Part shown: one piece after another, positions 1 through 63,766 of the stretch | Position numbering within the stretch: position 1 is the stretch's first letter | Layout of the letters: each line of letters starts with the position of its first letter | Source of the DNA: an uncultured Syntrophaceae bacterium | GTDB lineage: Bacteria > Desulfobacterota > BSN033 > UBA1163 | Reading direction: 5' to 3' | Assembly: GCA_964390545.1 (NCBI GenBank) | Contig: CAYMJV010000005.1 | Span: forward strand, 1 to 63,766 | Length of the DNA: 63,766 bases | The notes under the pieces: model-generated | Seen by the model: the letters and a program-made list of their open reading frames with translations, nothing else | The model's database searches: none | What the model was told of the DNA's origin: nothing | Translations under genes and position numbers: made by a program

Positions 1-181
1 ACCGGTAGGAACTCGCTTCATCGATATCCTCCTGGATCTCCTCAAAACGTTTGATCCGAAACGATTTCCCCTGGTAGGCTGCGCAAAAAGTGCATCGATT
101 GTAAGAACAGCCCACGGTCACCTGAAGGATCAAACTGTCGGCCTCGCTGGGGGGGCGAAAGATCATCCCCTCATAGTTCAT
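1..181 (-). CDS. Radical SAM protein, N-terminal part (runs off the window edge)
   Basis: Manual translation MNYEGMIFRPPSEADSLILQVTVGCSYNRCTFCAAY contains CxxxCxxC; AGGAG lies upstream of the ATG at 181. Not in the ORF track. Confidence 0.85.
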   Translation of the reverse strand, partial: MNYEGMIFRPPSEADSLILQVTVGCSYNRCTFCAAYQGKSFRIKRFEEIQEDIDEASSYR

Positions 182-197
182 TTGGAGGGCTCCTTCT

Positions 198-397
198 ATT
201 CACGAATGATTCGAATGATAGCGAATGTATACAAACGAATCACACAAATGACATCGAATCTCACGAATAAGAATGAATTCACCCCGTAACGACGCAACCT
301 CGATTCCTTTCTCGCAAACGGTATATGATATTCGTGCTATTCGTTGCCATTCGTGTTATTTGTCATAAAATATTCGTGTCATTTGCCGTCATTCGTC
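198..397. repeat. Periodic inverted-repeat element, CGAAT/ATTCG type
   Basis: Left arm has repeated CGAAT; right arm has repeated ATTCG; sits between ftsB and the radical SAM gene. Confidence 0.75.
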
Positions 398-703
398 CTA
401 TTTGCCTTTTGAATTTTTTTTGTCGTCCGGGGAATCAAACTGATAAATGACCTCTCCCTCTTTCACCATCCCCAACTCTTTCCGGGCGATTTCTTCAATA
501 TAGCGCTTTTCATACTGTAGCCGTTTCACTTCTTCCCTTAGTTTCTGGTTCTCTTCCTCTATCTTTACATTCGCCTCTTTGATCCGGCCCCATTCCTTCT
601 GAAGACGAAGAAGATGGACAATTCCCTTGTCTCCAAAAAAAGTGAAAAATCCGAAAATTAAAAAGAGAAAAAGGACCAAAATGAGAATTCGCTTCTTGCT
701 CAT
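398..703 (-). CDS. ftsB: Septum formation initiator FtsB/DivIC family
   Basis: N-terminal TM helix, coiled coil, C-terminal IEEIARKELGMVKEGE motif. Confidence 0.85.
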   Translation of the reverse strand: MSKKRILILVLFLFLIFGFFTFFGDKGIVHLLRLQKEWGRIKEANVKIEEENQKLREEVKRLQYEKRYIEEIARKELGMVKEGEVIYQFDSPDDKKNSKGK

Positions 704-707
704 CTCG

Positions 708-1532
708 TTACTGGAGTTTAAATTTGATGGGAATCATGCCCCACTCCTCCACGGGAGGTTGATCTTTGGGCAACGGAGCGAATCGCCATTGTTTCAAATA
801 TTGGATGGCCAAGCGTTCAAGCTCTGCATCCCCTTTCACGGAAGGGATGGCACGATCGACGATCCCGCTGGGCAATACCCAAAAGGTCAATTCAATTTCT
901 GTCTCCACTCGTACCTTAATTTGCGGAAGCGGTGGCCTTTCCAAGATTTTTCGAGCGGCGAGAGGTCCCTTGATTCCCAATTGTAAGTTCTCCTCAAGAG
1001 GCTTTCCTATTGAAGGTTTTTCCCTCGAGCTCAAGAGCCCCTCAACGATCTTCTCCGTCCCCTTATCCTTTCGAGGGGGCAACTCCAAGGCCTCCTTGAG
1101 GGATGGCATCGGAGATTCTGGGTTGAAGAGATCTTCCTTCTGTTTCAAATATTCCACCAACACCTTCTCGATCTCCTTAAACTCAGGAGAATTCCTAAAA
1201 GCTTTCATCCTCTCCTCTTCCGAAGTCCCCTCCAATTTCTTCGGACGGGGATATTCTGGAACCAGGGATTTCCAATCTTGACTGGCCTTGGCCTCCTCCA
1301 TTTTCTTGAGGATGACCTCTTCCCTGATTCGTTTCTCCTCAGGAGGGATTTCTTGCTTCCCCCATCCCAATAACCTCCTGCTTTCCCTGTTCAGTGCCTC
1401 CCATCTTTCCTCCATGAAGGTCCGAAACGCAGGGGTTGACAGGAAAAGCAATGCCAGGAAACCTAGGAGAACAAGGATCAGGGCGATCAGGAGGGGAACA
1501 AACCGCCGCTCTCGCTTCGGCTTTTCTTTCAT
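708..1532 (-). CDS. Membrane-anchored protein with C-terminal TonB_C-like domain
   Basis: Basic N-terminus plus TM helix; C-terminal IELTFWVLPSGIV...LERLAIQYLKQWRFAP resembles TonB/TolA C-domains. Confidence 0.7.
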   Translation of the reverse strand: MKEKPKRERRFVPLLIALILVLLGFLALLFLSTPAFRTFMEERWEALNRESRRLLGWGKQEIPPEEKRIREEVILKKMEEAKASQDWKSLVPEYPRPKKLEGTSEEERMKAFRNSPEFKEIEKVLVEYLKQKEDLFNPESPMPSLKEALELPPRKDKGTEKIVEGLLSSREKPSIGKPLEENLQLGIKGPLAARKILERPPLPQIKVRVETEIELTFWVLPSGIVDRAIPSVKGDAELERLAIQYLKQWRFAPLPKDQPPVEEWGMIPIKFKLQ

Positions 1533-4500
1533 TGACGAGGCATTCCTTTCTGAATCTGATCGATCATCTTCTTGGCCAACTCTCTTCGATCTTCCCTCTT
1601 CGTCTTTGCAAGCAATTTCTGGTAGACCTGTTTCGCTTCGGTGAATTTTTTCTCGTCCAGATAAAGCACCCCCAATTTAAGAAGGGCTTCCTCCATTACT
1701 TCAGCCCGGTGGGGATAGAGGTAAACGACTCTTGAAAATTGAACTAAGGCCTGCTCTTTATTCTCAGCTCCGAGATGGGCCTCTCCCAATTTAAGCTGGG
1801 CCTGACTGGCGACCCCTTCCTCTTCGCTTTGAATCGCCACGGAAAGGACGGAGATGGCGTCCCCGAATTTTTTCTGGCTCAAGAAGAGAAGTCCCAACCG
1901 GAGATACCCTTCATACCTCATCTCATCATTGGGAAACTTTCCAACAAAATCCCTCATGACCTTCACCGCCTGGTCCGTCTTCCCCAGGTGCCGATATCCT
2001 TCCTCCATTCCCAGGTAAGCTCTCTTCACGATGAGATGTTGCGGATGATTCTGAATCACCCAGTCAAACTTTTCTAATGCCTTTGGATAATCTTTCAGGC
2101 TGAGATAGAGCTCGCCAGCCTCCACATAGGCTTCTACATAGAGATGGCTCTTGGGATGCTGCCTGATGAACTTCTCCATCTCCTCCGCGGATTCCGCCCA
2201 TTTTTTTTCCTGTTTGAACAGAAGGGCAATACGGAATTGGGCTTCTTCAGCTCCCTCCCCATTCGAATAAAGGTTGATCAACTCTCGATAGGTCTTCATC
2301 GCCTTCTCGCTCATCCGGTTTTGTTCATAGGAGTCTCCTAATTGAATCAGAGCTTGACCCGCCAAGGGATGTTGAGGATACCGTTTCACAAAAGACTCTA
2401 CGCGAGCCACAAAGGCCTCTCGCTTCTTCTCTTGGAGGAGAGAGAGGATGATGCCATAATCAGCCTCCGGGGCTTCTTTTGACTTAGGGTATTCCTTGAT
2501 CAGTTGAAGATAGATGTTGGTCGCTTGACCATATCGCTTGAGATTATAATATCCATCTCCCATCTTCAGTAGGGAGGACGGAACAAGAGGGCTCCGAGGA
2601 TATTGTTGGATGACGCGTTGAAACTCCCCGATCGCCTTGTCATAATTTTTCTTTCTGAAATAGGACCATGCGATCCAGTACTGGGATTCGTCCCGATAGG
2701 AACTCGAAGGATAAGAATCCAAGATCATTCGAAACCGGTCGATGGCTTCATCAAAGCGCTCTTCCCGATAGCCAATCCATCCAAGGAGATACAAAGCCTT
2801 CTCGGTGTCCCCATTCCCTTTGGCTTGAGACGTTAGACGCACTAGATGAGTCCTCGCCTGTTTATAATCATTCTGGTTCAGAAAACATTCGGCAACCATC
2901 AGGGAAATGGAAGGAGTGGACTGATATTGAGGGAATTCGTTGAGGATCTTCAGAAAATAGTGATTGGCCTCTTTCCATTCACGCCTTTGAAAATGGTACC
3001 AACCCAAACTGCTCAATCCTTTCGGATAGAAGGCAGGGTCCGCTTTCAATCGGTCCACATATCCTACACCCTTCCGATAGTCCTGTTTGCGGAGGCTTGT
3101 CTCTGCCAGCCAATAAAGGATTTCATCCTTTCCCTTATGATTCGGGTAATCCGTGAGGAGCCTTTCCCAGGATAGGATCGCCCCCTCATAATCTTTCATG
3201 AAAAAATAAGCATAACCTAACCTTAAGAAGACCCGATCCTCAAGCCTGGCCTGCCTTTTCTCTTCTAAGGCTCGACGATAAGCCTGGATGGCTGCGGCGT
3301 ACTCCTTTTGACTGAATAAAGATTCTCCCAGCATGAAATAGGCCCACTCCTGGAGGGTGCTTTCTGGATAGATCCCGAGAAATTGCCGGAACGTCGTGGT
3401 CGCCTGTGCATATTCCCCCCTCTCAAAATAGTGTTGGCCAATATCAAAAAGACTTTTTTCACCCCAAGGAGAAGAGAGAAAGTGAGAAAGAAATCTCTGG
3501 TAAAAGAGGGTTGCCCTCTCCACCTCATTGGTTCCAAGATAAGTCTTTAGAATTCCCCAGAAGGTGGGATCTGAAAGATTGCCTCTCGGGAAGGTGAGGA
3601 GAATCTCTTCAAAAGTCTTTCTCCCCTCTTCATATTGCCCAAGGGAGACCAGACTCCAGGCATAGGCGTAGCGTGCGCTCTCTTCGAGCGGATGCTGGGG
3701 GAAACGTATCCAGAAATTTCTGAAAAGATCCGCTGCCTCATTGAATTTCTGAAGCCTGAATAGGCTGGTACCCATCAGGTATTCCGCCTCTGGTCTCCAT
3801 ATCCCTTTTGGAAAGGTACGAAGCTGAGCCTCTATCTCTCGAACCGCTTGTTCATAATGATCGATCTGATAGAGACAGTAGCCAGACCAAAAGAGCGAAG
3901 GTTGGGTAATGGGGTGGGTTGGGCTTTTCTCATAAACTTGATGGAAGAAGGTAAATCCCTTCTCATAGTCACCCCTCCTGAGCTGGATCCATCCACAGGA
4001 ATAAAGAGCATAGGGATAAAATTCATTGCCTGAATCTTCATCAACCACCTTTTGAAAATAGGAGAAGGCTTCTTCCGTTTTTCCCTGGTGAAACGTCGCT
4101 TCCCCTGCCCAGTAAAAGGCAGCTCCTCTCCAGGGGCTTTGGGGATATACTCGAATCAACCTTTGGAATGTCTCAAAGGCCTCTTCAAAATCGCGATGAT
4201 AATAGTAATACCTTCCCTTTTCATAAAGGGCTTTGTCTCCTTTCACTACCCTCGTGACGCCTCGGGTGAGCCTACTGGTATAAGCACATCCCGGCTGAGT
4301 GGTTGAAGGACTCATCTTCTGGGTCGGACCGATAGACTCCTCTCCCAGATCGAAAGAACCGATATGGGGCTCTTCCTTTACCCCTTGAGCCATGAGAACG
4401 GGGAGAGGGATTTCTCTCTTCTCCGTCCACTTAGTTTCCTCTTTCCCCAGGAAAATGATTTCTGGGGTTCCGGCGCGCTCTGGCTGCTGGCTCTCACTTT

Positions 4501-4585
4501 GGAAAATTGGAAATGAAAAGAGGATGATGAACAGAAGAAAGAGACTGGAGATCCTCGTCACCAATTTCATTAACTTCCATCTCAT
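1529..4585 (-). CDS. Large exported tetratricopeptide-repeat protein (CpoB/BamD-like repeats)
   Basis: Signal-like N-terminus; many TPR units ending in YP/FP/HP turns over about 900 aa. Confidence 0.85.
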   Translation of the reverse strand: MRWKLMKLVTRISSLFLLFIILFSFPIFQSESQQPERAGTPEIIFLGKEETKWTEKREIPLPVLMAQGVKEEPHIGSFDLGEESIGPTQKMSPSTTQPGCAYTSRLTRGVTRVVKGDKALYEKGRYYYYHRDFEEAFETFQRLIRVYPQSPWRGAAFYWAGEATFHQGKTEEAFSYFQKVVDEDSGNEFYPYALYSCGWIQLRRGDYEKGFTFFHQVYEKSPTHPITQPSLFWSGYCLYQIDHYEQAVREIEAQLRTFPKGIWRPEAEYLMGTSLFRLQKFNEAADLFRNFWIRFPQHPLEESARYAYAWSLVSLGQYEEGRKTFEEILLTFPRGNLSDPTFWGILKTYLGTNEVERATLFYQRFLSHFLSSPWGEKSLFDIGQHYFERGEYAQATTTFRQFLGIYPESTLQEWAYFMLGESLFSQKEYAAAIQAYRRALEEKRQARLEDRVFLRLGYAYFFMKDYEGAILSWERLLTDYPNHKGKDEILYWLAETSLRKQDYRKGVGYVDRLKADPAFYPKGLSSLGWYHFQRREWKEANHYFLKILNEFPQYQSTPSISLMVAECFLNQNDYKQARTHLVRLTSQAKGNGDTEKALYLLGWIGYREERFDEAIDRFRMILDSYPSSSYRDESQYWIAWSYFRKKNYDKAIGEFQRVIQQYPRSPLVPSSLLKMGDGYYNLKRYGQATNIYLQLIKEYPKSKEAPEADYGIILSLLQEKKREAFVARVESFVKRYPQHPLAGQALIQLGDSYEQNRMSEKAMKTYRELINLYSNGEGAEEAQFRIALLFKQEKKWAESAEEMEKFIRQHPKSHLYVEAYVEAGELYLSLKDYPKALEKFDWVIQNHPQHLIVKRAYLGMEEGYRHLGKTDQAVKVMRDFVGKFPNDEMRYEGYLRLGLLFLSQKKFGDAISVLSVAIQSEEEGVASQAQLKLGEAHLGAENKEQALVQFSRVVYLYPHRAEVMEEALLKLGVLYLDEKKFTEAKQVYQKLLAKTKREDRRELAKKMIDQIQKGMPRQ

Positions 4586-4593
4586 AATCTTCT

Positions 4594-4623
4594 AAGGTAG
4601 CAGAAACATTCGAGGAATGTCAA
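4594..4623 (-). promoter_or_regulatory. Sigma-70-type promoter of the TPR-tonB-ftsB operon
   Basis: TTGACA-N18-TACCTT with extended TG; the -10 box ends 8 nt before the ATG. Confidence 0.55.
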
Positions 4624-4822
4624 GGATTGACCAGCTACAAGCACCACACCGAAGATAATCGAGAGGATACCGCCGAGGATAAGCGCCCATCCGTTGCTTA
4701 TCTCCTTACGCAAGCGTATGGCAGTAACAATCTCGAAGATGCCCTAAATGATTGCCCACACCACGATTAAGTAGAGCAACGCGATGGCGGTGAAGCCAGG
4801 GTAGATGAATGTGAAAATACCG
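4624..4822 (-). pseudogene. HdeD/DUF308-like membrane protein fragment with in-frame TAG
   Basis: Manual translation [58 protein letters not shown]; stop at 4744-4746; no start codon or N-terminal half. Confidence 0.7.
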
Positions 4823-4830
4823 ACCGATCA

Positions 4831-5130
4831 TCACTTAAATTTTGCGGTAGCGCTATCGAAGGCTTTCTTTAGTTCGGTCCAGGCACTTTCGACCCCTTTT
4901 CTCAATTCTCCAGATGCGGCGTCGCCCGCTTTCTTCAATTCCTCCAGCTTCTTTTGTGCTTCATCCATCTTAGTGCGTAAGGCGGCAACCTCATTGTCGA
5001 GTTTGACCTTCGCTTTGGTCTTGGCCTTGCCCGCCTTAGCCCTGAATTTCTCGAGATCGATGCCCCATTCTTTCATTTGAGTTTCTAACGTCTCTACCTT
5101 AACTTGAGCTTCTTTCTTTTCCTCTTCCAT
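4831..5130 (-). CDS. Small coiled-coil protein, sll1863-like stress protein
   Basis: Typical C-terminal ELRKGVESAWTELKKAFDSA pattern; GGAG RBS. Confidence 0.6.
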   Translation of the reverse strand: MEEEKKEAQVKVETLETQMKEWGIDLEKFRAKAGKAKTKAKVKLDNEVAALRTKMDEAQKKLEELKKAGDAASGELRKGVESAWTELKKAFDSATAKFK

Positions 5131-5233
5131 GGATTCTCCTCCTGTGGTTGTTAGTCAGGGATGGTACTGAACTCCGATTTTGGAGTCAACGAATTATTGG
5201 AACATCCCTTTTCTCAATGCTATTTCTTGCACT

Positions 5234-5344
5234 TTATGCACCGAGCGTAACTTGTTTACCCGTATCCATTGCCACTCGAACAACATTTTGAATCAAACAA
5301 AGGATGGCCGGGTTCAAAGGTTCATAGAGATGGTTTACCAAATC
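5234..5344 (-). pseudogene. Fragment of PTS Enzyme I (PtsI/PtsP) C-terminal domain
   Basis: Manual translation DLVNHLYEPLNPAILCLIQNVVRVAMDTGKQVTLGA* resembles the EI motif VxxLYxPxxPAvLRLIxxV...GkxVxxCGE. Confidence 0.55.
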
Positions 5345-5345
5345 G

Positions 5346-8300
5346 TTATCCCGATGGATTTGTCTCAGCTCCCTTGGCCACTTCACGTTTCGTGTGTTTG
5401 CCAAAGGTTTTTTGGATCATCACATAGAAGAGCGGCGCAAAGATGGTCACCAGGAAGGTGGAGGTAACCACTCCCCCCAGCACCGCAGTGCCGATGGCCT
5501 TTTGGGCGCCTGCGCCCGCCCCGGTGGCAAACGCCATCGGCATCACGCCGAATCCGAAGGCCAAAGAAGTCATGATGATGGGACGCAGCCTCAGCTTCGC
5601 CGCTTCCACTGTAGCCTCGATCAGCCCCATTCCTTCTTCCACCCGGGCCTTTGCGAACTGCACGATCAGGATGGCGTTCTTGGTGGTCAGGCCGAGAGTG
5701 GTCAACAGCCCGATCTGGAAATAGACGTCATTGGGCAACCCCCGTAGAGTCGAACCGATCACGCCGCCGATGGCTCCCAGGGGCAGGGCCATCAGGATCG
5801 AAATGGGGATAGGCCAGCTCTCATACAGGGCCGCCAGGCACAGGAAGATTACCAGAATGGAAAAGGCATAGAGGGGGACTGTCTGAGCGCCAGCCTGCCG
5901 TTCCTGATAGGAAAGCCCGGTCCAGTCAGACCCGATCCCCTGCGGCAATTTCTTGACGAAGCCTTCCATGGCTTGCATCGCCTCGCCGGAACTTCTCCCC
6001 GGAGCCGATTCGCCCAAAATGTTTATAGATGGAAAGCCGTTGAAGCGCTCTAGCTTCGGAGAACCGGAAGTCCAGTGCCCGGACGCAAAGGAAGAAAAAG
6101 GAACCATCTTGCCCGCGTTGTTGCGCACATGAAGTCTTTTCAGATCCTCGGGCAACATGCGGTAGGGGGCGTCGGCCTGGGCATACACCCTCTTCACACG
6201 TCCGCCTTGAATGAAGTCATTGATATAGGCGCTGCCGAAGGCCGCCGAGATTGTGTTGTGGATGGAGGTGATGGGTACTCCCAACGCGCCAGCTTTCTCC
6301 CAATCCACGTCAATCCGATACTCGGGCATGTCTTCCAGTCCGTTGGGCCGGACCTTGGTCAAGACCGGGTCTTTCGCCGCCATGCCGAGAAGCTGGTTGC
6401 GAGCTGCCATCAGCTCGGCGTGGCCTAGACCACCCCGGTCCAACAACTGAAAATCAAACCCCTTGGACATGCTCAGTTCGACGACGGCTGGCGGCGGAAA
6501 GACAAACACCATGGCATTGCGGATTTTTGAAAATTTCCCCATTGCTCTTCCGGCCACGGCACCAACCTTGAGCTCCGGCCGGTTGCGGAGTTCCCAGTCC
6601 TTGAGCTTGACGAATGACATACCCGTATTCTGTCCCCGGGCGCCGAAGCTAGCCCCGGAAAGCGTCATGCACGATGCCACCGCATCTTTCTCGTCCTTCA
6701 GAAAATAGTCTTTGACCGCCTCCATGACCTTTTCGGTCTGCTCCAGGGTCGAGTTCGCCGGAAGCAAGACCTGTACTAACAGGGTTCCCTGATCTTCATC
6801 CGGGAGATAGGCGGTAGGCATCCGACTAAACAGGAAGCCTCCCGCTGCCACGATCAGAATAAATATAATCACATAGCGGATCTTCTTGGCAAGGGATTGA
6901 CCCACCAGTTGCAGATATTGATCTCTGGCCCGAAAAAAGAGGTGGTCAAACCATCTGAAGAACGGTCGCAGAAACCAGATGCCCCCCTCTGTGGCTTCAT
7001 GCCCCTTGGGCACCGGCTTGAGAAAGGATGCGCACAACACCGGCGTCAGGATCAAGGCCACCACCACCGAAAGAAGCATGGAGGCGATGATGGTTACGGA
7101 GAACTGGCGGTAGATGACCCCCGTGGACCCTGCGAAAAAAGCCATTGGGCCGAAGACTGCCGAGAGCACTAACCCAATGCCGATCAGCGCGCTGGTGATC
7201 TGGTCCATGGACTTGCGGGTGGCTTCTTTTGGCGAAAGGCCTTCCTCGCCCATGATGCGTTCCACGTTTTCCACCACCACGATGGCGTCGTCCACCAGGA
7301 GGCCGATTGCCAAGACCATGGCGAACATGGTCAGCATGTTGACGGAGAACCCGAAAAGCCCCAGCACCGCAAAAGTCCCCAGGAGCACCACCGGCACCGC
7401 AATGGTCGGAATCAGGGTGGCCCGCATGTTCCCCATGAACAGGTACATCACCAGAAAAACCAGCAGGATCGCCTCTAAAAGGGTCTTAACCACCTCGATG
7501 ATCGCCGCCCTGACAAAGGGCGTGGTGTCAAAGGGATAAATGACCTTCATTCCGGTGGGAAAGAAATGGCTCATCTCTTCCATCTTGGCCCTGATGGCCT
7601 TCGACGTATCCAGGGCATTGGCGCCGGCCGCCTGCCGAATGGCCAGCGCGGCGGCGGGTTTGCCATCGTATTTTGCGTTCATATCATAGAACTCAGTCCC
7701 CAGCTCTGTCCGCCCCACATCCTTGACCCGCACGATGGAGCCATCCGGGTTGGTGCGCAGCGGGATCGCGGCAAACTCTCCGGGTGTCTTGAGCAGGGTC
7801 TGGACATTGATGCTGGCATTCAAGCGCTGTCCTTCCACCGCCGGCGCCCCCCCAAACTGCCCTGCTGAGACTTCCACGTTGTAGGCCCGAAGTGCCGTAA
7901 TCACATCTTGAACCGTCATCTGGTAATCGGTCAACTTGTCGGGGTTCAGCCAAATTCGCATCGCATACTGGCTGCCGAACGTCTCCACCTCGCCTACCCC
8001 CGGCACTCGCGAAAGCACCTTCTCCAGGTTGGACTGGGCATAGTCCATTAGGTCACTGCTGTCCATACTGCCATCTTCTGAAATCAAGCCCACCATCACC
8101 AGGTAGTTTCGGGTTGACTTGCTCACCTTCACGCCTTGGCGCTGCACCACCTCCGGCAAACTCGCCATGGCGAGCTGGAGCTTGTTTTGCACCTGGGCCC
8201 AGGCCAGGTCCGGATCGGTGCCCGGGGCAAAGGTCAGCTCAACGCGGGAAGCACCGGACGAATCACTGCTAGAGGAAAGATACAGCATCTTGTCGAAGCC

Positions 8301-8513
8301 GGTCATCTTTTGCTCGATGAGCTGGGTTACGCTGTTTTCAACTGTTTCCGCTGACGCTCCCGGATAAAAGGCGGTGATGGCGATGGAAGGAGGAGCGATG
8401 GGTGGGTACTGCGATATGGGCAACCTATAGATCGCCATGGCACCCGCCACCATCAAAATAATGGCGATGACCCAGGCAAAGACCGGACGATTCAGAAAAA
8501 ATCTCGATAACAT
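5346..8513 (-). CDS. acrB: RND efflux permease, HAE1 (AcrB/MexB) family
   Basis: 1055 aa; MLSRFFLNRPVFAWV start; GLLVDDAIVVVENVER and KNAILIVQFAK proton-relay motifs. Confidence 0.95.
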   Translation of the reverse strand: MLSRFFLNRPVFAWVIAIILMVAGAMAIYRLPISQYPPIAPPSIAITAFYPGASAETVENSVTQLIEQKMTGFDKMLYLSSSSDSSGASRVELTFAPGTDPDLAWAQVQNKLQLAMASLPEVVQRQGVKVSKSTRNYLVMVGLISEDGSMDSSDLMDYAQSNLEKVLSRVPGVGEVETFGSQYAMRIWLNPDKLTDYQMTVQDVITALRAYNVEVSAGQFGGAPAVEGQRLNASINVQTLLKTPGEFAAIPLRTNPDGSIVRVKDVGRTELGTEFYDMNAKYDGKPAAALAIRQAAGANALDTSKAIRAKMEEMSHFFPTGMKVIYPFDTTPFVRAAIIEVVKTLLEAILLVFLVMYLFMGNMRATLIPTIAVPVVLLGTFAVLGLFGFSVNMLTMFAMVLAIGLLVDDAIVVVENVERIMGEEGLSPKEATRKSMDQITSALIGIGLVLSAVFGPMAFFAGSTGVIYRQFSVTIIASMLLSVVVALILTPVLCASFLKPVPKGHEATEGGIWFLRPFFRWFDHLFFRARDQYLQLVGQSLAKKIRYVIIFILIVAAGGFLFSRMPTAYLPDEDQGTLLVQVLLPANSTLEQTEKVMEAVKDYFLKDEKDAVASCMTLSGASFGARGQNTGMSFVKLKDWELRNRPELKVGAVAGRAMGKFSKIRNAMVFVFPPPAVVELSMSKGFDFQLLDRGGLGHAELMAARNQLLGMAAKDPVLTKVRPNGLEDMPEYRIDVDWEKAGALGVPITSIHNTISAAFGSAYINDFIQGGRVKRVYAQADAPYRMLPEDLKRLHVRNNAGKMVPFSSFASGHWTSGSPKLERFNGFPSINILGESAPGRSSGEAMQAMEGFVKKLPQGIGSDWTGLSYQERQAGAQTVPLYAFSILVIFLCLAALYESWPIPISILMALPLGAIGGVIGSTLRGLPNDVYFQIGLLTTLGLTTKNAILIVQFAKARVEEGMGLIEATVEAAKLRLRPIIMTSLAFGFGVMPMAFATGAGAGAQKAIGTAVLGGVVTSTFLVTIFAPLFYVMIQKTFGKHTKREVAKGAETNPSG

Positions 8514-8525
8514 CGTACGCCTCCG

Positions 8526-9863
8526 TTAATTCGATTTTTTGGCCGGCTGGGCCGTCTCTTTGGGTGCTGTACCACTTGTTCCACGATCCTGAAACGGGAG
8601 AACCTTTACAGAGGTGCCGGGCCGCACTTTTTGGACACCCTCAACGATCACCTGCTCGCCGGGCTTGAGACCTGAGGAAACAAGCCATTTGTCACCGATG
8701 GCTCGATCGACCGTGATCATCCGCTGTTGGACTTTGCTCGAGTCATCCACAATCAGGGCGACGGCATTCCCCTTCGGGTCGCGGGAGACTCCTTGCTGGG
8801 GGACAACAATTGCTCTATCGATCTCCCCTTCCTGTACAACGGCACGCACGTACATGCCAGGCAAGAGAATCTGTTTTGGGTTCGGAAAGATCATCCGGAG
8901 GATAAAGGATCCGGTGCTTGGATCAACCGTGACCTCGGAGAACTTCAGGGCTCCTTCCAGCGGATAGGGCGTGCCGTCTTCAAGAAGTAACTTCACTCGT
9001 GCCCGGTCGGTACCGGTGCCTTTGATCCGACCAGATGCCATGTTCCGTTTGACCTGCAGCAGGGTGGCACTTGACTGTGTCGCGTCCACATAAATCGGAT
9101 CCAGCTGTTGGATGGTTGCGAAGGCGGAATCTTGAAACGCTTTTGCGAGAGCGCCTACGGTCACGTTGGATTTTCCGATTCGCCCACTAATCGGGGCTGT
9201 GATCCGGGTGTATTCCACATTGATCTGAGCCGTCTTTAGCGCCGCTTCCGCCTGTGGGATGGCAGCTTCGGCCGCGGCCACTGCTTCCCGGTCGTTCTGT
9301 ACCTGTGCCTCTGCGACCCGTAGTGCAGCCTCGGCTACTTCGGCCTCGGTTACGGCCTGGTCACGCTGGCTGGCGGAGACGGATTTGCCCTTGAACAGCT
9401 CCTCGAAGCGCCAGCGGTTTGTCCGGGCAAGCTCCAGGGTGGCCCGCTGCCGCGTGACACTCGCAATGCTCGCTTCCAGTGACGCCCGCGCACGGTCTGG
9501 AGCCTTCTTCACGACAGCAAGGTTTGCGGCTGCATTGTCGTACGCCGCTTGAAAGGCGGCGGGGTCGATTTGATAGAGGACTTGACCAGCTTTCACATCA
9601 GAGCCTTCGTCGAATAGCCGTTTCTGAATGATGCCATTCACTTGAGGACGGATCTCCGCAACAAAGTAGGCGGATGTGCGACCTGGCAATTCGGTGGTTA
9701 GCACGACCCGTTCCGGCTGGACTGTCGCAATGGAAACCTCGGGGATGGCAGGCGGCGGAGCAGCCTGCTTCGAGCCACAACCAGACGTTATCAGTCCCAA
9801 GACAAGTAACCCCATGGCGGCAATTCGTTTGATCCTGTCATTGATTTTCATATAACACCTCAT
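8526..9863 (-). CDS. acrA: RND periplasmic adaptor (AcrA family), lipoprotein
   Basis: Lipobox ITSGC; EIRPQVNGII and ITAPISGRIG motifs; long alpha hairpin. Confidence 0.92.
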   Translation of the reverse strand: MRCYMKINDRIKRIAAMGLLVLGLITSGCGSKQAAPPPAIPEVSIATVQPERVVLTTELPGRTSAYFVAEIRPQVNGIIQKRLFDEGSDVKAGQVLYQIDPAAFQAAYDNAAANLAVVKKAPDRARASLEASIASVTRQRATLELARTNRWRFEELFKGKSVSASQRDQAVTEAEVAEAALRVAEAQVQNDREAVAAAEAAIPQAEAALKTAQINVEYTRITAPISGRIGKSNVTVGALAKAFQDSAFATIQQLDPIYVDATQSSATLLQVKRNMASGRIKGTGTDRARVKLLLEDGTPYPLEGALKFSEVTVDPSTGSFILRMIFPNPKQILLPGMYVRAVVQEGEIDRAIVVPQQGVSRDPKGNAVALIVDDSSKVQQRMITVDRAIGDKWLVSSGLKPGEQVIVEGVQKVRPGTSVKVLPFQDRGTSGTAPKETAQPAKKSN

Positions 9864-9963
9864 AACCGTGTATGGATTTCTTTGATTATTCTGTTTTTCT
9901 TAGCACCCAAAGCTCCTGCAGGTCAGCGATTTCTCGTCCTGCCTGAACCATCACTTCTCAAGC

Positions 9964-10311
9964 TCAAATAACATCCATGTGCCGGGGTCTGGAGTTCCCA
10001 TAACTGGGAGGGAATTCCAGGGCCGATGTCTCAACCCATAGTGAATGATTCAGAAGTCCCAGATTCCTTAAGGCAGAACAAAACCTTAGCCCGAGAGGAC
10101 TTTTATTCTGACTCCCCGGTTCTGATTTCCAATAGATGTGGATGCTCAAATCAGTCTCTACCACGAAATGATGATATATCCTTATTTCTACCAAATGCTT
10201 TGACGTATCGGTCGGCAAATTAGACTCACTTACCCCTTTCAGAAGTTCATCCACGAATTGTGTATTAATGTTTGCAGGCGAACGCAAAGTGATAATCTCA
10301 ACCCATCTCAT
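9964..10311 (-). CDS. Hypothetical protein, first gene of the RND operon (start reassigned to MRWVEII)
   Basis: GAAGGAGG RBS before the ATG at 10311; the longer ORF-track start would overlap the sigma-54 promoter. Confidence 0.65.
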   Translation of the reverse strand: MRWVEIITLRSPANINTQFVDELLKGVSESNLPTDTSKHLVEIRIYHHFVVETDLSIHIYWKSEPGSQNKSPLGLRFCSALRNLGLLNHSLWVETSALEFPPSYGNSRPRHMDVI

Positions 10312-10346
10312 GGCAATCCCTCCTTCGATATTCATTATTTTATTTA

Positions 10347-10362
10347 GCCAATATCGTGCCAA
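10347..10362 (-). promoter_or_regulatory. Sigma-54 (-24/-12) promoter
   Basis: TTGGCACGATATTGGC on the minus strand gives GG-N10-GC, one mismatch to TGGCACG-N4-TTGC; divergent from a sigma-54 activator. Confidence 0.8.
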
Positions 10363-10380
10363 AATATTAATATCTTTAGA

Positions 10381-10393
10381 AATCAACTAGTTA
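10381..10393 (+). promoter_or_regulatory. IHF binding site
   Basis: AATCAACTAGTTA matches WATCAANNNNTTR exactly, about 20 bp upstream of the -24 box. Confidence 0.65.
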
Positions 10394-10537
10394 CATAAAA
10401 GTCATTTGTTAATCTTTACCCAATAGGGTAAAATATGTTATGCTATGGTGTAATTCTACTCCACAGAATAAACTGGAATGCTTATACGCAGGGGAAGTTA
10501 CGAGCGGCAGTTTTTCCCGCTGCGAAATCCGAAAGGC

Positions 10538-10586
10538 ACCCCCACCCAAACCCTCCCCCTTGAGGGGGAGGGGTGGGTGGGGGGGA
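10538..10586. repeat. GC-rich REP-like hairpin (CCCTCCCCCT..AGGGGGAGGG family)
   Basis: Palindrome; related copies near 48084-48125 and 59051-59080. Confidence 0.6.
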
Positions 10587-10598
10587 AAAGAGGATAAA

Positions 10599-12173
10599 AT
10601 GATGAACGCGGATGAAAATGCTTTTTTTCGCCAGGCAACCTTACGCATATGCAGTAGCCTCGACATCGAAACGGCTCTGAAGCGCTGTTTTGAATACATA
10701 AGAGCTTTCATCCCTGTAATCCGAATGAGCCTGCATATATTGGATGCTGATCTCAATGTCTTACGATTCGTGGCATCGGTTGGTGCCGACCTACCGGAAG
10801 GTATTGAACGAGTCCTTCGTTTGCCCGAGAAAGGCCGGAATGAAAGAGCGGCCTTATTGAAAAATGGAGAAATAATTCGAATTATGAACCAGCCGGACCC
10901 GAAATTAGGATTGAAAGAGATGCAAAAAAGACTTGGGCTCAAACCTAATATCTCACTTATGCACATGGCTCTGAAGCTTGAAGGGAATTGGATTGGTGAC
11001 CTCGGATTAGCCGCGGATGGTCTGAATCAATATACGGATGAACACGCTCGGTTGCTTCAACTGCTCCATGAACCTTTTGCCATTGCCATGTCCAACGCAC
11101 TAAAACATCAGGAAGTCATTCGATTCAAGGACATGCTGGCCGATGACAACCGGTATCTTTTTGACGAACTGCGGTCAGTCTTGAGCAATGAGATCATTGG
11201 TTTGGATTTTGGTCTGAAGGGGGTGATGGAAATGGTTCGGCAGGTGGCGCCCCTCGACAGCCCTGTGCTGTTGCTGGGAGAGACGGGCACAGGAAAAGAG
11301 GTCATCGCCAATGCGATTCATTATTCTTCACCTCGCAAGGACGGGCCGTTTATCAAGGTGAACTGCGGCGCGATCCCCGAGACCCTTCTCGACAGTGAAC
11401 TCTTCGGTCATGAGAAGGGAGCTTTCACCGGGGCCATCAGCCAAAGGAGGGGGCGATTCGAACGGGCCGATAAAGGTACTATCTTTTTGGACGAAATTGG
11501 GGAGCTTCCAGCCCAGGCCCAGGTCAGGCTGCTGCATGTCCTTCAAAAGAAAGAGATCGAGCGCGTGGGAGGAACAAGTTCCATACCGGTTGACATTCGT
11601 ATTATATCGGCCACACATAGAAATCTTGAAGAGATGATCGCATCGGGGCGATTTCGAGAAGACCTCTGGTTCCGGCTCAATGTCTTTCCCATCATGATTC
11701 CGCCACTCAGGCAGAGAAAAGAAGATATCCCGGCCCTGGTGCATCACTTCATCGACCGTAAATCCATGGAGCTTAAGCTCACTGAGAGACCTGTGCTGGC
11801 CCCGGGCGCCATCGACAGGCTTATCGCCTATGCCTGGCCTGGCAACGTGCGGGAACTCGAAAACATGATCGAACGGGCCTTGATCCAGCACCAGGGGGGT
11901 GTTCTTTCATTTGAAATGCTTTTGCCCCTGGCGGTCTCCGGAGGTCGCGAAGTGGTTGAGGAGGCAGGGCGAAATCAAGTTCTGTCTTCGTTGGACGAGA
12001 TCAATGCCCGGCACATTAGGCGAGCCTTGGAGATGGCCGGTGGCAAAATCAACGGACCAGGAGGAGCCGCACAAACCCTAGGGGTTCATCCGAATACTCT
12101 TAGGAGGCGGATGAACAAACTGGGAATTCCGTATGGAAGGAGAAGCTGGCAACTTTCGAGCGGTCAGACATGA
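10599..12173 (+). CDS. Sigma-54-dependent transcriptional activator (GAF-like input, AAA+, Fis-type HTH)
   Basis: GETGTGKE Walker A, GAFTGA loop, FLDEIGE Walker B, WPGNVRELEN, C-terminal HTH. Start moved to MMNADE because the longer ORF runs through a repeat. Confidence 0.93.
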   Translation: MMNADENAFFRQATLRICSSLDIETALKRCFEYIRAFIPVIRMSLHILDADLNVLRFVASVGADLPEGIERVLRLPEKGRNERAALLKNGEIIRIMNQPDPKLGLKEMQKRLGLKPNISLMHMALKLEGNWIGDLGLAADGLNQYTDEHARLLQLLHEPFAIAMSNALKHQEVIRFKDMLADDNRYLFDELRSVLSNEIIGLDFGLKGVMEMVRQVAPLDSPVLLLGETGTGKEVIANAIHYSSPRKDGPFIKVNCGAIPETLLDSELFGHEKGAFTGAISQRRGRFERADKGTIFLDEIGELPAQAQVRLLHVLQKKEIERVGGTSSIPVDIRIISATHRNLEEMIASGRFREDLWFRLNVFPIMIPPLRQRKEDIPALVHHFIDRKSMELKLTERPVLAPGAIDRLIAYAWPGNVRELENMIERALIQHQGGVLSFEMLLPLAVSGGREVVEEAGRNQVLSSLDEINARHIRRALEMAGGKINGPGGAAQTLGVHPNTLRRRMNKLGIPYGRRSWQLSSGQT

Positions 12174-12319
12174 GAAACTTGCCAGCTGAAGGAAGATCAG
12201 TCTGATGGCTAACTGCTGCAACGGAAAGTAAGCCCGGGCGGCTTGTCCTGAGCGCAGTCAAAGGATCGGACCGAGGAGTCGAAGGATTGACAAGATTTTA
12301 ACGACTATGATACTTTTAC

Positions 12320-12422
12320 CCTGCAGTTGATGTTGATCAGATTCCATTGATAAAAAGCCCCCGTATTCCACTCGATGTTCGATTGAGTTCACATCGCACA
12401 ATTAGGTCAACAACAGGGTTGA
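12320..12422 (+). ncRNA. Candidate structured RNA or 5' leader upstream of pcm
   Basis: Starts just after TTGACA...TGaTACTTT; ACCCTG pairs with terminal CAGGGT, GTTGATC with GGTCAAC, internal CGATGT/ACATCG hairpin. No family assigned. Confidence 0.3.
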
Positions 12423-12427
12423 CAAAC

Positions 12428-13168
12428 ATGAAAAACAAGCTGCTTGCCATCATCCTCGTTTTCATTTTCTTACTTTTCCTTGCTCATTGCACGGAAAGGA
12501 AAAGGGCCTCCGACTCAAGCCCTAAAGGAGATTATAAAACCATGCGGGAAGGGATGGTTGAGACACAGATAAGGGCGAGGGGAGTGAAAGAGCCCCGTGT
12601 TCTTGCGGCCATGCTCAAGGTGGAGCGCCACCTTTTCGTTCCCAAAGATCTTCATCCCAGTGCCTATTCAGATCAACCGCTTCCTATCGGAGAAGGTCAG
12701 ACCATCTCCCAACCCTATATCGTCGCCTTGATGACGGAGCTTCTGGACCTTAAGGAAGAGGAGAGGGTTCTGGAGGTAGGAACCGGATCAGGTTATCAGG
12801 CGGCCATTCTCGCTGAACTGGCCAAAGAAGTTTACACCATCGAAATCATCAAAAAGCTCGCCACCTCTGCCGAAAAACTACTTCTCGATCTGGGTTATAA
12901 GAACATCAAAGTGAAGGCGGGAGATGGATATCTGGGGTGGCCTGAAGCAGCCCCCTTCGACGCCATCATCGTCACCTGTGCGCCAGACCATATCCCAAGG
13001 CCTCTGATGGACCAGTTGAGGGAAGGAGGTCGGATGGTGATTCCGGTCGGAGAATTTAACCAGGAGTTAAAAAAGATTGTCAAACGGGGCGGAAAACTTG
13101 AAACAACGAATGTCATCCCAGTCATCTTCGTTCCCATGACCGGGGAGGGAGTGAAGAAGAAAGAGTGA
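12428..13168 (+). CDS. pcm: Protein-L-isoaspartate O-methyltransferase with N-terminal signal-like extension
   Basis: GQTISQPYIV, VLEVGTGSGYQAA and APFDAIIVT motifs. Confidence 0.93.
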   Translation: MKNKLLAIILVFIFLLFLAHCTERKRASDSSPKGDYKTMREGMVETQIRARGVKEPRVLAAMLKVERHLFVPKDLHPSAYSDQPLPIGEGQTISQPYIVALMTELLDLKEEERVLEVGTGSGYQAAILAELAKEVYTIEIIKKLATSAEKLLLDLGYKNIKVKAGDGYLGWPEAAPFDAIIVTCAPDHIPRPLMDQLREGGRMVIPVGEFNQELKKIVKRGGKLETTNVIPVIFVPMTGEGVKKKE

Positions 13169-13169
13169 T

Positions 13170-13310
13170 GGGGAGATAGGGAGAATAAAACAGAATGCAG
13201 TAGGCAGTATGCAGAAGATAGAGAACAGAAGGCAGGACGCAGGAGAGAGAAGATACAAAGCAGAAAGCAATAGGCAGTAAGCAGCAAGCCTCAGCCTAAA
13301 CCTTAACCTT
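13170..13310. repeat. Two facing half-elements: purine-rich AGCAG/AGGCAG arm and AGGTT-type arm
   Basis: Roughly 7-nt periodic array directly after the pcm stop, and TAAGGTTAAGGTTTAGGCTGAGG directly after the rarA stop on the minus strand. Confidence 0.65.
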
Positions 13311-14658
13311 ATTCTTTTTTGTTATTCCTCTTTTTTCTCCAATATTCCAACCTTTTCTTAATCTCTATTTCAAACCCTTGATTGGATGGACGGTAGTAGA
13401 TTCTTCCTCTGAGGTTTTCGGGAAGGTATTCCTCTTCGACGAAATGTTCTGGATAATTATGAGGATATTTATATCCTTCCCCATAACCCAACTCCTCCAT
13501 TAACGACGTAGGAGCATTTCTTATATGAAGAGGAACAGGCAAGTTCTCAACTTCCCTCACATCTTTCTGAACTCCCTGGAATGCAGTATAAAGAGCATTC
13601 GACTTCGGGGCAGTGGCCAGATAGACGGCAGCCTCAGCAAGGGCTAAATTGCCTTCTGGCAACCCAATAAAGTGAAACGCCTCCATTGCGGAGATGGCAA
13701 CCTGTAAGGCCTGCGGGTCTGCCATCCCCACATCTTCGGAGGCAAACCGGATCATCCGCCGAGCAATATAAAGGGGGTCCTCTCCAGCCTCCAGCATCCT
13801 CCCCATCCAGTAGAGGGCTGCATCGGGATCACTTCCTCTCAGGCTTTTATGTAAAGCAGAAATGAGATTATAATGCTCCTCACCCGACTTATCGTAAAGG
13901 AAGGCCTTTCTCTGGAGGACCTCTTCCAGATTCTTCTTTTGGATATGACGAATTCCCTTGGAATCGGGGGGAGTCGTCAGAACAACCATTTCAAGAGTAT
14001 TGAGCCCTACCCTCGCATCACCATTGGCCACCAAGCAGATTCCCTGAAAAATTTCCGGTTCCGCCACTGTCGGGTATATTCCTAACCCCCTCTCCTTATC
14101 TTCGAGACCCCGTTTCAGAATCCCCTCGATCTCTTTCTCGGTCAATGCATTGAGGGTAAAAACTTTGCTACGGGAAAGCAGAGGGGAGATCACTTCGAAA
14201 GAAGGGTTTTCTGTAGTGGCGCCGATGAGGATGATCGTCCCCTTCTCCACGTGGGGGAGGAATGCATCCTGCTGAGCCTTATTGAACCGGTGGATTTCGT
14301 CCACGAAGAGGATGGTTCTCCTCTTCTGATACTTCCATTCTTCATTTGCCTCCTGGACTACTTCCCTGATCTCCTTTACCCCGGAGAGGACTGCGCTGAA
14401 GCTGGCGAAGTAAGCTCCCGTCATCGAGGCAATGATCATGGCAAGCGTTGTCTTGCCTGACCCAGGAGGTCCCCATAAGATCATGGAGGGAAGATGATCG
14501 CTTTCAATAGCCTGCCGTAGGACTTTCCCTGTTCCAAGAAGGTGATCCTGGCCTACGAATTCATCCAGTGTCCTCGGCCTCATTCGGTCGGCGAGAGGAG
14601 CCTCTCTCTGGAGTAATTCCTTCCCGTTCTTATCAAAAAGACCGGACTGTTTTTTCAA
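13309..14658 (-). CDS. rarA: Replication-associated recombination protein A (RarA/MgsA)
   Basis: PLADRMRP, GPPGSGKTT, FVDEIHRFNKAQQD, SALHKSLRGSDPDA motifs. Confidence 0.96.
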   Translation of the reverse strand: MKKQSGLFDKNGKELLQREAPLADRMRPRTLDEFVGQDHLLGTGKVLRQAIESDHLPSMILWGPPGSGKTTLAMIIASMTGAYFASFSAVLSGVKEIREVVQEANEEWKYQKRRTILFVDEIHRFNKAQQDAFLPHVEKGTIILIGATTENPSFEVISPLLSRSKVFTLNALTEKEIEGILKRGLEDKERGLGIYPTVAEPEIFQGICLVANGDARVGLNTLEMVVLTTPPDSKGIRHIQKKNLEEVLQRKAFLYDKSGEEHYNLISALHKSLRGSDPDAALYWMGRMLEAGEDPLYIARRMIRFASEDVGMADPQALQVAISAMEAFHFIGLPEGNLALAEAAVYLATAPKSNALYTAFQGVQKDVREVENLPVPLHIRNAPTSLMEELGYGEGYKYPHNYPEHFVEEEYLPENLRGRIYYRPSNQGFEIEIKKRLEYWRKKRNNKKE

Positions 14659-14702
14659 ATTCTTTGTTCCTCTCGATGATTCTATCCATATCCCTTAAAA
14701 AC

Positions 14703-14760
14703 GTAGGGTTCGCTCGCCGAGCGAACCGGTTTATCCGCCTGTTCGGGGAACAGGCCCTAC
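14703..14760. repeat. GTAG-class REP doublet (REPIN-like)
   Basis: GTAG-GGTTCGCTCGCCGAGCGAACC ... GCCTGTTCGGGGAACAGGC-CCTAC: two hairpins with an outward GTAG/CTAC tetranucleotide. Confidence 0.65.
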
Positions 14761-14773
14761 ATAAATCTTTGCC

Positions 14774-15562
14774 CTATGGCTTGTTCTGAGCCACTTCCCG
14801 AATGACTTGGAGCATCTCATCGTGAATCCACCCGTTGGAGGCAAGGATCTCTTCGTCATAGATGCTGAAATTCCCCCCCTTAAAATCGGTGACCTTTCCC
14901 CCAGCTTCGGTAACCATCAAGCCCCCCGCCGCCACATCCCAAGAATGGATTTTCAATTCCCAATATCCATCGCAACGGCCCGCGGCCACATAACAGAGGT
15001 CAAGAGCTGCAGAACCCGGTCTGCGGATGGCAATACTCTTCACCATAAACTGACGGAAAAAGCGAAGATAAAAATCGGCATGCTTCCGGATGTCGTATGG
15101 GAAACCCGTCGTGAGAAAGCTGAGGTCTAACTCTTTCATTCTGGAGACAGAGATTCGATTCCCATTAAGAAATGCCCCCTTTCCAGTTTCTGCTTGAAAG
15201 AGTTCATCGAAGAGAGGATCATAGACGACCCCCAGTTTTATCTCTCCCTCTATTTCCAAGGCAATGGAGACGCAGAAAAATGGGAACCCATGAATATAGT
15301 TCGTCGTTCCGTCGATGGGGTCAATGACCCACTTAAATGGAGAACCCTTCCCATGGAAGGCGCTCTCCTCAGTGAGGAGATCATGATCCGGGAATGCGTC
15401 AAGAATGATTTGGTTAATCGCCTTCTCGCAGAGCTTATCCACCTCGCTGACGGGGTTGATCTCCCCCTTGAAATCCACTTTGTGAAGATCAGCGAGGTGT
15501 ACCTTCTGAATCCGACCCGCCTCCCTGGCGGCTGCAATGGCCACTTCTGAATATTTATCCAC
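14774..15562 (-). CDS. suhB: Inositol monophosphatase family protein
   Basis: WVIDPIDGTTNY and WDVAAGGL motifs. Confidence 0.93.
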   Translation of the reverse strand: MDKYSEVAIAAAREAGRIQKVHLADLHKVDFKGEINPVSEVDKLCEKAINQIILDAFPDHDLLTEESAFHGKGSPFKWVIDPIDGTTNYIHGFPFFCVSIALEIEGEIKLGVVYDPLFDELFQAETGKGAFLNGNRISVSRMKELDLSFLTTGFPYDIRKHADFYLRFFRQFMVKSIAIRRPGSAALDLCYVAAGRCDGYWELKIHSWDVAAGGLMVTEAGGKVTDFKGGNFSIYDEEILASNGWIHDEMLQVIREVAQNKP

Positions 15563-15663
15563 CCGTCCTCACCAGTTGACAATCCTTTCATCGAAACTAT
15601 ATGATAGCTGTATGGTCAAGTCAACCGATGATTCGGTGTTTGGGATGGGATCGGAGTGGTGAG

Positions 15664-16083
15664 ATGAAATTGGAATCGAATGGCAATTGTTTTGTTTGCG
15701 GGAAAAATAACCCCAATGGCTTACGCCTGAGCTTTGAGATCGACAAAGAGAAGCAGACACTCAAAACCACGTTCGTCGCCAGCCCTACCTACCAAGGCTG
15801 GGACGGGATCGTTCATGGAGGAATCCTCAGCACCCTTTTGGATGAAGCCATGGCCAATTTGGTCTATGAACTCGGCTATCAAACCGTCACCGCTTCGATC
15901 GAAATCAGGTTTAGGAAACCCGCCCCCATTCTTGAACCTTTGCTGGTCTATGGAGAGGTCACGGAGGTGAGCAAACGATTGATTAGGGCCAAGGCCCATA
16001 TTGCTAAAGAGGATGGAACGATTCTGGCTGTAGGGACATCTACGTTTATGAAACAGCGGGACTCAGCTACCGATTCTCTCTGA
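15664..16083 (+). CDS. PaaI family (hotdog) thioesterase
   Basis: CFVCGKNNPNGL, HGGILSTLLDEAM motifs. Confidence 0.88.
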   Translation: MKLESNGNCFVCGKNNPNGLRLSFEIDKEKQTLKTTFVASPTYQGWDGIVHGGILSTLLDEAMANLVYELGYQTVTASIEIRFRKPAPILEPLLVYGEVTEVSKRLIRAKAHIAKEDGTILAVGTSTFMKQRDSATDSL

Positions 16084-16833
16084 AGTTTTTCTCCGATCGC
16101 ACATCCATTGGGCAAAATCAGGATCAAAGCCAAATTGAACTAACAGGGTTCGGTTTCTCAACAACTCTTCCATAGGAAGGTCTTCCACCTTTCTTCCTTC
16201 CCGAAGCAGAATGGCCCTCTTGCAGAGCTCAATGGCCACGGCCAGATGATGCGTGACGATCACCTTGGTCTGAGGAATTGACTGGATTCGCTCAACCAAC
16301 AAGCGGCTTCCGGCTGGATCCAGGTTATCGGTAGGCTCATCGAAAACCAAAACTTCGGAATTCATGGATAGAACCGTTGCCAAAGCCACCCGCTTCTTCT
16401 CTCCCTCACTCAAATGGTGAGCTGATCGCCCTTCGAATCCTTTCAACCCCACCATTTCAAGAGCCCTGTCCACCTCACGCCGAACGCTCCCCATCTCCAG
16501 CCCCATATTGAGCGGACCAAACGCCACATCATCAAAGACTGTCGGGCAGAAGAGTTGATCCTCTGGGTTTTGGAACACGACGCCTACTCTTCTCCTAATT
16601 TCCCTCAGGTTCCCCTTCTCCACGGGTAGACCTAAGATGATGACGCTCCCGTCTCCCATCAACGTGCCGTTGAGATGATAAAGGAGTGTGGACTTGCCCG
16701 CTCCATTGGGTCCGAGTACCGCAACGGATTCACGGTCCCAGACCTCTAAATCGATATCTTTTAAAGCAGCTGTCCCGTCTGGGTAATGATAGGAGAGATG
16801 ATGGATTTCAATGACCTTATGTGACTTCATCAT
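16063..16833 (-). CDS. cbiO: ECF transporter ATPase, CbiO/NikO type
   Basis: GPNGAGKST, LSEGEKKRVALA, VFDEPT; start reassigned to MMKSHK because the upstream ORF extension is repeat-derived. Confidence 0.9.
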   Translation of the reverse strand: MMKSHKVIEIHHLSYHYPDGTAALKDIDLEVWDRESVAVLGPNGAGKSTLLYHLNGTLMGDGSVIILGLPVEKGNLREIRRRVGVVFQNPEDQLFCPTVFDDVAFGPLNMGLEMGSVRREVDRALEMVGLKGFEGRSAHHLSEGEKKRVALATVLSMNSEVLVFDEPTDNLDPAGSRLLVERIQSIPQTKVIVTHHLAVAIELCKRAILLREGRKVEDLPMEELLRNRTLLVQFGFDPDFAQWMCDRRKTSERIGS

Positions 16834-16852
16834 CGAGTCCGTAACGAGCTTG

Positions 16853-17032
16853 CAAAATGTCAAATGCCAAAATCCCTGCCTACCGGCAGGCAGGCAAATG
16901 CCCAATGAATGTCAAATTTCAAAATCCAAAGTTTTTCATATTTGAACTTTGGATTTGATTTGAACTCTGATCTTTGACATTTGGCATTTTCAGAAGCAGC
17001 AAATTCGATATTCGAATTTCGTATCTCCAAAT
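16853..17032. repeat. Periodic inverted-repeat element, CAAAT/TTTG type, carrying a 20-nt palindromic insert
   Basis: CAAA-nnn heptamers versus TTTG-nnn heptamers; CCTGCCTACCGGCAGGCAGG inserted at 16875-16894. Confidence 0.85.
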
Positions 17033-17037
17033 CCTGC

Positions 17038-17805
17038 TCATCTCAGATAGATCCTCAGGAAGACGAAGACCGGGACGAGCGTGAGGAGAAGCAGTTCCCC
17101 CCACCCAAATCTTCCGGCGGTCGTTTCAGGCATCGTTCCCTGATAACCTCTGGAAAGCATGGCCAGATAGACCCGTTCCCCGCGGTTAAAACTCCTCAAG
17201 AAGAGCCATCCCACCATGTGACCAATGACCTTCGAGTGCCAGAGCCACTTCCCTCCGAAGCACCTCGAATCCCTTGCCCTTTTCATCCGATGGATTTCAT
17301 CGATGAGAATGAACGAGTAACGGTACATGAAGGAGATAAGAATGGTAAAAATTCTGGGAGTTCTCAGTCTCTCCATTCCCTTGATCAACTGGGGAAAAGA
17401 GGTCGTGGAGGAGAGAAGAATGATGGCAAAGACCCCCAGACAAGACTTGACAACCACATTCCACAGGATCCAAAGGCCGCTCTGAGAGACGGAAAGTCCT
17501 CCAAGGCCCAGATTGTAGCCTCCCCCTAAGGTATCCTTCTTCATAAAAGGAATAGAAAGGCTCACCAGAAAGAGAAAGGGAAGAATGACCACGATCTTCC
17601 TCGCCAAATGGCCCAAAGGAAGCCTTGCAAGGAGGGCGATGCTGATGAGGGCCAGGGTCAGAAGGCCAAAGAGAAGAAAGGAGGAGGGCTGAGAACTGAC
17701 CCCCACTAGAATCAAAGAGAAGAAGACAATGATCTTTGCTCTGGCGTCCAAGTGGTGGATTGGACTTTCGACACCGCTGTGATGATCTAAAAAGGCATGC
17801 CTCAT
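17038..17805 (-). CDS. cbiQ: ECF transporter transmembrane T component CbiQ
   Basis: IHHLDARAKI, FMYRYSFILIDE, RARDSR and AMLSRGY motifs. Confidence 0.9.
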   Translation of the reverse strand: MRHAFLDHHSGVESPIHHLDARAKIIVFFSLILVGVSSQPSSFLLFGLLTLALISIALLARLPLGHLARKIVVILPFLFLVSLSIPFMKKDTLGGGYNLGLGGLSVSQSGLWILWNVVVKSCLGVFAIILLSSTTSFPQLIKGMERLRTPRIFTILISFMYRYSFILIDEIHRMKRARDSRCFGGKWLWHSKVIGHMVGWLFLRSFNRGERVYLAMLSRGYQGTMPETTAGRFGWGELLLLTLVPVFVFLRIYLR

Positions 17806-17816
17806 TTATCCGTCCT

Positions 17817-18659
17817 TCAGTCCAATGCCAGCAAGCTTGATAAATTAAGCCCCAGGATCTTTCTCTGATCTTCTTTTGACAGACCCGAGTCTTCCAGTTC
17901 TCGAAAATATTTTCGAGGGGAAAGGAGAGGAAAGTCCGTCCCGAAGAGGATCTTCTTAACTCCAACGATCTCACTTACTACCGCGTAGATCTTCTTAGAA
18001 TAAAGATAGGGAGAGGCGGCCGTATCGTAATAGACGTTGGCCATGCCTTTTGCGACCTCTGGCATCATTTCATAAAAAGGGAGCCCGCCACCCCAGTGAG
18101 CCAGCACGATGGGCAGGTTTGGAAAAGAGAGAATGAGATCATAAAAACGCTCAAGAGGGGTTCTCCCTTTCCCGGGATAAGAATGGCCGAGCGTTTCATT
18201 CACATGAAGGAGCAAGGGGATTCCCTTCTTTCCCATCTGGGTGAGAATGGGCTTCACGGCCCCGATGTCCTGGGGAGTCATCTCCCGACGGTAGAAGGCT
18301 ATCTCCCCTACCCCTCTTACCCCCTCTTTCAAGTAAACCTCCAGTTCTTTCTCTGACCAACCGGGGTCTGAGAAGAGAAGGATGATGAAGACGATCAAAC
18401 GATGGGGATACCGCGAGGCTGACTCTATCAGATATCGATTATGGAGGGAGCACAGATCCGCTTCGCTCCAGGGAAATCCGCAGATGATCGATCGCTCTAT
18501 ACCATATTCATCCATCGAAGCGATGAGGTCTTCGACCCCTGCCATTCTCGCCTTTGAATCTTTATAGATAGAAGAAAATCCCTGATCCCTTTTGCAGTAA
18601 GCCTGCCGGTCCTTTCTCACTTCGTCTGGGAAGATATGGGTGTGACAGTCTATAATCAT
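17817..18659 (-). CDS. Amidohydrolase family protein
   Basis: IIDCHTH, VLAHWGG, YDTAA, LFGTDFP motifs. Confidence 0.9.
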   Translation of the reverse strand: MIIDCHTHIFPDEVRKDRQAYCKRDQGFSSIYKDSKARMAGVEDLIASMDEYGIERSIICGFPWSEADLCSLHNRYLIESASRYPHRLIVFIILLFSDPGWSEKELEVYLKEGVRGVGEIAFYRREMTPQDIGAVKPILTQMGKKGIPLLLHVNETLGHSYPGKGRTPLERFYDLILSFPNLPIVLAHWGGGLPFYEMMPEVAKGMANVYYDTAASPYLYSKKIYAVVSEIVGVKKILFGTDFPLLSPRKYFRELEDSGLSKEDQRKILGLNLSSLLALD

Positions 18660-18693
18660 GAGTTACCTTTTATCCCGCCCACTCGATGAAAGA

Positions 18694-18840
18694 AATGGAA
18701 TATTGGAAAAATGGAATGATGTAGAAGTAAGAGGTTAAGGTTAAGGCTAAGGGTTAGGTTAATTTTCAGAATTTCTCAACCTCAACCTAAGCCTCAACCT
18801 CCCGGTTTTCCAGTTTTCCATTACTCCATGATTCCCATGG
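18694..18840. repeat. Nested periodic inverted repeat: outer GGAAT/ATTCC arms enclosing inner AGGTT/AACCT arms
   Basis: Outer arms about 18694-18720 and 18806-18840; inner arms about 18731-18759 and 18777-18803. Confidence 0.8.
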
Positions 18841-18843
18841 GTC

Positions 18844-19413
18844 TCAAGGTTTGCCTTTTGTGAACCCATAATGGCCGAGGATCTTACCCAGGTTCCAATA
18901 TTCCTGGGCCCCAGGACAGAAGACAACGGGATGGGCTTTGGAAATATCAATTCGGCCTTTCTCTTTCTGAACCTCTTCTTTGACATGAAGCGCCACAATC
19001 TGCCCGAGAAAGAGATCGTGGCTTCCCAGAGGGAGGATGTCTTTCACCTGACATTCGAGTTGAACCGGACACTCGTCGATCAGCGGAGGTTTGACCTTTT
19101 CTGCCGGCACCGGTTTCCATCCCATGGCGGCGAATTTGTCCGTCTCCTTTCCCGAGAGGACGCCACAGGCGTCCACCTTCCGCACCATCTCCTCGGTTGG
19201 AAGGTTCACCACAAATTCTTTCGCTTTTTTTACACAGGCATGCGAGTATCGTCCAGGGCGAATCGATATGCCAACCATGGGAGGTTCGGAGTTGATCACT
19301 CCCACCCAGGCCAAGGTAATGATATTCGGCCTCCCTTCCTCATTCACACAGGTGATTAACACGACCGGGGTGGGAAAAAGCATGGTCGTGGGTGAAAGGC
19401 TTTTTCTTCCCAT
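18844..19413 (-). CDS. Flavin reductase family protein
   Basis: PTPVVLIT, PNIITLAW, GSHDLFLGQI motifs. Confidence 0.9.
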   Translation of the reverse strand: MGRKSLSPTTMLFPTPVVLITCVNEEGRPNIITLAWVGVINSEPPMVGISIRPGRYSHACVKKAKEFVVNLPTEEMVRKVDACGVLSGKETDKFAAMGWKPVPAEKVKPPLIDECPVQLECQVKDILPLGSHDLFLGQIVALHVKEEVQKEKGRIDISKAHPVVFCPGAQEYWNLGKILGHYGFTKGKP

Positions 19414-19428
19414 TCTCTTTCTCCTTTT

Positions 19429-20037
19429 TTACAGAAAAAGGTTCACCTCTCCTTTCCCTTTTCGGATCACCTTTGGAAGATCATCGGAAAGGTCGATAAT
19501 GCTGGAGTGCTCTGCAACAATCACTTCTCCATCGATCACGAGGTCCAACTGTTTTCCGAACCGCTCTTCAATCTCGTCCGGGTCATTGTAAAGGCTCTCA
19601 TCGGGTTTATAGACACTCGTGCTGATGATGGGATGTCCCAATTCCTTCACCAAGGCAAGGCATATTTTATTATCAGGAATTCGAATCCCTACCGTCTTCT
19701 GTTTCGTCAAGGCGATCTTGGGGACCAATTTGGTGGCTTTCAGAATGAAGGTGTAAGCCCCCGGGAGGAGGCGCTTCATCGTCTTATACGCATAATTTGA
19801 AACATAAGCATATCGGCTGATATCTTTTAAATCGGAACAGATGAAACTGAGGGGCTTATTCCCATCGGTCTTTTTCAGTCGATGAATCTTCTTGATGGCC
19901 TCAGGGTTGAAAAGGTCGCAGCCCACCCCGTAGATGGTGTCCGTAGGATACCCAATCACCCCTCCCTCCTTCAAAACATCCACAACCTTCCTGATCAGCC
20001 TCTTTTGCGGATTCTTGGGATTGATGGTGATGATCAT
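19429..20037 (-). CDS. Sua5/YciO/YrdC family protein
   Basis: YPTDTIYG, KPLSFIC, VGIRIPD, IISTS; start MIITINPKNPQ after GGAGG. Confidence 0.9.
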   Translation of the reverse strand: MIITINPKNPQKRLIRKVVDVLKEGGVIGYPTDTIYGVGCDLFNPEAIKKIHRLKKTDGNKPLSFICSDLKDISRYAYVSNYAYKTMKRLLPGAYTFILKATKLVPKIALTKQKTVGIRIPDNKICLALVKELGHPIISTSVYKPDESLYNDPDEIEERFGKQLDLVIDGEVIVAEHSSIIDLSDDLPKVIRKGKGEVNLFL

Positions 20038-20202
20038 TTCCTTTCCTCCTTCCAAAAACGATACCCCCCACCCTTCCACAAAATGGAACACGTGAGGGGC
20101 GGGGGGAGATATTTCTTACGCTCAATATGCCATTTATTTTTTTATACAAGACTTATATTCAGAAGTCAAACGAGCTCTAAGGGACAATTACGAAAATGCT
20201 GC

Positions 20203-20365
20203 AGAATGCCCCACCGTGCCTGTCCCGTCCTAACGGGATGGGCGGGCATGGATGAATGTGGCGATTTCAAAAAACCGATAGGCCGGACATTCTTGTCCGG
20301 CCACCGCATTTTCGCCGAGACTGGAAAGTCTCGGCTATCCGTGAAGTCCCCCCTGCGTGCAGGGA
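20203..20365. repeat. Composite multi-hairpin repeat; inverted paralog at 45398-45545
   Basis: GATAGGCCGGACATTCTTGTCCGGC..GCATTTTCGCCGAGACTGGAAAGTCTCGGCTATC recurs as the reverse complement at 45451-45545. Confidence 0.85.
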
Positions 20366-20368
20366 GCT

Positions 20369-21286
20369 TTACTCTTTGATAAGGAGGATGCGAACCGTAA
20401 TACGACCTGCCTGGTCGGCCATGGGTCGTCCCATCTCTTTCTCTTTCCCCTTCCCCACAGACTCTTTTTCCTTTGCTCTGGGGGATATCCTAAACGCTCT
20501 TGGAGCCACTTGCTGGGGTGCGGCCGGCTCTGCCTTTTGGGGAGAAGTCATTCCCTCTAATTTCTTTTCAAATTCCGGATAGGAAGCAGTCGGAAGGGAA
20601 GCGAGAAGGATATGCCCTTCCTCTCTTACGATCTCCCCCCCACATTCCTCGACCAAACCTTGAAGTTGAGAGACAGCCTTCTCCTGGTCTGAGACTCTCA
20701 GAGTGATTACTTGAGAAGGTTTAGCAGCAAGGGAATGAATGGCCACCTTTCCGATTTCTTTCCCTTCTGAGAGAGGGGTTTTCTCCTGTTCCATTTCTTT
20801 CGTTCGAGGCGCCTTTGAGAGAAGGGCTATCTCCTGATTTTCCTTCTTCGCCTCTTTTTGAGCCAAATGCGTATCCGTCTTTACTTCGGACCGGGGAGTT
20901 TTTGCTACGTCAACATCCTTTTCACGGGGTGGCTCCATGGGGATCATCTTGGTAATATAAAGGGCCACAAAGACAATAGCCACCATGGCCACGGCCTGGG
21001 CCGGAAGGTTCATTCGGCTTAGCCGGTGAACCCATCCCTGTCTGCTCCCCATCCTCTTCCGGTCTTCCTTCTTCTGATAAATCTCTGTCAGAAACCCTTC
21101 GGGCGCTTCCACCTCATCAACGGAATGAAGCCAGTTCATGGTCTTTTTGAATGTTTCAAAATCTTTTTGGCACCCCAAGCATGAAGCAAGATGTTCTTTG
21201 AGGACCTTTTCCTCCGAAGGATTCAAATCTCCTTCGAGTAAGGAAGAAAACCTCTCCCGAACTTTTTCGCATTCCATTGGCTTCAC
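20369..21286 (-). CDS. Zinc-finger (zf-HC2) anti-sigma factor, membrane-anchored
   Basis: HLASCLGC (HxxxCxxC), one TM helix, charged periplasmic part; downstream of an ECF sigma gene. Confidence 0.85.
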   Translation of the reverse strand: MKPMECEKVRERFSSLLEGDLNPSEEKVLKEHLASCLGCQKDFETFKKTMNWLHSVDEVEAPEGFLTEIYQKKEDRKRMGSRQGWVHRLSRMNLPAQAVAMVAIVFVALYITKMIPMEPPREKDVDVAKTPRSEVKTDTHLAQKEAKKENQEIALLSKAPRTKEMEQEKTPLSEGKEIGKVAIHSLAAKPSQVITLRVSDQEKAVSQLQGLVEECGGEIVREEGHILLASLPTASYPEFEKKLEGMTSPQKAEPAAPQQVAPRAFRISPRAKEKESVGKGKEKEMGRPMADQAGRITVRILLIKE

Positions 21287-21316
21287 TCCCTTTCAGCCCC
21301 GGCTTTGCCGGAGAAA

Positions 21317-21460
21317 TTTCGAAATCCGAATATCGAAATCCGAAACAATTTCAAAATTCGAATGACCAAATTTTCAAACCTATTATTTTTTTCGTTTGAA
21401 ACATTTTGATTTTGAACATTCGGATTTGTTTCGAGTTTCGAGTTTCGTGCTTCGAATTTA
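21317..21460. repeat. Periodic inverted-repeat element, CGAAA/TTTCG type
   Basis: CGAAATC CGAATAT CGAAATC... versus ...TTCGAGT TTCGAGT TTCGTGC TTCGAAT; between sigma and anti-sigma genes. Confidence 0.85.
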
Positions 21461-21520
21461 TGATCTGCGCCACGAGAGATTACCGACGTTCTTAGCAATA
21501 TTCAACTGCAAAAGAATAAT

Positions 21521-22111
21521 CTAATGAGTCATTCTCTCCAATTGTTCTTTGAGATCCATCCTTGCCCTGTGAATCTTTGATTTGACCGTCCCCTCCGGAA
21601 GGGAAAATAACTTCCCAATCTCCTCGTAAGAGAACCCCTGGAGGTCCCTTAAAACAATCAATTCTCTCTGCTCTTCCTTCAGTTGCAGAAGCCCTCTCTG
21701 GATCAGATCTTGAATCATCTTCTTCTCCAAAAGGGTTTCAGGATTATCCGAAGGGTCATAAACTTGCCTTGGTATTTCTCCGTCCTCAGTGTCAATCGGA
21801 TCATCCAGCGAATCCGATTGGAAGTATTTCCTTCTTTTGAGATATTTCCACCGGTTTCGGCAGTGGTTTACGGTGATTTGAATCAGCCAGGGTTCGAACT
21901 TCACCTCTTCCCTTAAGTTTTTAATCGATTCAAAAACGGAGAGAAAAACCTCCTGAGCCAGATCCTTTGCCTCCTCCTTGTTACCCAGCATGCGATAGGC
22001 AATATTGTACACTCTCCTCTGATAGGCAAGGACGACCTCTCCGAAGGCCTTTTCATCACCGGCCTTACAGGAGTCAATCACCTCTTTTTCAATCTTTGGA
22101 GAAGCCTGCAT
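21521..22111 (-). CDS. ECF RNA polymerase sigma factor (sigma-70 family)
   Basis: AKDLAQEVFL region 2; GFSYEEIGKLFSLPEGTVKSKIHRAR region 4. Confidence 0.93.
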   Translation of the reverse strand: MQASPKIEKEVIDSCKAGDEKAFGEVVLAYQRRVYNIAYRMLGNKEEAKDLAQEVFLSVFESIKNLREEVKFEPWLIQITVNHCRNRWKYLKRRKYFQSDSLDDPIDTEDGEIPRQVYDPSDNPETLLEKKMIQDLIQRGLLQLKEEQRELIVLRDLQGFSYEEIGKLFSLPEGTVKSKIHRARMDLKEQLERMTH

Positions 22112-22187
22112 GGAAATCTGTTCTTCCCCTATATATTAAGACAACAGAAAACTATTTTAGTTCCAAGAGTTTCAATAAATCGTTCGC

Positions 22188-22751
22188 TCACTTCTTTCCA
22201 AAGATCTTGAGATACTTCCTCGATTTCTCATAGGCCTCGGCCAATTGTTCCTCCGATCTCTTTCGATCCTTTTCGTCAAGGGTCTTGACCACCTTTGCCG
22301 GAATTCCCAAGACGAGTGAATCATCAGGAATCTTCATCCCCGGCGGAACAACGCATCCGCCTCCGACGATCGAATGTCTTCCCACTTCCGCTCCATCTAA
22401 AACGATGGCCCCGATTCCAACAATGGCCCCCTCTTTCACGAGACATCCATGAAGGATGACCCCATGGCTGATGAGCACATTCTTTTCGATCGTGACAGGA
22501 TGATCCTTGGGGGATTCGACCAATACCTTATCCAGAAGAACAGATCGGTCTCCTACCACAATTCGGTTGCTATCCGCCCTGAGGACAGTCAAGGGCCATA
22601 CGCTTACATCTGGCCCAAGAACTACATCTCCGATCAACCTGGCGGTGGGATCGATAAAGACGCTTTCGTCAAACTGAGGGGATTTTCCTTCAAATGGGGT
22701 GATGTGTGAGAGGGGAGGAGGTTTACCTCTCCGGTTAGAGCTGGAAGTCAT
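22188..22751 (-). CDS. Gamma carbonic anhydrase family (hexapeptide repeat) protein
   Basis: Left-handed beta-helix hexapeptide repeats; LVLGIPAKVVK C-terminal motif. Confidence 0.85.
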   Translation of the reverse strand: MTSSSNRRGKPPPLSHITPFEGKSPQFDESVFIDPTARLIGDVVLGPDVSVWPLTVLRADSNRIVVGDRSVLLDKVLVESPKDHPVTIEKNVLISHGVILHGCLVKEGAIVGIGAIVLDGAEVGRHSIVGGGCVVPPGMKIPDDSLVLGIPAKVVKTLDEKDRKRSEEQLAEAYEKSRKYLKIFGKK

Positions 22752-22787
22752 ACCGGATCACCTCCTCCTATTGATAAGACAAACGGA

Positions 22788-22880
22788 ATTATTCGAATGA
22801 TAACAAATTGGGCGAACAGTGCTGATTCTGATTATTCGCATTCGGCTAATTCGCTGCCATTCGTTTCATTTGCAAATGAT
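22788..22880. repeat. Degenerate periodic inverted-repeat element, CGAAT/ATTCG type
   Basis: CGAAT-containing left part and ATTCG-repeated right part, similar to 198-397. Confidence 0.55.
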
Positions 22881-23212
22881 ATTTTTTCAGAGATGGCTGT
22901 CTCGGCATAGGTCAACCAGTTGATCTCCAAAAATCTCCACTGTTCCACGGAAGGACCTTAACGTCTATTTTCCCCTTTTTTTATACCATCAGACTTTTTT
23001 ATTCAATCTTTTTATTGAAAGAAAACCATGCGATACCTCGACGGCGCCAAACCCCGACTTCCGACCGCCATAGGCGAAGGGATGAACTGGTTCAGATACA
23101 TATGAGACAGAAGTGAGTTAAGGTAGAAGGGGAGATTGAGTACAAAGGGTTGATTTTTTTAACAAAGATGTCTATAATTATTTTATATTGTTTATAAGGA
23201 GGTAAACCTGAG

Positions 23213-23503
23213 ATGAAGAGAGCAATATCGGCCATCCTGTCATTTGCCATGATCAGTCTGTTCGTCGTCGCCTTGGTCGGATGTGGAGCCGACATCAAAG
23301 CCGAAAATGAAAAACTGAAGGCAGAGAATACCAGTATTAAGTCAGACAACGATAAACTGAAGCTTGAAGTTCAGAAATTGAAGGAAGAGATCCAGAAGGC
23401 AGCCGAGAAGGACGCAACCATCGGTTCCCTGAATGCAGAGAATGAGGCTCTCAAGAAACAAGTCGAGGACCTCAAGACCCATTTGACCAAGAAGAAAAAG
23501 TAA
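23213..23503 (+). CDS. Small coiled-coil lipoprotein
   Basis: Lipobox LVGC, then heptad coiled coil; GGAGG RBS. Confidence 0.75.
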   Translation: MKRAISAILSFAMISLFVVALVGCGADIKAENEKLKAENTSIKSDNDKLKLEVQKLKEEIQKAAEKDATIGSLNAENEALKKQVEDLKTHLTKKKK

Positions 23504-23521
23504 CCCAGAGTGGGTACAAAA

Positions 23522-23563
23522 CAAAAAAGGGAGGACCCGATCACGGGGGGTTTTCCCTTTTTT
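23522..23563 (+). terminator. Rho-independent terminator
   Basis: AAAAAAGGGAGGACCC...GGGGGGTTTTCCCTTTTTT stem-loop with T tract after the lipoprotein stop. Confidence 0.7.
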
Positions 23564-23567
23564 GATG

Positions 23568-23674
23568 CTTCGACGGCACCAAACCCCGATTTTTAAGTCG
23601 GGGTAAGAAGCGCCGCTCAGTATCAACCCTGAGCATACCTCGGGTTTTAGACCGGGGAGTCGAATGGGTTGATT
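23568..23674. repeat. About 107-bp multi-hairpin repeat, uninterrupted form
   Basis: Reverse complement aligns end to end with 43125-43328 once three inserts are removed; partial copy begins near 23037. Confidence 0.85.
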
Positions 23675-23693
23675 CCTCCCCCATTTCAATCCC

Positions 23694-26150
23694 ATGGAAA
23701 GGCAGAACCAATTGGCAAGAAAGAGAGGTAAGAAAGGATGGGTGTATTACCTCCTTTATACCTTTATCCTCTCGACTCTCCTCTTTCTACTGTGTGGAGC
23801 TTTCCTCTTTTTCTATTACTCCCATCAACTCCCTGATTTTAAGCCTCTCAAGGATCGACATCTCAATGCCTACTCCACTGTCTACTCTGAAGAAGACGAG
23901 GCGGTCGGTAAATTCCTAATGGATAATCGAATTCCCGTCCCTTACGAACGGGTTCCAAAAACCCTGGTGGACGCGTTCATCGCTGCGGAGGATGCAGAAT
24001 TTTTTAGGCACAAAGGAATCGACTTCAAGGGAATCACCCGCGCGATGATCAAAAACCTCATGGCAGGGAGAATTGTCCAGGGAGGAAGCACGATCACCCA
24101 GCAGGTAACGAAGATCTTCTTTCTGACCCCCAAGAGAAGCCTCCTGCGGAAATTGAAGGAAGTAGCCTATGCCTTTGGACTGGAGAGGAACTTGAGCAAA
24201 GAGGAGATCCTCGCCCTCTATCTCAACAATATCTACCTAGGGAACGGAGCCTATGGCGTGGAGGCCGCGGCTGAAAGTTATTTCAATAAGCGGACAGAGC
24301 AGCTCAATCTGGCGGAGATGGCTATGATGGCCGGCCTGGTGAAAGCCCCGAGCCGCTATTCACCAATCAATAGCCTAAAAAAGGCGAAGGAGCGTCAGGT
24401 CTATGTCCTGACACGGATGACCGATTTAGGATTCATCTCCCAAGAGCAAAAAGAAAAGGCTCAGCAGACACCCTTAAAAATTCAATCGCGGGAGAGTGCC
24501 TATTTTAGCAAAGCACCTTACTTCACCGAATTCATCAGGCAACTGGTGGAGAGGAAATACGGTAAAGAGAAACTCTATCAGGAAGGACTTAGGATCTACA
24601 CCACCCTCGATCTTTCCCTCCAGAGAGCGGCGCAGAAAAATGTAGAAATGGGGCTCAGGGACCTGGACAAGAGGCAGGGGTTTCGGGGTCCCATCCAAAC
24701 CCTCTCCCAAAAGGAGATGAAAGATCTTCAGAATAAGAAGAAAGGGAGCTTGAACCCTCTCCTCCAGAATGAGATCTATGAAGGGGTCATCCTCTCCAAA
24801 GAAGATTCAAAGAAACATTTTACGGTCTGGGTGGAAGATCGGAAGGGAATTCTTCCTTATTCAGAATCAACGTGGGCCCTTCAGATCAAACCCAGCTCTA
24901 CCTACAAGCCACAAAAGGTAAAGAATCCCGGGGACCTTCTCAACCCAGGAGATGTGGTTCATGTGAGGGTGAAAGAACTTCCTGCCAAAAAGGACCAGGC
25001 TCCAATCCTTTCTCTTGAGCAGCAACCTCTCATCCAGGGAGCGCTGCTCTGTCTCGATCCCAAAACGGGTTATGTAAAGACCATTGTGGGAGGTCGGGAT
25101 TTCAGCGAAAGCCAATTTAACCGCGCCCTCCATTCCCGAAGACAACCTGGTTCCGCCTTCAAACCCATCATCTACGCAGCCGCACTGGAGAAAGGCTATA
25201 ACCCTTCCACGATCATTATGGACTCCCCCGTGGAATATGAAGATTATGACGAAGGAACCTATTGGGCTCCAAAGAATTATGATAAGAATTTCATGGGACC
25301 GATCACCTTTCGAAATGCCTTAGCCCATTCCAGAAATGTGGTGACCGTAAAGATCCTCGAAGATATTGGTGTGGGTTATGTTCTCAGATTCATCAAACGA
25401 TTAGGGATCGAATCACCCATCAAGAGGGATCTCTCCGTTGCCCTGGGAACTTCTGGCGTCTCCATGCTCGAATTGGCTCAGGCCTTTGGGGCCTTCGCGA
25501 ACGGAGGGGAACGGGTCAAACCGATTTTTATCAAAAAGATCGTCACCCTGAAGGGGGAAGTGCTTGAGGAGAATTATCCTTATGTGGAATTGGAGGAGAA
25601 GGAAGAGGAGGAGGAAGGAAATGGGGAGGCCTCGTCCCCTGTGTTAAGAGAACGCGTGATCTCTCCCCAACACGCCTTCATCATGACCCATCTTCTTGAA
25701 GGCGTCGTTCAACATGGAACCGGTCAGAGAGCCAAAGTTCTTAATAGACACATCGCAGGAAAGACCGGTACCTCGAGCGACTATACGGATGCTTGGTTCG
25801 TCGGATACTCCCCCTCCCTTCTCACGGCGGTTTGGGTAGGTTTCGACGAAAAGACTTCTATTGGGAAGGACGAAACAGGGGCCCGTGCAGCTCTTCCCAT
25901 CTGGATCGCCTTTATGAGTAAGGCCCTGGCGGAAAGCCCCGCAGAAGAGTTCAAGGCACCCGCAGGAATTGTCATGAAGAAAGTTAATATCGAAACGGGC
26001 CTGCCCACTCATGAAGAGTCCAACGAGACGATCCTCGAAGCTTTCGTTGAGGGAATGCTGCCGGAAGAGAAAGAGGGTGAAAGAAAAGAAGAGTCTCCCT
26101 CTTCACCCGCTATCAGAGACATGCTTCCCAAGGAGAGTCCAAGTTACTGA
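23694..26150 (+). CDS. mrcA: Penicillin-binding protein 1A (transglycosylase, OB insert, transpeptidase)
   Basis: AAED, GGSTITQQ, RKLKE, YLNNIYLG TG motifs; GSAFK (SxxK), SRN, KTG TP motifs. Confidence 0.95.
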   Translation: MERQNQLARKRGKKGWVYYLLYTFILSTLLFLLCGAFLFFYYSHQLPDFKPLKDRHLNAYSTVYSEEDEAVGKFLMDNRIPVPYERVPKTLVDAFIAAEDAEFFRHKGIDFKGITRAMIKNLMAGRIVQGGSTITQQVTKIFFLTPKRSLLRKLKEVAYAFGLERNLSKEEILALYLNNIYLGNGAYGVEAAAESYFNKRTEQLNLAEMAMMAGLVKAPSRYSPINSLKKAKERQVYVLTRMTDLGFISQEQKEKAQQTPLKIQSRESAYFSKAPYFTEFIRQLVERKYGKEKLYQEGLRIYTTLDLSLQRAAQKNVEMGLRDLDKRQGFRGPIQTLSQKEMKDLQNKKKGSLNPLLQNEIYEGVILSKEDSKKHFTVWVEDRKGILPYSESTWALQIKPSSTYKPQKVKNPGDLLNPGDVVHVRVKELPAKKDQAPILSLEQQPLIQGALLCLDPKTGYVKTIVGGRDFSESQFNRALHSRRQPGSAFKPIIYAAALEKGYNPSTIIMDSPVEYEDYDEGTYWAPKNYDKNFMGPITFRNALAHSRNVVTVKILEDIGVGYVLRFIKRLGIESPIKRDLSVALGTSGVSMLELAQAFGAFANGGERVKPIFIKKIVTLKGEVLEENYPYVELEEKEEEEEGNGEASSPVLRERVISPQHAFIMTHLLEGVVQHGTGQRAKVLNRHIAGKTGTSSDYTDAWFVGYSPSLLTAVWVGFDEKTSIGKDETGARAALPIWIAFMSKALAESPAEEFKAPAGIVMKKVNIETGLPTHEESNETILEAFVEGMLPEEKEGERKEESPSSPAIRDMLPKESPSY

Positions 26151-26174
26151 AGCGGGAGGAGTGAGGGGGAATCA

Positions 26175-26579
26175 ATGAAAGACGAAGAGATAAAAAATAC
26201 ACTTCGAACATGCAAGACCGTCGCCGTGGTGGGCATTTCGCCCAAAGAGGATCGGCCCAGTTATGGGGTTGCATCCTATCTGAAATCGAAAGGCTATCGC
26301 ATCATTCCTGTCCGGCCGGAGGGGGACGAGATCTTAGGCGAGAAGGTTTATCATAGCCTCACGGAAATTCCCAGAGGAATTGAAATCGATGTGGTCGACA
26401 TCTTCAGAAAATCAGAGGACGTCCCTCCCGTGGTGGAGGAGGCCATCCGTCGGGGAGCGAAGGTCGTTTGGATGCAGGAAGGGATTATCAACCAGGAAGC
26501 CTGTGCAAAGGCTAAAAAGGCCGGCTTAAAGGTGGTCATGGACCTCTGCATGAAGAAAGAACATCAAAGGCTTCTTTAA
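26175..26579 (+). CDS. CoA-binding domain protein (YccU-like)
   Basis: VAVVGIS..DRPS, IDVVDIFR, VWMQEG motifs. Confidence 0.9.
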   Translation: MKDEEIKNTLRTCKTVAVVGISPKEDRPSYGVASYLKSKGYRIIPVRPEGDEILGEKVYHSLTEIPRGIEIDVVDIFRKSEDVPPVVEEAIRRGAKVVWMQEGIINQEACAKAKKAGLKVVMDLCMKKEHQRLL

Positions 26580-26715
26580 ATCCCAAACCACAAATACCAA
26601 ATTCCAAATAAATTCCAAATGCCAATTTTCAAATGACCAAAACGATTTTGTTTGGAATTTTGAAATTTGAACATTGTAGATTGTTTGTTATTTGGTGCTT
26701 GGAATTTGGTGCTTG
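26578..26715. repeat. Periodic inverted-repeat element, CAAAT/TTTG type
   Basis: CAAACCA CAAATAC CAAATTC CAAATAA... versus ...TTTGGTG CTTGGAA TTTGGTG; between convergent genes. Confidence 0.85.
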
Positions 26716-26719
26716 CATT

Positions 26720-27829
26720 CTAGGTTCCTAGAATGGTTCTTCTTCCATTATACCGTTCTGTATCATATTCAGTCTTGACATCCACGAGATTCAATTTCCC
26801 AATCGCCTTCTGCAGCGGGACCGCAGTGATCTTCCCATTCCTATAACTGACCATCTTCCCAAAATCCCCTTTCACGATTAGGTCAACGGCAGCGATCCCG
26901 AAATACCTTCCCATCCGGCGGTCATAGGCACAGGGAGACCCTCCGCGTTGTAAATGACTCAGCGTGATGCTCCGGGTCTCTATCTTTGTCGCCTGTGTAA
27001 TCTCCCTGGCCAGGAATTCCCCGATCCCCCCAAGCGTTTTATGACCAAAACCATCGACGCCTTCCTCTTTCGTAATCTCAGGGGACCCGGAGGGTTTTGC
27101 CCCCTCAGCTATCACAAGGATGTCGTAGCGGGCTCCTTTTCTGCGTCCTTCAATCATTAATTGGTTCACCTTCTCTAATTCAAAATCGTATTCAGGGATG
27201 AGAATAATATAGGCACCGCTCGACTCCCCTCCCTCCAGCGCCAGCCAACCTGCATGCCTTCCCATCGTCTCGACGATAAAGATTCTTCTGTGAGATCCAG
27301 CGGTCGTCCGGAGCCGATCGATCTCTTCGGTAATGACGTTGACTGCCGTCTCAAATCCGAGGGTATAATCGGTTCCAGAGAGATCCTTATCGATCGTTTT
27401 GGGAATGCCTACTACGTTCGCCCCTTCAAGACAGAGTTTGTGGGCTACGCCAAGCGTGTCCTCCCCTCCTATCGCAACGATAAAATCGAGTTGATAACGT
27501 TCAATATTTCCAAGGACGACTTTCGATCGGTTATTTTTGGGATCATAGGGATTGGTTCTCGAAGTCCCCAAGTTTGTCCCTCCGTACCGGTCCCATGTTC
27601 TTACCATCTCTTCCGTCAAGGTGCTGATTCTCGGCCCCCGAAAATCTTGGTCGCCTTCAGGTTGCACCAATCCTTTCCAGCCCTCACGAATTCCAAGAAC
27701 CTCATAGTCGATCTTTCTCGTCCTCCGGAGCCGCTCATCCAAGGCCGTCTTCACTACCCATTTAATCGCTGGGTTCAGTCCAGCACAATCCCCTCCACCC
27801 GTAAGAACGCCAATCCTCTTCTTTTCCAT
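26720..27829 (-). CDS. pfkA: 6-phosphofructokinase, group III (mixed-substrate) type
   Basis: GVLTGGGDC, GGEDT, PKTIDKD, ETMGRHAGW; start reassigned to MEKKRIG. Confidence 0.92.
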   Translation of the reverse strand: MEKKRIGVLTGGGDCAGLNPAIKWVVKTALDERLRRTRKIDYEVLGIREGWKGLVQPEGDQDFRGPRISTLTEEMVRTWDRYGGTNLGTSRTNPYDPKNNRSKVVLGNIERYQLDFIVAIGGEDTLGVAHKLCLEGANVVGIPKTIDKDLSGTDYTLGFETAVNVITEEIDRLRTTAGSHRRIFIVETMGRHAGWLALEGGESSGAYIILIPEYDFELEKVNQLMIEGRRKGARYDILVIAEGAKPSGSPEITKEEGVDGFGHKTLGGIGEFLAREITQATKIETRSITLSHLQRGGSPCAYDRRMGRYFGIAAVDLIVKGDFGKMVSYRNGKITAVPLQKAIGKLNLVDVKTEYDTERYNGRRTILGT

Positions 27830-28054
27830 TCTCTCCTCCCTATCTTCAAGGCAATCAACTATCGCCGACTCATCACCCCTGCCTACCGCACGTAGGCGCA
27901 AACAATGCAAATTTCTAATCCCCCCTTTAGCAAAGGGAGGTTGAGGGGATTTGAAAACTATTTTCTCAAACTGAATCCTCCCTCGCCTTGAAGGCGAGGG
28001 GTTCGAAAAACATGTCGACTTCAAGTCGACTTCGGTCCTAATTCCCTCTTCGTC

Positions 28055-28132
28055 GTCATTCCTGCGAAGGCAGGAATCCAGAAGAGAATCTGGAAGAAGA
28101 ACCCACTGGATACCCGCTTTCGCGGGTATGAC
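28055..28132. repeat. REP doublet, GTCATTCCYGCG..GCRGGAATCCAG family (copy 1)
   Basis: Two inverted units around a spacer; same layout at 30094-30162 and 46556-46624. Confidence 0.85.
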
Positions 28133-28177
28133 GATACGGTCGGGTTCGCTTCCGTATTTGGCTCATGTTTAGTTTGT

Positions 28178-28714
28178 TCACATTTTGCCTATTTTCGCTT
28201 CGCCTGAAGGCGAGGGGTTTTTACCATCCCCGATGGTGACACTAATTTTCTTGCAAAATGTGATCCGATCATTCCCGGGGTGATAATAATCAGGAACCCT
28301 TGCCACTTCTTGAAACCCATGCCGAGAGTAAAACTTTTGAGTCTTCTCATATTGAGGGATGGAAGAAGTATCGATGAGAATCATTCTTCCCTTTCTCTCT
28401 CTTACGACTTCTTCCAAAAAACGGAGAAGTTTGGAACCGACGCCTTGTCCCTGGGACCGAGGGTCGACGACGATCCAGTAAAGGTCAAACGTCCCCTGGG
28501 TCATGGGGACAGACCCATAACAGACATAACCGATGGCTTGATCTTCTTCGTTTGCCATACAATCAATCCTATAATCTTCTTGATTCGGGTCTTTTAATAC
28601 AGTATCGATCAACTCCATTGCTACTTCGATCTCTTCACCGGTAAAGACCTGGGTCTCTAAGAGCATCGAATACAACTTCTCTCGATCTCTCTGCGCTAAA
28701 GCACGGATCTTCAT
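28178..28714 (-). CDS. GNAT family N-acetyltransferase
   Basis: FDLYWIVVDP..QGQGVGSKLL acetyl-CoA motif. Confidence 0.88.
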   Translation of the reverse strand: MKIRALAQRDREKLYSMLLETQVFTGEEIEVAMELIDTVLKDPNQEDYRIDCMANEEDQAIGYVCYGSVPMTQGTFDLYWIVVDPRSQGQGVGSKLLRFLEEVVRERKGRMILIDTSSIPQYEKTQKFYSRHGFQEVARVPDYYHPGNDRITFCKKISVTIGDGKNPSPSGEAKIGKM

Positions 28715-28811
28715 CTTCCATTCCTCGTCAACAGGGTTAATATCGCTTGAAATCTTATCACAAGGTCATGAGGAGAACAATTTCTTTTAGTGAAAGGAAA
28801 GATCGCTGAAA

Positions 28812-29900
28812 TTATTTTTCATTTGGGACGAGATTGAAAAAGCCCCCTTCTTCGTAAACCGGTTTCCTATAAAAGGCTTCCAAGCCCAGAGCGATAAATG
28901 GCAGGGTGAGGATGATCTTCTGGTTTTCGTCTGTGCTGTAGCCTAAAATCTTCAACATCATGCTATAAGGTTTTGTGCCCGGTCGATATCTTCTTTCCTC
29001 TAGAGTGACCTTTCTTAATAAGGCTCTGATGTCTTGGAAATGTCTTGAGTCCAATATCTTTCTCCCCGTCGCATCGCCAAGAGGATGGTAATATTCCATC
29101 AACTGGCCCCTCAATTCCTCAACGTCTGAACTCTTTGGCCATCGATCAAGTTCCTCTCTGAAGTTCCTTAAGGTGGATTCCAGCTTCAATAGCCGTTTGT
29201 CTGCCTCACCATCCAACGGTGTTTCCCCATCCCAGAAAACAGGTTTTCCCCCGTCAATCCCGTGCTTCTCCGGGTCAAGGTAGACCATGGTATTACTCTT
29301 GAAATTTATATAATAAAGCGAGATGTGTAAGTGGGGTGGCTGAACCCATCGATATTCCATGGGACCCAAGCCGGAGTTGCCGGAAAGGGCGACAATCTCG
29401 CCCCTTCCTAGCGCTCGAACCCCTTCTCCCAGGTATTTCATCACGTCTCCTGAGATGAGGAACTTCTCGTTAACAAATGTATCCTCTAAATGGGCATAAA
29501 CAACTCGATAGGCCGGATTGAAAACATCGGCTAACATGACATAAAGAGTCTCTTTCCAGTCCCTCGTCCTCTGTCTCAAATAAGAAGGCGTCATTGGCAC
29601 GATAGGGGTGAACATAGGGACATCATAATCCACCCCAGGGGAGGCGTTTCCTCGAATATGCCCTTGAAAGTCCCCCGGCCCTCCATATCTCGAAAACCAT
29701 TGAATGGGAGGGCCAAAAATGGGGTCCCAGTCCTTTGTAAGGGTGGCATAGTAGTCACGATTCAAGACTTCATCCAGACTTTGTTTGCCTTTTCGAAGGC
29801 CGGTGCATCCTGAAAAGAGGGAACTCCCGATCCCTGTGGCAAGAGCGAATTTAAACCCCATCTCCAAAACATTCCTTCTCGTATACCCTGCCATCTTCAT
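28812..29900 (-). CDS. Tat-signal lipoprotein with divergent M23 peptidase-like domain
   Basis: TRRNVL twin arginine, FSGC lipobox, H..(x)..GVDYD and PHLHIS metal-binding-like motifs. Confidence 0.6.
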   Translation of the reverse strand: MKMAGYTRRNVLEMGFKFALATGIGSSLFSGCTGLRKGKQSLDEVLNRDYYATLTKDWDPIFGPPIQWFSRYGGPGDFQGHIRGNASPGVDYDVPMFTPIVPMTPSYLRQRTRDWKETLYVMLADVFNPAYRVVYAHLEDTFVNEKFLISGDVMKYLGEGVRALGRGEIVALSGNSGLGPMEYRWVQPPHLHISLYYINFKSNTMVYLDPEKHGIDGGKPVFWDGETPLDGEADKRLLKLESTLRNFREELDRWPKSSDVEELRGQLMEYYHPLGDATGRKILDSRHFQDIRALLRKVTLEERRYRPGTKPYSMMLKILGYSTDENQKIILTLPFIALGLEAFYRKPVYEEGGFFNLVPNEK

Positions 29901-29969
29901 AAAACCTTTCTCCTCCTGTTAAAAGAATATCATACAAAATCTTCAAATTTTCCAGGTGAGGAGACTTTT
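29901..29969. repeat. Direct repeat copy 1 of a promoter-like segment (copy 2 at 32381-32451)
   Basis: AAAAGAATATCATACAAAATCTTCAAA..TGAGGAGACTTT is shared; homology resumes at about 30213-30250 versus 32450-32487. Confidence 0.85.
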
Positions 29970-30093
29970 TTATTAAAAGCGCACCTGAAAACCCCGTTCT
30001 GTGCCTATCTGCCTTTAGGCAGGGACGGGGGTGAAAGATGTGTCCGCCGAAAGCGAAATGGTTTAGCGAGTTGCTGAGAAACCCTAAATCACT

Positions 30094-30162
30094 GTCACTC
30101 CCGAGAAAGCGGGAGTCCAGATAAGCTTGTAAGGACTGGATTCCTGCTTCCGCAGGAATGAC
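30094..30162. repeat. REP doublet, GTCATTCC family (copy 2)
   Basis: GTCACTCCCGAGAAAGCGGGAGTCCAG ... CTGGATTCCTGCTTCCGCAGGAATGAC. Confidence 0.8.
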
Positions 30163-30341
30163 AACATGGAAATAGGTTTTGAATTTTAAAGCCCTGCCCT
30201 GTGGGCGGAGTTCTTTACTTTTAATGTCTGAGAGGACTGAACTCTGTAATTGACACGTTTCACTCAAAGATGTAGATTTCAATTGGTAGTAGAGAGGCTC
30301 CGAATCTTGTTAGGTGAGGTTCAATATTTAAATCTTGTGAA

Positions 30342-31193
30342 ATGGAGGTTTGGTTGAAGGCCGTATACACGATTACGCCGAGCTACCTGATCAAAAAGAA
30401 GAGAGACTTCACGGCCGGCGTAAAGAACCTGGAGAAGCTGGGGTTTAAAGTCATCAATAAGAGACCGGTAACCAACCTGCCCTCCATCCGCAGAAAAGTT
30501 GCGCAGGTCCACGCTGCTTTTTTGAATAAAAAGGTTGAAATCATCCTTGCCCAGAGAGGCGGATACAGTTGCATGAAGCTCCTACCCCATCTGGATTTCA
30601 ACCTCATCCGCAACAACCCCAAGATCCTGGCCGGGTTCAGCGATCTCAGCGCCCTGCTCAATGTCATCTGTGAGCGGACCGGTCTGATCACGCTCCACTC
30701 GCCCATGGTCATAAACTTTTCCCCGCCTTCCAGGTTCACGATCCGCTCGTTCCTAAACGCCGTGAATGGGTTCCCCAACAGAAACCTGTTTGAAGGGGTG
30801 CCGGTGAAGGTGCACCGCTCCGGAATTGCCCGGGGGCGCCTGAAAGGGGGAAATCTGATCACCCTCACCGCCCTCATCGGCACGGAATGGGAAATGGACA
30901 CGGACGGGACAATTTTATTCCTAGAGGACGTTGACGAGAAACTGTACGAAGTCGATCGGTATCTTACCCAGTGGATCCATGCTGGCAAGCTGCGAAGAGT
31001 GAAGGGGCTGATCCTGGGCGATTTCAGAGGGATCAAAGACCGAGATGTTTACCATATTTTATCCAGCCAGATGAAGATCGACTTCCCGCTGGTAAGTTCT
31101 CCCTATATTGGACACGTTAGGAACAAGATCACCCTGCCCGTCGGCGCCCGGGTGGAACTCAACACGATGAAGAAAGCGCTCACCCTTCTATGA
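30342..31193 (+). CDS. ldcA: LD-carboxypeptidase (peptidase S66)
   Basis: RGGY, GFSDLSAL (Ser), FLEDVDE (Glu), IGHV (His) triad motifs. Confidence 0.88.
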   Translation: MEVWLKAVYTITPSYLIKKKRDFTAGVKNLEKLGFKVINKRPVTNLPSIRRKVAQVHAAFLNKKVEIILAQRGGYSCMKLLPHLDFNLIRNNPKILAGFSDLSALLNVICERTGLITLHSPMVINFSPPSRFTIRSFLNAVNGFPNRNLFEGVPVKVHRSGIARGRLKGGNLITLTALIGTEWEMDTDGTILFLEDVDEKLYEVDRYLTQWIHAGKLRRVKGLILGDFRGIKDRDVYHILSSQMKIDFPLVSSPYIGHVRNKITLPVGARVELNTMKKALTLL

Positions 31194-31765
31194 ATACGGT
31201 TTGGATCTTGCTGATGGCGACAAGCGTTCTCTTTTCCTTCCTAAACGGTAGACTGGATGCGTTTACGAAGTCCATTTTCGAAGGGGCGAAATCAGCGGTC
31301 GAGGTCTCTCTTTTCCTTCTGGGCATCGTTTGTCTTTGGCTGGGGATCACCAAGGTCATTGAAGATTCGGGGCTGATCAACCGCCTCTCCGGCTTCTTTC
31401 AATATTTTGTGAGGCGGCTCTTCAGAAATATTCCCCCGGAACATCCCGCTATCACTTCCATCACCTTGAACTTCCTGGCCAACCTTTTCGGGCTCGGGAA
31501 TGCTGCCACCCCTCTCGGAATCAAGGCCATGCAGGACCTTAAGACTCTGCATCCGGATGGGGAAACCATCACCTTTGAGATGATGGTTTTCATCGTGGTG
31601 AATACCGCCAGCATTCAACTGATCCCTTTCACTGTGATCGGCATCCTTGCGGATTACGGATCCAAAGACCCGTCGGCCATTGTCCTGCCCACCCTACTGG
31701 CAACTTTCCTATCGGCCCTCGTTGCTCTCGGGCTCCTGTTCGCGGTCAGGAGGATCCTTAAATGA
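31190..31765 (+). CDS. spmA: SpmA-like membrane protein (nucleoside-recognition Gate domain)
   Basis: ANLFGLGNAATPLGIKAM and NTASIQLIP motifs; overlaps the ldcA stop. Confidence 0.9.
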   Translation: MNTVWILLMATSVLFSFLNGRLDAFTKSIFEGAKSAVEVSLFLLGIVCLWLGITKVIEDSGLINRLSGFFQYFVRRLFRNIPPEHPAITSITLNFLANLFGLGNAATPLGIKAMQDLKTLHPDGETITFEMMVFIVVNTASIQLIPFTVIGILADYGSKDPSAIVLPTLLATFLSALVALGLLFAVRRILK

Positions 31766-32298
31766 AAACGGTCAGCTTGATTTCGCAGCTCATCATTCCG
31801 CTCTTCATCCTGTTTGCGATTCTTTATGGGTGGGCCAAGAAGGTTAGGGTTTACGATTGTTTCGTCTCTGGCGCAAAAGGCGGGGTGGGCGTCGTGGTCA
31901 GGGTTTTCCCGTACCTCCTGGCGATCTTCGTGGCGGTCAAAGGTTTTCAAGCCTCCGGGGCCTTTGAATTTGCCCAGGAGCTGCTACGGGGGCCCCTGGG
32001 GGTCTTCCATGTTCCCATCGACGTGGTATCGATTGCCCTCATCAAACCCTTGTCCGGAAGTGCTTCGCTAGGCGTGTTCACAAATATCGTCAGAACCAAT
32101 GGTCCGGATTCCCTGGCCAGCCTGATTTCTGCGGTCATCATGGGGAGCGCGGAAACGACCTTTTACGTACTGGCAGTTTACCTGGGTGCGGTGGGGATTA
32201 AGAGGACAAGATATCTGGTTCCGGTCTGCGTTCTCGCCGACCTCGTCGGGATCATCATCGCAATCAGCATCGTGAAATTCTTTTTTCATTTGGGCTGA
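31762..32298 (+). CDS. spmB: SpmB-like membrane protein
   Basis: VYDCFVSGAKGG, KPLSGSAS, MGSAETTFYVLAVY motifs. Confidence 0.9.
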   Translation: MKTVSLISQLIIPLFILFAILYGWAKKVRVYDCFVSGAKGGVGVVVRVFPYLLAIFVAVKGFQASGAFEFAQELLRGPLGVFHVPIDVVSIALIKPLSGSASLGVFTNIVRTNGPDSLASLISAVIMGSAETTFYVLAVYLGAVGIKRTRYLVPVCVLADLVGIIIAISIVKFFFHLG

Positions 32299-32380
32299 TG
32301 GACTCAAGATGTGGAGGATGCCTGGTTTGAAGAACTTCGTTTTTCGAAGACACAGGGAGATCCTGGAAAATTTCTTCCTG

Positions 32381-32487
32381 AAAACCTCTCCCCGCCCCTT
32401 TTAAAAGAATATCATACAAAATCTTCAAACTTACAAGTTGAGGAGACTTTCTTATTTTTGATGTCTGAGAGGGCTCGCTGAGTAATG
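32381..32487. repeat. Direct repeat copy 2 (uninterrupted)
   Basis: See 29901-29969. Confidence 0.8.
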
Positions 32488-32536
32488 GTAGGTTTAATCC
32501 TTTTCCCTTTTAAATAGGACCCTAAAGCCTCATCAA

Positions 32537-33043
32537 TTACTTCCGTTTCGGCAGATAAACAGAAGGCACAGTTCCGGCCCATATCCAAAGAAGGCCATAT
32601 TCCTTCGATGGGCTTCCTGTTAGTGTAAAGGTTTTTCCATCTATTTCTGAATCTATGCCTGTCAGTGTTGCTATGATTACTACTTCCTCAGGCCCCAGAG
32701 TAACAACGGTTATTGAACTGATCTTGTTAGTAGACATGCTTGCACCCAAGCTGGTTTTGATGTCCTCCATGGTATGAAGAGAAGGGAGGAATGAGTTTGC
32801 TTCTTGATGATATGCTGCTATCTCAGCAGCGACGTTGCTCATATAATTGGTTATCTCCGTCAATTTCTCAATCCTAGTATTCTCACTTCTCTTAAACTGT
32901 CGAAGTATATCATCAAAACCTTTATAAGCCTCATTTTCCGTTTGTTTGATGATAGTCAATCCAAAAAACAATCCAGCAGTCAAACAAATCACCACAACTA
33001 AGAAAATCAATACATTTCTTACCTTGATAAACTTCTTATCCAT
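32537..33043 (-). CDS. Hypothetical membrane-anchored protein
   Basis: One N-terminal TM helix; GGAG RBS; no recognised family. Confidence 0.6.
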   Translation of the reverse strand: MDKKFIKVRNVLIFLVVVICLTAGLFFGLTIIKQTENEAYKGFDDILRQFKRSENTRIEKLTEITNYMSNVAAEIAAYHQEANSFLPSLHTMEDIKTSLGASMSTNKISSITVVTLGPEEVVIIATLTGIDSEIDGKTFTLTGSPSKEYGLLWIWAGTVPSVYLPKRK

Positions 33044-33566
33044 CTCCTTGGGAAAATAGTGGGAAGCATGGGGGGCTTTGGGGGGTACCGGCTGGTTGAT
33101 TCAGATTATATGTGAAATAGAAACTCTCCCCCCCCCAAAAAAATTTGGTGGTTATATAAAGGCAGGGAATAGGTAAGGATGAAACCAAGCAAATCTTTTG
33201 TTGAGACGCATCCTGGCGATTAACAAAGTCAAAAATAAATCTTAGAGAGCAGCTAAGGGGGGAGGGGTCGATAAGGCTTCTCCCCTTCTTGTTTTCTTCC
33301 TGAAACTATCTGTTCCCTAATTTTAGCCAAAAGTGTATATTACAACTGCAAATGAACAACGCGGATGTGTCTCGATCCCTTTGAATAATTCATTCTGAAA
33401 TTAACTCGTTTCTATATAATATTGTGTAAAACCATCTTTTCTGGAAAAATAGTATGATATTCAAGCCTTTTGAATAAAAGAGAGCCTTTAATGGTTTAAG
33501 ATTTAATAAAAACATAGAAGCAGCTTAATAAATAAGTTAGGCGGTCAGTAAGGAAGGAATTCAATT

Positions 33567-34313
33567 ATGAATGATTTAGAAAAATACTTCATAGAAAATA
33601 CAGGAAGACTGATTGAGAAATGGAAACACTATTTTGAAATTTATGATCGACACTTTTCGCGTTATAGGGGTACTGATGTTCACATTATTGAATTCGGTGT
33701 ATATCAAGGCGGTTCTTTGCAGATGTGGAAACAATATTTTGGGCCTAATTCCAAAATATTTGGGATAGACATCAATCCACATTGCAAGAAGCTAGAAGAG
33801 GAACAGATTGAAATATTCATAGGTGATCAGGAAGATAGAAGATTCCTGAAAGCGCTAGCAGAAAAGATTCCAAGAATAGATATCTTGATTGATGATGGCG
33901 GTCATACAATGAAGCAGCAAATAAACACCTTTGAGGAGCTTTTCTCTTACATTGATGAGAATGGTGTGTATCTATGCGAAGACATACATACCTCTTATTG
34001 GCTGAGGTGGGGCGGAGGCTATAAGAAACGCGGCACGTTTATAGAGTACAGTAAAAACTTTATCGACTATATAAATGCTTGGCATTCTACCCGAACAAGC
34101 AGGTTAAGCGTCACAGAATTCACTAGATCGGTTCACTCATTGCATTATTACGATAGTGTTCTTGTGATTGAGAAGCGACCAATTGAAAAGCCATTGCACC
34201 TGGAAACTGGAACACCAGAAATTCCAAATTTTGATCCGCCAAAGAGCTTATTGAAACGCCTCAATGGACAGTTGAAACGAGAAATAGACCACCTAACAAG
34301 GCGCTCCACCTGA
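33567..34313 (+). CDS. Class I SAM-dependent methyltransferase (cassette gene)
   Basis: IIEFGVYQGGS, FGIDI, DILIDDGGH, YLCED motifs; AT-rich relative to neighbours. Confidence 0.85.
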   Translation: MNDLEKYFIENTGRLIEKWKHYFEIYDRHFSRYRGTDVHIIEFGVYQGGSLQMWKQYFGPNSKIFGIDINPHCKKLEEEQIEIFIGDQEDRRFLKALAEKIPRIDILIDDGGHTMKQQINTFEELFSYIDENGVYLCEDIHTSYWLRWGGGYKKRGTFIEYSKNFIDYINAWHSTRTSRLSVTEFTRSVHSLHYYDSVLVIEKRPIEKPLHLETGTPEIPNFDPPKSLLKRLNGQLKREIDHLTRRST

Positions 34314-34362
34314 CCGCTTTTCCGCTGCGCTTCAAAGCGGCCGGTGAGCTTTATGGTTATAC
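34291..34362 (+). other. attC recombination site (72 bp)
   Basis: R'' ACCTAAC, 5-nt spacer, L'' GCTCCACC pairing with L' GGTGAGC with one extrahelical C, CCGCTTT/AAAGCGG stem, R' GTTATAC. Confidence 0.9.
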
Positions 34363-34640
34363 TCTCTTTCTAAGGGAAATCATCAACCTCTAATGTAGAC
34401 TAATCCTCACTCTTTGTAGGTGCTATACGTAACATATTCTGCTTTTTCTTTTGATATTAGTTAGTTATACACCGTTTCCCAAGAATATTCTCGCTGACTT
34501 CTCCATTCAACCCATATATACTGCCATCAAGATTTAGGCCTTCCGCTCGTTCTTTGAGTCAACTTAACAATACAACCTTTAACCTTTTGGAGTGAACTAT
34601 TGGGGGGATTCCAAAAGGTGCCTAATAAAGACTAAAGATT

Positions 34641-35159
34641 ATGAAACAGATTACCCTGGCGATAATTTTCGTCGTACTTATGTTTGGGATTTCCTTCGCT
34701 TTTGATTGCCCAAAATGCAAGATAGAGATGGTGGAGAAGGATGGCATAGCTACTTGCCCGAAGTGCGGTTTTTCAGCTAAAATTGGCCGGACTAAAATTT
34801 ATAAAGAGCCAACAGTCGAAGAAAAGATGAGAACGATTGAACAAGAAAAGGAGGTGAAACTCAAAAACCTTGACGAGAATCTCATAAGGGACGTCAGCAA
34901 AGTTAAGAAGGATGGGGAATATGACTCAAAGATTGAAAGAATAAATGAGCTTAAAAACAGGATAGAACGGTTAGAGGGAGAATTGAGAATAGTAGAAAAT
35001 GAAATGAAGAAGATCGACTGGGAAAGAAATATGTCGACTGGAAGATTACCATATAATTTGAGCTATAGATATGCTGGACTGAGGGGAGAACAGGAAGCTA
35101 TCAAGGATTGGATTAGAAGGTATGAATTTGAAATTGAAACAATTAAAAGAAGTTTATGA
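34641..35159 (+). CDS. Hypothetical exported protein with two CxxC motifs and a coiled coil
   Basis: Signal peptide ending SFA; CPKC-x12-CPKC; charged helical C-terminus. Confidence 0.65.
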   Translation: MKQITLAIIFVVLMFGISFAFDCPKCKIEMVEKDGIATCPKCGFSAKIGRTKIYKEPTVEEKMRTIEQEKEVKLKNLDENLIRDVSKVKKDGEYDSKIERINELKNRIERLEGELRIVENEMKKIDWERNMSTGRLPYNLSYRYAGLRGEQEAIKDWIRRYEFEIETIKRSL

Positions 35160-35364
35160 ATAGTTACTAAAACGTAACCAACCAACTTCACGGGTTACTT
35201 TCGGCGAAATCCTCAAAAAAAGAAACTCAAGATTAAGTTCTCAAAAAGCAAAGGCAGGGTCAGAGAAATGACCCTGCTCCTCAACCATGGAAGGAGACAA
35301 TGTTGACTCAGCTTCAACCCCATTTCTGAAAAGCGAATGGGGTTTTTTGTTCGGAAGGAGATTT

Positions 35365-35697
35365 GTGAAGAGAGCAATTCTTATTATAATTCCATTTCTA
35401 ATTCTCACCCTCTCTCTTTCTGTTTCGCATGCCCAAACTTACAAAGTGAAGCGGGTCATTGACGGCGACGCCCTCCTCCTTACCAACGGTGAATATGTCC
35501 GCTTGATCGGTGTTGATACTCCCGAAACAAAGCATCCACAAAAGCCTGTTGAGTATTTTGGAAAGGAAGCCTGTCAATTCACCAAGCGAATGGTAGAAGG
35601 AAAGGAAGTCAGGCTTGAATATGACCAGACCAGGTCCATATCTAAGTATCCCCCTGACACAAAGGTCATACATTACCCCCAATGCCCCATTGCTTGA
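35365..35697 (+). pseudogene. Truncated thermonuclease (SNase-like)
   Basis: VKRVIDGD..VRLIGVDTPE motifs present; similarity breaks after RLEYDQT and the C-terminal half is absent. Confidence 0.7.
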
Positions 35698-35766
35698 TTT
35701 TCGAGGTGGAGGCGTTATAATACCCAGGGCGTTTCAAATATCTTCAGCTTCCAGAGGAGGTGTGTT

Positions 35767-36504
35767 ATGAAGACATTGTTATTGTTAAGCAATCTGCTCC
35801 CCGTGATCATTGCAGTTTCTTCCTTCGCCCAGGAGAAATTCGAGACAGATATCATCAAGACATCGGCGGGTGACCTGAAGATCACCTTCATCGGCCACGG
35901 CACGTTGATGTTCAATTTTGGGGGAAAGGTGACCCATGTGGATCCCTACAGCAATTTGGCCGATTATAACACCCTCCCCAAGGCCGACCTGATCCTCTTG
36001 ACCCATGACCACCCGGACCACCTCGATCTGAAGGCCTTGAATGTAGTACGAACAGGCAAGACGATCGTGGTGTTGACCGAGGCCTGTGGAAAACAGGTGC
36101 AGGGAGGCATTGTGATGATGAACGGCGATGTGAACACATTGGAAGGGTTAAAGATCGAGGCTGTGCCCGCCTACAATATTGTCCAAAAACGGGACACCGG
36201 TCAGCCTTTTCACCCGAAGGGAGTTGGCAACGGCTACATCATCACCTTCGGTGACAAGCGGGTCTATGTGGCTGGCGATACTGAGAACATCCCAGAGATG
36301 AAACGCCTGAAGAACATTGACATTGCATTCCTGTCCATGAATCTCCCCTACACAATGACACCCGAGATGGTGGCTGATGGGGCAAAGGTCTTCAAACCTA
36401 AGATCCTCTATCCCTATCACTTTGGTGAAACGGATACGTCGAAGGTGGTGAGCTTGCTTAAGGAAACTCCGGAGATTGAGGTCCGCATCCGAAAAATGAA
36501 ATAG
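35767..36504 (+). CDS. MBL-fold metallo-hydrolase, exported
   Basis: THDHPDHLD, YVAGDT, PYHFG motifs; signal peptide. Confidence 0.88.
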   Translation: MKTLLLLSNLLPVIIAVSSFAQEKFETDIIKTSAGDLKITFIGHGTLMFNFGGKVTHVDPYSNLADYNTLPKADLILLTHDHPDHLDLKALNVVRTGKTIVVLTEACGKQVQGGIVMMNGDVNTLEGLKIEAVPAYNIVQKRDTGQPFHPKGVGNGYIITFGDKRVYVAGDTENIPEMKRLKNIDIAFLSMNLPYTMTPEMVADGAKVFKPKILYPYHFGETDTSKVVSLLKETPEIEVRIRKMK

Positions 36505-36552
36505 AGGGATTTTTGTGTAGGGTCATAATGAAATGGAAGGAGGAAAAAGATA

Positions 36553-36699
36553 ATGTGCTTCGCTGGACAGAAAAGCGGATGTCAGTTCCCTGATCAGTTA
36601 AAGGGGAAACCTAAAGACTGCACTCCCAAACAGATTAAGGAGTGCCATGGGTCTATAAAAAGGCACCCTTGCCTTCCTAAAAGGAATAAAAAGAAATAG
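36553..36699 (+). CDS. Small Cys-rich protein (48 aa), below the ORF-track cutoff
   Basis: MCFAGQKSGCQFPDQLKGKPKDCTPKQIKECHGSIKRHPCLPKRNKKK; GGAGG RBS upstream. Confidence 0.6.
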   Translation: MCFAGQKSGCQFPDQLKGKPKDCTPKQIKECHGSIKRHPCLPKRNKKK

Positions 36700-37051
36700 T
36701 TATGAATCAGAGGGAAAGAAAACGGTAGTCAAATCCCCTTTCGTTCCTTTAAACAATCAACCTTAGGGGTAGACATGGATAAGCATTGCATTAAACCCCA
36801 TTTCTGAAAACGGAATGAGGTTTTGTTTTCCTAACCTTTAGGGATACAAGAGTTAAGAAATTCCAAAGTGGGTGGATGATATGAGAAAGATGATGACAAG
36901 ACTACGGTTGGCTTCTGTGTCGGATCAGACCTTGATTTGTCCCAAGCCGGACTTGATCGAAAAATTGATCCTCAATAGTGGGAAAAGATGAGATTTCAAA
37001 ACCTACCCAATTACCTACCGTTTAAAACCTCCAGAGTTTTCAAGAAGTTTC

Positions 37052-37126
<75 letters not shown>

Positions 37127-37195
37127 CTTTTTAGACATTGTTTCTTTTTTTACCATGTTTTAGAATAGTCGTCAATCAAGAACGGGGGCATTCGT

Positions 37196-38173
37196 TTGAA
37201 AAGATTCCTCATCTCCTTACTTGTTACCTGCATCATCCTTTTCATCCTATTTACCCAGATCTCCCTGAAAGGTCTCTTTACCCTTTTAATACAGATCGAT
37301 CCTTTTTGGGCGACGTTGGGATCCGCAGGTTACTTCCTGGCCACTCTCTTTCGTGCCCTTCGATTTCGATGGCTGATCCATTCGAAGGACATTTCAATCG
37401 ATGAACTCTTTCGAATCTCTGTATTCTATCATTTATCCCTCATGGTCCTTCCTTCCAAACTCGGAGAACTCTCTTATCCCTATCTCCTAAATAGAATCGG
37501 TGGGATCAGCATGACCGAAGGGCTGGCTTCCCTGATTGCTTCGAGGGTCTATGATTTTTTCATCATCCTGGTGATCTTTCTGTTCTCCTCTCTCGCATTT
37601 CAGAACCTTTTCAAGGTCAACCTTCTCTTTGTCCTTCTCCTTACCCTTCTCTTGATCCTTCTGATTCTCGCCGCCTTCTTCTATATGAATCGTCTCTTGA
37701 TCTTGATCTCTAATGTCTGCGGATGCATATTCAAGATTCTCCGAAAAGAAGAGAGCAAAACGGCCCTATGGGTCCAAAAAACAATTCATGAAATGTCAGA
37801 AGACTTCTATGCCATTCGAGCTAAAAAGACCTACCTCGCCGTTACTCTGACCAGCATCCTTTCCTGGTTTATGATTTTCTTAACGTTTGAAGCTTTTCTC
37901 TTGGGATTCGGGGTCGAAATCTCTTTCCTTAAAGTGCTCTTTGGTTCAACCGTTGCTGTTATTGCAAACGCCTTACCCATTGGGGGCATTGGCAACTGGG
38001 GAACACTTGAGGTGGGATGGGCTGCTGGGTTTCTGATGACCGGACTTCCCAAAGAGCAGGCGATTGCCACAGGATTCGGCGTTCACATCCTGATATTTAT
38101 CACCTGTGCTCTACTTGGACTGCTCAGTTGGGTGACTTTGAAAAAGAAAAAAGCCCCTCTCCGAACCTCTTGA
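37196..38173 (+). CDS. Lysylphosphatidylglycerol-synthase TM domain (flippase-like, UPF0104) protein
   Basis: Multi-TM; RALRFRWLI, PSKLGEL, LPIGGIGNWGTLE motifs. Confidence 0.8.
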   Translation: MKRFLISLLVTCIILFILFTQISLKGLFTLLIQIDPFWATLGSAGYFLATLFRALRFRWLIHSKDISIDELFRISVFYHLSLMVLPSKLGELSYPYLLNRIGGISMTEGLASLIASRVYDFFIILVIFLFSSLAFQNLFKVNLLFVLLLTLLLILLILAAFFYMNRLLILISNVCGCIFKILRKEESKTALWVQKTIHEMSEDFYAIRAKKTYLAVTLTSILSWFMIFLTFEAFLLGFGVEISFLKVLFGSTVAVIANALPIGGIGNWGTLEVGWAAGFLMTGLPKEQAIATGFGVHILIFITCALLGLLSWVTLKKKKAPLRTS

Positions 38174-38229
38174 AATCGAGAAACCACCGGAGAAGGGCTT
38201 CAATGGAGTGTGTCTAATAGAGGATCTTT

Positions 38230-38517
38230 TCAAACCTTTTGGGCAACATTTCGTTTCGAAGCCTTGAGAGGGTTCAATTTGAAGGTATCCTCTTTTACCT
38301 CTTTCTTCACGTGGGTGGCGAAATTGCAAGCTCCCTTTGCCCATTTGATAGAAGGCTCACAATAGGTCTTACAATAGGAACCCACCTCATAAGTCACCAC
38401 ACGGTCACATCCCTTGCAGGCTTCCACGATGGGATAGCATCTCCCACCGTTGTAGGAACAGCCATTCTTCTTCATGAAGATGCATTCCGTTCCTACTTTG
38501 ACAGTTTGACAAACCAT
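38230..38517 (-). CDS. PxxKW family cysteine-rich protein
   Basis: Cys-rich; EPSIKW motif and CNFATHVK; GGAGG RBS before MVCQ. Confidence 0.85.
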   Translation of the reverse strand: MVCQTVKVGTECIFMKKNGCSYNGGRCYPIVEACKGCDRVVTYEVGSYCKTYCEPSIKWAKGACNFATHVKKEVKEDTFKLNPLKASKRNVAQKV

Positions 38518-38777
38518 GGCAATCAACCTCCCCTCTTTATGGATTAATTTTGTAACTAGTTGAAATAATTAATTATTACAATTTCCAAAAAGAGCATAAA
38601 AAAAAGAGCTACCGACTAGGTAACCCATTTTGGTAAAAACCAAAACGTATTTAATTAATCTAGTATAATTTATGAAATTTGTCAAGAGAAATTGTTGAGA
38701 AATTTTTGACAGCTGAAAAACTACCTCACGCTCTCTCCAAAGATTTCTGGGCTTTTTCAGAAATCGAAAAGGGTTCC

Positions 38778-38805
38778 TTGACAATTCTCTGAAAACGGAT
38801 AGAAT
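38778..38805 (+). promoter_or_regulatory. Sigma-70 promoter of the SDR-spt-GNAT operon
   Basis: TTGACA-N16-TAGAAT. Confidence 0.6.
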
Positions 38806-38831
38806 TTTAAAATTTGAACAGGGAGAGATCT

Positions 38832-39812
38832 TTGAAATCATTGGTCACCGGAGCCACAGGTTTTATTGGAAGCCATCTCGTAGAGGCTCTCTTACAACGA
38901 GGGGATCAAGTCCGATGCCTCGTCCGGAACTTGAGCGATTTGAAGTGGCTGGAAGGTCTGCCCATTGAGGCGGTTCAGGGTAATTGTAATGACAAAAGTT
39001 CCTTGAAAGGCGCTGTCGCAGGAGTGGACCAGTTGTTCCATCTGGCAGGTGTGACCAAGACTGTTGATAAAAGAACTTATTTCGAAGTCAATGCCTATGG
39101 AACGGAAAACCTCATCCGGGCCTGCCTTGAACATAATCCTTCCCTCCAAAAATTTATTTATCTTTCAAGCCAGGCCGCAGCAGGACCTTGCCAGAATGGA
39201 GGGCAGAAGAAAGAGACGGATCTGTGCGAACCTGTCTCTCCTTACGGCCAGAGCAAGCGGATGGGAGAGGACCTGGCCCTCGCCCACACACACGAGTTGC
39301 CCCTTCTCATCCTCCGCCCTTCTGCAGTCTATGGTCCGAGAGATCGGGATATCTACACTTTCTTCAAACTCCTCTCTAAAAAGATCAGACCCTGTTTCTA
39401 CAGCCAAGAGCAACATATCAGCTTATGTTTTGTCGGGGATATTGTCCAAGCCATCCTCCTGGCTTCCGATAAGAAAGAAGGGAGCGGAGAAATATTCTTC
39501 CTCTCCGACGGGCAGGATTATCGAATGGAGGAAGTCAGCGATATTTTTGCCTCCGTCATGGGGGTGAATCCGGTCTGTATTCGACTTCCAGAATGGATGA
39601 TATACGGAGTGGCTTCTTTATCTGAATATCTCTCCAAGCTTACGGGGAAACCTGCTCTCCTCAGTCGAGGGAAGGTCGAAGAGATGGTTCAGAAAAACTG
39701 GGTCTGTGATATCACAAAAGCCAGAACGGTCTTGGGTTTCAAACCCGTTGTCTCTCTTGCCGAGGGAGCTCGATTGACCTTTGAATGGTACAAGAAAGAG
39801 AATTGGCTATAG
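38832..39812 (+). CDS. Extended SDR NAD(P)-dependent epimerase/reductase; candidate ceramide or 3-ketosphinganine reductase
   Basis: TGATGFIG Rossmann motif, YGQSK (YxxxK); the specific role is inferred from context only. Confidence 0.8.
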   Translation: MKSLVTGATGFIGSHLVEALLQRGDQVRCLVRNLSDLKWLEGLPIEAVQGNCNDKSSLKGAVAGVDQLFHLAGVTKTVDKRTYFEVNAYGTENLIRACLEHNPSLQKFIYLSSQAAAGPCQNGGQKKETDLCEPVSPYGQSKRMGEDLALAHTHELPLLILRPSAVYGPRDRDIYTFFKLLSKKIRPCFYSQEQHISLCFVGDIVQAILLASDKKEGSGEIFFLSDGQDYRMEEVSDIFASVMGVNPVCIRLPEWMIYGVASLSEYLSKLTGKPALLSRGKVEEMVQKNWVCDITKARTVLGFKPVVSLAEGARLTFEWYKKENWL

Positions 39813-39832
39813 CTAAAAAAGCGAGGTGGCCT

Positions 39833-41014
39833 ATGGACGTCTTTGAAAAATGCGACAAGGTCAATGAACAAATTAGAGAGGTGGTTGAAAGGGGTTACTA
39901 TTTTTACTTCCGCAAGCTCGAATCGCCCCAAGATGCCGAGGTGGTGGTGAATGGAAAAAGAGTCATCATGATTGGCTCGAACAATTACCTCGGTCTAACG
40001 AACCACCCTCGCGTCAAGCAGGCTGCCATCAAAGCCATTGAAAAGTTCGGATGTGGTTGTGCCGGGTCGAGATTTCTCAACGGGACGCTTGAAATCCACG
40101 TTGAACTCGAAAACAAACTGGCCCGCTTTTTCCGCAAGGAAGCAGCCCTCGTCTTTGCCACTGGGTACCAAACCAATCTGGGAGCCATTTCGGCTCTGGT
40201 GGGACGAAATGATGTGGCGATCATTGATAAATACGATCATGCGAGCATCATTGATGGGTGTCGTCTCTCTTTTGGAAAGGTGAAGAAATATCGACATAAC
40301 GACATGAAGGATCTGGCACGTACCCTCGAAGCAACCAAAGACAAAGGGAAATTGATTATCGTCGATGGCGTCTTCAGCATGGAGGGTGATATTGCTGATC
40401 TCCCGAATATCGTCAAATTGGCCAAGACTTATGGGGCCAGGGTGATGGTAGACGACGCCCATGCTATAGGCGTCTTAGGGGAAGGTGGAAGAGGGACTGC
40501 TGAGCATTTCGGTCTGGAGAATGAAGTCGACCTCATTATGGGGACCTATAGCAAATCACTCGCTGCCATCGGTGGGTTTGTTGTGGGGGCACAGGATGTC
40601 ATTAATTTTATCAAACATACTGGCCGCTCCATGATCTTCAGTGCCAGCCTCCCACCTGCTCTCGTGGCGTCCGTCAGTGAAGCCCTTGACATCATCGAGG
40701 AACAGCCACAGCTCAGGACCCAGCTCTGGAAGAATACTCACAGGATGCTCAAAGGTTACAAGGAGCTCGGCTATGATACGGGCACAAGCGAAACCCCTAT
40801 CGTGCCGGTTATCATCAAGGACAACTGGAAAACCTATGAGATGTGCAAACGTCTCTTTGAAGAGGGTGTCTTTGTCAATGCTGTCGTCAGCCCGGCGGTC
40901 CCTCCCGGAAGGGAACTGCTCCGCACGAGTTATATGGCTACCCATACCGAAAGCCAGTTGAATCGAGTTCTGGAGGCCTTCCAAAAGGTTGGAAAAGAGA
41001 TGAGACTGATCTGA
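39833..41014 (+). CDS. spt: Serine palmitoyltransferase (PLP-dependent alpha-oxoamine synthase)
   Basis: GSNNYLGL, GSRFLNGT, DDAHAIG, GTYSKSLAAIGGF, IFSASLPPA; these match SPT rather than BioF or KBL variants. Confidence 0.8.
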   Translation: MDVFEKCDKVNEQIREVVERGYYFYFRKLESPQDAEVVVNGKRVIMIGSNNYLGLTNHPRVKQAAIKAIEKFGCGCAGSRFLNGTLEIHVELENKLARFFRKEAALVFATGYQTNLGAISALVGRNDVAIIDKYDHASIIDGCRLSFGKVKKYRHNDMKDLARTLEATKDKGKLIIVDGVFSMEGDIADLPNIVKLAKTYGARVMVDDAHAIGVLGEGGRGTAEHFGLENEVDLIMGTYSKSLAAIGGFVVGAQDVINFIKHTGRSMIFSASLPPALVASVSEALDIIEEQPQLRTQLWKNTHRMLKGYKELGYDTGTSETPIVPVIIKDNWKTYEMCKRLFEEGVFVNAVVSPAVPPGRELLRTSYMATHTESQLNRVLEAFQKVGKEMRLI

Positions 41015-42153
41015 TGGATACCGATCGAATGTCAAACCAGGAACTCCATATTGAAGAGGTAAGAAATCGTCAGGATTTGATGACTTTTATCCGATTTCCC
41101 TGGAGGATCTATCAGGGAGATCGCTACTGGGTCCCTCCCCTCATCAAAGATCAACTCCAGAAATTTAGCCCAAACCATCCTTTCCGTTCTCATTCAGAGA
41201 TGACCCTCCTTCTCGCCTACCGAGGAGAGGAGGTCGCGGGAAGGATTGCAGGGATCGTTGACCACAGCTTTATAGAGTTTCATCAGGAGAAGACGGGTTT
41301 CTTCGGATTTTTCGAATCAATTCAAGACGCTCAAGTAACCGGACTCCTTCTGTCCAGCGCGAAAGACTGGCTCAGGGGGCATGGGATGGAGAAAATGATA
41401 GGGCCGATGAATCCCTCCACCAATGATGAATGTGGCCTCCTGATCGATGGGTTCGATTCCTCTCCTCGTCTCATGATGCCATACAACCCTGTCTACTATA
41501 ACGCCTTGCTTGAAGGGGCCGGTTTGAAGAAGGCCAAGGACCTCTATGCTTTCTTTATTGAGCAATCGACTTTCATTGCGGGACGTCTGAGCCGGATCGC
41601 TGCTAAATTGATAAAGAAAGAACCGGGCCTTCGGGTTCGCCCCATCAATCTCCGCCGCTTGGGCCAGGAATTAATGATCGTCAAGGATATCTATAATCAT
41701 GCCTGGAGTAGAAACTGGGGATTCGTCCCCCTGACCGAGGCCGAGATCGATGACCTTGCAAAAAATCTGAAGCCCCTGTTGGTCCCCGATTTAGTGCTCT
41801 TTGCCTATTGGCAGGATGAACCCGTCGGGTTCTCCGTCTCCCTTCCAGACTATAATGAAGTTCTCAAAAGGTTGAATGGGAAATTGGGCCCCCTTGGATT
41901 CCTCAAATTCCTCTATTTCTCGAGGAGGATCGACACCGTTCGGGTCATGCTTCTGGGCGTGAAACATGCCTTCCAAAAGAGAGGAGTGGAGGGGCTCCTC
42001 TATTACGAGACCTTTAAACGAGGAACTAGAAAAGGTTATTTCAGGGCAGAATGCTCCTGGATTCTCGAAGATAATCTCCTGATGCAGCACGGTATTGAAG
42101 CCATGGGAGGAAAACGTTATAAGACGTACCGAATCTACGAAAGCACTCTGTAA
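41014..42153 (+). CDS. GNAT-fold N-acyltransferase; candidate bacterial ceramide synthase
   Basis: FIRFPWRIY..WVPPL, GFFGFFE, GPMNPSTNDECG, AWSRNWGFVP, ECSWILEDN; TGATG overlap with spt. Confidence 0.7.
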   Translation: MDTDRMSNQELHIEEVRNRQDLMTFIRFPWRIYQGDRYWVPPLIKDQLQKFSPNHPFRSHSEMTLLLAYRGEEVAGRIAGIVDHSFIEFHQEKTGFFGFFESIQDAQVTGLLLSSAKDWLRGHGMEKMIGPMNPSTNDECGLLIDGFDSSPRLMMPYNPVYYNALLEGAGLKKAKDLYAFFIEQSTFIAGRLSRIAAKLIKKEPGLRVRPINLRRLGQELMIVKDIYNHAWSRNWGFVPLTEAEIDDLAKNLKPLLVPDLVLFAYWQDEPVGFSVSLPDYNEVLKRLNGKLGPLGFLKFLYFSRRIDTVRVMLLGVKHAFQKRGVEGLLYYETFKRGTRKGYFRAECSWILEDNLLMQHGIEAMGGKRYKTYRIYESTL

Positions 42154-42222
42154 AAGGACTGAGTGAGAAGCTATGAGGGATGAGTCGGACATTTGAATGA
42201 GTTATTGCTCAGTCCTCAGATC

Positions 42223-43089
42223 TTAGTACTCGTCACCTTTTTTGGGGTTCCACCCTCTGTACAGTTGAGGCGCGATGATCAATGACGCGATGGCAAACGC
42301 AACACCGGCAAAAAGATCAATGACATAGTGGTACCTCAGATAGACCGTCGAGAGGATCAACCCACAGATGATCGGAAAGAAAAGACAAGAAAGCAATTTT
42401 TCGTAGCGGTAGGCCAGATAAAGGACCATGAGCACAATCTGAGTATGGCCACTGGGCATGCAATCGCGTTTGTTATGTTCCAGGGCATTCAAAGTATTTC
42501 TCACAAAATCGGTAATCCATGTTCCCTCCAGGGGCACAGAGTGAAATGAGGTTAATGTAAATCGGGGTCCAATCGCTGGAAAGAGAATGTACCCGATAAA
42601 GGAGGCATAGTATCCAAAGGTTAATACAAAGATCGATTCATTGAATTCCAGCTTTCGGTTTTTTATGTAAAGGACAACCACGAGGGTGAGGGGAAGGAAA
42701 TAGTAACTCAAATAGGCCAAGGACATGACATCCGTAAACCAGGGAACAACCCACCTCTCCATCCAAACCGTAGGATGCACGCCAAACAGGAAGAGGTCGA
42801 TTTGTATTAGCCAGGAGTCGATATCCCGTCGGAGATACTGAATCAGATCACCGAGCGACTCGTAAATAAGGATGATGAATATCAGCGGTGAGAAATCGTT
42901 GAAGAAGGCCCCTCCTTTCCCCTTGCGATCAGAGGATATTTTCATCACAAAGAGAAGGGCCATCAACATCAGGTAGCGGAGGAGGAGGGAGTGCCAGAGC
43001 GGAATGTGCCCTTTAAAGATGAGTGTGAGGAGAATCAATCCAATCAAAAAGAAAAAGGTCAGTCCGTGAACGGGAGTAATTTTTCTCAT
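42223..43089 (-). CDS. PAP2 superfamily membrane protein, Aur1/IPC-synthase-like
   Basis: PAIGPR, MPSGH and LRYHYVIDL motifs; N-terminal IDxxLFG..P segment. Confidence 0.75.
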   Translation of the reverse strand: MRKITPVHGLTFFFLIGLILLTLIFKGHIPLWHSLLLRYLMLMALLFVMKISSDRKGKGGAFFNDFSPLIFIILIYESLGDLIQYLRRDIDSWLIQIDLFLFGVHPTVWMERWVVPWFTDVMSLAYLSYYFLPLTLVVVLYIKNRKLEFNESIFVLTFGYYASFIGYILFPAIGPRFTLTSFHSVPLEGTWITDFVRNTLNALEHNKRDCMPSGHTQIVLMVLYLAYRYEKLLSCLFFPIICGLILSTVYLRYHYVIDLFAGVAFAIASLIIAPQLYRGWNPKKGDEY

Positions 43090-43124
43090 AGGTGAAAAAA
43101 CTTTATATATTAGGTATAAAGAAA

Positions 43125-43328
43125 AATCAACCCTTCGACTATCCCTGGTCTAATCCTTCGACCCCGCTCAGGACGAGCACCCGGGGTTTGCCGCTCGTCC
43201 AGAGACTTCGGCGTGAGCTCAGTCGAACGCTCCGGCCGAAGGCTCAGCCTGCCTGCCGGTAGGCAGGGGTTGATACTGAGCGGCGTTTTTAGCTCCATCC
43301 TAAAAAGCGAGGGTTGTCGCCGTCGAAG
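43125..43328. repeat. Expanded copy of the 23568-23674 repeat with three nested inserts
   Basis: Shared ends AATCAACCC..TTCGACT and GGTTGATACTGAGCGGCG..CCGTCGAAG. Confidence 0.85.
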
Positions 43329-43380
43329 TATCAAGTAGTCAAAAAAGATCGATGATTCAAACCGTTCTGGAGGAGTGAGC

Positions 43381-45123
43381 ATGCGGTATTCGCAATATTT
43401 TCTTCCTACCTTGAAAGAAGTCCCTTCTGAAGCAGAGGTTCCCAGTCATCAATTGATGTTCCGGGCAGGGATGATTCGGAAACTGGCGTCGGGGATCTAC
43501 TCCTATCTTCCCTTTGGACTCCGGGCTATTCAAAAGGTGGAGTCTATCGTCCGGGAAGAGATGAACCGGGCGGGTGCCATTGAAGTCTTGCTCCCCTTTG
43601 TCCAACCAGCTGAGATTTGGCAGGAAAGCCATCGGTGGGAGGAATATGGAAAAGAACTCTTAAGGTTGAAAGATCGCCACAATCGGGACTGCTGTCTAGG
43701 ACCTACCCATGAGGAAGTGATGGCGGATATTGCTCGGAAGGAAATCCGATCGTATCGTCAGATGCCTCTCAATCTTTACCAGATCCAGACCAAATTTAGG
43801 GATGAGATCCGACCCCGCTTCGGGGTGATGAGAGCGCGAGAATTTATCATGAAGGATGCTTATACCTTTGATATTGATGAAAAGGGACTGGATGAAAGTT
43901 ATCGAAAGATGGTCGATGCCTACACACGCATCTTCAAACGCTGTGGTTTAAAATTCAAAATGGTCGAAGCCGAATCGGGCGTGATCGGAGGATCCTATTC
44001 TCATGAATTCATGGTCCTGGCCGAAACAGGAGAGGAAACGATTGTCAGTTGCACCCTTTGCTCCTATGCGGCGAATATCGAAAAGGCAGGATTCAAAAGG
44101 GTCGAGCCAAAAGGCCTCCTCCGTGACGCAGGACAGCTGAAGCCCGTTCAAAAAGTTCTCACACCGGATCAGCGGACCGTCGAAGAAGTCACCCAATTTC
44201 TCCATGTCTCTCCGCAGGATTTGGTCAAAACCCTTATCTTTGAAACCGATAAGGGGTGTATGGCTGCGCTGGTCCGGGGAGATCATGAGATCAATGAAAA
44301 AAAGTTAAAAGTGGCTTCAGGAACGGAGAACCTCCAGCTCGCGGGAGAAAGGACTGTTGAAGAGATCACCCATGCTCCAAAAGGATTTGCTGGCCCGATA
44401 GGGCTTTCTATCCCCATGATCGCTGACCTGGACCTTCAGAATATGGTCAACTTCGTCGCCGGCGCCAATGAAAAGGACGCCCACCTGATCAACGTCAATA
44501 TTGGACGAGACTTTCAAGTGAGTCAATTCGCCGATCTTCGGAGATTCGTTCCGGGAGATCGTTGCCCTCTTTGTGAAGGAGAGACAAGACTCGATAAGGG
44601 AATCGAGGTTGGTCATACTTTTAAACTCGGAACCAAATATAGTCAACCCATGGGCGCCACCTATCTCGATGACCAGGGGAAGGAAAAGGAAATTGTCATG
44701 GGGTCTTATGGAATCGGTGTCGGAAGGACCGTGGCTGCAGCAATTGAACAGTATTTCGACGACAATGGGATCGTCTTTCCTGTCCCGATTGCTCCTTTCC
44801 ACGTACTCATCCTCCCCGTCAATATTAATATCGATCTTCTCAGGGAGACGGCAGAACAACTCTACCAAAGTTTATTGAAAGAACGGATAGAAGTCCTGTA
44901 TGACGACCGGGAAGAAACTCCAGGAGTCAAATTCAAGGATGCCGATCTCATCGGGATTCCCTTGAGGGTGACTTTAGGTGAGAAGAATTTGAAGAAAGGT
45001 TTGGTGGAGATCAAGAAAAGGAGAACGGGAGAGACCTCTCTAGTGAAGAAGGAGGAGGCAATATCGGAGATCAAAAAATTGATCGATCAAGAGCTGAAGG
45101 CTGTCGTTCCAAATCTTTCTTGA
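43381..45123 (+). CDS. proS: Proline--tRNA ligase (with INS editing domain)
   Basis: LGPTHEE, QIQTKFRDEIRPRFG, GIEVGHTFKLG, GSYGIGVGR motifs. Confidence 0.97.
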   Translation: MRYSQYFLPTLKEVPSEAEVPSHQLMFRAGMIRKLASGIYSYLPFGLRAIQKVESIVREEMNRAGAIEVLLPFVQPAEIWQESHRWEEYGKELLRLKDRHNRDCCLGPTHEEVMADIARKEIRSYRQMPLNLYQIQTKFRDEIRPRFGVMRAREFIMKDAYTFDIDEKGLDESYRKMVDAYTRIFKRCGLKFKMVEAESGVIGGSYSHEFMVLAETGEETIVSCTLCSYAANIEKAGFKRVEPKGLLRDAGQLKPVQKVLTPDQRTVEEVTQFLHVSPQDLVKTLIFETDKGCMAALVRGDHEINEKKLKVASGTENLQLAGERTVEEITHAPKGFAGPIGLSIPMIADLDLQNMVNFVAGANEKDAHLINVNIGRDFQVSQFADLRRFVPGDRCPLCEGETRLDKGIEVGHTFKLGTKYSQPMGATYLDDQGKEKEIVMGSYGIGVGRTVAAAIEQYFDDNGIVFPVPIAPFHVLILPVNINIDLLRETAEQLYQSLLKERIEVLYDDREETPGVKFKDADLIGIPLRVTLGEKNLKKGLVEIKKRRTGETSLVKKEEAISEIKKLIDQELKAVVPNLS

Positions 45124-45356
45124 ATCACGCGATTGAAGCGTGGCCGATAGATTAATTCAAAGGTCTCCTCCTTTTCAGGAAAAAAAGCGCAGGCCACGCG
45201 TTTCACATCTTCCACAACCTTCAACACCTCTCCGAGGGAAACATCGCCCTGCTGTATCGAAACGATGGAGAAATCCACTAGAAATCGGAGATACCGGATC
45301 TTGCGGTTCTCCTGTTTCACTTCTTCTGAATTTCTCATTTCCATCTCCTTCATCAA
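45087..45356 (-). CDS. Small hypothetical helical protein
   Basis: Plausible RBS; overlaps the proS 3' end convergently; no function assigned. Confidence 0.6.
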   Translation of the reverse strand: MMKEMEMRNSEEVKQENRKIRYLRFLVDFSIVSIQQGDVSLGEVLKVVEDVKRVACAFFPEKEETFELIYRPRFNRVIQERFGTTAFSS

Positions 45357-45397
45357 TAAGTCTTCCCCACTTTTTATAGCAGGGGGGTTGCCTTTTG

Positions 45398-45545
45398 TAA
45401 AGAGGGAAGCTCATCGCGCATCCCGTTGGGACGGGACAAACACCGTGGGGTTTCACCGATAGCCGAGACTTTCGTTCGACTGAGCTCACGACGAAGTCCA
45501 GTCTCGGCGAAAATGCGCTCGCCGGACAAGAATGTCCGGCCTATC
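45398..45545. repeat. Inverted paralog of the 20203-20365 repeat with hairpin inserts
   Basis: Insert of about 25 nt at 45473-45497 inside the CCGAGACT/AGTCTCGG loop. Confidence 0.85.
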
Positions 45546-45548
45546 TCT

Positions 45549-45650
45549 CTTGATTACTCAGATTTCAAAATAGGATTACACGGATTTTCCTTATGTTTCA
45601 ACGCATTTCCTGTCGGTGTAATCGGTCCTTAATCAGTGTAATCAGAGATT
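45549..45650. repeat. Periodic inverted-repeat element, GATTAC/GTAATC type
   Basis: GATTAC twice on the left and GTAATC twice on the right. Confidence 0.55.
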
Positions 45651-45727
45651 TCTGGTCTTTTTCAGAAATCTCAAAATTATTCATTGACACTTTCTTTCAA
45701 ACCTTTATATGATAAAGCCATTCCAAT

Positions 45728-46471
45728 ATGGGGAAAGCCCTCATGAGCCCTCCTCCCAGCAAAGATCCCAAGGAAAAGATCATTTTTGCCCTCGATGTTG
45801 AACACTTCTCAGAGGCCCAGCGCTGGGTGAACCTCCTGAAAGACCATATCGGAATGTTTAAAGTGGGGAAGCAACTCTTCACGCATGCTGGCCCCAAGGT
45901 TATCGATATGATCCGGAAAAAGGGTCAAAAGGTTTTTCTCGACCTCAAATACCATGACATTCCAAACACGGTGGCCAAGGCAGGAGCGGAAGCGACAAAA
46001 TTGGAAGTCTCCATGTTCAACCTTCACGCCTTGGGGGGTTTGGAAATGATGAAGAAAACGGTTGAGGCGTCCAAGGCCGTTGCCAAAGATCTCGGCATCC
46101 CCAGACCCCTCATCCTGGCCATCACCGTCCTCACCAGCATGGATGAGGAGGGAATAAAGGAAGTAGGAATACACGGGCCGATCCCGGAGGAGGTGGGACG
46201 CCTCGCGCTTCTCTCTATGAAGGCAGGGATAGATGGGGTGGTGGCTTCCCCGAAAGAGATTGGGATCATCCGGGACCGATGTGGAGAAAAATTCCTGATC
46301 GTCACTCCCGGGATTCGTCATCCCTCAGACAAAAAAGATGACCAGAAAAGGACTCTTTCCCCTAGGGAAGCTATCTCCGCCGGGGCAGACTATCTTGTCA
46401 TCGGTCGTCCAATCAAGGAAGCCAAAGATCCCTTAGAAGCCGTTGAGAGAATTATCGAAGATATTTCATAA
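45728..46471 (+). CDS. pyrF: Orotidine-5'-phosphate decarboxylase
   Basis: FALDV, FLDLKYHDIPNTV, VTPGIR, VIGRPI motifs. Confidence 0.97.
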   Translation: MGKALMSPPPSKDPKEKIIFALDVEHFSEAQRWVNLLKDHIGMFKVGKQLFTHAGPKVIDMIRKKGQKVFLDLKYHDIPNTVAKAGAEATKLEVSMFNLHALGGLEMMKKTVEASKAVAKDLGIPRPLILAITVLTSMDEEGIKEVGIHGPIPEEVGRLALLSMKAGIDGVVASPKEIGIIRDRCGEKFLIVTPGIRHPSDKKDDQKRTLSPREAISAGADYLVIGRPIKEAKDPLEAVERIIEDIS

Positions 46472-46555
46472 AATAAAATTCTTAATCCCAAACATCAATA
46501 ACCAAACAGATTTTACGTGAGGGATTCGTCACCGGCGAATCATGAAAATAAAGGT

Positions 46556-46624
46556 GTCATTCCCGCGCAGGCGGGAATCCAGCATAATATGGAAGAAATG
46601 GATTTCTGCTTTCGCAGGAATGAC
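46556..46624. repeat. REP doublet, GTCATTCC family (copy 3)
   Basis: GTCATTCCCGCGCAGGCGGGAATCCAG ... GGATTTCTGCTTTCGCAGGAATGAC. Confidence 0.85.
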
Positions 46625-46674
46625 AAAAAAGGCACTTTTTATTTTCTACGTAATTGCTTATTGTAGCTTCTAAT

Positions 46675-47460
46675 ATGTCTCAAATCATCTATGGGATTCA
46701 TCCAGTTGAAGAAGCCTTAAAATCACCCCACATTCAACTCGAGAAGATTCTGATCGCCACGCAGAAACCTACTCCCCCCCTTCAGTCCATCCTTCACCTG
46801 GCCAGCCAAAGAAAAATTCCGGTCACCTATTCCCAGAAGGAAACTCTTGAACAAATGGCCAGGGGTGGCCTCCATCAAAATGTCGTAGCCATCACAAAAG
46901 AAATCTCTTACGCAGATCTGGAAGAAATTCTTTCTCGTTGGAAAGAAGAGGAGGCCAGGGCCCTTTTTCTCATTCTGGATGGAATTCAGGATCCTCAAAA
47001 TTTCGGATCTCTCATTCGCACGGCGCTGGGATGTGGCGTACACGGGATCATCATCCCAAAAGACAGGGCTGTAGGAATCACGCCCACCGTAATCAAAGCC
47101 TCGGCAGGAGCCACTGCCCATCTGCCTATCGTTAAAGTGACCAACCTTTCGAGGACCATCGAAACCTTACAGAAGGTGGGGATCTGGGTGTACGGTGCTT
47201 CAGGGGACGCAAAAGAAAAGGTCTATGAACTCGATCTAAGCATGGATGTTGCGATCGTCATCGGTGCAGAAGGAAAAGGAATCCGTCTCTTAGTAAAGAA
47301 AAAATGCGACCGTCTTTTCTCCATTCCAATGAAAGGACCCCTCACCTCTTTCAATGCCTCTGTCTCAGGTGGGATGATCCTTTATGAAGTGATGCGACAA
47401 CGCCACGGGAAGGAAGGCTCCCCCTCCCAAGCTTTAGCGAAGGAGGAAAGACAGAAATGA
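46675..47460 (+). CDS. rlmB: 23S rRNA Gm2251 2'-O-methyltransferase
   Basis: IYGIHPV, LDGIQDPQNFG, IGAEGKG, SFNASVS SPOUT motifs. Confidence 0.93.
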   Translation: MSQIIYGIHPVEEALKSPHIQLEKILIATQKPTPPLQSILHLASQRKIPVTYSQKETLEQMARGGLHQNVVAITKEISYADLEEILSRWKEEEARALFLILDGIQDPQNFGSLIRTALGCGVHGIIIPKDRAVGITPTVIKASAGATAHLPIVKVTNLSRTIETLQKVGIWVYGASGDAKEKVYELDLSMDVAIVIGAEGKGIRLLVKKKCDRLFSIPMKGPLTSFNASVSGGMILYEVMRQRHGKEGSPSQALAKEERQK

Positions 47461-47927
47461 TCATCCTCCAAAGACCCGGACGAAATCCCCTGGAGATTGA
47501 GTTTATCCTTCTGAACTTCGAGGGAACCCTTGCCACAGACCGCCGAATCCATCCTAAGGCAAAGGATAAGCTCAACCTCCTATCCAAACGGACGAACATT
47601 TTTATTCTGACTCGAGGAAATAAGGAAGTCGTATCAGAGGTCTTGAAAAAAGTGAACGCAGAGGTAATTTATTTTAAAGAGGCAGAGGCTTCTGAAAAGA
47701 AATTAGAATTCGTTCGACGGCTCGGGGGAACCCGAACGGTTGCCATCGGGAATGGATTCGACGATGTGTTGATGATGGAGGAGGCCGGTTTAGGAATCTG
47801 TGTCATTGGGAAAGAGGGAGCGTCTGCAGAAACCATGGGAAAAGCGGATGTGGTCGTCACAGATATCCTCGATGCCCTTGACTTCCTCTTAAAACCCCTT
47901 CGCCATAGGGCAGCCCTTGGTATTTGA
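47457..47927 (+). CDS. HAD-superfamily (soluble P-type ATPase-like) protein
   Basis: AIGNGFDD and GKEGAS motifs; motif I reads NFEGT. Confidence 0.75.
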   Translation: MIILQRPGRNPLEIEFILLNFEGTLATDRRIHPKAKDKLNLLSKRTNIFILTRGNKEVVSEVLKKVNAEVIYFKEAEASEKKLEFVRRLGGTRTVAIGNGFDDVLMMEEAGLGICVIGKEGASAETMGKADVVVTDILDALDFLLKPLRHRAALGI

Positions 47928-48131
47928 AAATGCAGTTCGGAGTGATTTGTTCGGAGTTCGGAGCAAATAATCACGAAAATAATCGCAAGAAAATCGGAAT
48001 AGGGTTGACCGGTTTGAGGCTGCCATTTAATGGGTGCGGTCACCCTCTCTCCGTCCCCTTATCTCCCCATCTCAAAACCATTGCTCCCCCACCCGCACCC
48101 TCCCCCATCAAGGGGGAGGGGAGCGGAAGGG

Positions 48132-49328
48132 TTAAGATCGATACGAGGCATTGATTTTAACATAGTCGATAGAGAGGTCTGTGGTAAAGATTGAGAATTG
48201 GCTTTTTCCCCGATGGAGGTGAACGGTCACCTTGAAGGATTTATTCTTGATAACCTCGGCAGCTTTTTCTTCAAGCTGGCCACCTACTCCCATCCCATTT
48301 TTCACGATGGGCATCCTGTCAAAGAAAACGTCGATTCGATTCGGGTCTACCCGAATTCCTGAATGGCCGATGGCGCATAAAATCCTTCCCCAATTCGCAT
48401 CCATTCCAAAAAAAGCAGTCTTTACAAGCGGAGAATGGGCAATGGCATAGGCAGCGCGTCTACCATCCTCTCGGTTTCGTGCGCCTTTCACGCGAATTTC
48501 GACAAATTTCGTCGCTCCTTCCCCATCCCTGACGACGCTTTTCGCCAGCTTCTGGCAGACTTCCAGAAGCTTCAACTGAAAGAGCGCTCCGTCTCGATCC
48601 ATTCTGCTTATCGGCGGGTGACCAGACTTTCCATTCGCTAATAGGAGTACGGTATCATTCGTGCTGGTCTCGCCATCGATCGTGATCCTGTTGTAGGAGT
48701 CCTGTGCTACCTTATCCAATATCTGCTGAAGAAGGGCAGCCTTAATATTGGCATCGGTAACAACGAAAGAAAGCATAGTAGCCAGGTTCGGTCGAATCAT
48801 CCCCGCCCCCTTCACCATCCCGCAAATTTTGACGCTTTTCCCTTTCATCCGGCAGGTGACCATTTCGACCTTCGGAAAGGTGTCAGTGGTCATGATCGCT
48901 TCGACGGTATCCATCCACCCGTCCGGAGAGATAGCATCGATCAACTTGGGAATTCCTTCTTCGATTTTTTCCATAGGAAGAGGAGTTCCGATAACACCCG
49001 TCGAGGAGGGGATTATTAATCTCTCCTCAGTTCCTAATCCTTTCGCCACCCAAGAGGAGATCCGTTTCGCATCTTCTAGCCCTCGGTTTCCAGTACATGC
49101 ATTGGCATTCCCGCTATTGATGATCACGGCCTGACAGAGGCCCTTTTTGATCCTTTTCATCCCTAATTGAACAGGAGCCGCCTTCACCGCATTGGTAGTA
49201 AAGAGTCCAGCCACCTGGGCTGGGACTTCAGAGTAGATCAACCCCAGATCCTTTTTCCCGTCTTTTTTGATTCCTGCTGAAATCCCTGAGAAGAGAAAAC
49301 CATTAACCCTAAAATCAAAAGGTCTCAT
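48132..49328 (-). CDS. argJ: Bifunctional glutamate N-acetyltransferase/amino-acid acetyltransferase
   Basis: NSGNANACTG, KGAGMIRPNLATML, DGETSTND, DGEGATK motifs. Confidence 0.97.
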   Translation of the reverse strand: MRPFDFRVNGFLFSGISAGIKKDGKKDLGLIYSEVPAQVAGLFTTNAVKAAPVQLGMKRIKKGLCQAVIINSGNANACTGNRGLEDAKRISSWVAKGLGTEERLIIPSSTGVIGTPLPMEKIEEGIPKLIDAISPDGWMDTVEAIMTTDTFPKVEMVTCRMKGKSVKICGMVKGAGMIRPNLATMLSFVVTDANIKAALLQQILDKVAQDSYNRITIDGETSTNDTVLLLANGKSGHPPISRMDRDGALFQLKLLEVCQKLAKSVVRDGEGATKFVEIRVKGARNREDGRRAAYAIAHSPLVKTAFFGMDANWGRILCAIGHSGIRVDPNRIDVFFDRMPIVKNGMGVGGQLEEKAAEVIKNKSFKVTVHLHRGKSQFSIFTTDLSIDYVKINASYRS

Positions 49329-49400
49329 ATCATAGCCTCGCCTCTAATCCTTTTATCAACTGCAATATGAACTTGGAGAAATATTGAATGGTGGCTTGAC

Positions 49401-49535
49401 CTAATGCCAAATGCCAAAGTTCAAATGTCAAATGAATGCCAAAATGATTCAATGTCAAAAGTCTTCTTGTCAAATTTTGTCATTTGAGCTTTGGATTTGA
49501 TTTGAACTTTGAGCTTTGACATTTGGAATTTCTAA
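49401..49535. repeat. Periodic inverted-repeat element, CAAAT/TTTG type
   Basis: CAAATGC CAAAGTT CAAATGT CAAATGAA... versus TTTGAGC TTTGGAT TTGA TTTGAAC TTTGAGC TTTGACA. Confidence 0.85.
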
Positions 49536-49537
49536 TT

Positions 49538-52216
49538 TTAGGCTCTTGCCTGTGTTTCTTTAGGGAGGCAGCATTTTTTGTACTTCTTCCCGCTTCCGCA
49601 GGGGCACGGATCATTCCGGCCCACCTTCTTTCCATCCCGGCGTACGGTCACACCCTTTCCACTCTCGGTCTCTCCGCCTGCGGTGACAGCGGGTTCTGCT
49701 CCTCGGCTCAGGAAAAAGGTTTGCCTTTTGGGCAACTTCATCTCTTTGACTTCTTCATCCCTAGCGATTTGAACAGCAAAGAGCTTTTCGATCGTATCCT
49801 TCTTAATGCGGTCTAACATGTCAAGAAACATTTGATAGGCTTCTTTTTGATATTCAATGCGCGGGTCTTTCTGGGCATACCCTCGTAATCCGATCCCTTC
49901 CTTCAACTGATCAATGGCAAAGAGATGATCCTTCCAGTGATGATCGACCGATTGCAGCATGATCACTTTTTCCAGGTATCGAAGCGTGCCTTCGCCAAAT
50001 TCTTCCTCCTTCTTCTGGTAAAGATCCTTTCCTTTCTGCAGAATCATCTCTTTCAGACGATCCCGATTGAGTCCATCTTCCTCCCCTGAGGAAGGTGCCC
50101 ATCGGAAAGAGAACTGCTGGTAAACGGCGTCGGCGAGTCCCTTCAGGTCCCAATCCTCTGGGTGGAGCTTTTCATCTGCATAGAGATCGACAAGCCCTTC
50201 TGTCTGTTCCTCAATCATCTCCATGACAGATTCTTTCAAATCGTCACTCCCCAGAACCTCTCTTCTCTGAGAGTAAATGACTTCTCTCTGCTGGTTCATG
50301 ACATTGTCATACTCCAGAAGTTGCTTCCGGATCTCAAAATTATGGCCCTCCACCCTCCTCTGGGCATTTTCGATAGCTTTGGTAACAAGATTATGTTCGA
50401 TAGGTTGGTCTTCCTCAATTCCCAATCGATCCATGATGCTGGAGATTCTCTCGGAGCCAAAAATTCTTAAGAGGTCATCCTCGAGAGAGAGATAAAAGCG
50501 GGAAGATCCTGGATCACCTTGCCTTCCGGACCGGCCCCTCAATTGATTGTCGATACGCCGGGCTTCATGCCTTTCGGTTCCAATGACATGAAGGCCTCCC
50601 AACTGGGCCACGCTCTCCTTATCCTTTTGAACAATAGCCAGAGCCTTCCCATAGGCTTTCTTCATCGCCTCTTCTGTGGGCTCTCCTTCAACCATGGGTT
50701 TGGACAAGAATTTTGGATTCCCACCCAGAAGGATATCTGTCCCCCTTCCTGCCATATTGGTTGAGAGGGTGACGGCGCCTCCCCTTCCCGCCTGGGCGAT
50801 GATCTCAGCCTCTTGCTCATGATGTTTGGCATTGAGGACATTGTGGGGAATCCCCCGCTTCTTCAACATCTGGCTCAATCGCTCTGATTTCTCGATGGAA
50901 ATGGTCCCGATCAGCGCCGGACGCCCTATTCGATGGAGTTCTTCAATCTCGCGGACAACCGCACGGAACTTCTCGTTCTCCGTTTTATAGATGACATCGG
51001 AATGATTCGTTCGCATCAACGGCATGTTAGTAGGAATGACCACCACGTCGAGGTTGTAAGTCTTCCGAAATTCAGCTGCTTCCGTGTCCGCCGTGCCCGT
51101 CATCCCTGCCAACTTCTTATACATCCGAAAGTAGTTCTGAAAAGTGATCGTGGCCAGGGTTTGATTCTCGTTTTCTATTCGAACATTCTCTTTCGCTTCC
51201 ACCGCCTGATGGAGGCCATCGCTCCACCTCCTCCCGGGCATGAGCCTCCCGGTAAATTCATCTACGATCACCACCTCGCCTTCCTTCACCACATAGTCTA
51301 CATCCCTTTTGAATAAGGTATGAGCTCTCAAAGCTTGATTCACATGATGGAGGGTCTCAATATTTCTGGGGTCATAGAGATTCTCAACATGAATTAGCTT
51401 TTCGACATGACCGACACCCTCTTCCGTCAGAAAGGCTGTGTGACTCTTCTCCTCCAACTGATAATCCTTCCCCTGCTTCAGGGAGGGGATGATGCGGTTG
51501 ATCTTGTAATACTTATCCGTGGACTCCTCGGCCGGGCCGGAGATGATCAGGGGCGTCCTCGCCTCATCGATCAGGATGCTATCCACCTCATCGACAATGG
51601 CATAGTTCAAATCCCTCTGGACATAATCTTCGATGCTGAACTTCATGTTGTCCCGGAGGTAATCAAATCCGAATTCATTGTTCGTCCCGTAGGCGATATC
51701 ACAACCGTAGGCCTTCTTTCTCTCCTGGTCATTTAACTCGTGGAGGATCACTCCCACCGAGAGGCCTAGAAACCTGTAGATCGCTCCCATCCATTCACTA
51801 TCTCTTTTTGCCAGGTAGTCATTCACCGTCACAATATGGACGCCTTCCCCCTTGAGCCCGTTCAAATAAGCAGGAAGGGTGGACACCAAGGTTTTACCTT
51901 CTCCAGTCGCCATTTCGGAAATCTTGCCTTCGTGAAGGACAATCCCTCCGATGAGCTGCACATCGTAGTGCCGCTCACCCAGCGTCCTTCTGGCTGCCTC
52001 GCGAACGACAGCGAAAGCCTCAGGGAGGATCTCCTCCAGTGATTCCCCTCGATCGATCCGTTCTTTTAATTCCGAGGTTTTGGTCCGGAGTTGACCATCC
52101 GTCAAAGGCCGCACCTGGGGCTCCAGTGCATTGATCCGTTGAATCATCGGTCGGATCCTCTTCAACTCCCTCTCGTTCTTACTTCCCACAATCTTTTTAA
52201 TCAGTGACCCAATCAT
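49538..52216 (-). CDS. secA: Preprotein translocase ATPase SecA
   Basis: [33 protein letters not shown]-terminal SEC-C motif [17 protein letters not shown]; start reassigned to MIGSLIK. Confidence 0.98.
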
Positions 52217-52233
52217 GAAACCCTTCACCCTGA

Positions 52234-52318
52234 TCATTGGAATGATGGAATATTGGAAGGGTGGAATCATGGGGCTATATTCGACAAACCCAAAATTCCA
52301 TTCATCCACTATTCTGGA
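52234..52318. repeat. Periodic inverted-repeat element, GGAAT/ATTCC type
   Basis: TTGGAAT GATGGAA TATTGGAA GGGTGGAATC versus ATTCCATTCATCCACTATTC. Confidence 0.7.
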
Positions 52319-52354
52319 AAATTATATAACTTAAGAGATTTTGTTTCAACTAAC

Positions 52355-52400
52355 AAAAAAGCCCGACAAAGAAAAACTCTATCGGGCTTTACTCTTTTTT
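52355..52400 (-). terminator. Probable intrinsic terminator
   Basis: AAAGCCCGA...TCGGGCTTT stem flanked by A/T tracts after the M23 gene. Confidence 0.55.
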
Positions 52401-52428
52401 GAATTCTTAACGATCCGTGCCCAGGGAA

Positions 52429-53343
52429 CTAATTCAAAATATATCGCGCGGGATTGATCGGAATGCTATTAATCTTAACTTCGTAGTGGAGATGAGGGCC
52501 GGTTGTCTTTCCGGTCATTCCCACCTCCGCAATCTTATCTCCCCGTTTCACCCTCTGCCCAGTCTTTACAAGAACCTTGCTCAGGTGGCCGTAGCGGGAG
52601 GTCATACCAAATCCATGGAAGATCACGACAACCTTTCCGACGGCGACATCATTTCCGACGTCCGAAACGATTCCGTTCGAGGGAGCGATCACAGGGGTTC
52701 CTATCCGATTTGAAATATCAAGACCCTCATGCATCTGAGTTAAACCCGTAAAGGGGTTTGTACGATACCCGAAACCCGATGTCACCCAACCCTGCACCGG
52801 CCAGACGGATGGGGTATGGGCTAACATCTCCCTCTTCACCTGCAAAAGTTTCTCGAGTTCAGAAAGGCTATCCTCCCGGGACACAGCCTCGGATTGGAGG
52901 CGCTCGACATCGCTTTTCATCTGTTGAACCAGTCCGGCATCATCTTTCTCTTTTTTCAATTTATCCCGAATGTCAGATGGAGATGGACCCCCCATTCCCA
53001 AGGAAGGGGTGGTTTCCTGTCCTCTCTCGAGATTAGCAATGATTCGAATTTTCTTGTCGAATTCTTTCAGTTTGGAGAGTTGTTTCTCCAGATCTTCAAT
53101 TCTTGCTGAGAAGAATTGAATCTGAGACCTCTGGTTTTGGGTCTCCTGACGGAGACGGCTCAATTCAAAGGCCTTCTTTTTAACCTGAATGTAATCGCAA
53201 AAGAAGAATGTTGTAGAAAGAAGGGCGAAACCAATCAGATAGAATGAAATCTTTACGGTCTTTTTCCGTATCTTAAGATGGCGGGTCTTCGCGGCCTTGT
53301 GGCCAAAGATAAGAATATTAAAGTATTCTTTATCCAAGGTCAC
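52429..53343 (-). CDS. M23 family metallopeptidase (coiled coil plus LytM domain)
   Basis: MHEGLDI, YGHL, TGPHLHYEV motifs; N-terminal TM and coiled coil. Confidence 0.93.
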   Translation of the reverse strand: MTLDKEYFNILIFGHKAAKTRHLKIRKKTVKISFYLIGFALLSTTFFFCDYIQVKKKAFELSRLRQETQNQRSQIQFFSARIEDLEKQLSKLKEFDKKIRIIANLERGQETTPSLGMGGPSPSDIRDKLKKEKDDAGLVQQMKSDVERLQSEAVSREDSLSELEKLLQVKREMLAHTPSVWPVQGWVTSGFGYRTNPFTGLTQMHEGLDISNRIGTPVIAPSNGIVSDVGNDVAVGKVVVIFHGFGMTSRYGHLSKVLVKTGQRVKRGDKIAEVGMTGKTTGPHLHYEVKINSIPINPARYILN

Positions 53344-53615
53344 TCCTCCCTTTTCCTAAGGTAAGATAATCCAATTTAACACCCGTTAGATAACAAAGTA
53401 AGGGTTTTTCTGTCAAGCTTTTTTTACAGACTTCTTTACACAGCAATTATTATACCAATTGTTTTTCAAAACTGGTTAAAACGAATAAAGTTGTTAATAT
53501 TTCAAGGAAAAAAGAGAGAACAGCTGTTAATTCTGGAAACATGATTTCGGCAATTTTATTTAAAATTTTCAGGCTAATTGGACAAATTATCACCTGCGAC
53601 GGCCAAAAATGTTCG

Positions 53616-55013
53616 TTAAATTCCGCTAATTTTCAACCGTCTCACAAGAAGGCTCGGAGAGCCAATCCCTCCGATGAATCGAAAATCTTCCCCTATCCCT
53701 ACCACATCCTGAAAAAGTTGGAAAAGATTCCCAGCTACTGCCACCGATTTGACCGGGTGGACCAGCTTCCCTTTATCGACCCATTTCCCCGAGCAACCGA
53801 GGGAGAAGTCCCCTGAGATAGGATCGACGGTATGAAGGCCCATCACCTCCTCCAGCAACACTCCTTGATAAAGGTCGCTCAGTAGAGCGGAAAAGGGGAG
53901 CGTCCCGGGCTCAATAAGGAAGTTCGAAGTTCCTATTCCAGGGGGCGACTTGATACCTGATCTTCGACTGTTTCCTGTGGATCTAACGGTTGGTCCTGAC
54001 GAGGCGCTTTCCCGATTGGCCCAGTAACGGTCATAGAGATAACCGGATAACTCTCCTTGGACGACTAAAGCTGTCCGTTGACTTCGCGTCCCCTCTCCGT
54101 CTATCGGGGCAGTGAAAATCCCTTTCGGGTGAAGTCCATTATCTTCAATCGTGATCAAAGGAGAGAAATATCTCTCCCCCTTTTTTCCTTTCAGAGGGGA
54201 TTTCCCTTTCTGAATCTGTTCGCTTTTGAAGGAATGCGCAAGAAGGGACAAAAATTCCGAAGCGACGCTATGGTGGATAAGGACAGGATAGACTCCAGAG
54301 GGAATTTTCCTCCCCCCGAGACTCTCCAGCGCCTTCCGGCTGGCCTCCCTCCCTACGCTTTTTACATCGAGGTCACTCTGAAAATGGCTGGCATCAAAAT
54401 CCCATCCCACTTCTGCTTCTTCCGCCTCCTCGGCCACTGCAGTCACACTGACGGAGCAGAAAGTGGACAGATACGAAAATTGAAGTCCATTGGAATTGAT
54501 CAGTGTTCGATGAGCAATGCCCTCTTGATAGGATGCCTTTCTCACTTTTTGAATCTTTTTCGGATCAACGGATCGAGCCGCCTTCTCCAGCTCTTTTGCT
54601 TTTTCGATCTTTACCTTTTCTGAAGTTCCTTCCAATGTTTCGTCAAAAATCGGAGGTGAAGGAGGGGCCTCCTTCAGAGGAGGGGCAAAGTCATAACAGG
54701 GGTCAGAAGCGGTGTCCCCAGCGCTGGCAATCGCGTCATCAATGACCTGTTCCAATTCGCCCAAAGGATTCTTTGACTCAACCTGAAAGACGCCTGAAAA
54801 AGTGGTGTAGGAAAATCCGATACGCTGACGGTTCAGAATACGAAATGCCATCCCCAAGGAATGGGAAACCTGGAAGGTATCGATCCCACCGTCCTTAGAT
54901 TCCACATCAAAATGGGAGGACTGATCGAGATAAATCTCATACCCATCAATTGGCTTTCTACGCAGAATTGCCAGAGTTTGAGCAATGATTTCGTCGGGAC
55001 GATTCATACTCAA
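53616..55013 (-). CDS. pmbA: TldD/PmbA family protein, PmbA (TldE)-like
   Basis: DGEGTRSQRT, SGDFSLG, AVAGN motifs; lacks the HExxxH of TldD. Confidence 0.85.
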   Translation of the reverse strand: MSMNRPDEIIAQTLAILRRKPIDGYEIYLDQSSHFDVESKDGGIDTFQVSHSLGMAFRILNRQRIGFSYTTFSGVFQVESKNPLGELEQVIDDAIASAGDTASDPCYDFAPPLKEAPPSPPIFDETLEGTSEKVKIEKAKELEKAARSVDPKKIQKVRKASYQEGIAHRTLINSNGLQFSYLSTFCSVSVTAVAEEAEEAEVGWDFDASHFQSDLDVKSVGREASRKALESLGGRKIPSGVYPVLIHHSVASEFLSLLAHSFKSEQIQKGKSPLKGKKGERYFSPLITIEDNGLHPKGIFTAPIDGEGTRSQRTALVVQGELSGYLYDRYWANRESASSGPTVRSTGNSRRSGIKSPPGIGTSNFLIEPGTLPFSALLSDLYQGVLLEEVMGLHTVDPISGDFSLGCSGKWVDKGKLVHPVKSVAVAGNLFQLFQDVVGIGEDFRFIGGIGSPSLLVRRLKISGI

Positions 55014-55026
55014 GGATTAATTAAGC

Positions 55027-55231
55027 TCCAATAACCAAATTCCAATAGCCAAATAATCACCAATGACCAAATAACCAATAGCCAACCGATTATCTGTGAT
55101 TTACAAAACGAGTTTGATTATTGGCCATTGAAATTTTGGTTATTGTTTGATTATTGCCTGCCCCGCACCGCTCTGGTGCGGGGGTGCTTGCCCTGCACCA
55201 TGTTAGGTGCAGGGCTTGGAATTTGGTTATT
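55027..55231. repeat. Periodic inverted-repeat element, CCAAT/ATTGG type, with two GC-rich hairpin inserts in the right arm
   Basis: Inserts GCCCCGCACCGCTCTGGTGCGGGG and GCCCTGCACCATGTTAGGTGCAGGGC interrupt the TTGG heptamer array. Confidence 0.8.
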
Positions 55232-55240
55232 GCCATATCC

Positions 55241-56272
55241 TTACCATCTGATCAGGCTGCTTCCCCAAGTGAGGCCTCCACCGAAAGCGGTGAGGATGAT
55301 CAGGTCTCCTTTGCAAATGGATCCGTTTCGCACGGCCTCGTCCAGGGCGATCGCCACCGTGGCGGATGAGATGTTCCCGTACTTTTCGATGGTAAGATAA
55401 ACTTTCTCGATAGGGACGTTCAGTCGCTTTGCCACCTGCTGAAGCATACGTAGATTGGCCTGATGGGGAATCACCCATTTCACATCGGAAAGATGGATGT
55501 GGTTATAAGAAGCTGCTTCTTCGGCAGCCTCTGCAAATCGTTTGACAGCCATGCGAACCGATTCATTGGCTTTAATCATTCTCAGAGTATGGAGTTTCTT
55601 GTCCACGCTTTCATAGCTAATGGGAGTGGTCTTCGACCCGCCCCCCGGAAGAAGGAGGTTTTGACCATTTGCGCCGTCCGTATGGATGTGAACGGAAAGG
55701 ATTTCGCTGACCTCCTTTTCCTTATGCTGCACCGACTGATGTCTTCCGGATGAATCAAAGGCCTGAAGCACGGCCGCCCCTGCTCCATCTCCCCAGAGAA
55801 TACAACTCTCCCGATCTGTCCAATCGAGGGTTCGACTCATGATCTCGACAGCAACGACCAGTGCGGTTTTGAATGTTCCACATTTGAGATATTGTTCGGC
55901 CACAGAAAGGCCAAAAATGAATCCACAACAAGCCGCGGTCACATCGAAGGAGACCGCCTTCTCTGCTCCTAATTTTGCTTCTAGCCAATTCGATCCCGCA
56001 GGACAGGCCGTATCCGGCGTCATGGTGGCCATAACGATGAGGTCCAAATCCTTGGCCGAAACCCCCGCCATCTCTATGGCCCGCAACGAGGCCTCCTTCG
56101 CAAGATCGGACGCGTTCACATTCGGCGCTGCAATCCTCCTCTCCTTAATCCCCGTCCGTTTAAAAATCCATTCGTCATCCGTATTCAGGATCTTCTCCAG
56201 ATCGAAATTCGAGAGGATTCTTTCCGGAAGAAAGGAACCGGTTCCTAATATCCCGATCCTTCTGCCATCCAT
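55241..56272 (-). CDS. fabH: 3-oxoacyl-ACP synthase III
   Basis: TAACCGF (Cys), PHQAN (His), GNISSA (Asn), FGGGLTWG. Confidence 0.93.
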   Translation of the reverse strand: MDGRRIGILGTGSFLPERILSNFDLEKILNTDDEWIFKRTGIKERRIAAPNVNASDLAKEASLRAIEMAGVSAKDLDLIVMATMTPDTACPAGSNWLEAKLGAEKAVSFDVTAACCGFIFGLSVAEQYLKCGTFKTALVVAVEIMSRTLDWTDRESCILWGDGAGAAVLQAFDSSGRHQSVQHKEKEVSEILSVHIHTDGANGQNLLLPGGGSKTTPISYESVDKKLHTLRMIKANESVRMAVKRFAEAAEEAASYNHIHLSDVKWVIPHQANLRMLQQVAKRLNVPIEKVYLTIEKYGNISSATVAIALDEAVRNGSICKGDLIILTAFGGGLTWGSSLIRW

Positions 56273-56353
56273 CAGCAAACTCCTTCTCAAAGATTTAAGA
56301 TTATTAATCAGTCCATAATAATAACTACATTGTTTTATAAAATCCCTCCTCAC

Positions 56354-56415
56354 CTCCCTTTTCCAAAGGGAGGAACAATACCCCTCTTTGGAAAAGAGGG
56401 GTTAGGGGAGATTTT
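56354..56415. repeat. REP-like hairpin cluster (CCCCTCTTTGGAAAAGAGGGG family)
   Basis: Related to 27916-27952, 59949-59988 and 63590-63640. Confidence 0.6.
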
Positions 56416-56513
56416 CAGAAGAATAAGTCTCCTCTATTATAGACTGATTAATATGTCTTACCCTTTCGCCCCTTCTTCTAAATCCTCAATGATCAATTAT
56501 CAATGATCATTGT

Positions 56514-57986
56514 TCATTGCCCATTGGTCGTTTGAGGGGGGTTGGGAGGATGAGTACCAGACCATCGGAGATGAAAGGGCAGGTAGAAAATCCTGAGATC
56601 AAAAGACTCCCCATCCCTCCGATACAAAAACAGCCCTTTCAGAAGAGAGACGCTCTTCACTCCATTCCATTTTTTAACACCGATCAGGTGAGCGACCTCC
56701 CAGTAGTCCAATCCCTCTTTCTCCATCTTTATGTACAATCCCCAAAGGAGATTGGTGGAAATCCCTTTCGGAGGATCCTTCTCCCAGCGGTAGATTCGAA
56801 ACAGGGGAAAAAAATTCCTTTCAAGCCCTTCTTCCTTAAATGGGAAAAGATAGAAGACGTTGAGGATCTCGTGACCCCCTTCTTCCCTTTCATAATCATA
56901 GATGGGCCAGATTCGAATGGATTCCCCTTTCTCTCTTCCCTGAGGACCCTCGCCCGTTCGTATGCGGCTGAATAAGATGCGATAGGTCGTCTCATGGAAA
57001 TCTGTCAGCCAGTCCTCCTCATATTGATAGAAGGGATAGAGGATGAAGACCCTCTTCGACTCTCCCTCTCTCACCTTATAACCATAAAAAAGGAAGAATC
57101 TCTTCCCGTAGAGGTTTTCCCCTTTGAAGGTCCGAAAAAGAGGCCAGGGCAGATCCCACTGTTCGAAACCTGTGCGCTCCTCTTTGGCATGGGAGAAGAG
57201 TGGCCACAGAATGGTCTTGCTGTAGAAATATTTGGATTCCTTTGAAATATAAAAGGGAAAAACCATCCATTCATCCGTCGGATCATCTGTATCCAATCCT
57301 TTTGTCTTTTTCACGAAGATGGGCCACAAAAGAAAGGCTTGCGTTGAAACCCCAACCTCCTCCTTTCTCCCGTAGATGGGCCAGATTCGGTACCCTTTCT
57401 TCTTCTCGCCGCTCGTGGAGGAGACAAAGGGCCAAAGGAAGTTTTGGGTACGAACGCCTTCTGAGAGCGAATCCGAATAGAGGGGCCAGAGATAAAAATG
57501 GATTTCATCCTTACCATATCGTTTCAGAAGTGTACCGAAAAGGGGGAAGAGACCGAAATAATCTTCTCTCTCTTCCGTCTCTCCAATAAAGAAAGGGAAG
57601 AATTGAAAATCCCATTTCTCCTTTCCATCGAACGTCTGATCCCTGTAGGAAGAAAGCGGGAAGAGGTATCCCTTTTCATCATCGCCCTTGATTTGATATT
57701 TTCCGAATGGATAAAGAAACTCTAATCTCTTCAGACCCTCGTCTTCATCCCTCGTCCAGTAAAAAAAGGGACGAAACCCCCACCCCCTTCGACCCGATTC
57801 CTTTTTCAAGTGGAAGAGAGGACCTAATCCCTCGGCCTCACTTATTCCTTCCACCGGGTCAGACGTATAATGGAAAAAGGGCCAGAAATTGATCGTGACC
57901 GGTCTCTCGCCTGCTAGGGAAGGAAAAGGGATGACGGAAAGAAAGAGGATTACCGTCAACAAGAAAAATTGCTTTCGGATTATCAT
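56514..57986 (-). CDS. Exported protein with about 19 aromatic-Pro-aromatic repeats (for example LWPLY, FFPFF)
   Basis: Signal peptide ending SLA; repeats spaced roughly 15-20 aa apart; directly downstream of mlaD. Confidence 0.8.
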   Translation of the reverse strand: MIIRKQFFLLTVILFLSVIPFPSLAGERPVTINFWPFFHYTSDPVEGISEAEGLGPLFHLKKESGRRGWGFRPFFYWTRDEDEGLKRLEFLYPFGKYQIKGDDEKGYLFPLSSYRDQTFDGKEKWDFQFFPFFIGETEEREDYFGLFPLFGTLLKRYGKDEIHFYLWPLYSDSLSEGVRTQNFLWPFVSSTSGEKKKGYRIWPIYGRKEEVGVSTQAFLLWPIFVKKTKGLDTDDPTDEWMVFPFYISKESKYFYSKTILWPLFSHAKEERTGFEQWDLPWPLFRTFKGENLYGKRFFLFYGYKVREGESKRVFILYPFYQYEEDWLTDFHETTYRILFSRIRTGEGPQGREKGESIRIWPIYDYEREEGGHEILNVFYLFPFKEEGLERNFFPLFRIYRWEKDPPKGISTNLLWGLYIKMEKEGLDYWEVAHLIGVKKWNGVKSVSLLKGLFLYRRDGESFDLRIFYLPFHLRWSGTHPPNPPQTTNGQ

Positions 57987-58001
57987 AGCTCTGAAGGGAT
58001 G

Positions 58002-59033
58002 TTAAAAGAAGATCCCGATGAGGGTCCCCAAGACGGTGATGGGCGTTTGTTCCTCAATGCTCTCAGCAGCCTTTTGAATCTTCTTCATCGTCTTCTCTGC
58101 TTCTTTCATCAACTGATCATCACTGACCAGTTTTCCCAGAGTCCCCTCCCCTTTCTCCACTTTCTCTGCAATCCCTTTCATCGACTGAATCGTGTCTTTC
58201 GCGTCTTGGTAGAGAGATTCATCCTTAACCAATTTGCCCAGAGTCCCCTCTCCCTTTTCAATCTTTTCCGAAAGATTCTTCAGGGTGTCAACAGCCTGTT
58301 TAGCAGACTCTGCTGCTTCCCTGGCCGTTTCCACTGTCTTCTTCGCTTCCTGATAGATTGTCTCGTCGGTAATCAGTTTCCCCAGGGTGCCCTCCCCTTT
58401 TTTCACCTTATCTCCGATCTCTTCAACCCTGGAGAAGGCATCTTTGGCCTTCTGGATCGTCTCTTTTGCATCCTTGCTCATGCCCGTCAACTGACTCGAA
58501 AATGTATTGAGGTTGTCAACCATCCTCTCTACTTTCTTCGGATCTACGGACTTTAATAGATCGCCTATGGGTTTTGCGATTTCTTTAATATCCTCCCGGA
58601 TGGCACCCATTTTACTCAACATCTGTTCAATATCGGTGGGGGGCTCCCCTTGCTCTATCTCCCCATTAGGCTCCACCCTTGGAAATACAGGTGTCCCAGG
58701 AGAAATTTCGACGAACTTCTCTCCCAGGAATCCTTCCGATTTAAGGTAGGCCTTTGAATCTTTATAAAGAACGATATGAGGTGGAACCCGAAACGTGACC
58801 TTCGCCCTTCCCTTTTCCAACATCACTTTCTCGACGTTCCCCACATGAACGCCAGCCACCCTGACTTCTGCACTTCGATCCAGACCAGCGCCTGAATCGA
58901 ATAAAATGTTCACCAGATATCCCCTCTCTTTTCCAATCGGAAATTTTTCAACCTTCATGGTGAGCAAGGCTAAAAGGAGGATACTGATGACGACAAATAT
59001 CCCAACCCATATCTCTGAACTTTTTTTCTTCAT
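58002..59033 (-). CDS. mlaD: MCE/MlaD family protein with extended helical C-terminus
   Basis: N-terminal TM, MCE domain (GL..SAEVRVAGVHVG, GFLGEKFVEI), three GEGTLGKL repeats. Confidence 0.9.
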   Translation of the reverse strand: MKKKSSEIWVGIFVVISILLLALLTMKVEKFPIGKERGYLVNILFDSGAGLDRSAEVRVAGVHVGNVEKVMLEKGRAKVTFRVPPHIVLYKDSKAYLKSEGFLGEKFVEISPGTPVFPRVEPNGEIEQGEPPTDIEQMLSKMGAIREDIKEIAKPIGDLLKSVDPKKVERMVDNLNTFSSQLTGMSKDAKETIQKAKDAFSRVEEIGDKVKKGEGTLGKLITDETIYQEAKKTVETAREAAESAKQAVDTLKNLSEKIEKGEGTLGKLVKDESLYQDAKDTIQSMKGIAEKVEKGEGTLGKLVSDDQLMKEAEKTMKKIQKAAESIEEQTPITVLGTLIGIFF

Positions 59034-59169
59034 CTTTATCCCCTCCTTATTCCCCTCACCCCATCCCTCTCCTCTGAGAAGGCTGTGTCATAATAGAAAA
59101 CACGAAACTTCTCATTCGACAGCCTCCAAGATGCCCAGGGGACAGGCAGGCGGCTGAGGGGAATTCAAC

Positions 59170-59943
59170 TTACAAGACCTTGATCGGGCCCTCCGATCTT
59201 CCATGGATGAATTGCTGCACAATAGGGTTCACGGAGCTTTTGATCTCCTCCGGGCTCCCGACCTCGACAATTTTCCCTTGGTAGAGCATGGCAATCCGGT
59301 CAGCAATTTTATAAGCGCTCGTCATATCGTGGGTGATGGCAATAGAGGTCATGTTCAACTGCTCTCTCATCCGTATGATCAGTTCATTGATGGCATCGGC
59401 CATCACAGGGTCGATTCCAGTTGTGGGCTCGTCGTAAAGAAGGATCTCCGGCTCCATGGCAATGGCCCTGGCCAGACTGACCCGTTTCTTCATCCCTCCG
59501 CTCAACTCTGCCGGCATGATATCCTCAATATTTCTCAATCCCAGAAGGGCCAATTTCTCAGTCGCGATCCTTCTGATCTCCTCGTCACCGAGCTTCTTGT
59601 GTTGACGGAGTCCGAAACCGACGTTCTCCCAAACGCTCAAAGAATCGAAAAGGGCGCCTCCTTGAAAGAGCATTCCAAATTTCTTCCGAACTTCATTCAA
59701 CTCCCGTTCGCTCAATGAACTGATCTCCTGCCCGTCGACATAGATCTCTCCCTCATCGGGCTGAATAAGTCCGATGACGCATTTGATCAGGACCGTTTTG
59801 CCCGAACCGCTCCCTCCAATGACCACCATGCTCTCCCCTTGCCGCACCTCTAAATTGACGCCGTGGAGAACCTCCTTCTCGGTAAAGGATTTAAAAAGAT
59901 TGACCACACGGATTTTTGGATCAGAATTCCTACCCATCATCAA
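59170..59943 (-). CDS. mlaF: MlaF-type ABC ATPase
   Basis: GGSGSGKT, FQGGALFDSL, LSGGMKKRVSLARA, YDEPTTG, THD. Confidence 0.92.
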   Translation of the reverse strand: MMMGRNSDPKIRVVNLFKSFTEKEVLHGVNLEVRQGESMVVIGGSGSGKTVLIKCVIGLIQPDEGEIYVDGQEISSLSERELNEVRKKFGMLFQGGALFDSLSVWENVGFGLRQHKKLGDEEIRRIATEKLALLGLRNIEDIMPAELSGGMKKRVSLARAIAMEPEILLYDEPTTGIDPVMADAINELIIRMREQLNMTSIAITHDMTSAYKIADRIAMLYQGKIVEVGSPEEIKSSVNPIVQQFIHGRSEGPIKVL

Positions 59944-59985
59944 TCCTAAAATCTCCCCCCCTTTGTTAAAGGGGGAGAGGGTGGA

Positions 59986-60765
59986 TTAAAACAGAAATGC
60001 TGTAATAAAATAATTTGAGATTAATATCGTTAGAGATGAGACAACAACAGCCTTGGTCGTCGCCCGGCCCACTCCTTCAGCTCCCCCTTCCGCTGAAAAT
60101 CCCTGATAGCAACTGATGGTGGCTATGATCATGCCGAACACAACAGCCTTCAGCAGGCCGCTATAAAGGTCGCTAAATTCCAGATAATTCCATGTTCTCC
60201 GAATGTAGATCGTCGGATTGGCTCCCAGAATTTGAACGCTCACCAGATACCCACCCAGAATGCCGATAACATCAGCAAAGATGACGAGCACGGGGAGCAT
60301 GATCGACGCAGCTAAGAATCTCGGAACGATCAGATATTTGATCGGGTTGGTGGCCAGCGTATAAAGGGCATCTATCTGTTCCGTCACTCGCATCGTTCCA
60401 AGTTCGGCAGCCATTGCAGAACCCACCCGGCCAGAGACCATCAATCCTGTTAAGACGGGGCCCAATTCCCTTGTGACGGACAGAGCGACGACGGTCCCTA
60501 CCATCGTCTCCGCGCCGAACCGTTTAAATCCGGTATAACTCTGTAAAGCCAGGACCATTCCTGTAAAAGCGGCCGTGATGATGACCACCGGAAAGGACCG
60601 AACACCCACCTCTTGCATCTGTTTTATTATTTCTCTCCCTTGAAGCGGAGGCCGAAAGGTCCAGCTCAGGGTCTTCGCAAAGAGGATCATGATCCGTCCT
60701 GCTTCCTCTGCGAACCGTATTGATTGAATTCCAATCCATCGAAACAGATTCAAGAGAACCCCCAT
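59986..60765 (-). CDS. mlaE: MlaE-type ABC permease
   Basis: RELGPVLTGL, AAELGTMRVTEQIDAL, GAEGVGRATT motifs. Confidence 0.95.
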   Translation of the reverse strand: MGVLLNLFRWIGIQSIRFAEEAGRIMILFAKTLSWTFRPPLQGREIIKQMQEVGVRSFPVVIITAAFTGMVLALQSYTGFKRFGAETMVGTVVALSVTRELGPVLTGLMVSGRVGSAMAAELGTMRVTEQIDALYTLATNPIKYLIVPRFLAASIMLPVLVIFADVIGILGGYLVSVQILGANPTIYIRRTWNYLEFSDLYSGLLKAVVFGMIIATISCYQGFSAEGGAEGVGRATTKAVVVSSLTILISNYFITAFLF

Positions 60766-60769
60766 CACG

Positions 60770-60895
60770 AAATGCAATGTCAAAGTCCAAAATCAAAATT
60801 CCAAATGAATGTCAAATATCAAAAATTTTCCAAATGATTTGAAATTTAAACATTTGGATTTCATTTGAACTTTGAACTTTGTCATTTGAAATTTA
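60770..60895. repeat. Periodic inverted-repeat element, CAAAT/TTTG type
   Basis: Same arm layout as 16853, 26578 and 49401; between alr and mlaE. Confidence 0.85.
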
Positions 60896-62038
60896 TAATT
60901 TTCCCTTATAGATCCTTGGAATTCTTTTCCCTATAGAACAGAACACTTCATACGAGATGGTATTCATCCTATCTGCCATCTCCTCCGCCGTGATGATCTC
61001 CTTCCCCTGGCTTCCGATCAAAACGACTTCATCTCCTAATGAAACCTTGGGAATATCTGTTACGTCCACCATGATGAAATCCATGCAAACCTTTCCCACG
61101 ACAGGGGCCCTCTTCCCCCGGACCAACACTTCTCCTCGATTGGAGAGGTAGCGACTGTACCCATCTGCATATCCAATGGGAAGGGTGGCGATGAGGCTTT
61201 CTCTCCTGGTCACAAAGGTCCCTCCATAACTGATCCTGAATCCAGAAGGGACGGACTTTAAGAAATGGATGCGAGTCCTTAGGGTCATCACGGGCTTGAG
61301 GTGAATGAGGCTCTTCAACACGGGAGAGGGATAAGCCCCATAAAGCATGATCCCTGGCCGAACCAGATTCCCGGAATAGTAAGAAGAGGTTGTGAGCAAG
61401 GCACTGCTGGCCATATGAACGTATTTGCAACGAATTCCTAATTCTTCAGCACACCTCACCGCCCCTAGAAATTGATCCCATTGATGTTTGGTATAATCTT
61501 CCTCGCTCATCATAGAAAAATGGGAGAGAATGCCTTCGACTTCAACTTTTGGGAAATGAGGGATCTCTTTTAGAAAATTGGGCCAGAGAGATAAGGGGAC
61601 GCCCAACCGCCCCATCCCTGTATCCACTTTGAGGTGAACCCTTACCTTCTTCTTTCCTCTTTGGGCTACTTTGGAGATGAACTTCAAGGCCTCCTTATGA
61701 AAAACAACAGGAGTGAGGTCGAACCGAAAAATCTTTTCAATATCTCCATCATAAATTCCACCCAGGACAAGGATCGGCGCCCTCACTCCTCCTTTTCTCA
61801 GCTCCACCCCTTCTTCCGCAATGGCAACACCCAGATACTCGACTCCTAATTTCTCCAACTTACGAGAGATCGGAACGGCTCCATGACCATAGGCATCCGC
61901 CTTTACAACGGCCAGGATTTTTACTCCTTTCGGGACCCTCTTTTGAAGTTGTCGATAGTTAAAGGCAAGGGCATCCAGGTCGATCTGTGCGATCGTTGGC
62001 CTTCCGGGCGTTAGAGATAAATTTCTCTTGAGGTTCAT
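60893..62038 (-). CDS. alr: Alanine racemase
   Basis: AVVKADAYGHG, KVDTGMGRLG, PIGYADGY motifs. Confidence 0.97.
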   Translation of the reverse strand: MNLKRNLSLTPGRPTIAQIDLDALAFNYRQLQKRVPKGVKILAVVKADAYGHGAVPISRKLEKLGVEYLGVAIAEEGVELRKGGVRAPILVLGGIYDGDIEKIFRFDLTPVVFHKEALKFISKVAQRGKKKVRVHLKVDTGMGRLGVPLSLWPNFLKEIPHFPKVEVEGILSHFSMMSEEDYTKHQWDQFLGAVRCAEELGIRCKYVHMASSALLTTSSYYSGNLVRPGIMLYGAYPSPVLKSLIHLKPVMTLRTRIHFLKSVPSGFRISYGGTFVTRRESLIATLPIGYADGYSRYLSNRGEVLVRGKRAPVVGKVCMDFIMVDVTDIPKVSLGDEVVLIGSQGKEIITAEEMADRMNTISYEVFCSIGKRIPRIYKGKL

Positions 62039-62173
62039 AACTTTCTGAATAAAAAAAGAAACTTTAATTTCATAACATCGACACTTCCAAAAGTCAATTG
62101 AAACCTGTCAGAGCTCCGAAAAAACTACTCTAAACTCTCTTGGGAATTCTGGCCTTTCTCAGAAATCTCCATA

Positions 62174-62202
62174 TTGACAATCCAACCTTAATCCAGTAAC
62201 CT
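62174..62202 (+). promoter_or_regulatory. Sigma-70 promoter of thiF
   Basis: TTGACA-N17-TAACCT; predicted start site falls at the GTG codon. Confidence 0.6.
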
Positions 62203-62209
62203 GAGCCAT

Positions 62210-63049
62210 GTGAAAGAAAACGCTTCATCGATTGACATTAAAGTCAATGAGAAAGAGGTTTCTGTCTCTTCCAAGACGACCCTTCACCAATTGAAAAAAA
62301 GGTTCAACCCGAAGGCCGACGTCATCATCTATAACGGCTTCCCCCTGACCTCAGATCATATCCTCACAGCGGGTGATGAGATCGTCTTCATTCAAAAGGG
62401 TCACCTTCCCTCTCCCGAACAATTTGAATGCCTTCTCCTCGCAAGGCATACCCCGGGGGTCCACCAAAAAATAAAGGGATCGGTCGTTGGGATTGCCGGA
62501 CTGGGTGGCCTCGGGTCGGCGGTAGCCATTGCCTTAACTCGCATAGGCGTGGGGACCCTTATTCTTGTTGATTTCGACGTGGTAGAGCCCTCCAATTTGA
62601 ATCGTCAGCAGTATTTCACCCATCAGGTCGGGATGCCTAAGGTCGAAGCCCTCCGTGAAAATCTCTCGAGAATCAACCCCTATGTAAGAATCCAAACCTA
62701 CCCTGAGAAGCTGGACCGGAATAACGTGGAGCGCATCTTCAAGAAAGCCATGGTGGTCGTGGAGGCCTTCGATCGGGCTGAAGAGAAAGCCATGCTGATC
62801 AACGTCCTGTCCGAGAAAATGCCAGAGACATACATTGTGGCGGCCTCCGGCGTGGCTGGTTACGGGGATAATAATGAGATTAGAACGACCCGGTTTTCTT
62901 CAAAGATATTCATCGTGGGAGATCAGAGGACGGCCGCTCAGCCGGGGGTGGGGCTCATGGCGCCGAGAGTAGGCATCGCTGCTCATCATCAAGCGAACCT
63001 TGTTTTGAGAATCCTATTGGGGGAAGAAAAGAACAATAATTCGGAGTAA
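62210..63049 (+). CDS. thiF: ThiF-family adenylyltransferase with N-terminal ThiS-like domain
   Basis: GIAGLGGLGS, DFDVVEPSNLNRQ, VEAFD motifs; ubiquitin-like N-terminal segment. Confidence 0.88.
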   Translation: MKENASSIDIKVNEKEVSVSSKTTLHQLKKRFNPKADVIIYNGFPLTSDHILTAGDEIVFIQKGHLPSPEQFECLLLARHTPGVHQKIKGSVVGIAGLGGLGSAVAIALTRIGVGTLILVDFDVVEPSNLNRQQYFTHQVGMPKVEALRENLSRINPYVRIQTYPEKLDRNNVERIFKKAMVVVEAFDRAEEKAMLINVLSEKMPETYIVAASGVAGYGDNNEIRTTRFSSKIFIVGDQRTAAQPGVGLMAPRVGIAAHHQANLVLRILLGEEKNNNSE

Positions 63050-63125
63050 TTAGTTAGGAGTTAGGAGTCATCATTTGAAAGTTTCGTTTGAATCTCCGAA
63101 CTCTGAACTCCGAACTCATTACTGC
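63041..63125. repeat. Periodic inverted-repeat element, GGAGT/ACTC type
   Basis: GGAGTAA TTAGTTA GGAGTTA GGAGTCA versus CCGAACT CTGAACT CCGAACT CATTACT. Confidence 0.7.
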
Positions 63126-63128
63126 TAT

Positions 63129-63581
63129 TTAATCTAGTTCCTTCACCAGTGCGATTTCGTCGCAGTCTGGAAATTTGACACATTTAAGGCAGTCCGTCCA
63201 GATCTTATGGGGAAGGACAGCCTTATCCACCTTCTTAAAACCCAATCGTTCAAAAAAGGCAGGTTCATAGGTCAAGGCAAAAACCCTTTTGATTCGAAGG
63301 GTATTGGCTTCCGCCAGACAGGCTTTCACGAGTTTGGCGCCTATCCCTTTCTTCCGATCCTCTTCCTGGACAGCTAAAGATCGAATCTCTGCCAGATCCT
63401 CCCAGCAGAGGTGAAGCGCACAGATCCCTATGACCTTTCGATTCCTCGTATAAACGAAAAAATCCCGGAGATGGTCGTAGAGTTCACTGAGAGATCTTGG
63501 AAGAATACCTCCTCTTGTTGAATACTGTTTGATTAATTTCTGGATTTCCTTCACATCGTCCAGTATCGGTTTTCGAATCAT
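63129..63581 (-). CDS. argA: Short GNAT N-acetyltransferase, ArgA-like amino-acid acetyltransferase
   Basis: LPRSLSELY, LAEIRSLAV, LPHKIWTDCLKC motifs; the argA name is family-level. Confidence 0.75.
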   Translation of the reverse strand: MIRKPILDDVKEIQKLIKQYSTRGGILPRSLSELYDHLRDFFVYTRNRKVIGICALHLCWEDLAEIRSLAVQEEDRKKGIGAKLVKACLAEANTLRIKRVFALTYEPAFFERLGFKKVDKAVLPHKIWTDCLKCVKFPDCDEIALVKELD

Positions 63582-63641
63582 CTCTCCCTTCCCCCTAATC
63601 CCCCCAACCCCCCTTTAGCAAAGGGGGGAAAGGGGGGATTC

Positions 63642-63764
63642 TTATGACTTCCTGGCATTCTCCATCATCTCCTGGGCATGCGCTCGGGTCTTCTCGGTCA
63701 CTTTGACTCCCCCCAACATTCTTGCAATCTCTTCGACTCTGGCGTCCTTTTCCAGAGGATCGAC
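63642..63764 (-). CDS. recN: DNA repair protein RecN, C-terminal end (partial)
   Basis: Manual translation [26 protein letters not shown]. Confidence 0.88.
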
Positions 63765-63766
63765 AA

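Follow-up and report, generated by a model that had tools for sequence, protein, structure and literature searches.

Nested mobile modules of 20–39 bases within a short intergenic repeat of an uncultured Syntrophaceae bacterium

Introduction

What are the inserts that lie one inside another in a short intergenic repeat of a wetland bacterium, and how did they get there? The question is raised by the repeat at 43127–43334 of a 63,766-nt stretch of DNA (contig CAYMJV010000005.1 of assembly GCA_964390545.1, uncultured Syntrophaceae bacterium), referred to here as the window. The initial annotation, made from the letters alone, described this repeat as a short element expanded by three inserts, one of them nested, and proposed a system of ultra-short mobile hairpins that preferentially enter structured repeats, perhaps through an HUH or Y1-type enzyme acting on single-stranded hairpins. 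Here, the anatomy of the repeat, the variation of its inserts between strains and their distribution in other genomes are presented, and the possible mechanisms are weighed.

Results

The long copy was aligned end to end (43125–43334, plus strand) with the reverse complement of 23555–23690, using a custom gap-tolerant global affine alignment, as default MAFFT merged the inserts into one large gap. This alignment reproduced the long copy as the short copy plus extra blocks, namely TCCTTCGACCCCGCTCAGGACGAG(C) at 43154–43178, a block of about 55 nt at 43188–43242, which holds GACTTCGGCGTGAGCTCAGTCGAACG at 43204–43229, and CCTGCCTGCCGGTAGGCAGG at 43248–43267. Further module copies in the window were located by blastn-short.

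The first block, M24 (43154–43178, plus strand, 25 nt; alignment and blastn-short), reads TCC-TTCGACCCCGCTCA-GGA-CGAGC and occupies the loop of the first hairpin of the host (GGTCTAA^ACCCG). It belongs to the 'TTCGAC...GCTCA' family, or F1, in which a stem of 3 bp encloses the conserved loop TTCGAYnnnGCTCA and a short tail follows; the short stems of F1 modules covary. The middle block contains M26 (43204–43228, plus strand, 25 nt, GACTTCGGCGTGAGCTCAGTCGAAC; repeat search and blastn-short), which is followed by the host trinucleotide GCT; of the 110-nt repeat it has kept nothing but both ends (TTCGACT ... CGNCGAAGT). M26 splits a further module, M24', of which the 3' part (43190–43203) and the 5' part (43229–43242), both on the minus strand, were recognised by their match to M24 after removal of M26. 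Without the 25-mer, the reverse complement of M24' (CCTTCGGCCGGAGCTCTGGACGAGCGGC) is identical to M24 at 20 of 24 positions, and the middle insert is thus an inverted M24-family module carrying M26, an architecture also found in a locus of a Syntrophaceae MAG (L031). The third block, M20 (43248–43267, plus strand), was delimited by strain comparison, folding and exact copies as a 20-nt hairpin (CCTGCCTGCCGGTAGGCAGG) whose insertion point, GCTCAG^GGTTGATA, falls in the second hairpin loop of the host. Hence the nesting proposed initially stands but the count does not: read from the alignment, the inserts are four nested pieces out of three families, the middle stretch of about 50 nt being the inverted M24' split by M26. 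M20 is a perfect hairpin, which folds at -7 kcal/mol (z = -2.9), whereas M24, M26 and a 39-nt module found in related strains (M39) fold no better than shuffled sequence.

The long copy (43127–43334, plus strand, from the alignment to the short copy) has the ends TCAA-CCCTTCGACT ... CGTCGAAGT-ATCAA, and its bounds are slightly wider than those given earlier, running from TCAA at 43127–43130 to TCAA at 43331–43334. It lies between a PAP2-family gene (42223–43089, minus strand) and proS (43375–45123, plus strand). RNA runs had at most 10% of their words in common with proS, and four runs of unknown type about 25–28%. The short, 'empty' copy (23562–23673, minus strand) has a 96-aa ORF on one side and a PBP1-type gene on the other, and a third copy (23032–23086, minus strand), recovered by repeat search and an nhmmer match, has an internal deletion but keeps both termini; these termini are common to nine copies from several genomes. 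The host repeat has inverted termini, CCCTTCGAC/GTCGAAGGG, with TCAA on each side. In a relative of about 92% identity from a wetland metagenome the whole 216-nt element is missing (joint 43113 to 43330) and the empty site shows a single ATCAA; such flanks would be compatible with either a 4–5-bp target duplication or a fixed target. Relative to adjoining genes, both orientations were found. Compared with shuffled sequence, the repeat forms a more stable fold (the long copy at z = -4.0, the short copy at z = -2.3), and a search of the whole window against Rfam at the gathering score returned a tRNA at 37055–37126 as its sole match, with none on the host repeat. A gene record look-up at 56514–57986 found none recorded. 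The 204-nt element is, in sum, a non-autonomous repeat of about 110 nt in which mobile modules of far smaller size, also non-autonomous, have settled again and again.

The observation that the 20-mer also sits inside a heptamer element held when computed: a second, exact copy of M20 is located at 16875–16894 (minus strand), in a palindromic heptamer-repeat element (about 16850–16990); the window has the 20-mer twice without mismatch, where 100 shuffles predict 0.00 copies. A second M26 copy, of the T subtype (GACTTCGTCGTGAGCTCAGTCGAAC, followed by GAA), was found by blastn-short at 45474–45498 (minus strand; the 26-mer at 45473–45498 has one mismatch). It lies in the TTCC loop of a 9-bp hairpin, GCCGAGACT/AGTCTCGGC, within a repeat at 45447–45545, of which repeat search and alignment revealed an empty copy at 20277–20350 (minus strand) with the hairpin loop intact and without M26. 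The repeat search also showed an unfilled hairpin, CCTCCCCC-TTGAT-GGGGGAGG, at 48098–48119 (minus strand); in other genomes, this hairpin is filled by T-subtype M26 and reads TT[25-mer]GAT as compared to TTGAT. The modules are found preferentially within other repeats, at sites that comprise hairpin loops, heptamer arrays, other modules and modules of their own kind, in accordance with the suggested preference for structured repeats.

The presence or absence of modules was compared over about 35 kb between the window and 17 strain contigs, diverged by 0.5–2.5%, from JGI wetland and sediment metagenomes. Indels of at least 6 nt consisted of five module events, slippage of heptamer arrays (indels of 14 nt and 82 nt), one tandem duplication and a few unclassified short indels. 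All five module events have exact module ends and no target duplication, and the junctions of filled and empty pairs are ambiguous by at most 1–2 nt. M20 in the long copy (placed at 43246–43265 in this comparison) is present in the window and in one strain (L001) but missing in three others (L002–L004). Since the empty allele also differs by one base (CTCTGGG versus CTCAG^GG), this event may be a gene conversion rather than a clean excision. At 16875–16894 exactly 20 nt are gone in two strains (L263 and L264) and kept in two others (L262 and L268), and no filled paralogue of the heptamer element around this copy was found in the window. M39 is inserted after 43216, inside M26, in L001 and L004, and at this one locus alleles are seen with both the 39-nt and the 20-nt module, with either one alone and with neither. 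In the short copy, three strains (L139–L141) carry a 24-nt module of the M24 type after 23645, identical to M24 at 21 of 24 positions and in the same loop position as M24 in the long copy; another 24-nt module of this type is polymorphic after 21324. The modules have consistent ends, are found again in contexts that are unrelated, and vary in presence between near-identical strains, about 1–2% apart. The inserts are very probably nested mobile modules that are moving now or did so recently.

The exact M20 20-mer was found in at least 120 genome stretches within 596 Gb, where about one would be expected by our own estimate from 4^20. Its carriers belong to more than 10 phyla among the matches listed, with unrelated flanks, and include CPR bacteria with genomes of about 1 Mb, the isolates Olivibacter, Salinimicrobium and Thermobacterium, and some phage contigs, with exact copies in 12 viral contigs; Olivibacter oleidegradans CCM 7765 and Salinimicrobium sp. 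WS361 are among the cultured carriers. No longer conserved context emerged from k-mers shared among M20 loci, and M20 is therefore a free-standing 20-mer. A purine precedes it in 92% of sites and G or T follows it in 80%, a loose flank preference, and no fixed target of 4–5 nt was seen for exact M20; the module also inserts in its own loop, at GCCG^GT. The tRNA-like hosts of M20 are duplicated 5' halves, and ARAGORN, run on the flanks after deletion of M20, revealed no intact tRNA interrupted by it. In wetland metagenomes, the word depth of modules is 100–200 times that of unique flanks.

M26, whose abundance in metagenomes is comparable, was recovered there in 128 further contexts; sites were collected by requiring a fixed 22-mer, and 119 de-duplicated sites were tested for covariation. 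Variants are also present in cyanobacteria, plasmids included: one is nested in an F1 loop in Planktothrix agardhii, and one lies in a Calothrix plasmid. M26 lies 5' of a host G-N'-T, and its variable base N is Watson-Crick complementary to the host middle base N' in 101 of the 119 sites, as compared to a permutation mean of 46 and maximum of 62 (chi-square p = 1.6e-30), in a test that covers this one position of M26 only. N' is derived from the host, being that of GCT in F1 and M26 loops, GTT in host stems and GAT in TTGAT loops. The left-end dinucleotide G-x equals the right G-N' in 58% of sites; this equality is broken in 38 sites (GAC...GC), whereas N:N' complementarity is true in 85%. A relaxed scan of viral contigs gave five M26 matches, too few for a covariation test at further positions. 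A clean junction stem of at least 5 bp is formed by the flanks at about 17% of M26 sites only, which does not support the part of the initial proposal in which the enzyme acts on hairpins.

The search for an enzyme covered the window and module-bearing loci elsewhere. No transposase was found in the window, nor did tblastn with a RAYT-like protein detect a homologue in these 64 kb. Clustering of the ORFs from 252 module-bearing loci (1.66 Mb) revealed no enriched neighbour except a small GIY-YIG ORF. Y1_Tnp genes lie 45–140 nt from M20 in 2 of about 120 listed loci (L078 and L021); in both, M20 is nested in other REP-like hairpins (GAGCC..GGCTC) that resemble cognate REPs, and the M20 copies may therefore be mere guests there, the cognate sites being the REP-like hairpins. 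For IS200/IS605 elements, orientation is expected to be biased relative to replication, as the lagging-strand template is favoured by insertion. With the net coding strand as a weak proxy for that of replication, same and opposite orientations numbered 67 and 72 for M20, and 68 and 61 for M26, without a visible bias.

Discussion

The data presented here are best accounted for by nested mobile modules that would move as single-stranded DNA, and to this explanation as a whole we assign a probability of about one half. The modules would be mobilised by a 'peel and paste' reaction like that of IS200/IS605, catalysed in trans by an HUH/Y1 enzyme, either TnpA or RAYT-like. For M26, the insertion point would be set by base pairing, directly 5' of the host G-N'-T (which is 3' of A-N-C on the other strand), with N' pairing with the variable base of the module's own TTCG-N-CG; the single-strand layout in the model would be A-N-C, then GTTCGACTGAGCTCACG-N'-CGAAGTC, then the flank. 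This putative guide is placed within the module loop instead of on the 5' side of a hairpin foot. With GCT present in the loops of F1 and M26, the G subtype of M26 would target its own relatives, giving the Russian-doll nesting. The mobile part of the initial proposal is borne out by the strain polymorphism, although a stable hairpin is formed by M20 alone. Its enzymatic part is indirectly supported by the precise, scarless gain and loss, by the covariation of M26 and by the Y1_Tnp genes adjacent to M20 at two of about 120 loci, but no enzyme was identified in the window or regularly beside the modules; by analogy, an HUH/Y1-type single-strand transposase may be the engine, which we hold to be close to, though short of, an even chance.

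A different engine behind equally mobile modules is rather unlikely but has specific points in its favour. It could be a small GIY-YIG or other nuclease combined with repair, which would copy or ligate an oligonucleotide hairpin; a recombinase of the serine or tyrosine type with a core of 2–3 nt; or a ubiquitous housekeeping enzyme, which would explain the identity of M20 across phyla. M20 is found 27–86 nt upstream of a 77-aa GIY-YIG ORF in 7 of about 120 listed loci, where a duplicated tRNA 5' half carries the hairpin in its D-loop region, and GIY-YIG is the sole gene family closely associated with modules; yet the window itself yielded no GIY-YIG gene, and the tRNA halves may be merely tolerated structured targets. 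The modules are also without the subterminal hairpins of the IS200 type, and their orientation showed no bias with respect to the coding strand. The G-x = G-N' equality in 58% of M26 sites is a pattern that might also come from a short crossover core, but recombinases usually require longer cores, and the equality fails in the 38 sites noted above with complementarity kept in 85%. It is less probable that transposition is over and that the modules are relics, the strain differences then being due to slippage and to exchange between filled and empty copies of the host repeats, by homologous recombination or ectopic gene conversion. The host repeat is indeed multi-copy, filled and empty paralogues coexist, and heptamer arrays clearly slip; likewise, short conversion tracts could account for the A/T difference that goes with the M20 state at 43246, and for four haplotypes occurring within 30 nt. 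Against this, the M20 indel at 16875 is base-exact in an element with no filled paralogue in the window. The hundreds of unrelated contexts of M20 and M26 require true insertion, and a letter-identical M20 in different phyla points to continuing copying from intact masters and not to old relics.

Two further explanations concern the element itself. If the 110-nt element were a structured non-coding RNA, its inserts would be lineage-specific helix expansions, as suggested by its better folding than shuffled sequence, the position of inserts in hairpin loops and the covarying F1 stems. This is very improbable and already largely refuted, as there is no Rfam family at the gathering score, the element takes either orientation relative to its neighbours and a close relative is without it, and identical inserts are also lodged in hosts unrelated to it, heptamer arrays, tRNA fragments and other hairpins among them. 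An artefact of assembly or sequencing, caused by repeats in metagenome graphs, has a negligible probability: unitigs do break at modules and module depth is very high, but identical alleles occur in independent assemblies from different samples, modules are present in isolate genomes and finished plasmids, and the junctions are shorter than usual assembly k-mers.

Returning to the nested modules, these units of 20–39 bases probably rank with the smallest mobile DNA elements known. A wider proposal, which we regard as tentative and somewhat doubtful, is that M20, M26 and F1 constitute a pan-bacterial class of 20–25-nt non-autonomous single-strand DNA transposons, the smallest mobile DNA described, with targeting by one or a few internal guide bases. 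If so, modules would be drawn to one another's loops, and to single-stranded loops of any kind that are exposed, and the identity of M20 in more than 10 phyla would mean either frequent transfer of a dedicated enzyme between phyla or parasitism of a universal host enzyme. If the modules are what they appear to be, the lower size limit of mobile DNA would move to 20–25 nt, which is below the size of a single hairpin with a guide base. In addition, they would account for a large class of unexplained high-copy intergenic sequences in environmental genomes, a class that breaks metagenome assemblies and creates spurious ORFs. The covariation of guide and target makes the mechanism directly testable with oligonucleotides, and the target of a module may be predictably changeable. 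Module polymorphism at about 1% divergence provides fine-scale strain markers, and a 20-mer that is exact across phyla poses a sharp question, namely which enzyme recognises M20 and how M20 spreads.

Among known systems, the IS200/IS605 elements (IS608, ISDra2 and miniature derivatives; PMC3201880, PMC3597680, PMC5934647, PMC5027513) suggest the mechanism. In IS608, internal guide sequences recognise the cleavage sites; the element excises precisely, and its target is open to reprogramming (PMC3201880, PMC5934647, PMC5027513). Similarly, the five strain pairs and the pair TTGAT and TT[25-mer]GAT are precise and without target duplication, and the internal N of M26 pairs with the flanking target, at the one position tested and with no comparable fixed target for exact M20. 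The host repeat is likewise flanked by TCAA/TTGA(T), and TTGA(T) resembles TTGAT, the target of ISDra2. In contrast, the modules are without the two subterminal hairpins bound by TnpA, of a kind that RAYTs recognise too, M20 being a single hairpin that fills the whole element; the guide of M26 lies in a loop, with no tnpA found nearby; and the elements described here measure 20–25 nt, as compared to about 700–2000 nt for the IS and more than 100 nt for the known miniature derivatives.

REP and REPIN sequences are short, high-copy extragenic palindromes thought to be mobilised in trans by the HUH/Y1 protein RAYT (PMC3116915, PMC3733652, PMC8266576); REPs are known within other palindromes, and at one foot they carry a conserved tag, GTAG or CGTC, that is unpaired (PMC3733652). 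The RAYT gene is flanked by its cognate repeats. M20 contains GTAG, and M24 with M24' forms an inverted doublet. However, the GTAG of M20 spans loop and 3' stem (CCG-GTAG-GCAGG) and is not an unpaired foot tag, M24 and M26 carry neither tag and are not palindromes, M20 mostly occurs singly and not as a doublet, and REP families are specific to species or genera, whereas M20 is identical across phyla. Classical MITEs of the DDE type have terminal inverted repeats and a target-site duplication; the small modules are without such a duplication. The mosaics of BIME, BOX and ERIC and the cyanobacterial STRR heptamers are also modular intergenic repeats made from shorter units, and heptamer arrays serve as hosts here, but BIME, BOX and ERIC are combinations of adjacent units without precise nested insertion or presence and absence at the strain level.

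Nostoc punctiforme and its relatives reportedly carry small dispersed repeats, SDR1-8, of 21–27 nt and non-coding (work of Elhai et al. in 2008), which are said to insert precisely, often nested in other repeats or heptamer arrays, and to vary between close relatives. Precise insertion of an SDR5 module into HIP1 was mentioned by Elhai in 2015 (PMC4390886). In the literature text searched, nothing relevant came up on SDR5 or on GIY-YIG/tRNA elements, and the M20, M24 and M26 strings were absent. Compared by their described features, the cyanobacterial SDRs are the closest precedent for the modules, which are likewise dispersed, precisely inserted, nested and variable between strains, M20 with its 20 nt being one base under the SDR range; the M26 variants of P. 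agardhii and of the Calothrix plasmid add to this likeness. The modules differ from SDRs in that they are found far outside the cyanobacteria, that one of them is letter-identical across phyla and that a base-pairing target rule is visible.

Architecture of the Nested Repeat

The long copy of the ~110-nt host repeat (43125-43334, plus strand) aligned end to end with the reverse complement of 23555-23690, which holds the short "empty" copy, once long gaps were permitted, and the expansion of a short repeat by nested inserts, as proposed in the initial annotation, was thus reproduced by computation. The core common to both copies reads (A)TCAA-CCC(A)TTCGACT..CCCyGGTCTAA[1]ACCCGrGGT[2]..GCTCAG[3]GGTTGATACTGAGCGGCG..hairpin..GCCGTCGAAGyATCAA, where [1] to [3] mark the extra sequence of the long copy. 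Block [1] is M24 (TCCTTCGACCCCGCTCAGGACGAGC; 43154-43178), block [2] (43188-43242) includes M26 (GACTTCGGCGTGAGCTCAGTCGAAC(G); 43204-43228/9), and block [3] is M20 (CCTGCCTGCCGGTAGGCAGG; 43248-43267). Without the 25-nt M26, the reverse complement of block [2] is CCTTCGGCCGGAGCTCTGGACGAGCGGC, identical to M24 at 20 of 24 positions, so that this block consists of an M24-family module (M24') and M26, with no novel sequence type, and the long copy is the host plus four pieces, of which M24 (forward) occupies the hairpin 1 loop, M24' is inverted and has M26 at its centre, and M20 occupies the hairpin 2 loop. The three inserts of the initial annotation are thus four nested pieces from three families. 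Together, M24 and M24' constitute an inverted pair, GGACGAGC...GCTCGTCC.

The host copies each occupy an intergenic site: the PAP2 gene and proS flank one, a 96-aa ORF and a PBP1-type gene the other. TCAA flanks the host repeat on either side in nine copies from several genomes, and a ~92%-identical relative is without the entire 216-nt element, which makes the host repeat an insertion in its own right. One Syntrophaceae MAG (L031) has a host copy of identical layout but with M26 reversed, and another (L089) carries a different 38-nt two-unit insert elsewhere in the repeat.

Module Families and Repeats of the Window

Folding against shuffles revealed that M20 is the only stable hairpin (7-8 bp, -7 kcal/mol, z = -2.9); M24, M26 and a 39-nt module folded no better than shuffled sequence, and the idea that all modules are hairpins was wrong. 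The M24 (F1) family has a short covarying stem (TCC/GGA, GAC/GTC, CCT/AGG, CAC/GTG or CATCC/GGATG) that encloses the conserved loop TTCGAYnnnGCTCA; a tail often follows. M26, which reads GTTCGACT-GAGCTCA-CGNCGAAGTC on the opposite strand, joins the left (TTCGACT) and right (CGNCGAAGT) termini of the host with 7 nt between them, which gives it the appearance of a miniature derived from the 110-nt host repeat.

A second exact M20 lies at 16875-16894 (minus strand) within a palindromic heptamer-repeat element, in reverse complement as initially annotated; dinucleotide-preserving shuffles of the window predicted no exact copies. The second M26 (45473-45498, minus strand; one change) occupies the 4-nt loop of a 9-bp hairpin in the repeat 45447-45545, of which 20277-20350 is an uninterrupted copy. 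This repeat is a separate ~75-100-nt family with hairpins GCCGAGACT/AGTCTCGGC and GGCCGGACA..TGTCCGGCC, and it also occurs with M26 on an unrelated metagenome contig (L203, 164-250; 85% identity).

Palindromic, A+T-rich heptamer arrays (AAATNNC...GNNATTT) are located at ~16850-16990, 21316-21490, 26579-26716, 49400-49531, 55024-55233 and 60770-60894. Similar to cyanobacterial STRR repeats, they serve as hosts for M20 and a 24-nt module. Hairpin repeats TGTCATTCC(C/T)GC...GCAGGAATGACA (28048-28081, 30093-30165, 46555-46631) harbour M20 and M26 in other genomes (L063, L100, L172). Nested G+C hairpins CCCCCACCC..CCCTCCCCC-TTGA(T)-GGGGGAGGG..GGGTGGGGG, a frequent M26/M20 host in metagenomes, are all unfilled in the window (10539-10586, 48085-48120, 59053-59087). 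A 60-nt direct repeat (29915-29974 and 32397-32456, 90% identical) encloses ~2.4 kb, and the region 32000-38000, which has lower G+C (0.40-0.45) and the only tRNA gene (37055-37126), may be an island.

Presence and Absence among Strains

Contigs from other metagenomes, encoding identical copies of three window proteins and 0.5-2.5% diverged from the window, were compared over ~35 kb, and all indels of at least 6 nt were catalogued. M20 at 43246-43265 is present in the window and L001 and absent from L002-L004; at 16875-16894 it is present in the window, L262 and L268, and precisely these 20 nt are missing in L263 and L264. The 39-nt module (GCCTTTCGACAGGCTCAAGGCCCTGAGTTCGATCGAGGG) is inserted in L001 and L004 after 43216, the mid-point of the TGAGCTCA palindrome of M26. 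A 24-nt M24-type module (21/24 identical to M24) is inserted in L139-L141 after 23645, in the short "empty" copy at the same loop position as M24, and another 24-nt F1-like module follows 21324 in four strains. None of these five module events showed a target duplication or scar in the strain comparison, and the mobility ascribed to the modules was largely right.

Heptamer-array slippage accounted for further indels of 7, 14, 65 and 82 nt, and one of 15 nt was a tandem duplication; the rest, a few indels of 8-18 nt near 18669-18839 and at 21290, were unclassified. At the proS locus, the states of the 39-nt and 20-nt modules occur in all four combinations, which means either that events recurred or that recombination tracts were very short. 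In the M20-less L263 and L264, an ABC-transporter ORF is called at 315 aa, through the heptamer element, compared to 280 aa where M20 is present (window 16905-17038); modules thus alter ORF predictions.

Distribution and Insertion Sites

In wetland metagenomes, word depth over M26 and M20 was 100-200 times that of unique flanks. At least 120 stretches of GTDB species genomes contain the exact M20 20-mer, with a chance expectation, by our own estimate from 4^20, of ~1 copy in 596 Gb on both strands. Matches listed came from Bacteroidota, Ignavibacteriota, many Patescibacteria, Omnitrophota, Planctomycetes, Chloroflexota, Nitrospirota, Desulfobacterota-type MAGs, Acidobacteriota, WOR-3 and others, and included the Bacteroidota isolates Olivibacter, Salinimicrobium, Thermobacterium and Flavobacteriaceae R38; M20 also occurs in 12 viral contigs. 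The M26 pattern is likewise abundant in metagenomes, its site counts being lower bounds, and variants lie on plasmids of Planktothrix agardhii, Calothrix PCC 6303 and Picosynechococcus, that of Planktothrix nested in an F1 loop (CAC-TTCGACAA^GCTCA-GTG). Most of the sites listed fall outside long ORFs, ~76% for M20 and 91% for M26.

Two target patterns emerged among the matches listed: a flank preference for M20, with G/A at position -1 in 92% and G/T at +1 in 80%, and no flank similarity between loci beyond one base either side; and a base complementarity for M26 (next section). Recurrent hosts are G+C-rich hairpin loops (CCTCCCCC-TTGAT-GGGGGAGG, GTCCCCC..GGGGGAC, GTAGGGGCTGAA..TTCAGCCCCTAC, TCCCGCGAAAGCGGGA, REP-like GAGCC..GGCTC), heptamer arrays, F1 loops (TTCGACAG^GCTCA), duplicated tRNA 5' halves (in the D-loop region), M26 at its own centre (nesting up to 3-4 deep) and M20 in its own loop (GCCG^GT). 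The nesting proposed in the initial annotation was also largely right. The CCTCCCCC hairpin was found with both empty (TTGAT) and filled (TT[25-mer]GAT) loops, an empty one being at 48098-48119. By a strict criterion, only ~17% of the M26 sites listed have flanks forming a stem of at least 5 bp at the junction; the supposed preference for structured repeats is therefore a strong tendency, but no rule.

One locus (L208) holds a symmetric nest, three deep. Another (L194) has four tandem M26 left halves (GACTTCGGCATGA) followed by a single right half, an asymmetry suggesting that nested modules undergo slippage or partial events.

Guide-like Covariation of M26

The conserved block around the M26 core is (A/G)-G-x-C-TTCG-N-CGTGAGCTCAGTCGAAC-G-N'-T, in which G-N'-T belongs to the host (GCT in the loops of F1 and M26, GTT in a host stem and GAT in TTGAT loops). 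Among the matches listed, the variable base N of the module and N' were Watson-Crick complements at 101 of the 119 de-duplicated sites (T/A 43, G/C 50, A/T 7, C/G 1), compared to a permutation mean of 46 and maximum of 62 (chi-square p = 1.6e-30). N was G at 50 of the 52 GCT sites listed, and the inner copy of M26 nested at ^GCT was of the G-subtype in all cases listed, even within a T-subtype outer M26. Both window copies fit, with N = G before GCT (43229) and N = T before GAA (45473 copy).

This covariation is the signature expected if targets are chosen by guide-base pairing inside the element. In IS608, internal guide sequences read the cleavage sites, excision is precise and the target is reprogrammable (PMC3201880, PMC5934647, PMC5027513). 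Similarly, the insertion target would be selected by pairing with a guide base inside M26, and the G-subtype would home into its own relatives; as the conserved F1 and M26 loops contain its target, GCT, Russian-doll nesting would result.

Candidate Enzymes and Alternative Explanations

The 77-aa GIY-YIG ORF was the only gene family closely associated with modules in 1.66 Mb of module-bearing loci, occurring near them at seven loci, all of them M20 loci, at a median distance of 86 nt. At six loci (L038, L118, L052, L108, L014, L070) it lies between a duplicated tRNA 5' half and an intact tRNA gene, for example at L118 7105-7480 (minus strand), where two units are in tandem. The duplicated halves end in the anticodon loop and each carries M20 or an M20-like hairpin in the D-loop region; judged by this arrangement, the unit looks like a tRNA-targeting GIY-YIG mobile element. 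In a Dehalococcoidia MAG (L069, 2600-2770), a tRNA-like sequence beside a GIY-YIG ORF is broken by several different small hairpins (e.g., CCCGCCTGAGGCGGG, CCCGCCTTTGGAGGG), and other hairpin module families therefore exist.

That the modules are nested, recently mobile nano-elements is the reading we favour, with a probability of about 0.9. The agent of their movement is a less certain matter. An HUH/Y1 enzyme, as the initial annotation suggested, is plausible: M26 covaries with its targets, and two Chitinophagaceae MAGs have Y1_Tnp genes directly beside M20, although M20 there sits inside other REP-like hairpins. However, neither a Y1_Tnp nor a GIY-YIG homologue was found within the 63,766-nt window, the modules have no paired subterminal hairpins, unlike the ends of IS200/IS605, and no orientation bias was seen relative to the coding strand, a weak proxy for replication direction. 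In addition, the M20 polymorphism at 43246, one of the five, is coupled to a neighbouring A/T difference, as would be left by gene conversion from a paralogue, which for this site is as likely as excision. With these points taken together, single-strand HUH/Y1 transposition with guide-base targeting falls slightly short of even odds, and movement by another trans-acting enzyme is its main rival.

Comparison with Known Systems

The closest precedent for the modules, by description, is the small dispersed repeats (SDRs) of Nostoc, reportedly 21-27 nt long in the 2008 account of Elhai and colleagues. SDR5 is inserted precisely into HIP1 (Elhai, 2015; PMC4390886). The closest mechanistic models are REPs/REPINs with RAYTs and the IS200/IS605 elements (PMC3116915, PMC3733652, PMC8266576). 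The module strings had no match in the searchable literature. As far as checked, four features are new: the cross-phylum range and letter-perfect conservation of M20, live polymorphism of modules within a natural population, an M26 derived from the two termini of the repeat that hosts it, and the guide-like covariation.

Follow-up and report, generated by a model that had tools for sequence, protein, structure and literature searches.

The sequence examined was a 64-kb window (63,766 nt), in which a locus at positions 56514–60765 carries four open reading frames, all on the minus strand: mlaE, mlaF, mlaD and a gene for a repeat protein, hereafter RP. The features of the locus are:

59986..60783, minus: mlaE-like ABC permease, 265 aa from a TTG start (PF02405, TIGR00056)
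59170..59943, minus: mlaF-like ABC ATPase, 257 aa (PF00005, NCBIfam MlaF NF008809)
58002..59033, minus: long needle-type MCE protein (MlaD), 343 aa (PF02470, TIGR00996, PDB 13hr_I)
58695..58925, minus: MCE domain of MlaD, aa 37–113 (Pfam MlaD, 1.4e-17)
58047..58631, minus: predicted helical needle region of MlaD, aa ~135–329 (repeats, coiled-coil-type NCBIfam matches, 13hr_I alignment)
58374–58397, 58230–58253 and 58128–58151, minus: GEGTLGKL repeats of MlaD (sequence)
58005..58046, minus: hydrophobic C-terminal tail of MlaD, TPITVLGTLIGIFF (conservation in RP-linked MlaDs)
56514..57986, minus: RP, exported all-beta repeat protein, 490 aa (uncharacterised family; AlphaFold2)
57912..57986, minus: RP signal peptide, aa 1–25, with SPase I-type site SLA/GE (read from sequence)
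56559..57899, minus: predicted RP beta-meander, aa 30–476, 46 short strands (AlphaFold2 secondary structure, repeat profile)
56380..56402, minus: GC-rich hairpin past the RP stop, candidate operon end (10-bp stem; the terminator-like scan showed no overall enrichment over shuffles)

Exactly 15 nt separate the mlaD stop codon from the ATG of RP, and an alternative ATG of mlaE at 60765 is the end coordinate used by the first-pass annotation, whose description of mlaE-mlaF-mlaD with a gene for a 490-aa exported protein 15 nt further on was confirmed. A second hairpin comes after the GC-rich one. The genes neighbouring the operon are alr and fabH, and metatranscriptome contigs span mlaE, mlaF, mlaD and RP. 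Within this operon, Pfam and NCBIfam searches found no MlaC, MlaA or MlaB STAS partner, and a canonical E. coli-type shuttle Mla system was therefore rejected for it.

MlaE matched Pfam PF02405 at 1.7e-87 and NCBIfam TIGR00056 at 288.5 bits (cut-off 212). Pfam identified no STAS domain in it, unlike MpcE of Brucella abortus, which carries one. MlaF matched ABC_tran (PF00005) at 5e-34, and its top NCBIfam match, MlaF NF008809 at 2e-63, fell under the equivalog cut-off, so that the protein is best called MlaF-like rather than a proven equivalog. With permease, ATPase and MCE domain all recognised by homology, these proteins represent, judging from their sequences, the core of an MCE/Mla-type ABC lipid transporter.

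MlaD begins with a hydrophobic, putative transmembrane helix at aa 8–26, followed by the MCE domain (PF02470; 64 bits, cut-off 25), and TIGR00996 (Mtu_fam_mce) covers aa 10–251. C-terminal to the MCE domain lie about 195–200 helical residues with three exact copies of GEGTLGKL at aa 213, 261 and 295, in agreement with the first-pass description of a long MlaD with about 200 extra residues. Among orthologues the copy number ranges from 1 to 4, and the needle differs in length. The closest solved relative was PDB chain 13hr_I ('Mce/MlaD domain-containing protein', 312 aa; E 7e-13 over aa 3–296), which is probably Pseudomonas aeruginosa PA3213, and the Mce1 chains of PDB 8fed matched at E 1.5e-8 to 3e-3. 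Orthologous MlaDs also matched Pfam PF28544 (Helical_needle). The 13hr_I alignment and the orthologue matches uphold the earlier proposal of a tunnel-type system, and we classify MlaD by homology as a needle-type MCE protein. By analogy, it would form a hexameric MCE ring and a long helical needle around a hydrophobic tunnel; the PA3213 needle measures ~170 Å, inside a ~230 Å periplasm-spanning subcomplex (PMC13631591). The hydrophobic tail of MlaD comprises 14 residues and was kept in 38 out of 38 RP-linked MlaDs examined, down to 22–31% identity, while no PDB chain, solved MCE proteins included, has a comparable tail. Since MlaD ends in helical repeats followed by this tail, there is no space for a barrel domain, and a Veillonella-type MlaD with a C-terminal barrel was rejected.

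RP had no Pfam or NCBIfam match at E ≤ 0.1 and no PDB sequence match. Its signal peptide ends ..PSLA before GERP, its C-terminus reads ...NPPQTTNGQ, and aromatic residues are frequent (20.6% F+W+Y). Its hydrophobic turn motifs number 24 and lie 18.9 aa apart on average, which fits the figure of about 19 given earlier for the repeats, and 20 of the motifs have the central Pro. The strict motif [WFY]P[FLIVM][FYWVI] occurs 13 times, whereas 5000 shuffles gave 0.5 on average and never more than 4. All members of the RP family have signal peptides. A clear lipobox was found in 24 of 141, with lipoproteins among the more distant homologues (L021, L031, L033, L036, L040); none of the lipobox members has Asp at +2, the residue that in E. 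coli keeps lipoproteins in the inner membrane, a rule that may not hold in these phyla. About 80% of the members are without a lipid anchor, in contrast to PqiC-like proteins.

The 541 RP homologues are all unnamed or 'hypothetical', and clustering the family at 50% identity gave about 1,856 groups. Length is tightly conserved: representatives sharing less than 50% pairwise identity have a median of 487 aa (IQR 472–504). The family is widespread, uncharacterised and hitherto undescribed, and the literature searched held no description of RP together with a long MlaD, consistent with the earlier suggestion of an undescribed architecture. Of 43 informative loci, 41 have RP directly beside mlaD or mlaE in the same orientation, which extends the association with MCE operons to other genomes, as the first-pass interpretation demanded. 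The taxa represented include Syntrophia-like MAGs, Desulfobacteraceae, Thermodesulfatator, Thermosulfurimonas, Bacteriovoracaceae and Candidatus Tectomicrobia, and RP either follows the MCE genes (EFD-RP) or precedes them (RP-E(F)D). The adjacency persists to about 25% identity with unrelated flanking genes. RP lies a median of 40 nt from mlaD; the gap does not exceed 100 nt in 27 of 31 loci, and at several junctions the two genes overlap. No MlaD-RP fusion was present among the best 150 family representatives. Two Desulfobacca loci (L031 and L033) have RP without adjacent MCE genes, and mlaF is not adjacent in the L041 and L042 clusters. The retention of this linkage across phyla, despite new gene orders and flanks, suggests functional coupling of RP and the MCE genes.

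The AlphaFold2 model of RP is all-beta, with 46 short antiparallel strands of 5–8 residues each (pLDDT 85, pTM only 0.64); RP is repetitive, 45 sequences went into the prediction, and confidence was far lower in two of the five models. In this model, the motif [LF][WFY]P[FLI][FY] makes up every second turn and lies outside the strands, so the alternation of aromatic-proline repeats with charged turns noted earlier holds, with the amendment that the motif is itself the turn. The 24 greasy turns alternate with 22 charged or Gly turns, and the two groups are completely separated in hydrophobicity (U = 506, p = 1e-8). Each hairpin has only about 7 hydrophobic residues, located around the greasy turn, and the remainder is charged. 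In family averages, all 23 turns after odd-numbered strands were interface-philic and all 22 after even-numbered strands were polar, and it is in the greasy turns that the family has its invariant residues, Pro and Trp. With the greasy motif in alternate turns and charge in the others, the RP sheet is predicted to have a greasy aromatic rim and a charged rim, an arrangement that, as modelled, applies across the family.

The best local Foldseek matches, to RP residues 122–346, were single-layer beta-sheets with TM scores of 0.26–0.34. The central sheet of Borrelia OspA and the G-box/TCP10 domain of CPAP resemble RP in having consecutive short antiparallel hairpins in one sheet, but they share no sequence similarity with RP, lack a greasy rim, have far fewer strands and belong to unrelated biology. 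For the full or partial model, AsmA/TamB, LptD, LptA and porins were all missing from the top 50 PDB hits, and RP had no Pfam match to AsmA, DUF490 or OstA domains; a beta-groove bridge of the AsmA/TamB/LptA type was therefore rejected. No outer-membrane barrel appeared among the hits except VDAC at a probability of 0.13. The 'beta-groove or barrel' of the first-pass annotation thus found no counterpart (best TM ≤ 0.34), and the Foldseek and PDB sequence searches likewise did not place RP in a known unrelated domain. Overall, that earlier interpretation is partly supported.

The operon most resembles the 'Mla-Pqi chimeric' MCE transporters PA3211-PA3214 of P. aeruginosa (PDB 13hr; PMC13631591) and MpcEFDA of B. 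abortus (PMC12436622). Both share with it a four-gene operon encoding an MlaE-like permease, an MlaF-like ATPase, a needle MCE protein and an exported accessory protein. Their MCE proteins are likewise single-MCE proteins of about 310–340 aa with a long helical needle and a hydrophobic C-terminal tail, although the tail sequence of MlaD differs here. The fourth gene of those systems encodes a PqiC-like lipoprotein of ~190 aa, which has an alpha/beta fold and assembles into an octameric ring, whereas the fourth gene here encodes the 490-aa all-beta RP, with an SPase I-type signal and no PqiC-type Pfam match, from a family that is usually not lipidated. A PqiC-type Pfam family was absent from all seven gene tables of RP loci.

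Other MCE systems share parts of this layout. In E. coli PqiABC, a helical-needle MCE protein docks via a C-terminal peptide to the outer-membrane partner PqiC; however, PqiB has three MCE domains rather than one, the inner-membrane partner is PqiA and not an ABC transporter, and PqiC is unrelated to RP. The Veillonella parvula MlaEFD system (PMC10665443) has a minimal operon without MlaABC, a long helical MlaD proposed to bridge the envelope and beta-structure at the outer-membrane end, but its barrel is a C-terminal MlaD domain, whereas the beta part here, compared by description, is a separate and much larger gene. Mycobacterial Mce1 (PDB 8fed) is also ABC-driven, with an MCE ring and a helical needle, but six Mce proteins make up its heterohexamer, with Mam/LucA-type accessories in a different envelope, and it has no RP-like protein. 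The E. coli MlaFEDB-MlaC-MlaA system has a homologous MlaE, MlaF and MlaD core but works as a shuttle: its MlaD is short (183 aa), MlaC acts as soluble carrier, and MlaA is an alpha-helical lipoprotein of the outer membrane.

Comparative genomics shows RP, as far as gene content and order can tell, to be a dedicated, co-transcribed, exported subunit in the operon slot of the PqiC-like lipoprotein. According to the literature, it is unknown which outer-membrane proteins partner needle MCE systems and long MlaDs without a barrel (PMC10665443, PMC13631591), and RP is a good candidate for such a partner. We lean towards the reading that RP is a dedicated subunit of an Mpc/PA3211-14-type transporter, in which it replaces the PqiC-like lipoprotein at the outer-membrane end. 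The four genes would then encode one MCE lipid transporter that spans the envelope and belongs to the 'Mla-Pqi chimeric' kind, with MlaE2F2, by homology, as the ATP-driven inner-membrane ABC module. RP would sit at the outer-membrane end of the needle, where its 24 Leu/Phe-Trp-Pro-Phe-Tyr turns may insert into the inner leaflet of the outer membrane, grip the greasy tip of the needle, or both, and its charged rim would face the periplasm. The MlaD tail is a likely docking element, by analogy with the PA3213 tail for PA3214. So arranged, RP would anchor the tunnel, joining it to the lipid phase of the outer membrane. A glycerophospholipid or some other membrane lipid is the most likely substrate. 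The sphingolipid cargo suggested earlier was not supported, as it had only a 15-kb proximity in this window in its favour and no Spt-like gene was present in any of 46 related loci.

A very large, single-chain, BAM-assembled integral outer-membrane barrel or translocon, through which the needle would deliver or extract lipids, seems quite improbable for RP. It would make RP the split-gene counterpart of the Veillonella MlaD C-terminal barrel, and the aromatic-rich, all-beta, exported nature of RP and its fixed size family-wide fit this idea, as do the outer-membrane barrel domain of V. parvula MlaD and the proposal that barrel-less long MlaDs require other proteins (PMC10665443). However, the modelled strands of 5–8 residues are too short for crossing the bilayer, for which about 9 or more are required, and the hairpins are charged beyond the ~7 hydrophobic residues at the greasy turn. 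Only 12 of ~140 representatives end in F, and the C-terminal tails are variable, so that RP has no canonical beta-signal, and the isolated VDAC hit aside, Foldseek returned no such barrel.

A soluble location is also unlikely, with RP as a periplasmic lipid handler, either an MlaC-like carrier or a ~220 Å ribbon along the needle, whose greasy rim binds acyl chains or the needle exterior. The SPase I-type signal peptide without a lipid anchor in most members and the soluble single-layer sheets among the top local structural matches are compatible with it, and 46 strands at 4.8 Å would give about 220 Å, near the length of the needle complex. On the other hand, 24 exposed Leu-Trp-Pro-Phe-Phe turns would be very unfavourable for a soluble monomer, one-sixth of the members are lipoproteins, RP has no similarity to MlaC, LptA or AsmA-like folds, and needle-type MCE systems require no shuttle (PMC13631591, PMC12436622). 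We give little credence to a place at the inner-membrane end, as a collar around the MCE ring or an assembly factor, or to a role with only a loose bearing on the transporter, RP being kept in place by operon inertia. The unlinked Desulfobacca loci and the clusters without adjacent mlaF would agree with this, but the linkage survives changes in gene order and flanks across phyla, the lipoprotein members lack the inner-membrane Asp at +2 (if the E. coli rule applies here), and ABC-type MCE inner-membrane complexes such as MlaFEDB are not known to need such a subunit.

Within the favoured placement of RP at the outer-membrane end, a more specific arrangement is put forward tentatively, as a possible but less than even prospect: a gateway in which the single 46-strand chain closes as a ~70 Å-wide crown. 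Its aromatic-proline rim would be sunk into the outer membrane no deeper than the inner leaflet, and the six hydrophobic tails at the needle tip would plug into the crown. If this were true, lipids would move straight from tunnel to outer membrane or back, with no need for PqiC, MlaA or a porin, and long MlaD transporters that lack a barrel would have in RP their widespread 'missing' partner at the outer membrane.

The mlaE, mlaF and mlaD genes of the window were followed on the same strand by the gene of a 490-aa exported repeat protein, hereafter RP. All descriptive statements that the first-pass annotation had made on this mlaEFD-RP operon held when the ORFs, the mlaD–RP gap, the repeats and the signal peptide were checked.

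Genes in and around the MCE operon, in window gene order
60893–62038, minus strand: alr
59986–60783, minus strand: mlaE, ABC permease, PF02405 at 1.7e-87 (Pfam)
59170–59943, minus strand: mlaF, ABC ATPase, ABC_tran at 5e-34; best NCBIfam match MlaF
58002–59033, minus strand: mlaD, 343 aa, one MCE domain at aa 37–113 (Pfam/NCBIfam)
56514–57986, minus strand: RP, 490 aa
55241–56353, minus strand: fabH-like, FabH-type beta-ketoacyl-ACP synthase III, NF006829 at 376 bits
53616–55013, minus strand: pmbA/tldD
52429–53343, minus strand: M23 peptidase
49538–52309, minus strand: secA

The intergenic gaps were 42 nt (mlaE–mlaF), 136 nt (mlaF–mlaD), 15 nt (mlaD–RP) and 160 nt (RP–fabH), and a GC-rich hairpin was located at 56402–56380, 3' of the RP stop. 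The annotated GTG start of the fabH-like gene adds an N-terminal extension of ~30 aa and may be an over-call.

Metatranscriptome contigs from wetland and sediment, with 92–99% identity to the window, covered parts of mlaE, mlaF, mlaD and RP at low depth, and none of the contigs listed spanned the mlaD–RP junction. These contigs are consistent with expression of the four genes, with DNA carry-over as an alternative source. One contig of metatranscriptome run X27 skipped 142 nt (window 60763–60906, spanning the alr–mlaE intergenic region), which probably reflects strain variation in a related population. The region between the RP stop and the fabH start (56355–56585) carried the GC-rich palindromes CCCCTCTTT-TCC-AAAGAGGGG and CCTCCCTTT-GGAA-AAGGGAGG, and similar hairpins were found at 27920–27940, 59956–59976 and 63608–63628; the palindrome pattern occurred nine times in the window versus 0.63 expected. 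Contig depth at 56355–56585 was 136–221 (metatranscriptome runs X26 and X27) versus 2–9 in the flanking genes, and many contigs broke at 56374–56381 and continued into unrelated sequence. The depth and the breaks suggest a short palindromic element that recurs in many contexts, either REP-like or a terminator. An Rfam search of the window returned tRNA only, and this highly covered region matched no RNA family.

The closest solved relative of the window MlaD was PDB chain 13hr_I (E 7e-13, aa 3–296 of both proteins), a 312-aa 'Mce/MlaD domain-containing protein', followed by short MlaDs and Mce1 chains. Judging from its molecule name, its length and a 2026 paper, 13hr_I is probably PA3213 of the Pseudomonas aeruginosa PA3211–PA3214 system. 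PA3213 builds a helical needle of ~170 Å. The PqiC-like lipoprotein PA3214 caps this needle as an octamer and grasps the hydrophobic peptide at the C terminus of PA3213, and the periplasmic subcomplex is ~230 Å long (PMC13631591). MpcEFDA of Brucella is built in the same way (PMC12436622). The Pfam family PF28544 (Helical_needle) was a precomputed match on orthologues of the window MlaD, and a local Pfam scan did not report it for the window MlaD itself. The homology to 13hr_I and the Helical_needle match on orthologues identify the window transporter, at the level of sequence, as an MlaEF-driven MCE system of the needle type, and the tunnel-type architecture proposed in the first-pass annotation was thus borne out.

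The window MlaD contained three exact GEGTLGKL repeats (aa 213, 261 and 295), and RP-linked MlaDs varied from 264 to 417 aa with one to four GTLGKL-type repeats. The window protein ended in the hydrophobic tail TPITVLGTLIGIFF, and the motif (E)QTP(I/V)TVLGT(I/L)xGxxF closed all RP-linked MlaDs examined (n = 38), being kept even where MlaD identity was 22–31%. No segment like this tail was found in any PDB chain, including 13hr_I, PqiB and Mce1, and a search with the tail alone returned chance matches only.

To determine how consistently RP accompanies MCE genes, 46 related loci (L001–L046; 38 in representative genomes, one per species, and eight reached through individual homologues) were scored by tblastn with the window proteins. 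Contig ends cut L008, L021 and L045, leaving 43 informative loci; in 41 of these RP adjoined mlaD or mlaE and lay on its strand, so that the RP–MCE operon link anticipated for other genomes was confirmed. The exceptions were L031 and L033, two Desulfobacca loci related to L036, which had lost the adjacent mlaEFD and kept the genes downstream of RP. The linked loci came from taxa including Syntrophaceae/Syntrophobacterales, Thermodesulfatator, Thermosulfurimonas, Desulfobacteraceae, Bacteriovoracaceae and Candidatus Tectomicrobia. Two gene orders were present, mlaE-(F)-D-RP and, in L040, L041, L043 and L044, RP-mlaE-(F)-D. The mlaD–RP gap had a median of 40 nt; 27 of 31 loci had a gap of at most 100 nt, and at several junctions the two genes overlapped. 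Close relatives shared the alr-mlaEFD-RP-fabH-pmbA-M23 block, with a FabH-type gene directly after RP in all of them (L001, L003–L018, L023–L029), pmbA/tldD in most and the M23 gene in about half. At distant loci the MCE-RP module alone was kept and the neighbours differed.

Neighbours of the MCE-RP module at distant loci
L002: purine biosynthesis genes
L041: aconitase and a carotenoid-synthase-family gene
L042: dnaB, tgt and secDF
L044: OTCase genes
L046: ychF and a radical-SAM gene

The MCE-RP clusters of L041 (7518–9389) and L042 (680–2655) had no adjacent mlaF, with mlaE and a needle-type mlaD present, and in L036 a 149-aa gene with a CLGNICRSP motif of the low-molecular-weight phosphatase/ArsC-like kind lay between mlaD and RP (5335–5784). 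No PqiC-type family appeared in the seven gene tables of related loci. This needle MCE system has in RP a conserved companion that is exported and encoded in its operon.

RP itself is rich in aromatic residues (20.6% F+W+Y) and, judged from its sequence, is a member of no described family. Neither Pfam nor NCBIfam assigned it to a family at E ≤ 0.1, no PDB sequence matched a profile of 45 homologues at E ≤ 10, and no account of the family was found in the literature searched. A word-indexed search returned 541 homologues, all unnamed or 'hypothetical'. When 1.84 billion cluster representatives were scanned exhaustively with a profile, 674 proteins passed E ≤ 1e-30 and 1,856 passed E ≤ 1e-3, the latter corresponding to about as many RP-family clusters at 50% identity. 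The family spanned Thermodesulfobacteriota, Bdellovibrionota and Tectomicrobia. In a set of 137 full-length representatives with pairwise identities below 50%, length was tightly kept (median 487 aa, interquartile range 472–504), nine unusually long family members carried no extra Pfam domain, and the best 150 of the 1,856 representatives included no MlaD-RP fusion. Every full-length member started with a signal peptide, which in RP has an SPase I-type site between PSLA and GERP. A clear lipobox was present in 24 of 141 members, with a few more borderline and Asp at +2 in none; lipoprotein homologues were encoded at L021, L031, L033, L036 and L040.

The AlphaFold2 model of RP (45 sequences) had a mean pLDDT of 85.3, reaching 95–97 over aa 140–330, and a pTM of 0.64, and consisted of 46 strands of 5–8 residues plus one short helix (aa 389–396). 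A second model of aa 122–346 (pLDDT 92, pTM 0.70) left the strands unchanged. Foldseek searches with the full and core models found no globally similar fold in the PDB, so RP did not turn out to fold as a known unrelated domain. The top matches of the full model were tandem beta-propellers, teneurin YD shells and OspA (TM 0.09–0.19), and those of the core were single-layer beta-sheets, namely OspA variants (TMq 0.34) and the CPAP G-box (TMt 0.33). Membership in the propeller, teneurin YD-shell and OspA folds was ruled out at TM 0.1–0.34 and rmsd 13–37 Å, despite E values of 1e-5 to 1e-2. The matches indicate only local beta-meander similarity between the models and these structures, and the predicted fold is probably new.

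The strict aromatic-proline motif occurred 13 times in RP versus 0.5 expected, with a maximum of four in 5000 shuffles. The repeats described in the first-pass annotation were therefore present, and mapping them on the predicted strands refined the description: [LF][WFY]P[FLI][FY] formed the turn after every odd-numbered strand, so that the motif marks alternate turns. There were 24 such greasy turns, on average 18.9 aa apart, and 20 of them had a central Pro; the turns after even-numbered strands were tight (EG, GD, SG, DG or EDEG-type). Family averages (258 members) of the Wimley-White interfacial values showed odd turns to be interface-philic (23 of 23, mean +0.32 kcal/mol) and even turns polar (22 of 22, mean -0.61), and the two sets were fully separated (Mann-Whitney U = 506, p = 1e-8). 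The invariant positions family-wide were the Pro and Trp of the greasy turns, at a mean identity of 28%. Since a beta-meander places its odd turns along a single edge, sequence and predicted strand order together describe RP as a long sheet with a greasy aromatic-proline rim opposite a charged rim.

We infer that RP would fill the role of the PqiC-like lipoproteins of the PA3211–PA3214, Mpc and Pqi systems. It would sit at the outer-membrane end of the needle, where its aromatic-proline rim would enter the inner leaflet, surround the needle tip, or do both, and the hydrophobic MlaD tail would dock it. At 4.8 Å per strand, the 46 strands would span ~220 Å, the circumference of a ring ~70 Å wide that could admit a needle of ~35 Å. 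The same ~220 Å would also make a ribbon of a length comparable to the periplasm, and a periplasmic carrier or ribbon is an unlikely reading of RP. A family length this constant speaks for a set number of strands and is compatible with a closed crown and an open ribbon alike. Mean-field DCA of 237–258 RP sequences (Meff ~180), aimed at pairing between strands 1 and 46, gave top pairs that were terminal-gap and indel artefacts.

The beta-groove or barrel partner suggested in the first-pass annotation did not gain support from Foldseek, which returned no AsmA/TamB, LptA/D, porin or other outer-membrane barrel, with the exception of VDAC at a probability of 0.13. The hydrophobic stretch around each Pro was ~7 residues, and the hairpins were charged beyond ±5. 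That RP is an integral BAM-type barrel is an even less probable reading than the carrier or ribbon. Least probable, in our estimate, is that RP acts at the inner-membrane end or is only loosely coupled to the transporter; the Desulfobacca loci encode RP without adjacent mlaEFD, but the adjacency at all other informative loci, kept through changes of gene order and flanking genes, speaks for a functional tie. The placement of RP at the outer-membrane end is the reading we prefer.

The first-pass annotation had also suggested, as possible cargo, sphingolipids predicted nearby. A sphingolipid-type cluster was present at 37196–43089 of the window.

Genes of the sphingolipid-type cluster
within 37196–43089: LPG_synthase_TM protein
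38814–39812: HpnA-like SDR
39785–41014: Spt-like PLP enzyme, NF047600 at 571 bits, below the 640 cut-off
41014–42153: protein without family, 379 aa
42223–43089, minus strand: PAP2_3 phosphatase

About 15 kb, with proS, pyrF, argJ, secA and other genes, separated the Spt-like gene from the MCE operon, and none of the 46 loci had such a gene in their flanks (a few kb, up to ~8 kb). Given this distance across housekeeping genes and the absence from the flanks of the related loci, a sphingolipid link to the MCE-RP module is unsupported, and so is the proposed cargo. A tRNA at 37055–37126 (minus strand) lay beside a low-GC stretch (0.40–0.42 at 32001–36000), and GC was 0.56–0.57 at 6001–10000, versus ~0.48 elsewhere in the window; the two deviant stretches, at 6–10 kb and 32–36 kb, may be islands of foreign DNA.

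The window system is of the MCE/Mla ABC kind and works like the PA3211–PA3214 and Mpc needle systems, but lacks their defining PqiC-like lipoprotein. Nor did it show what defines the shuttle Mla system, and the window MlaD lacks the barrel by which the Veillonella MlaD is defined. The needle-type MCE transporter core is already known, and what is new is RP, an uncharacterised and widespread accessory protein. The field has left explicitly open how needle MCE systems are joined to the outer membrane: 'unknown OM binding partners' have been noted (PMC13631591) and 'as yet unidentified proteins' proposed for barrel-less long MlaDs (PMC10665443). RP bears directly on this question. It is a concrete candidate, from a large family without a Pfam or NCBIfam model that is encoded nearly always beside needle transporters, in the PqiC-like slot. 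The RP family is also a candidate for a new fold and deserves to be named in domain databases.
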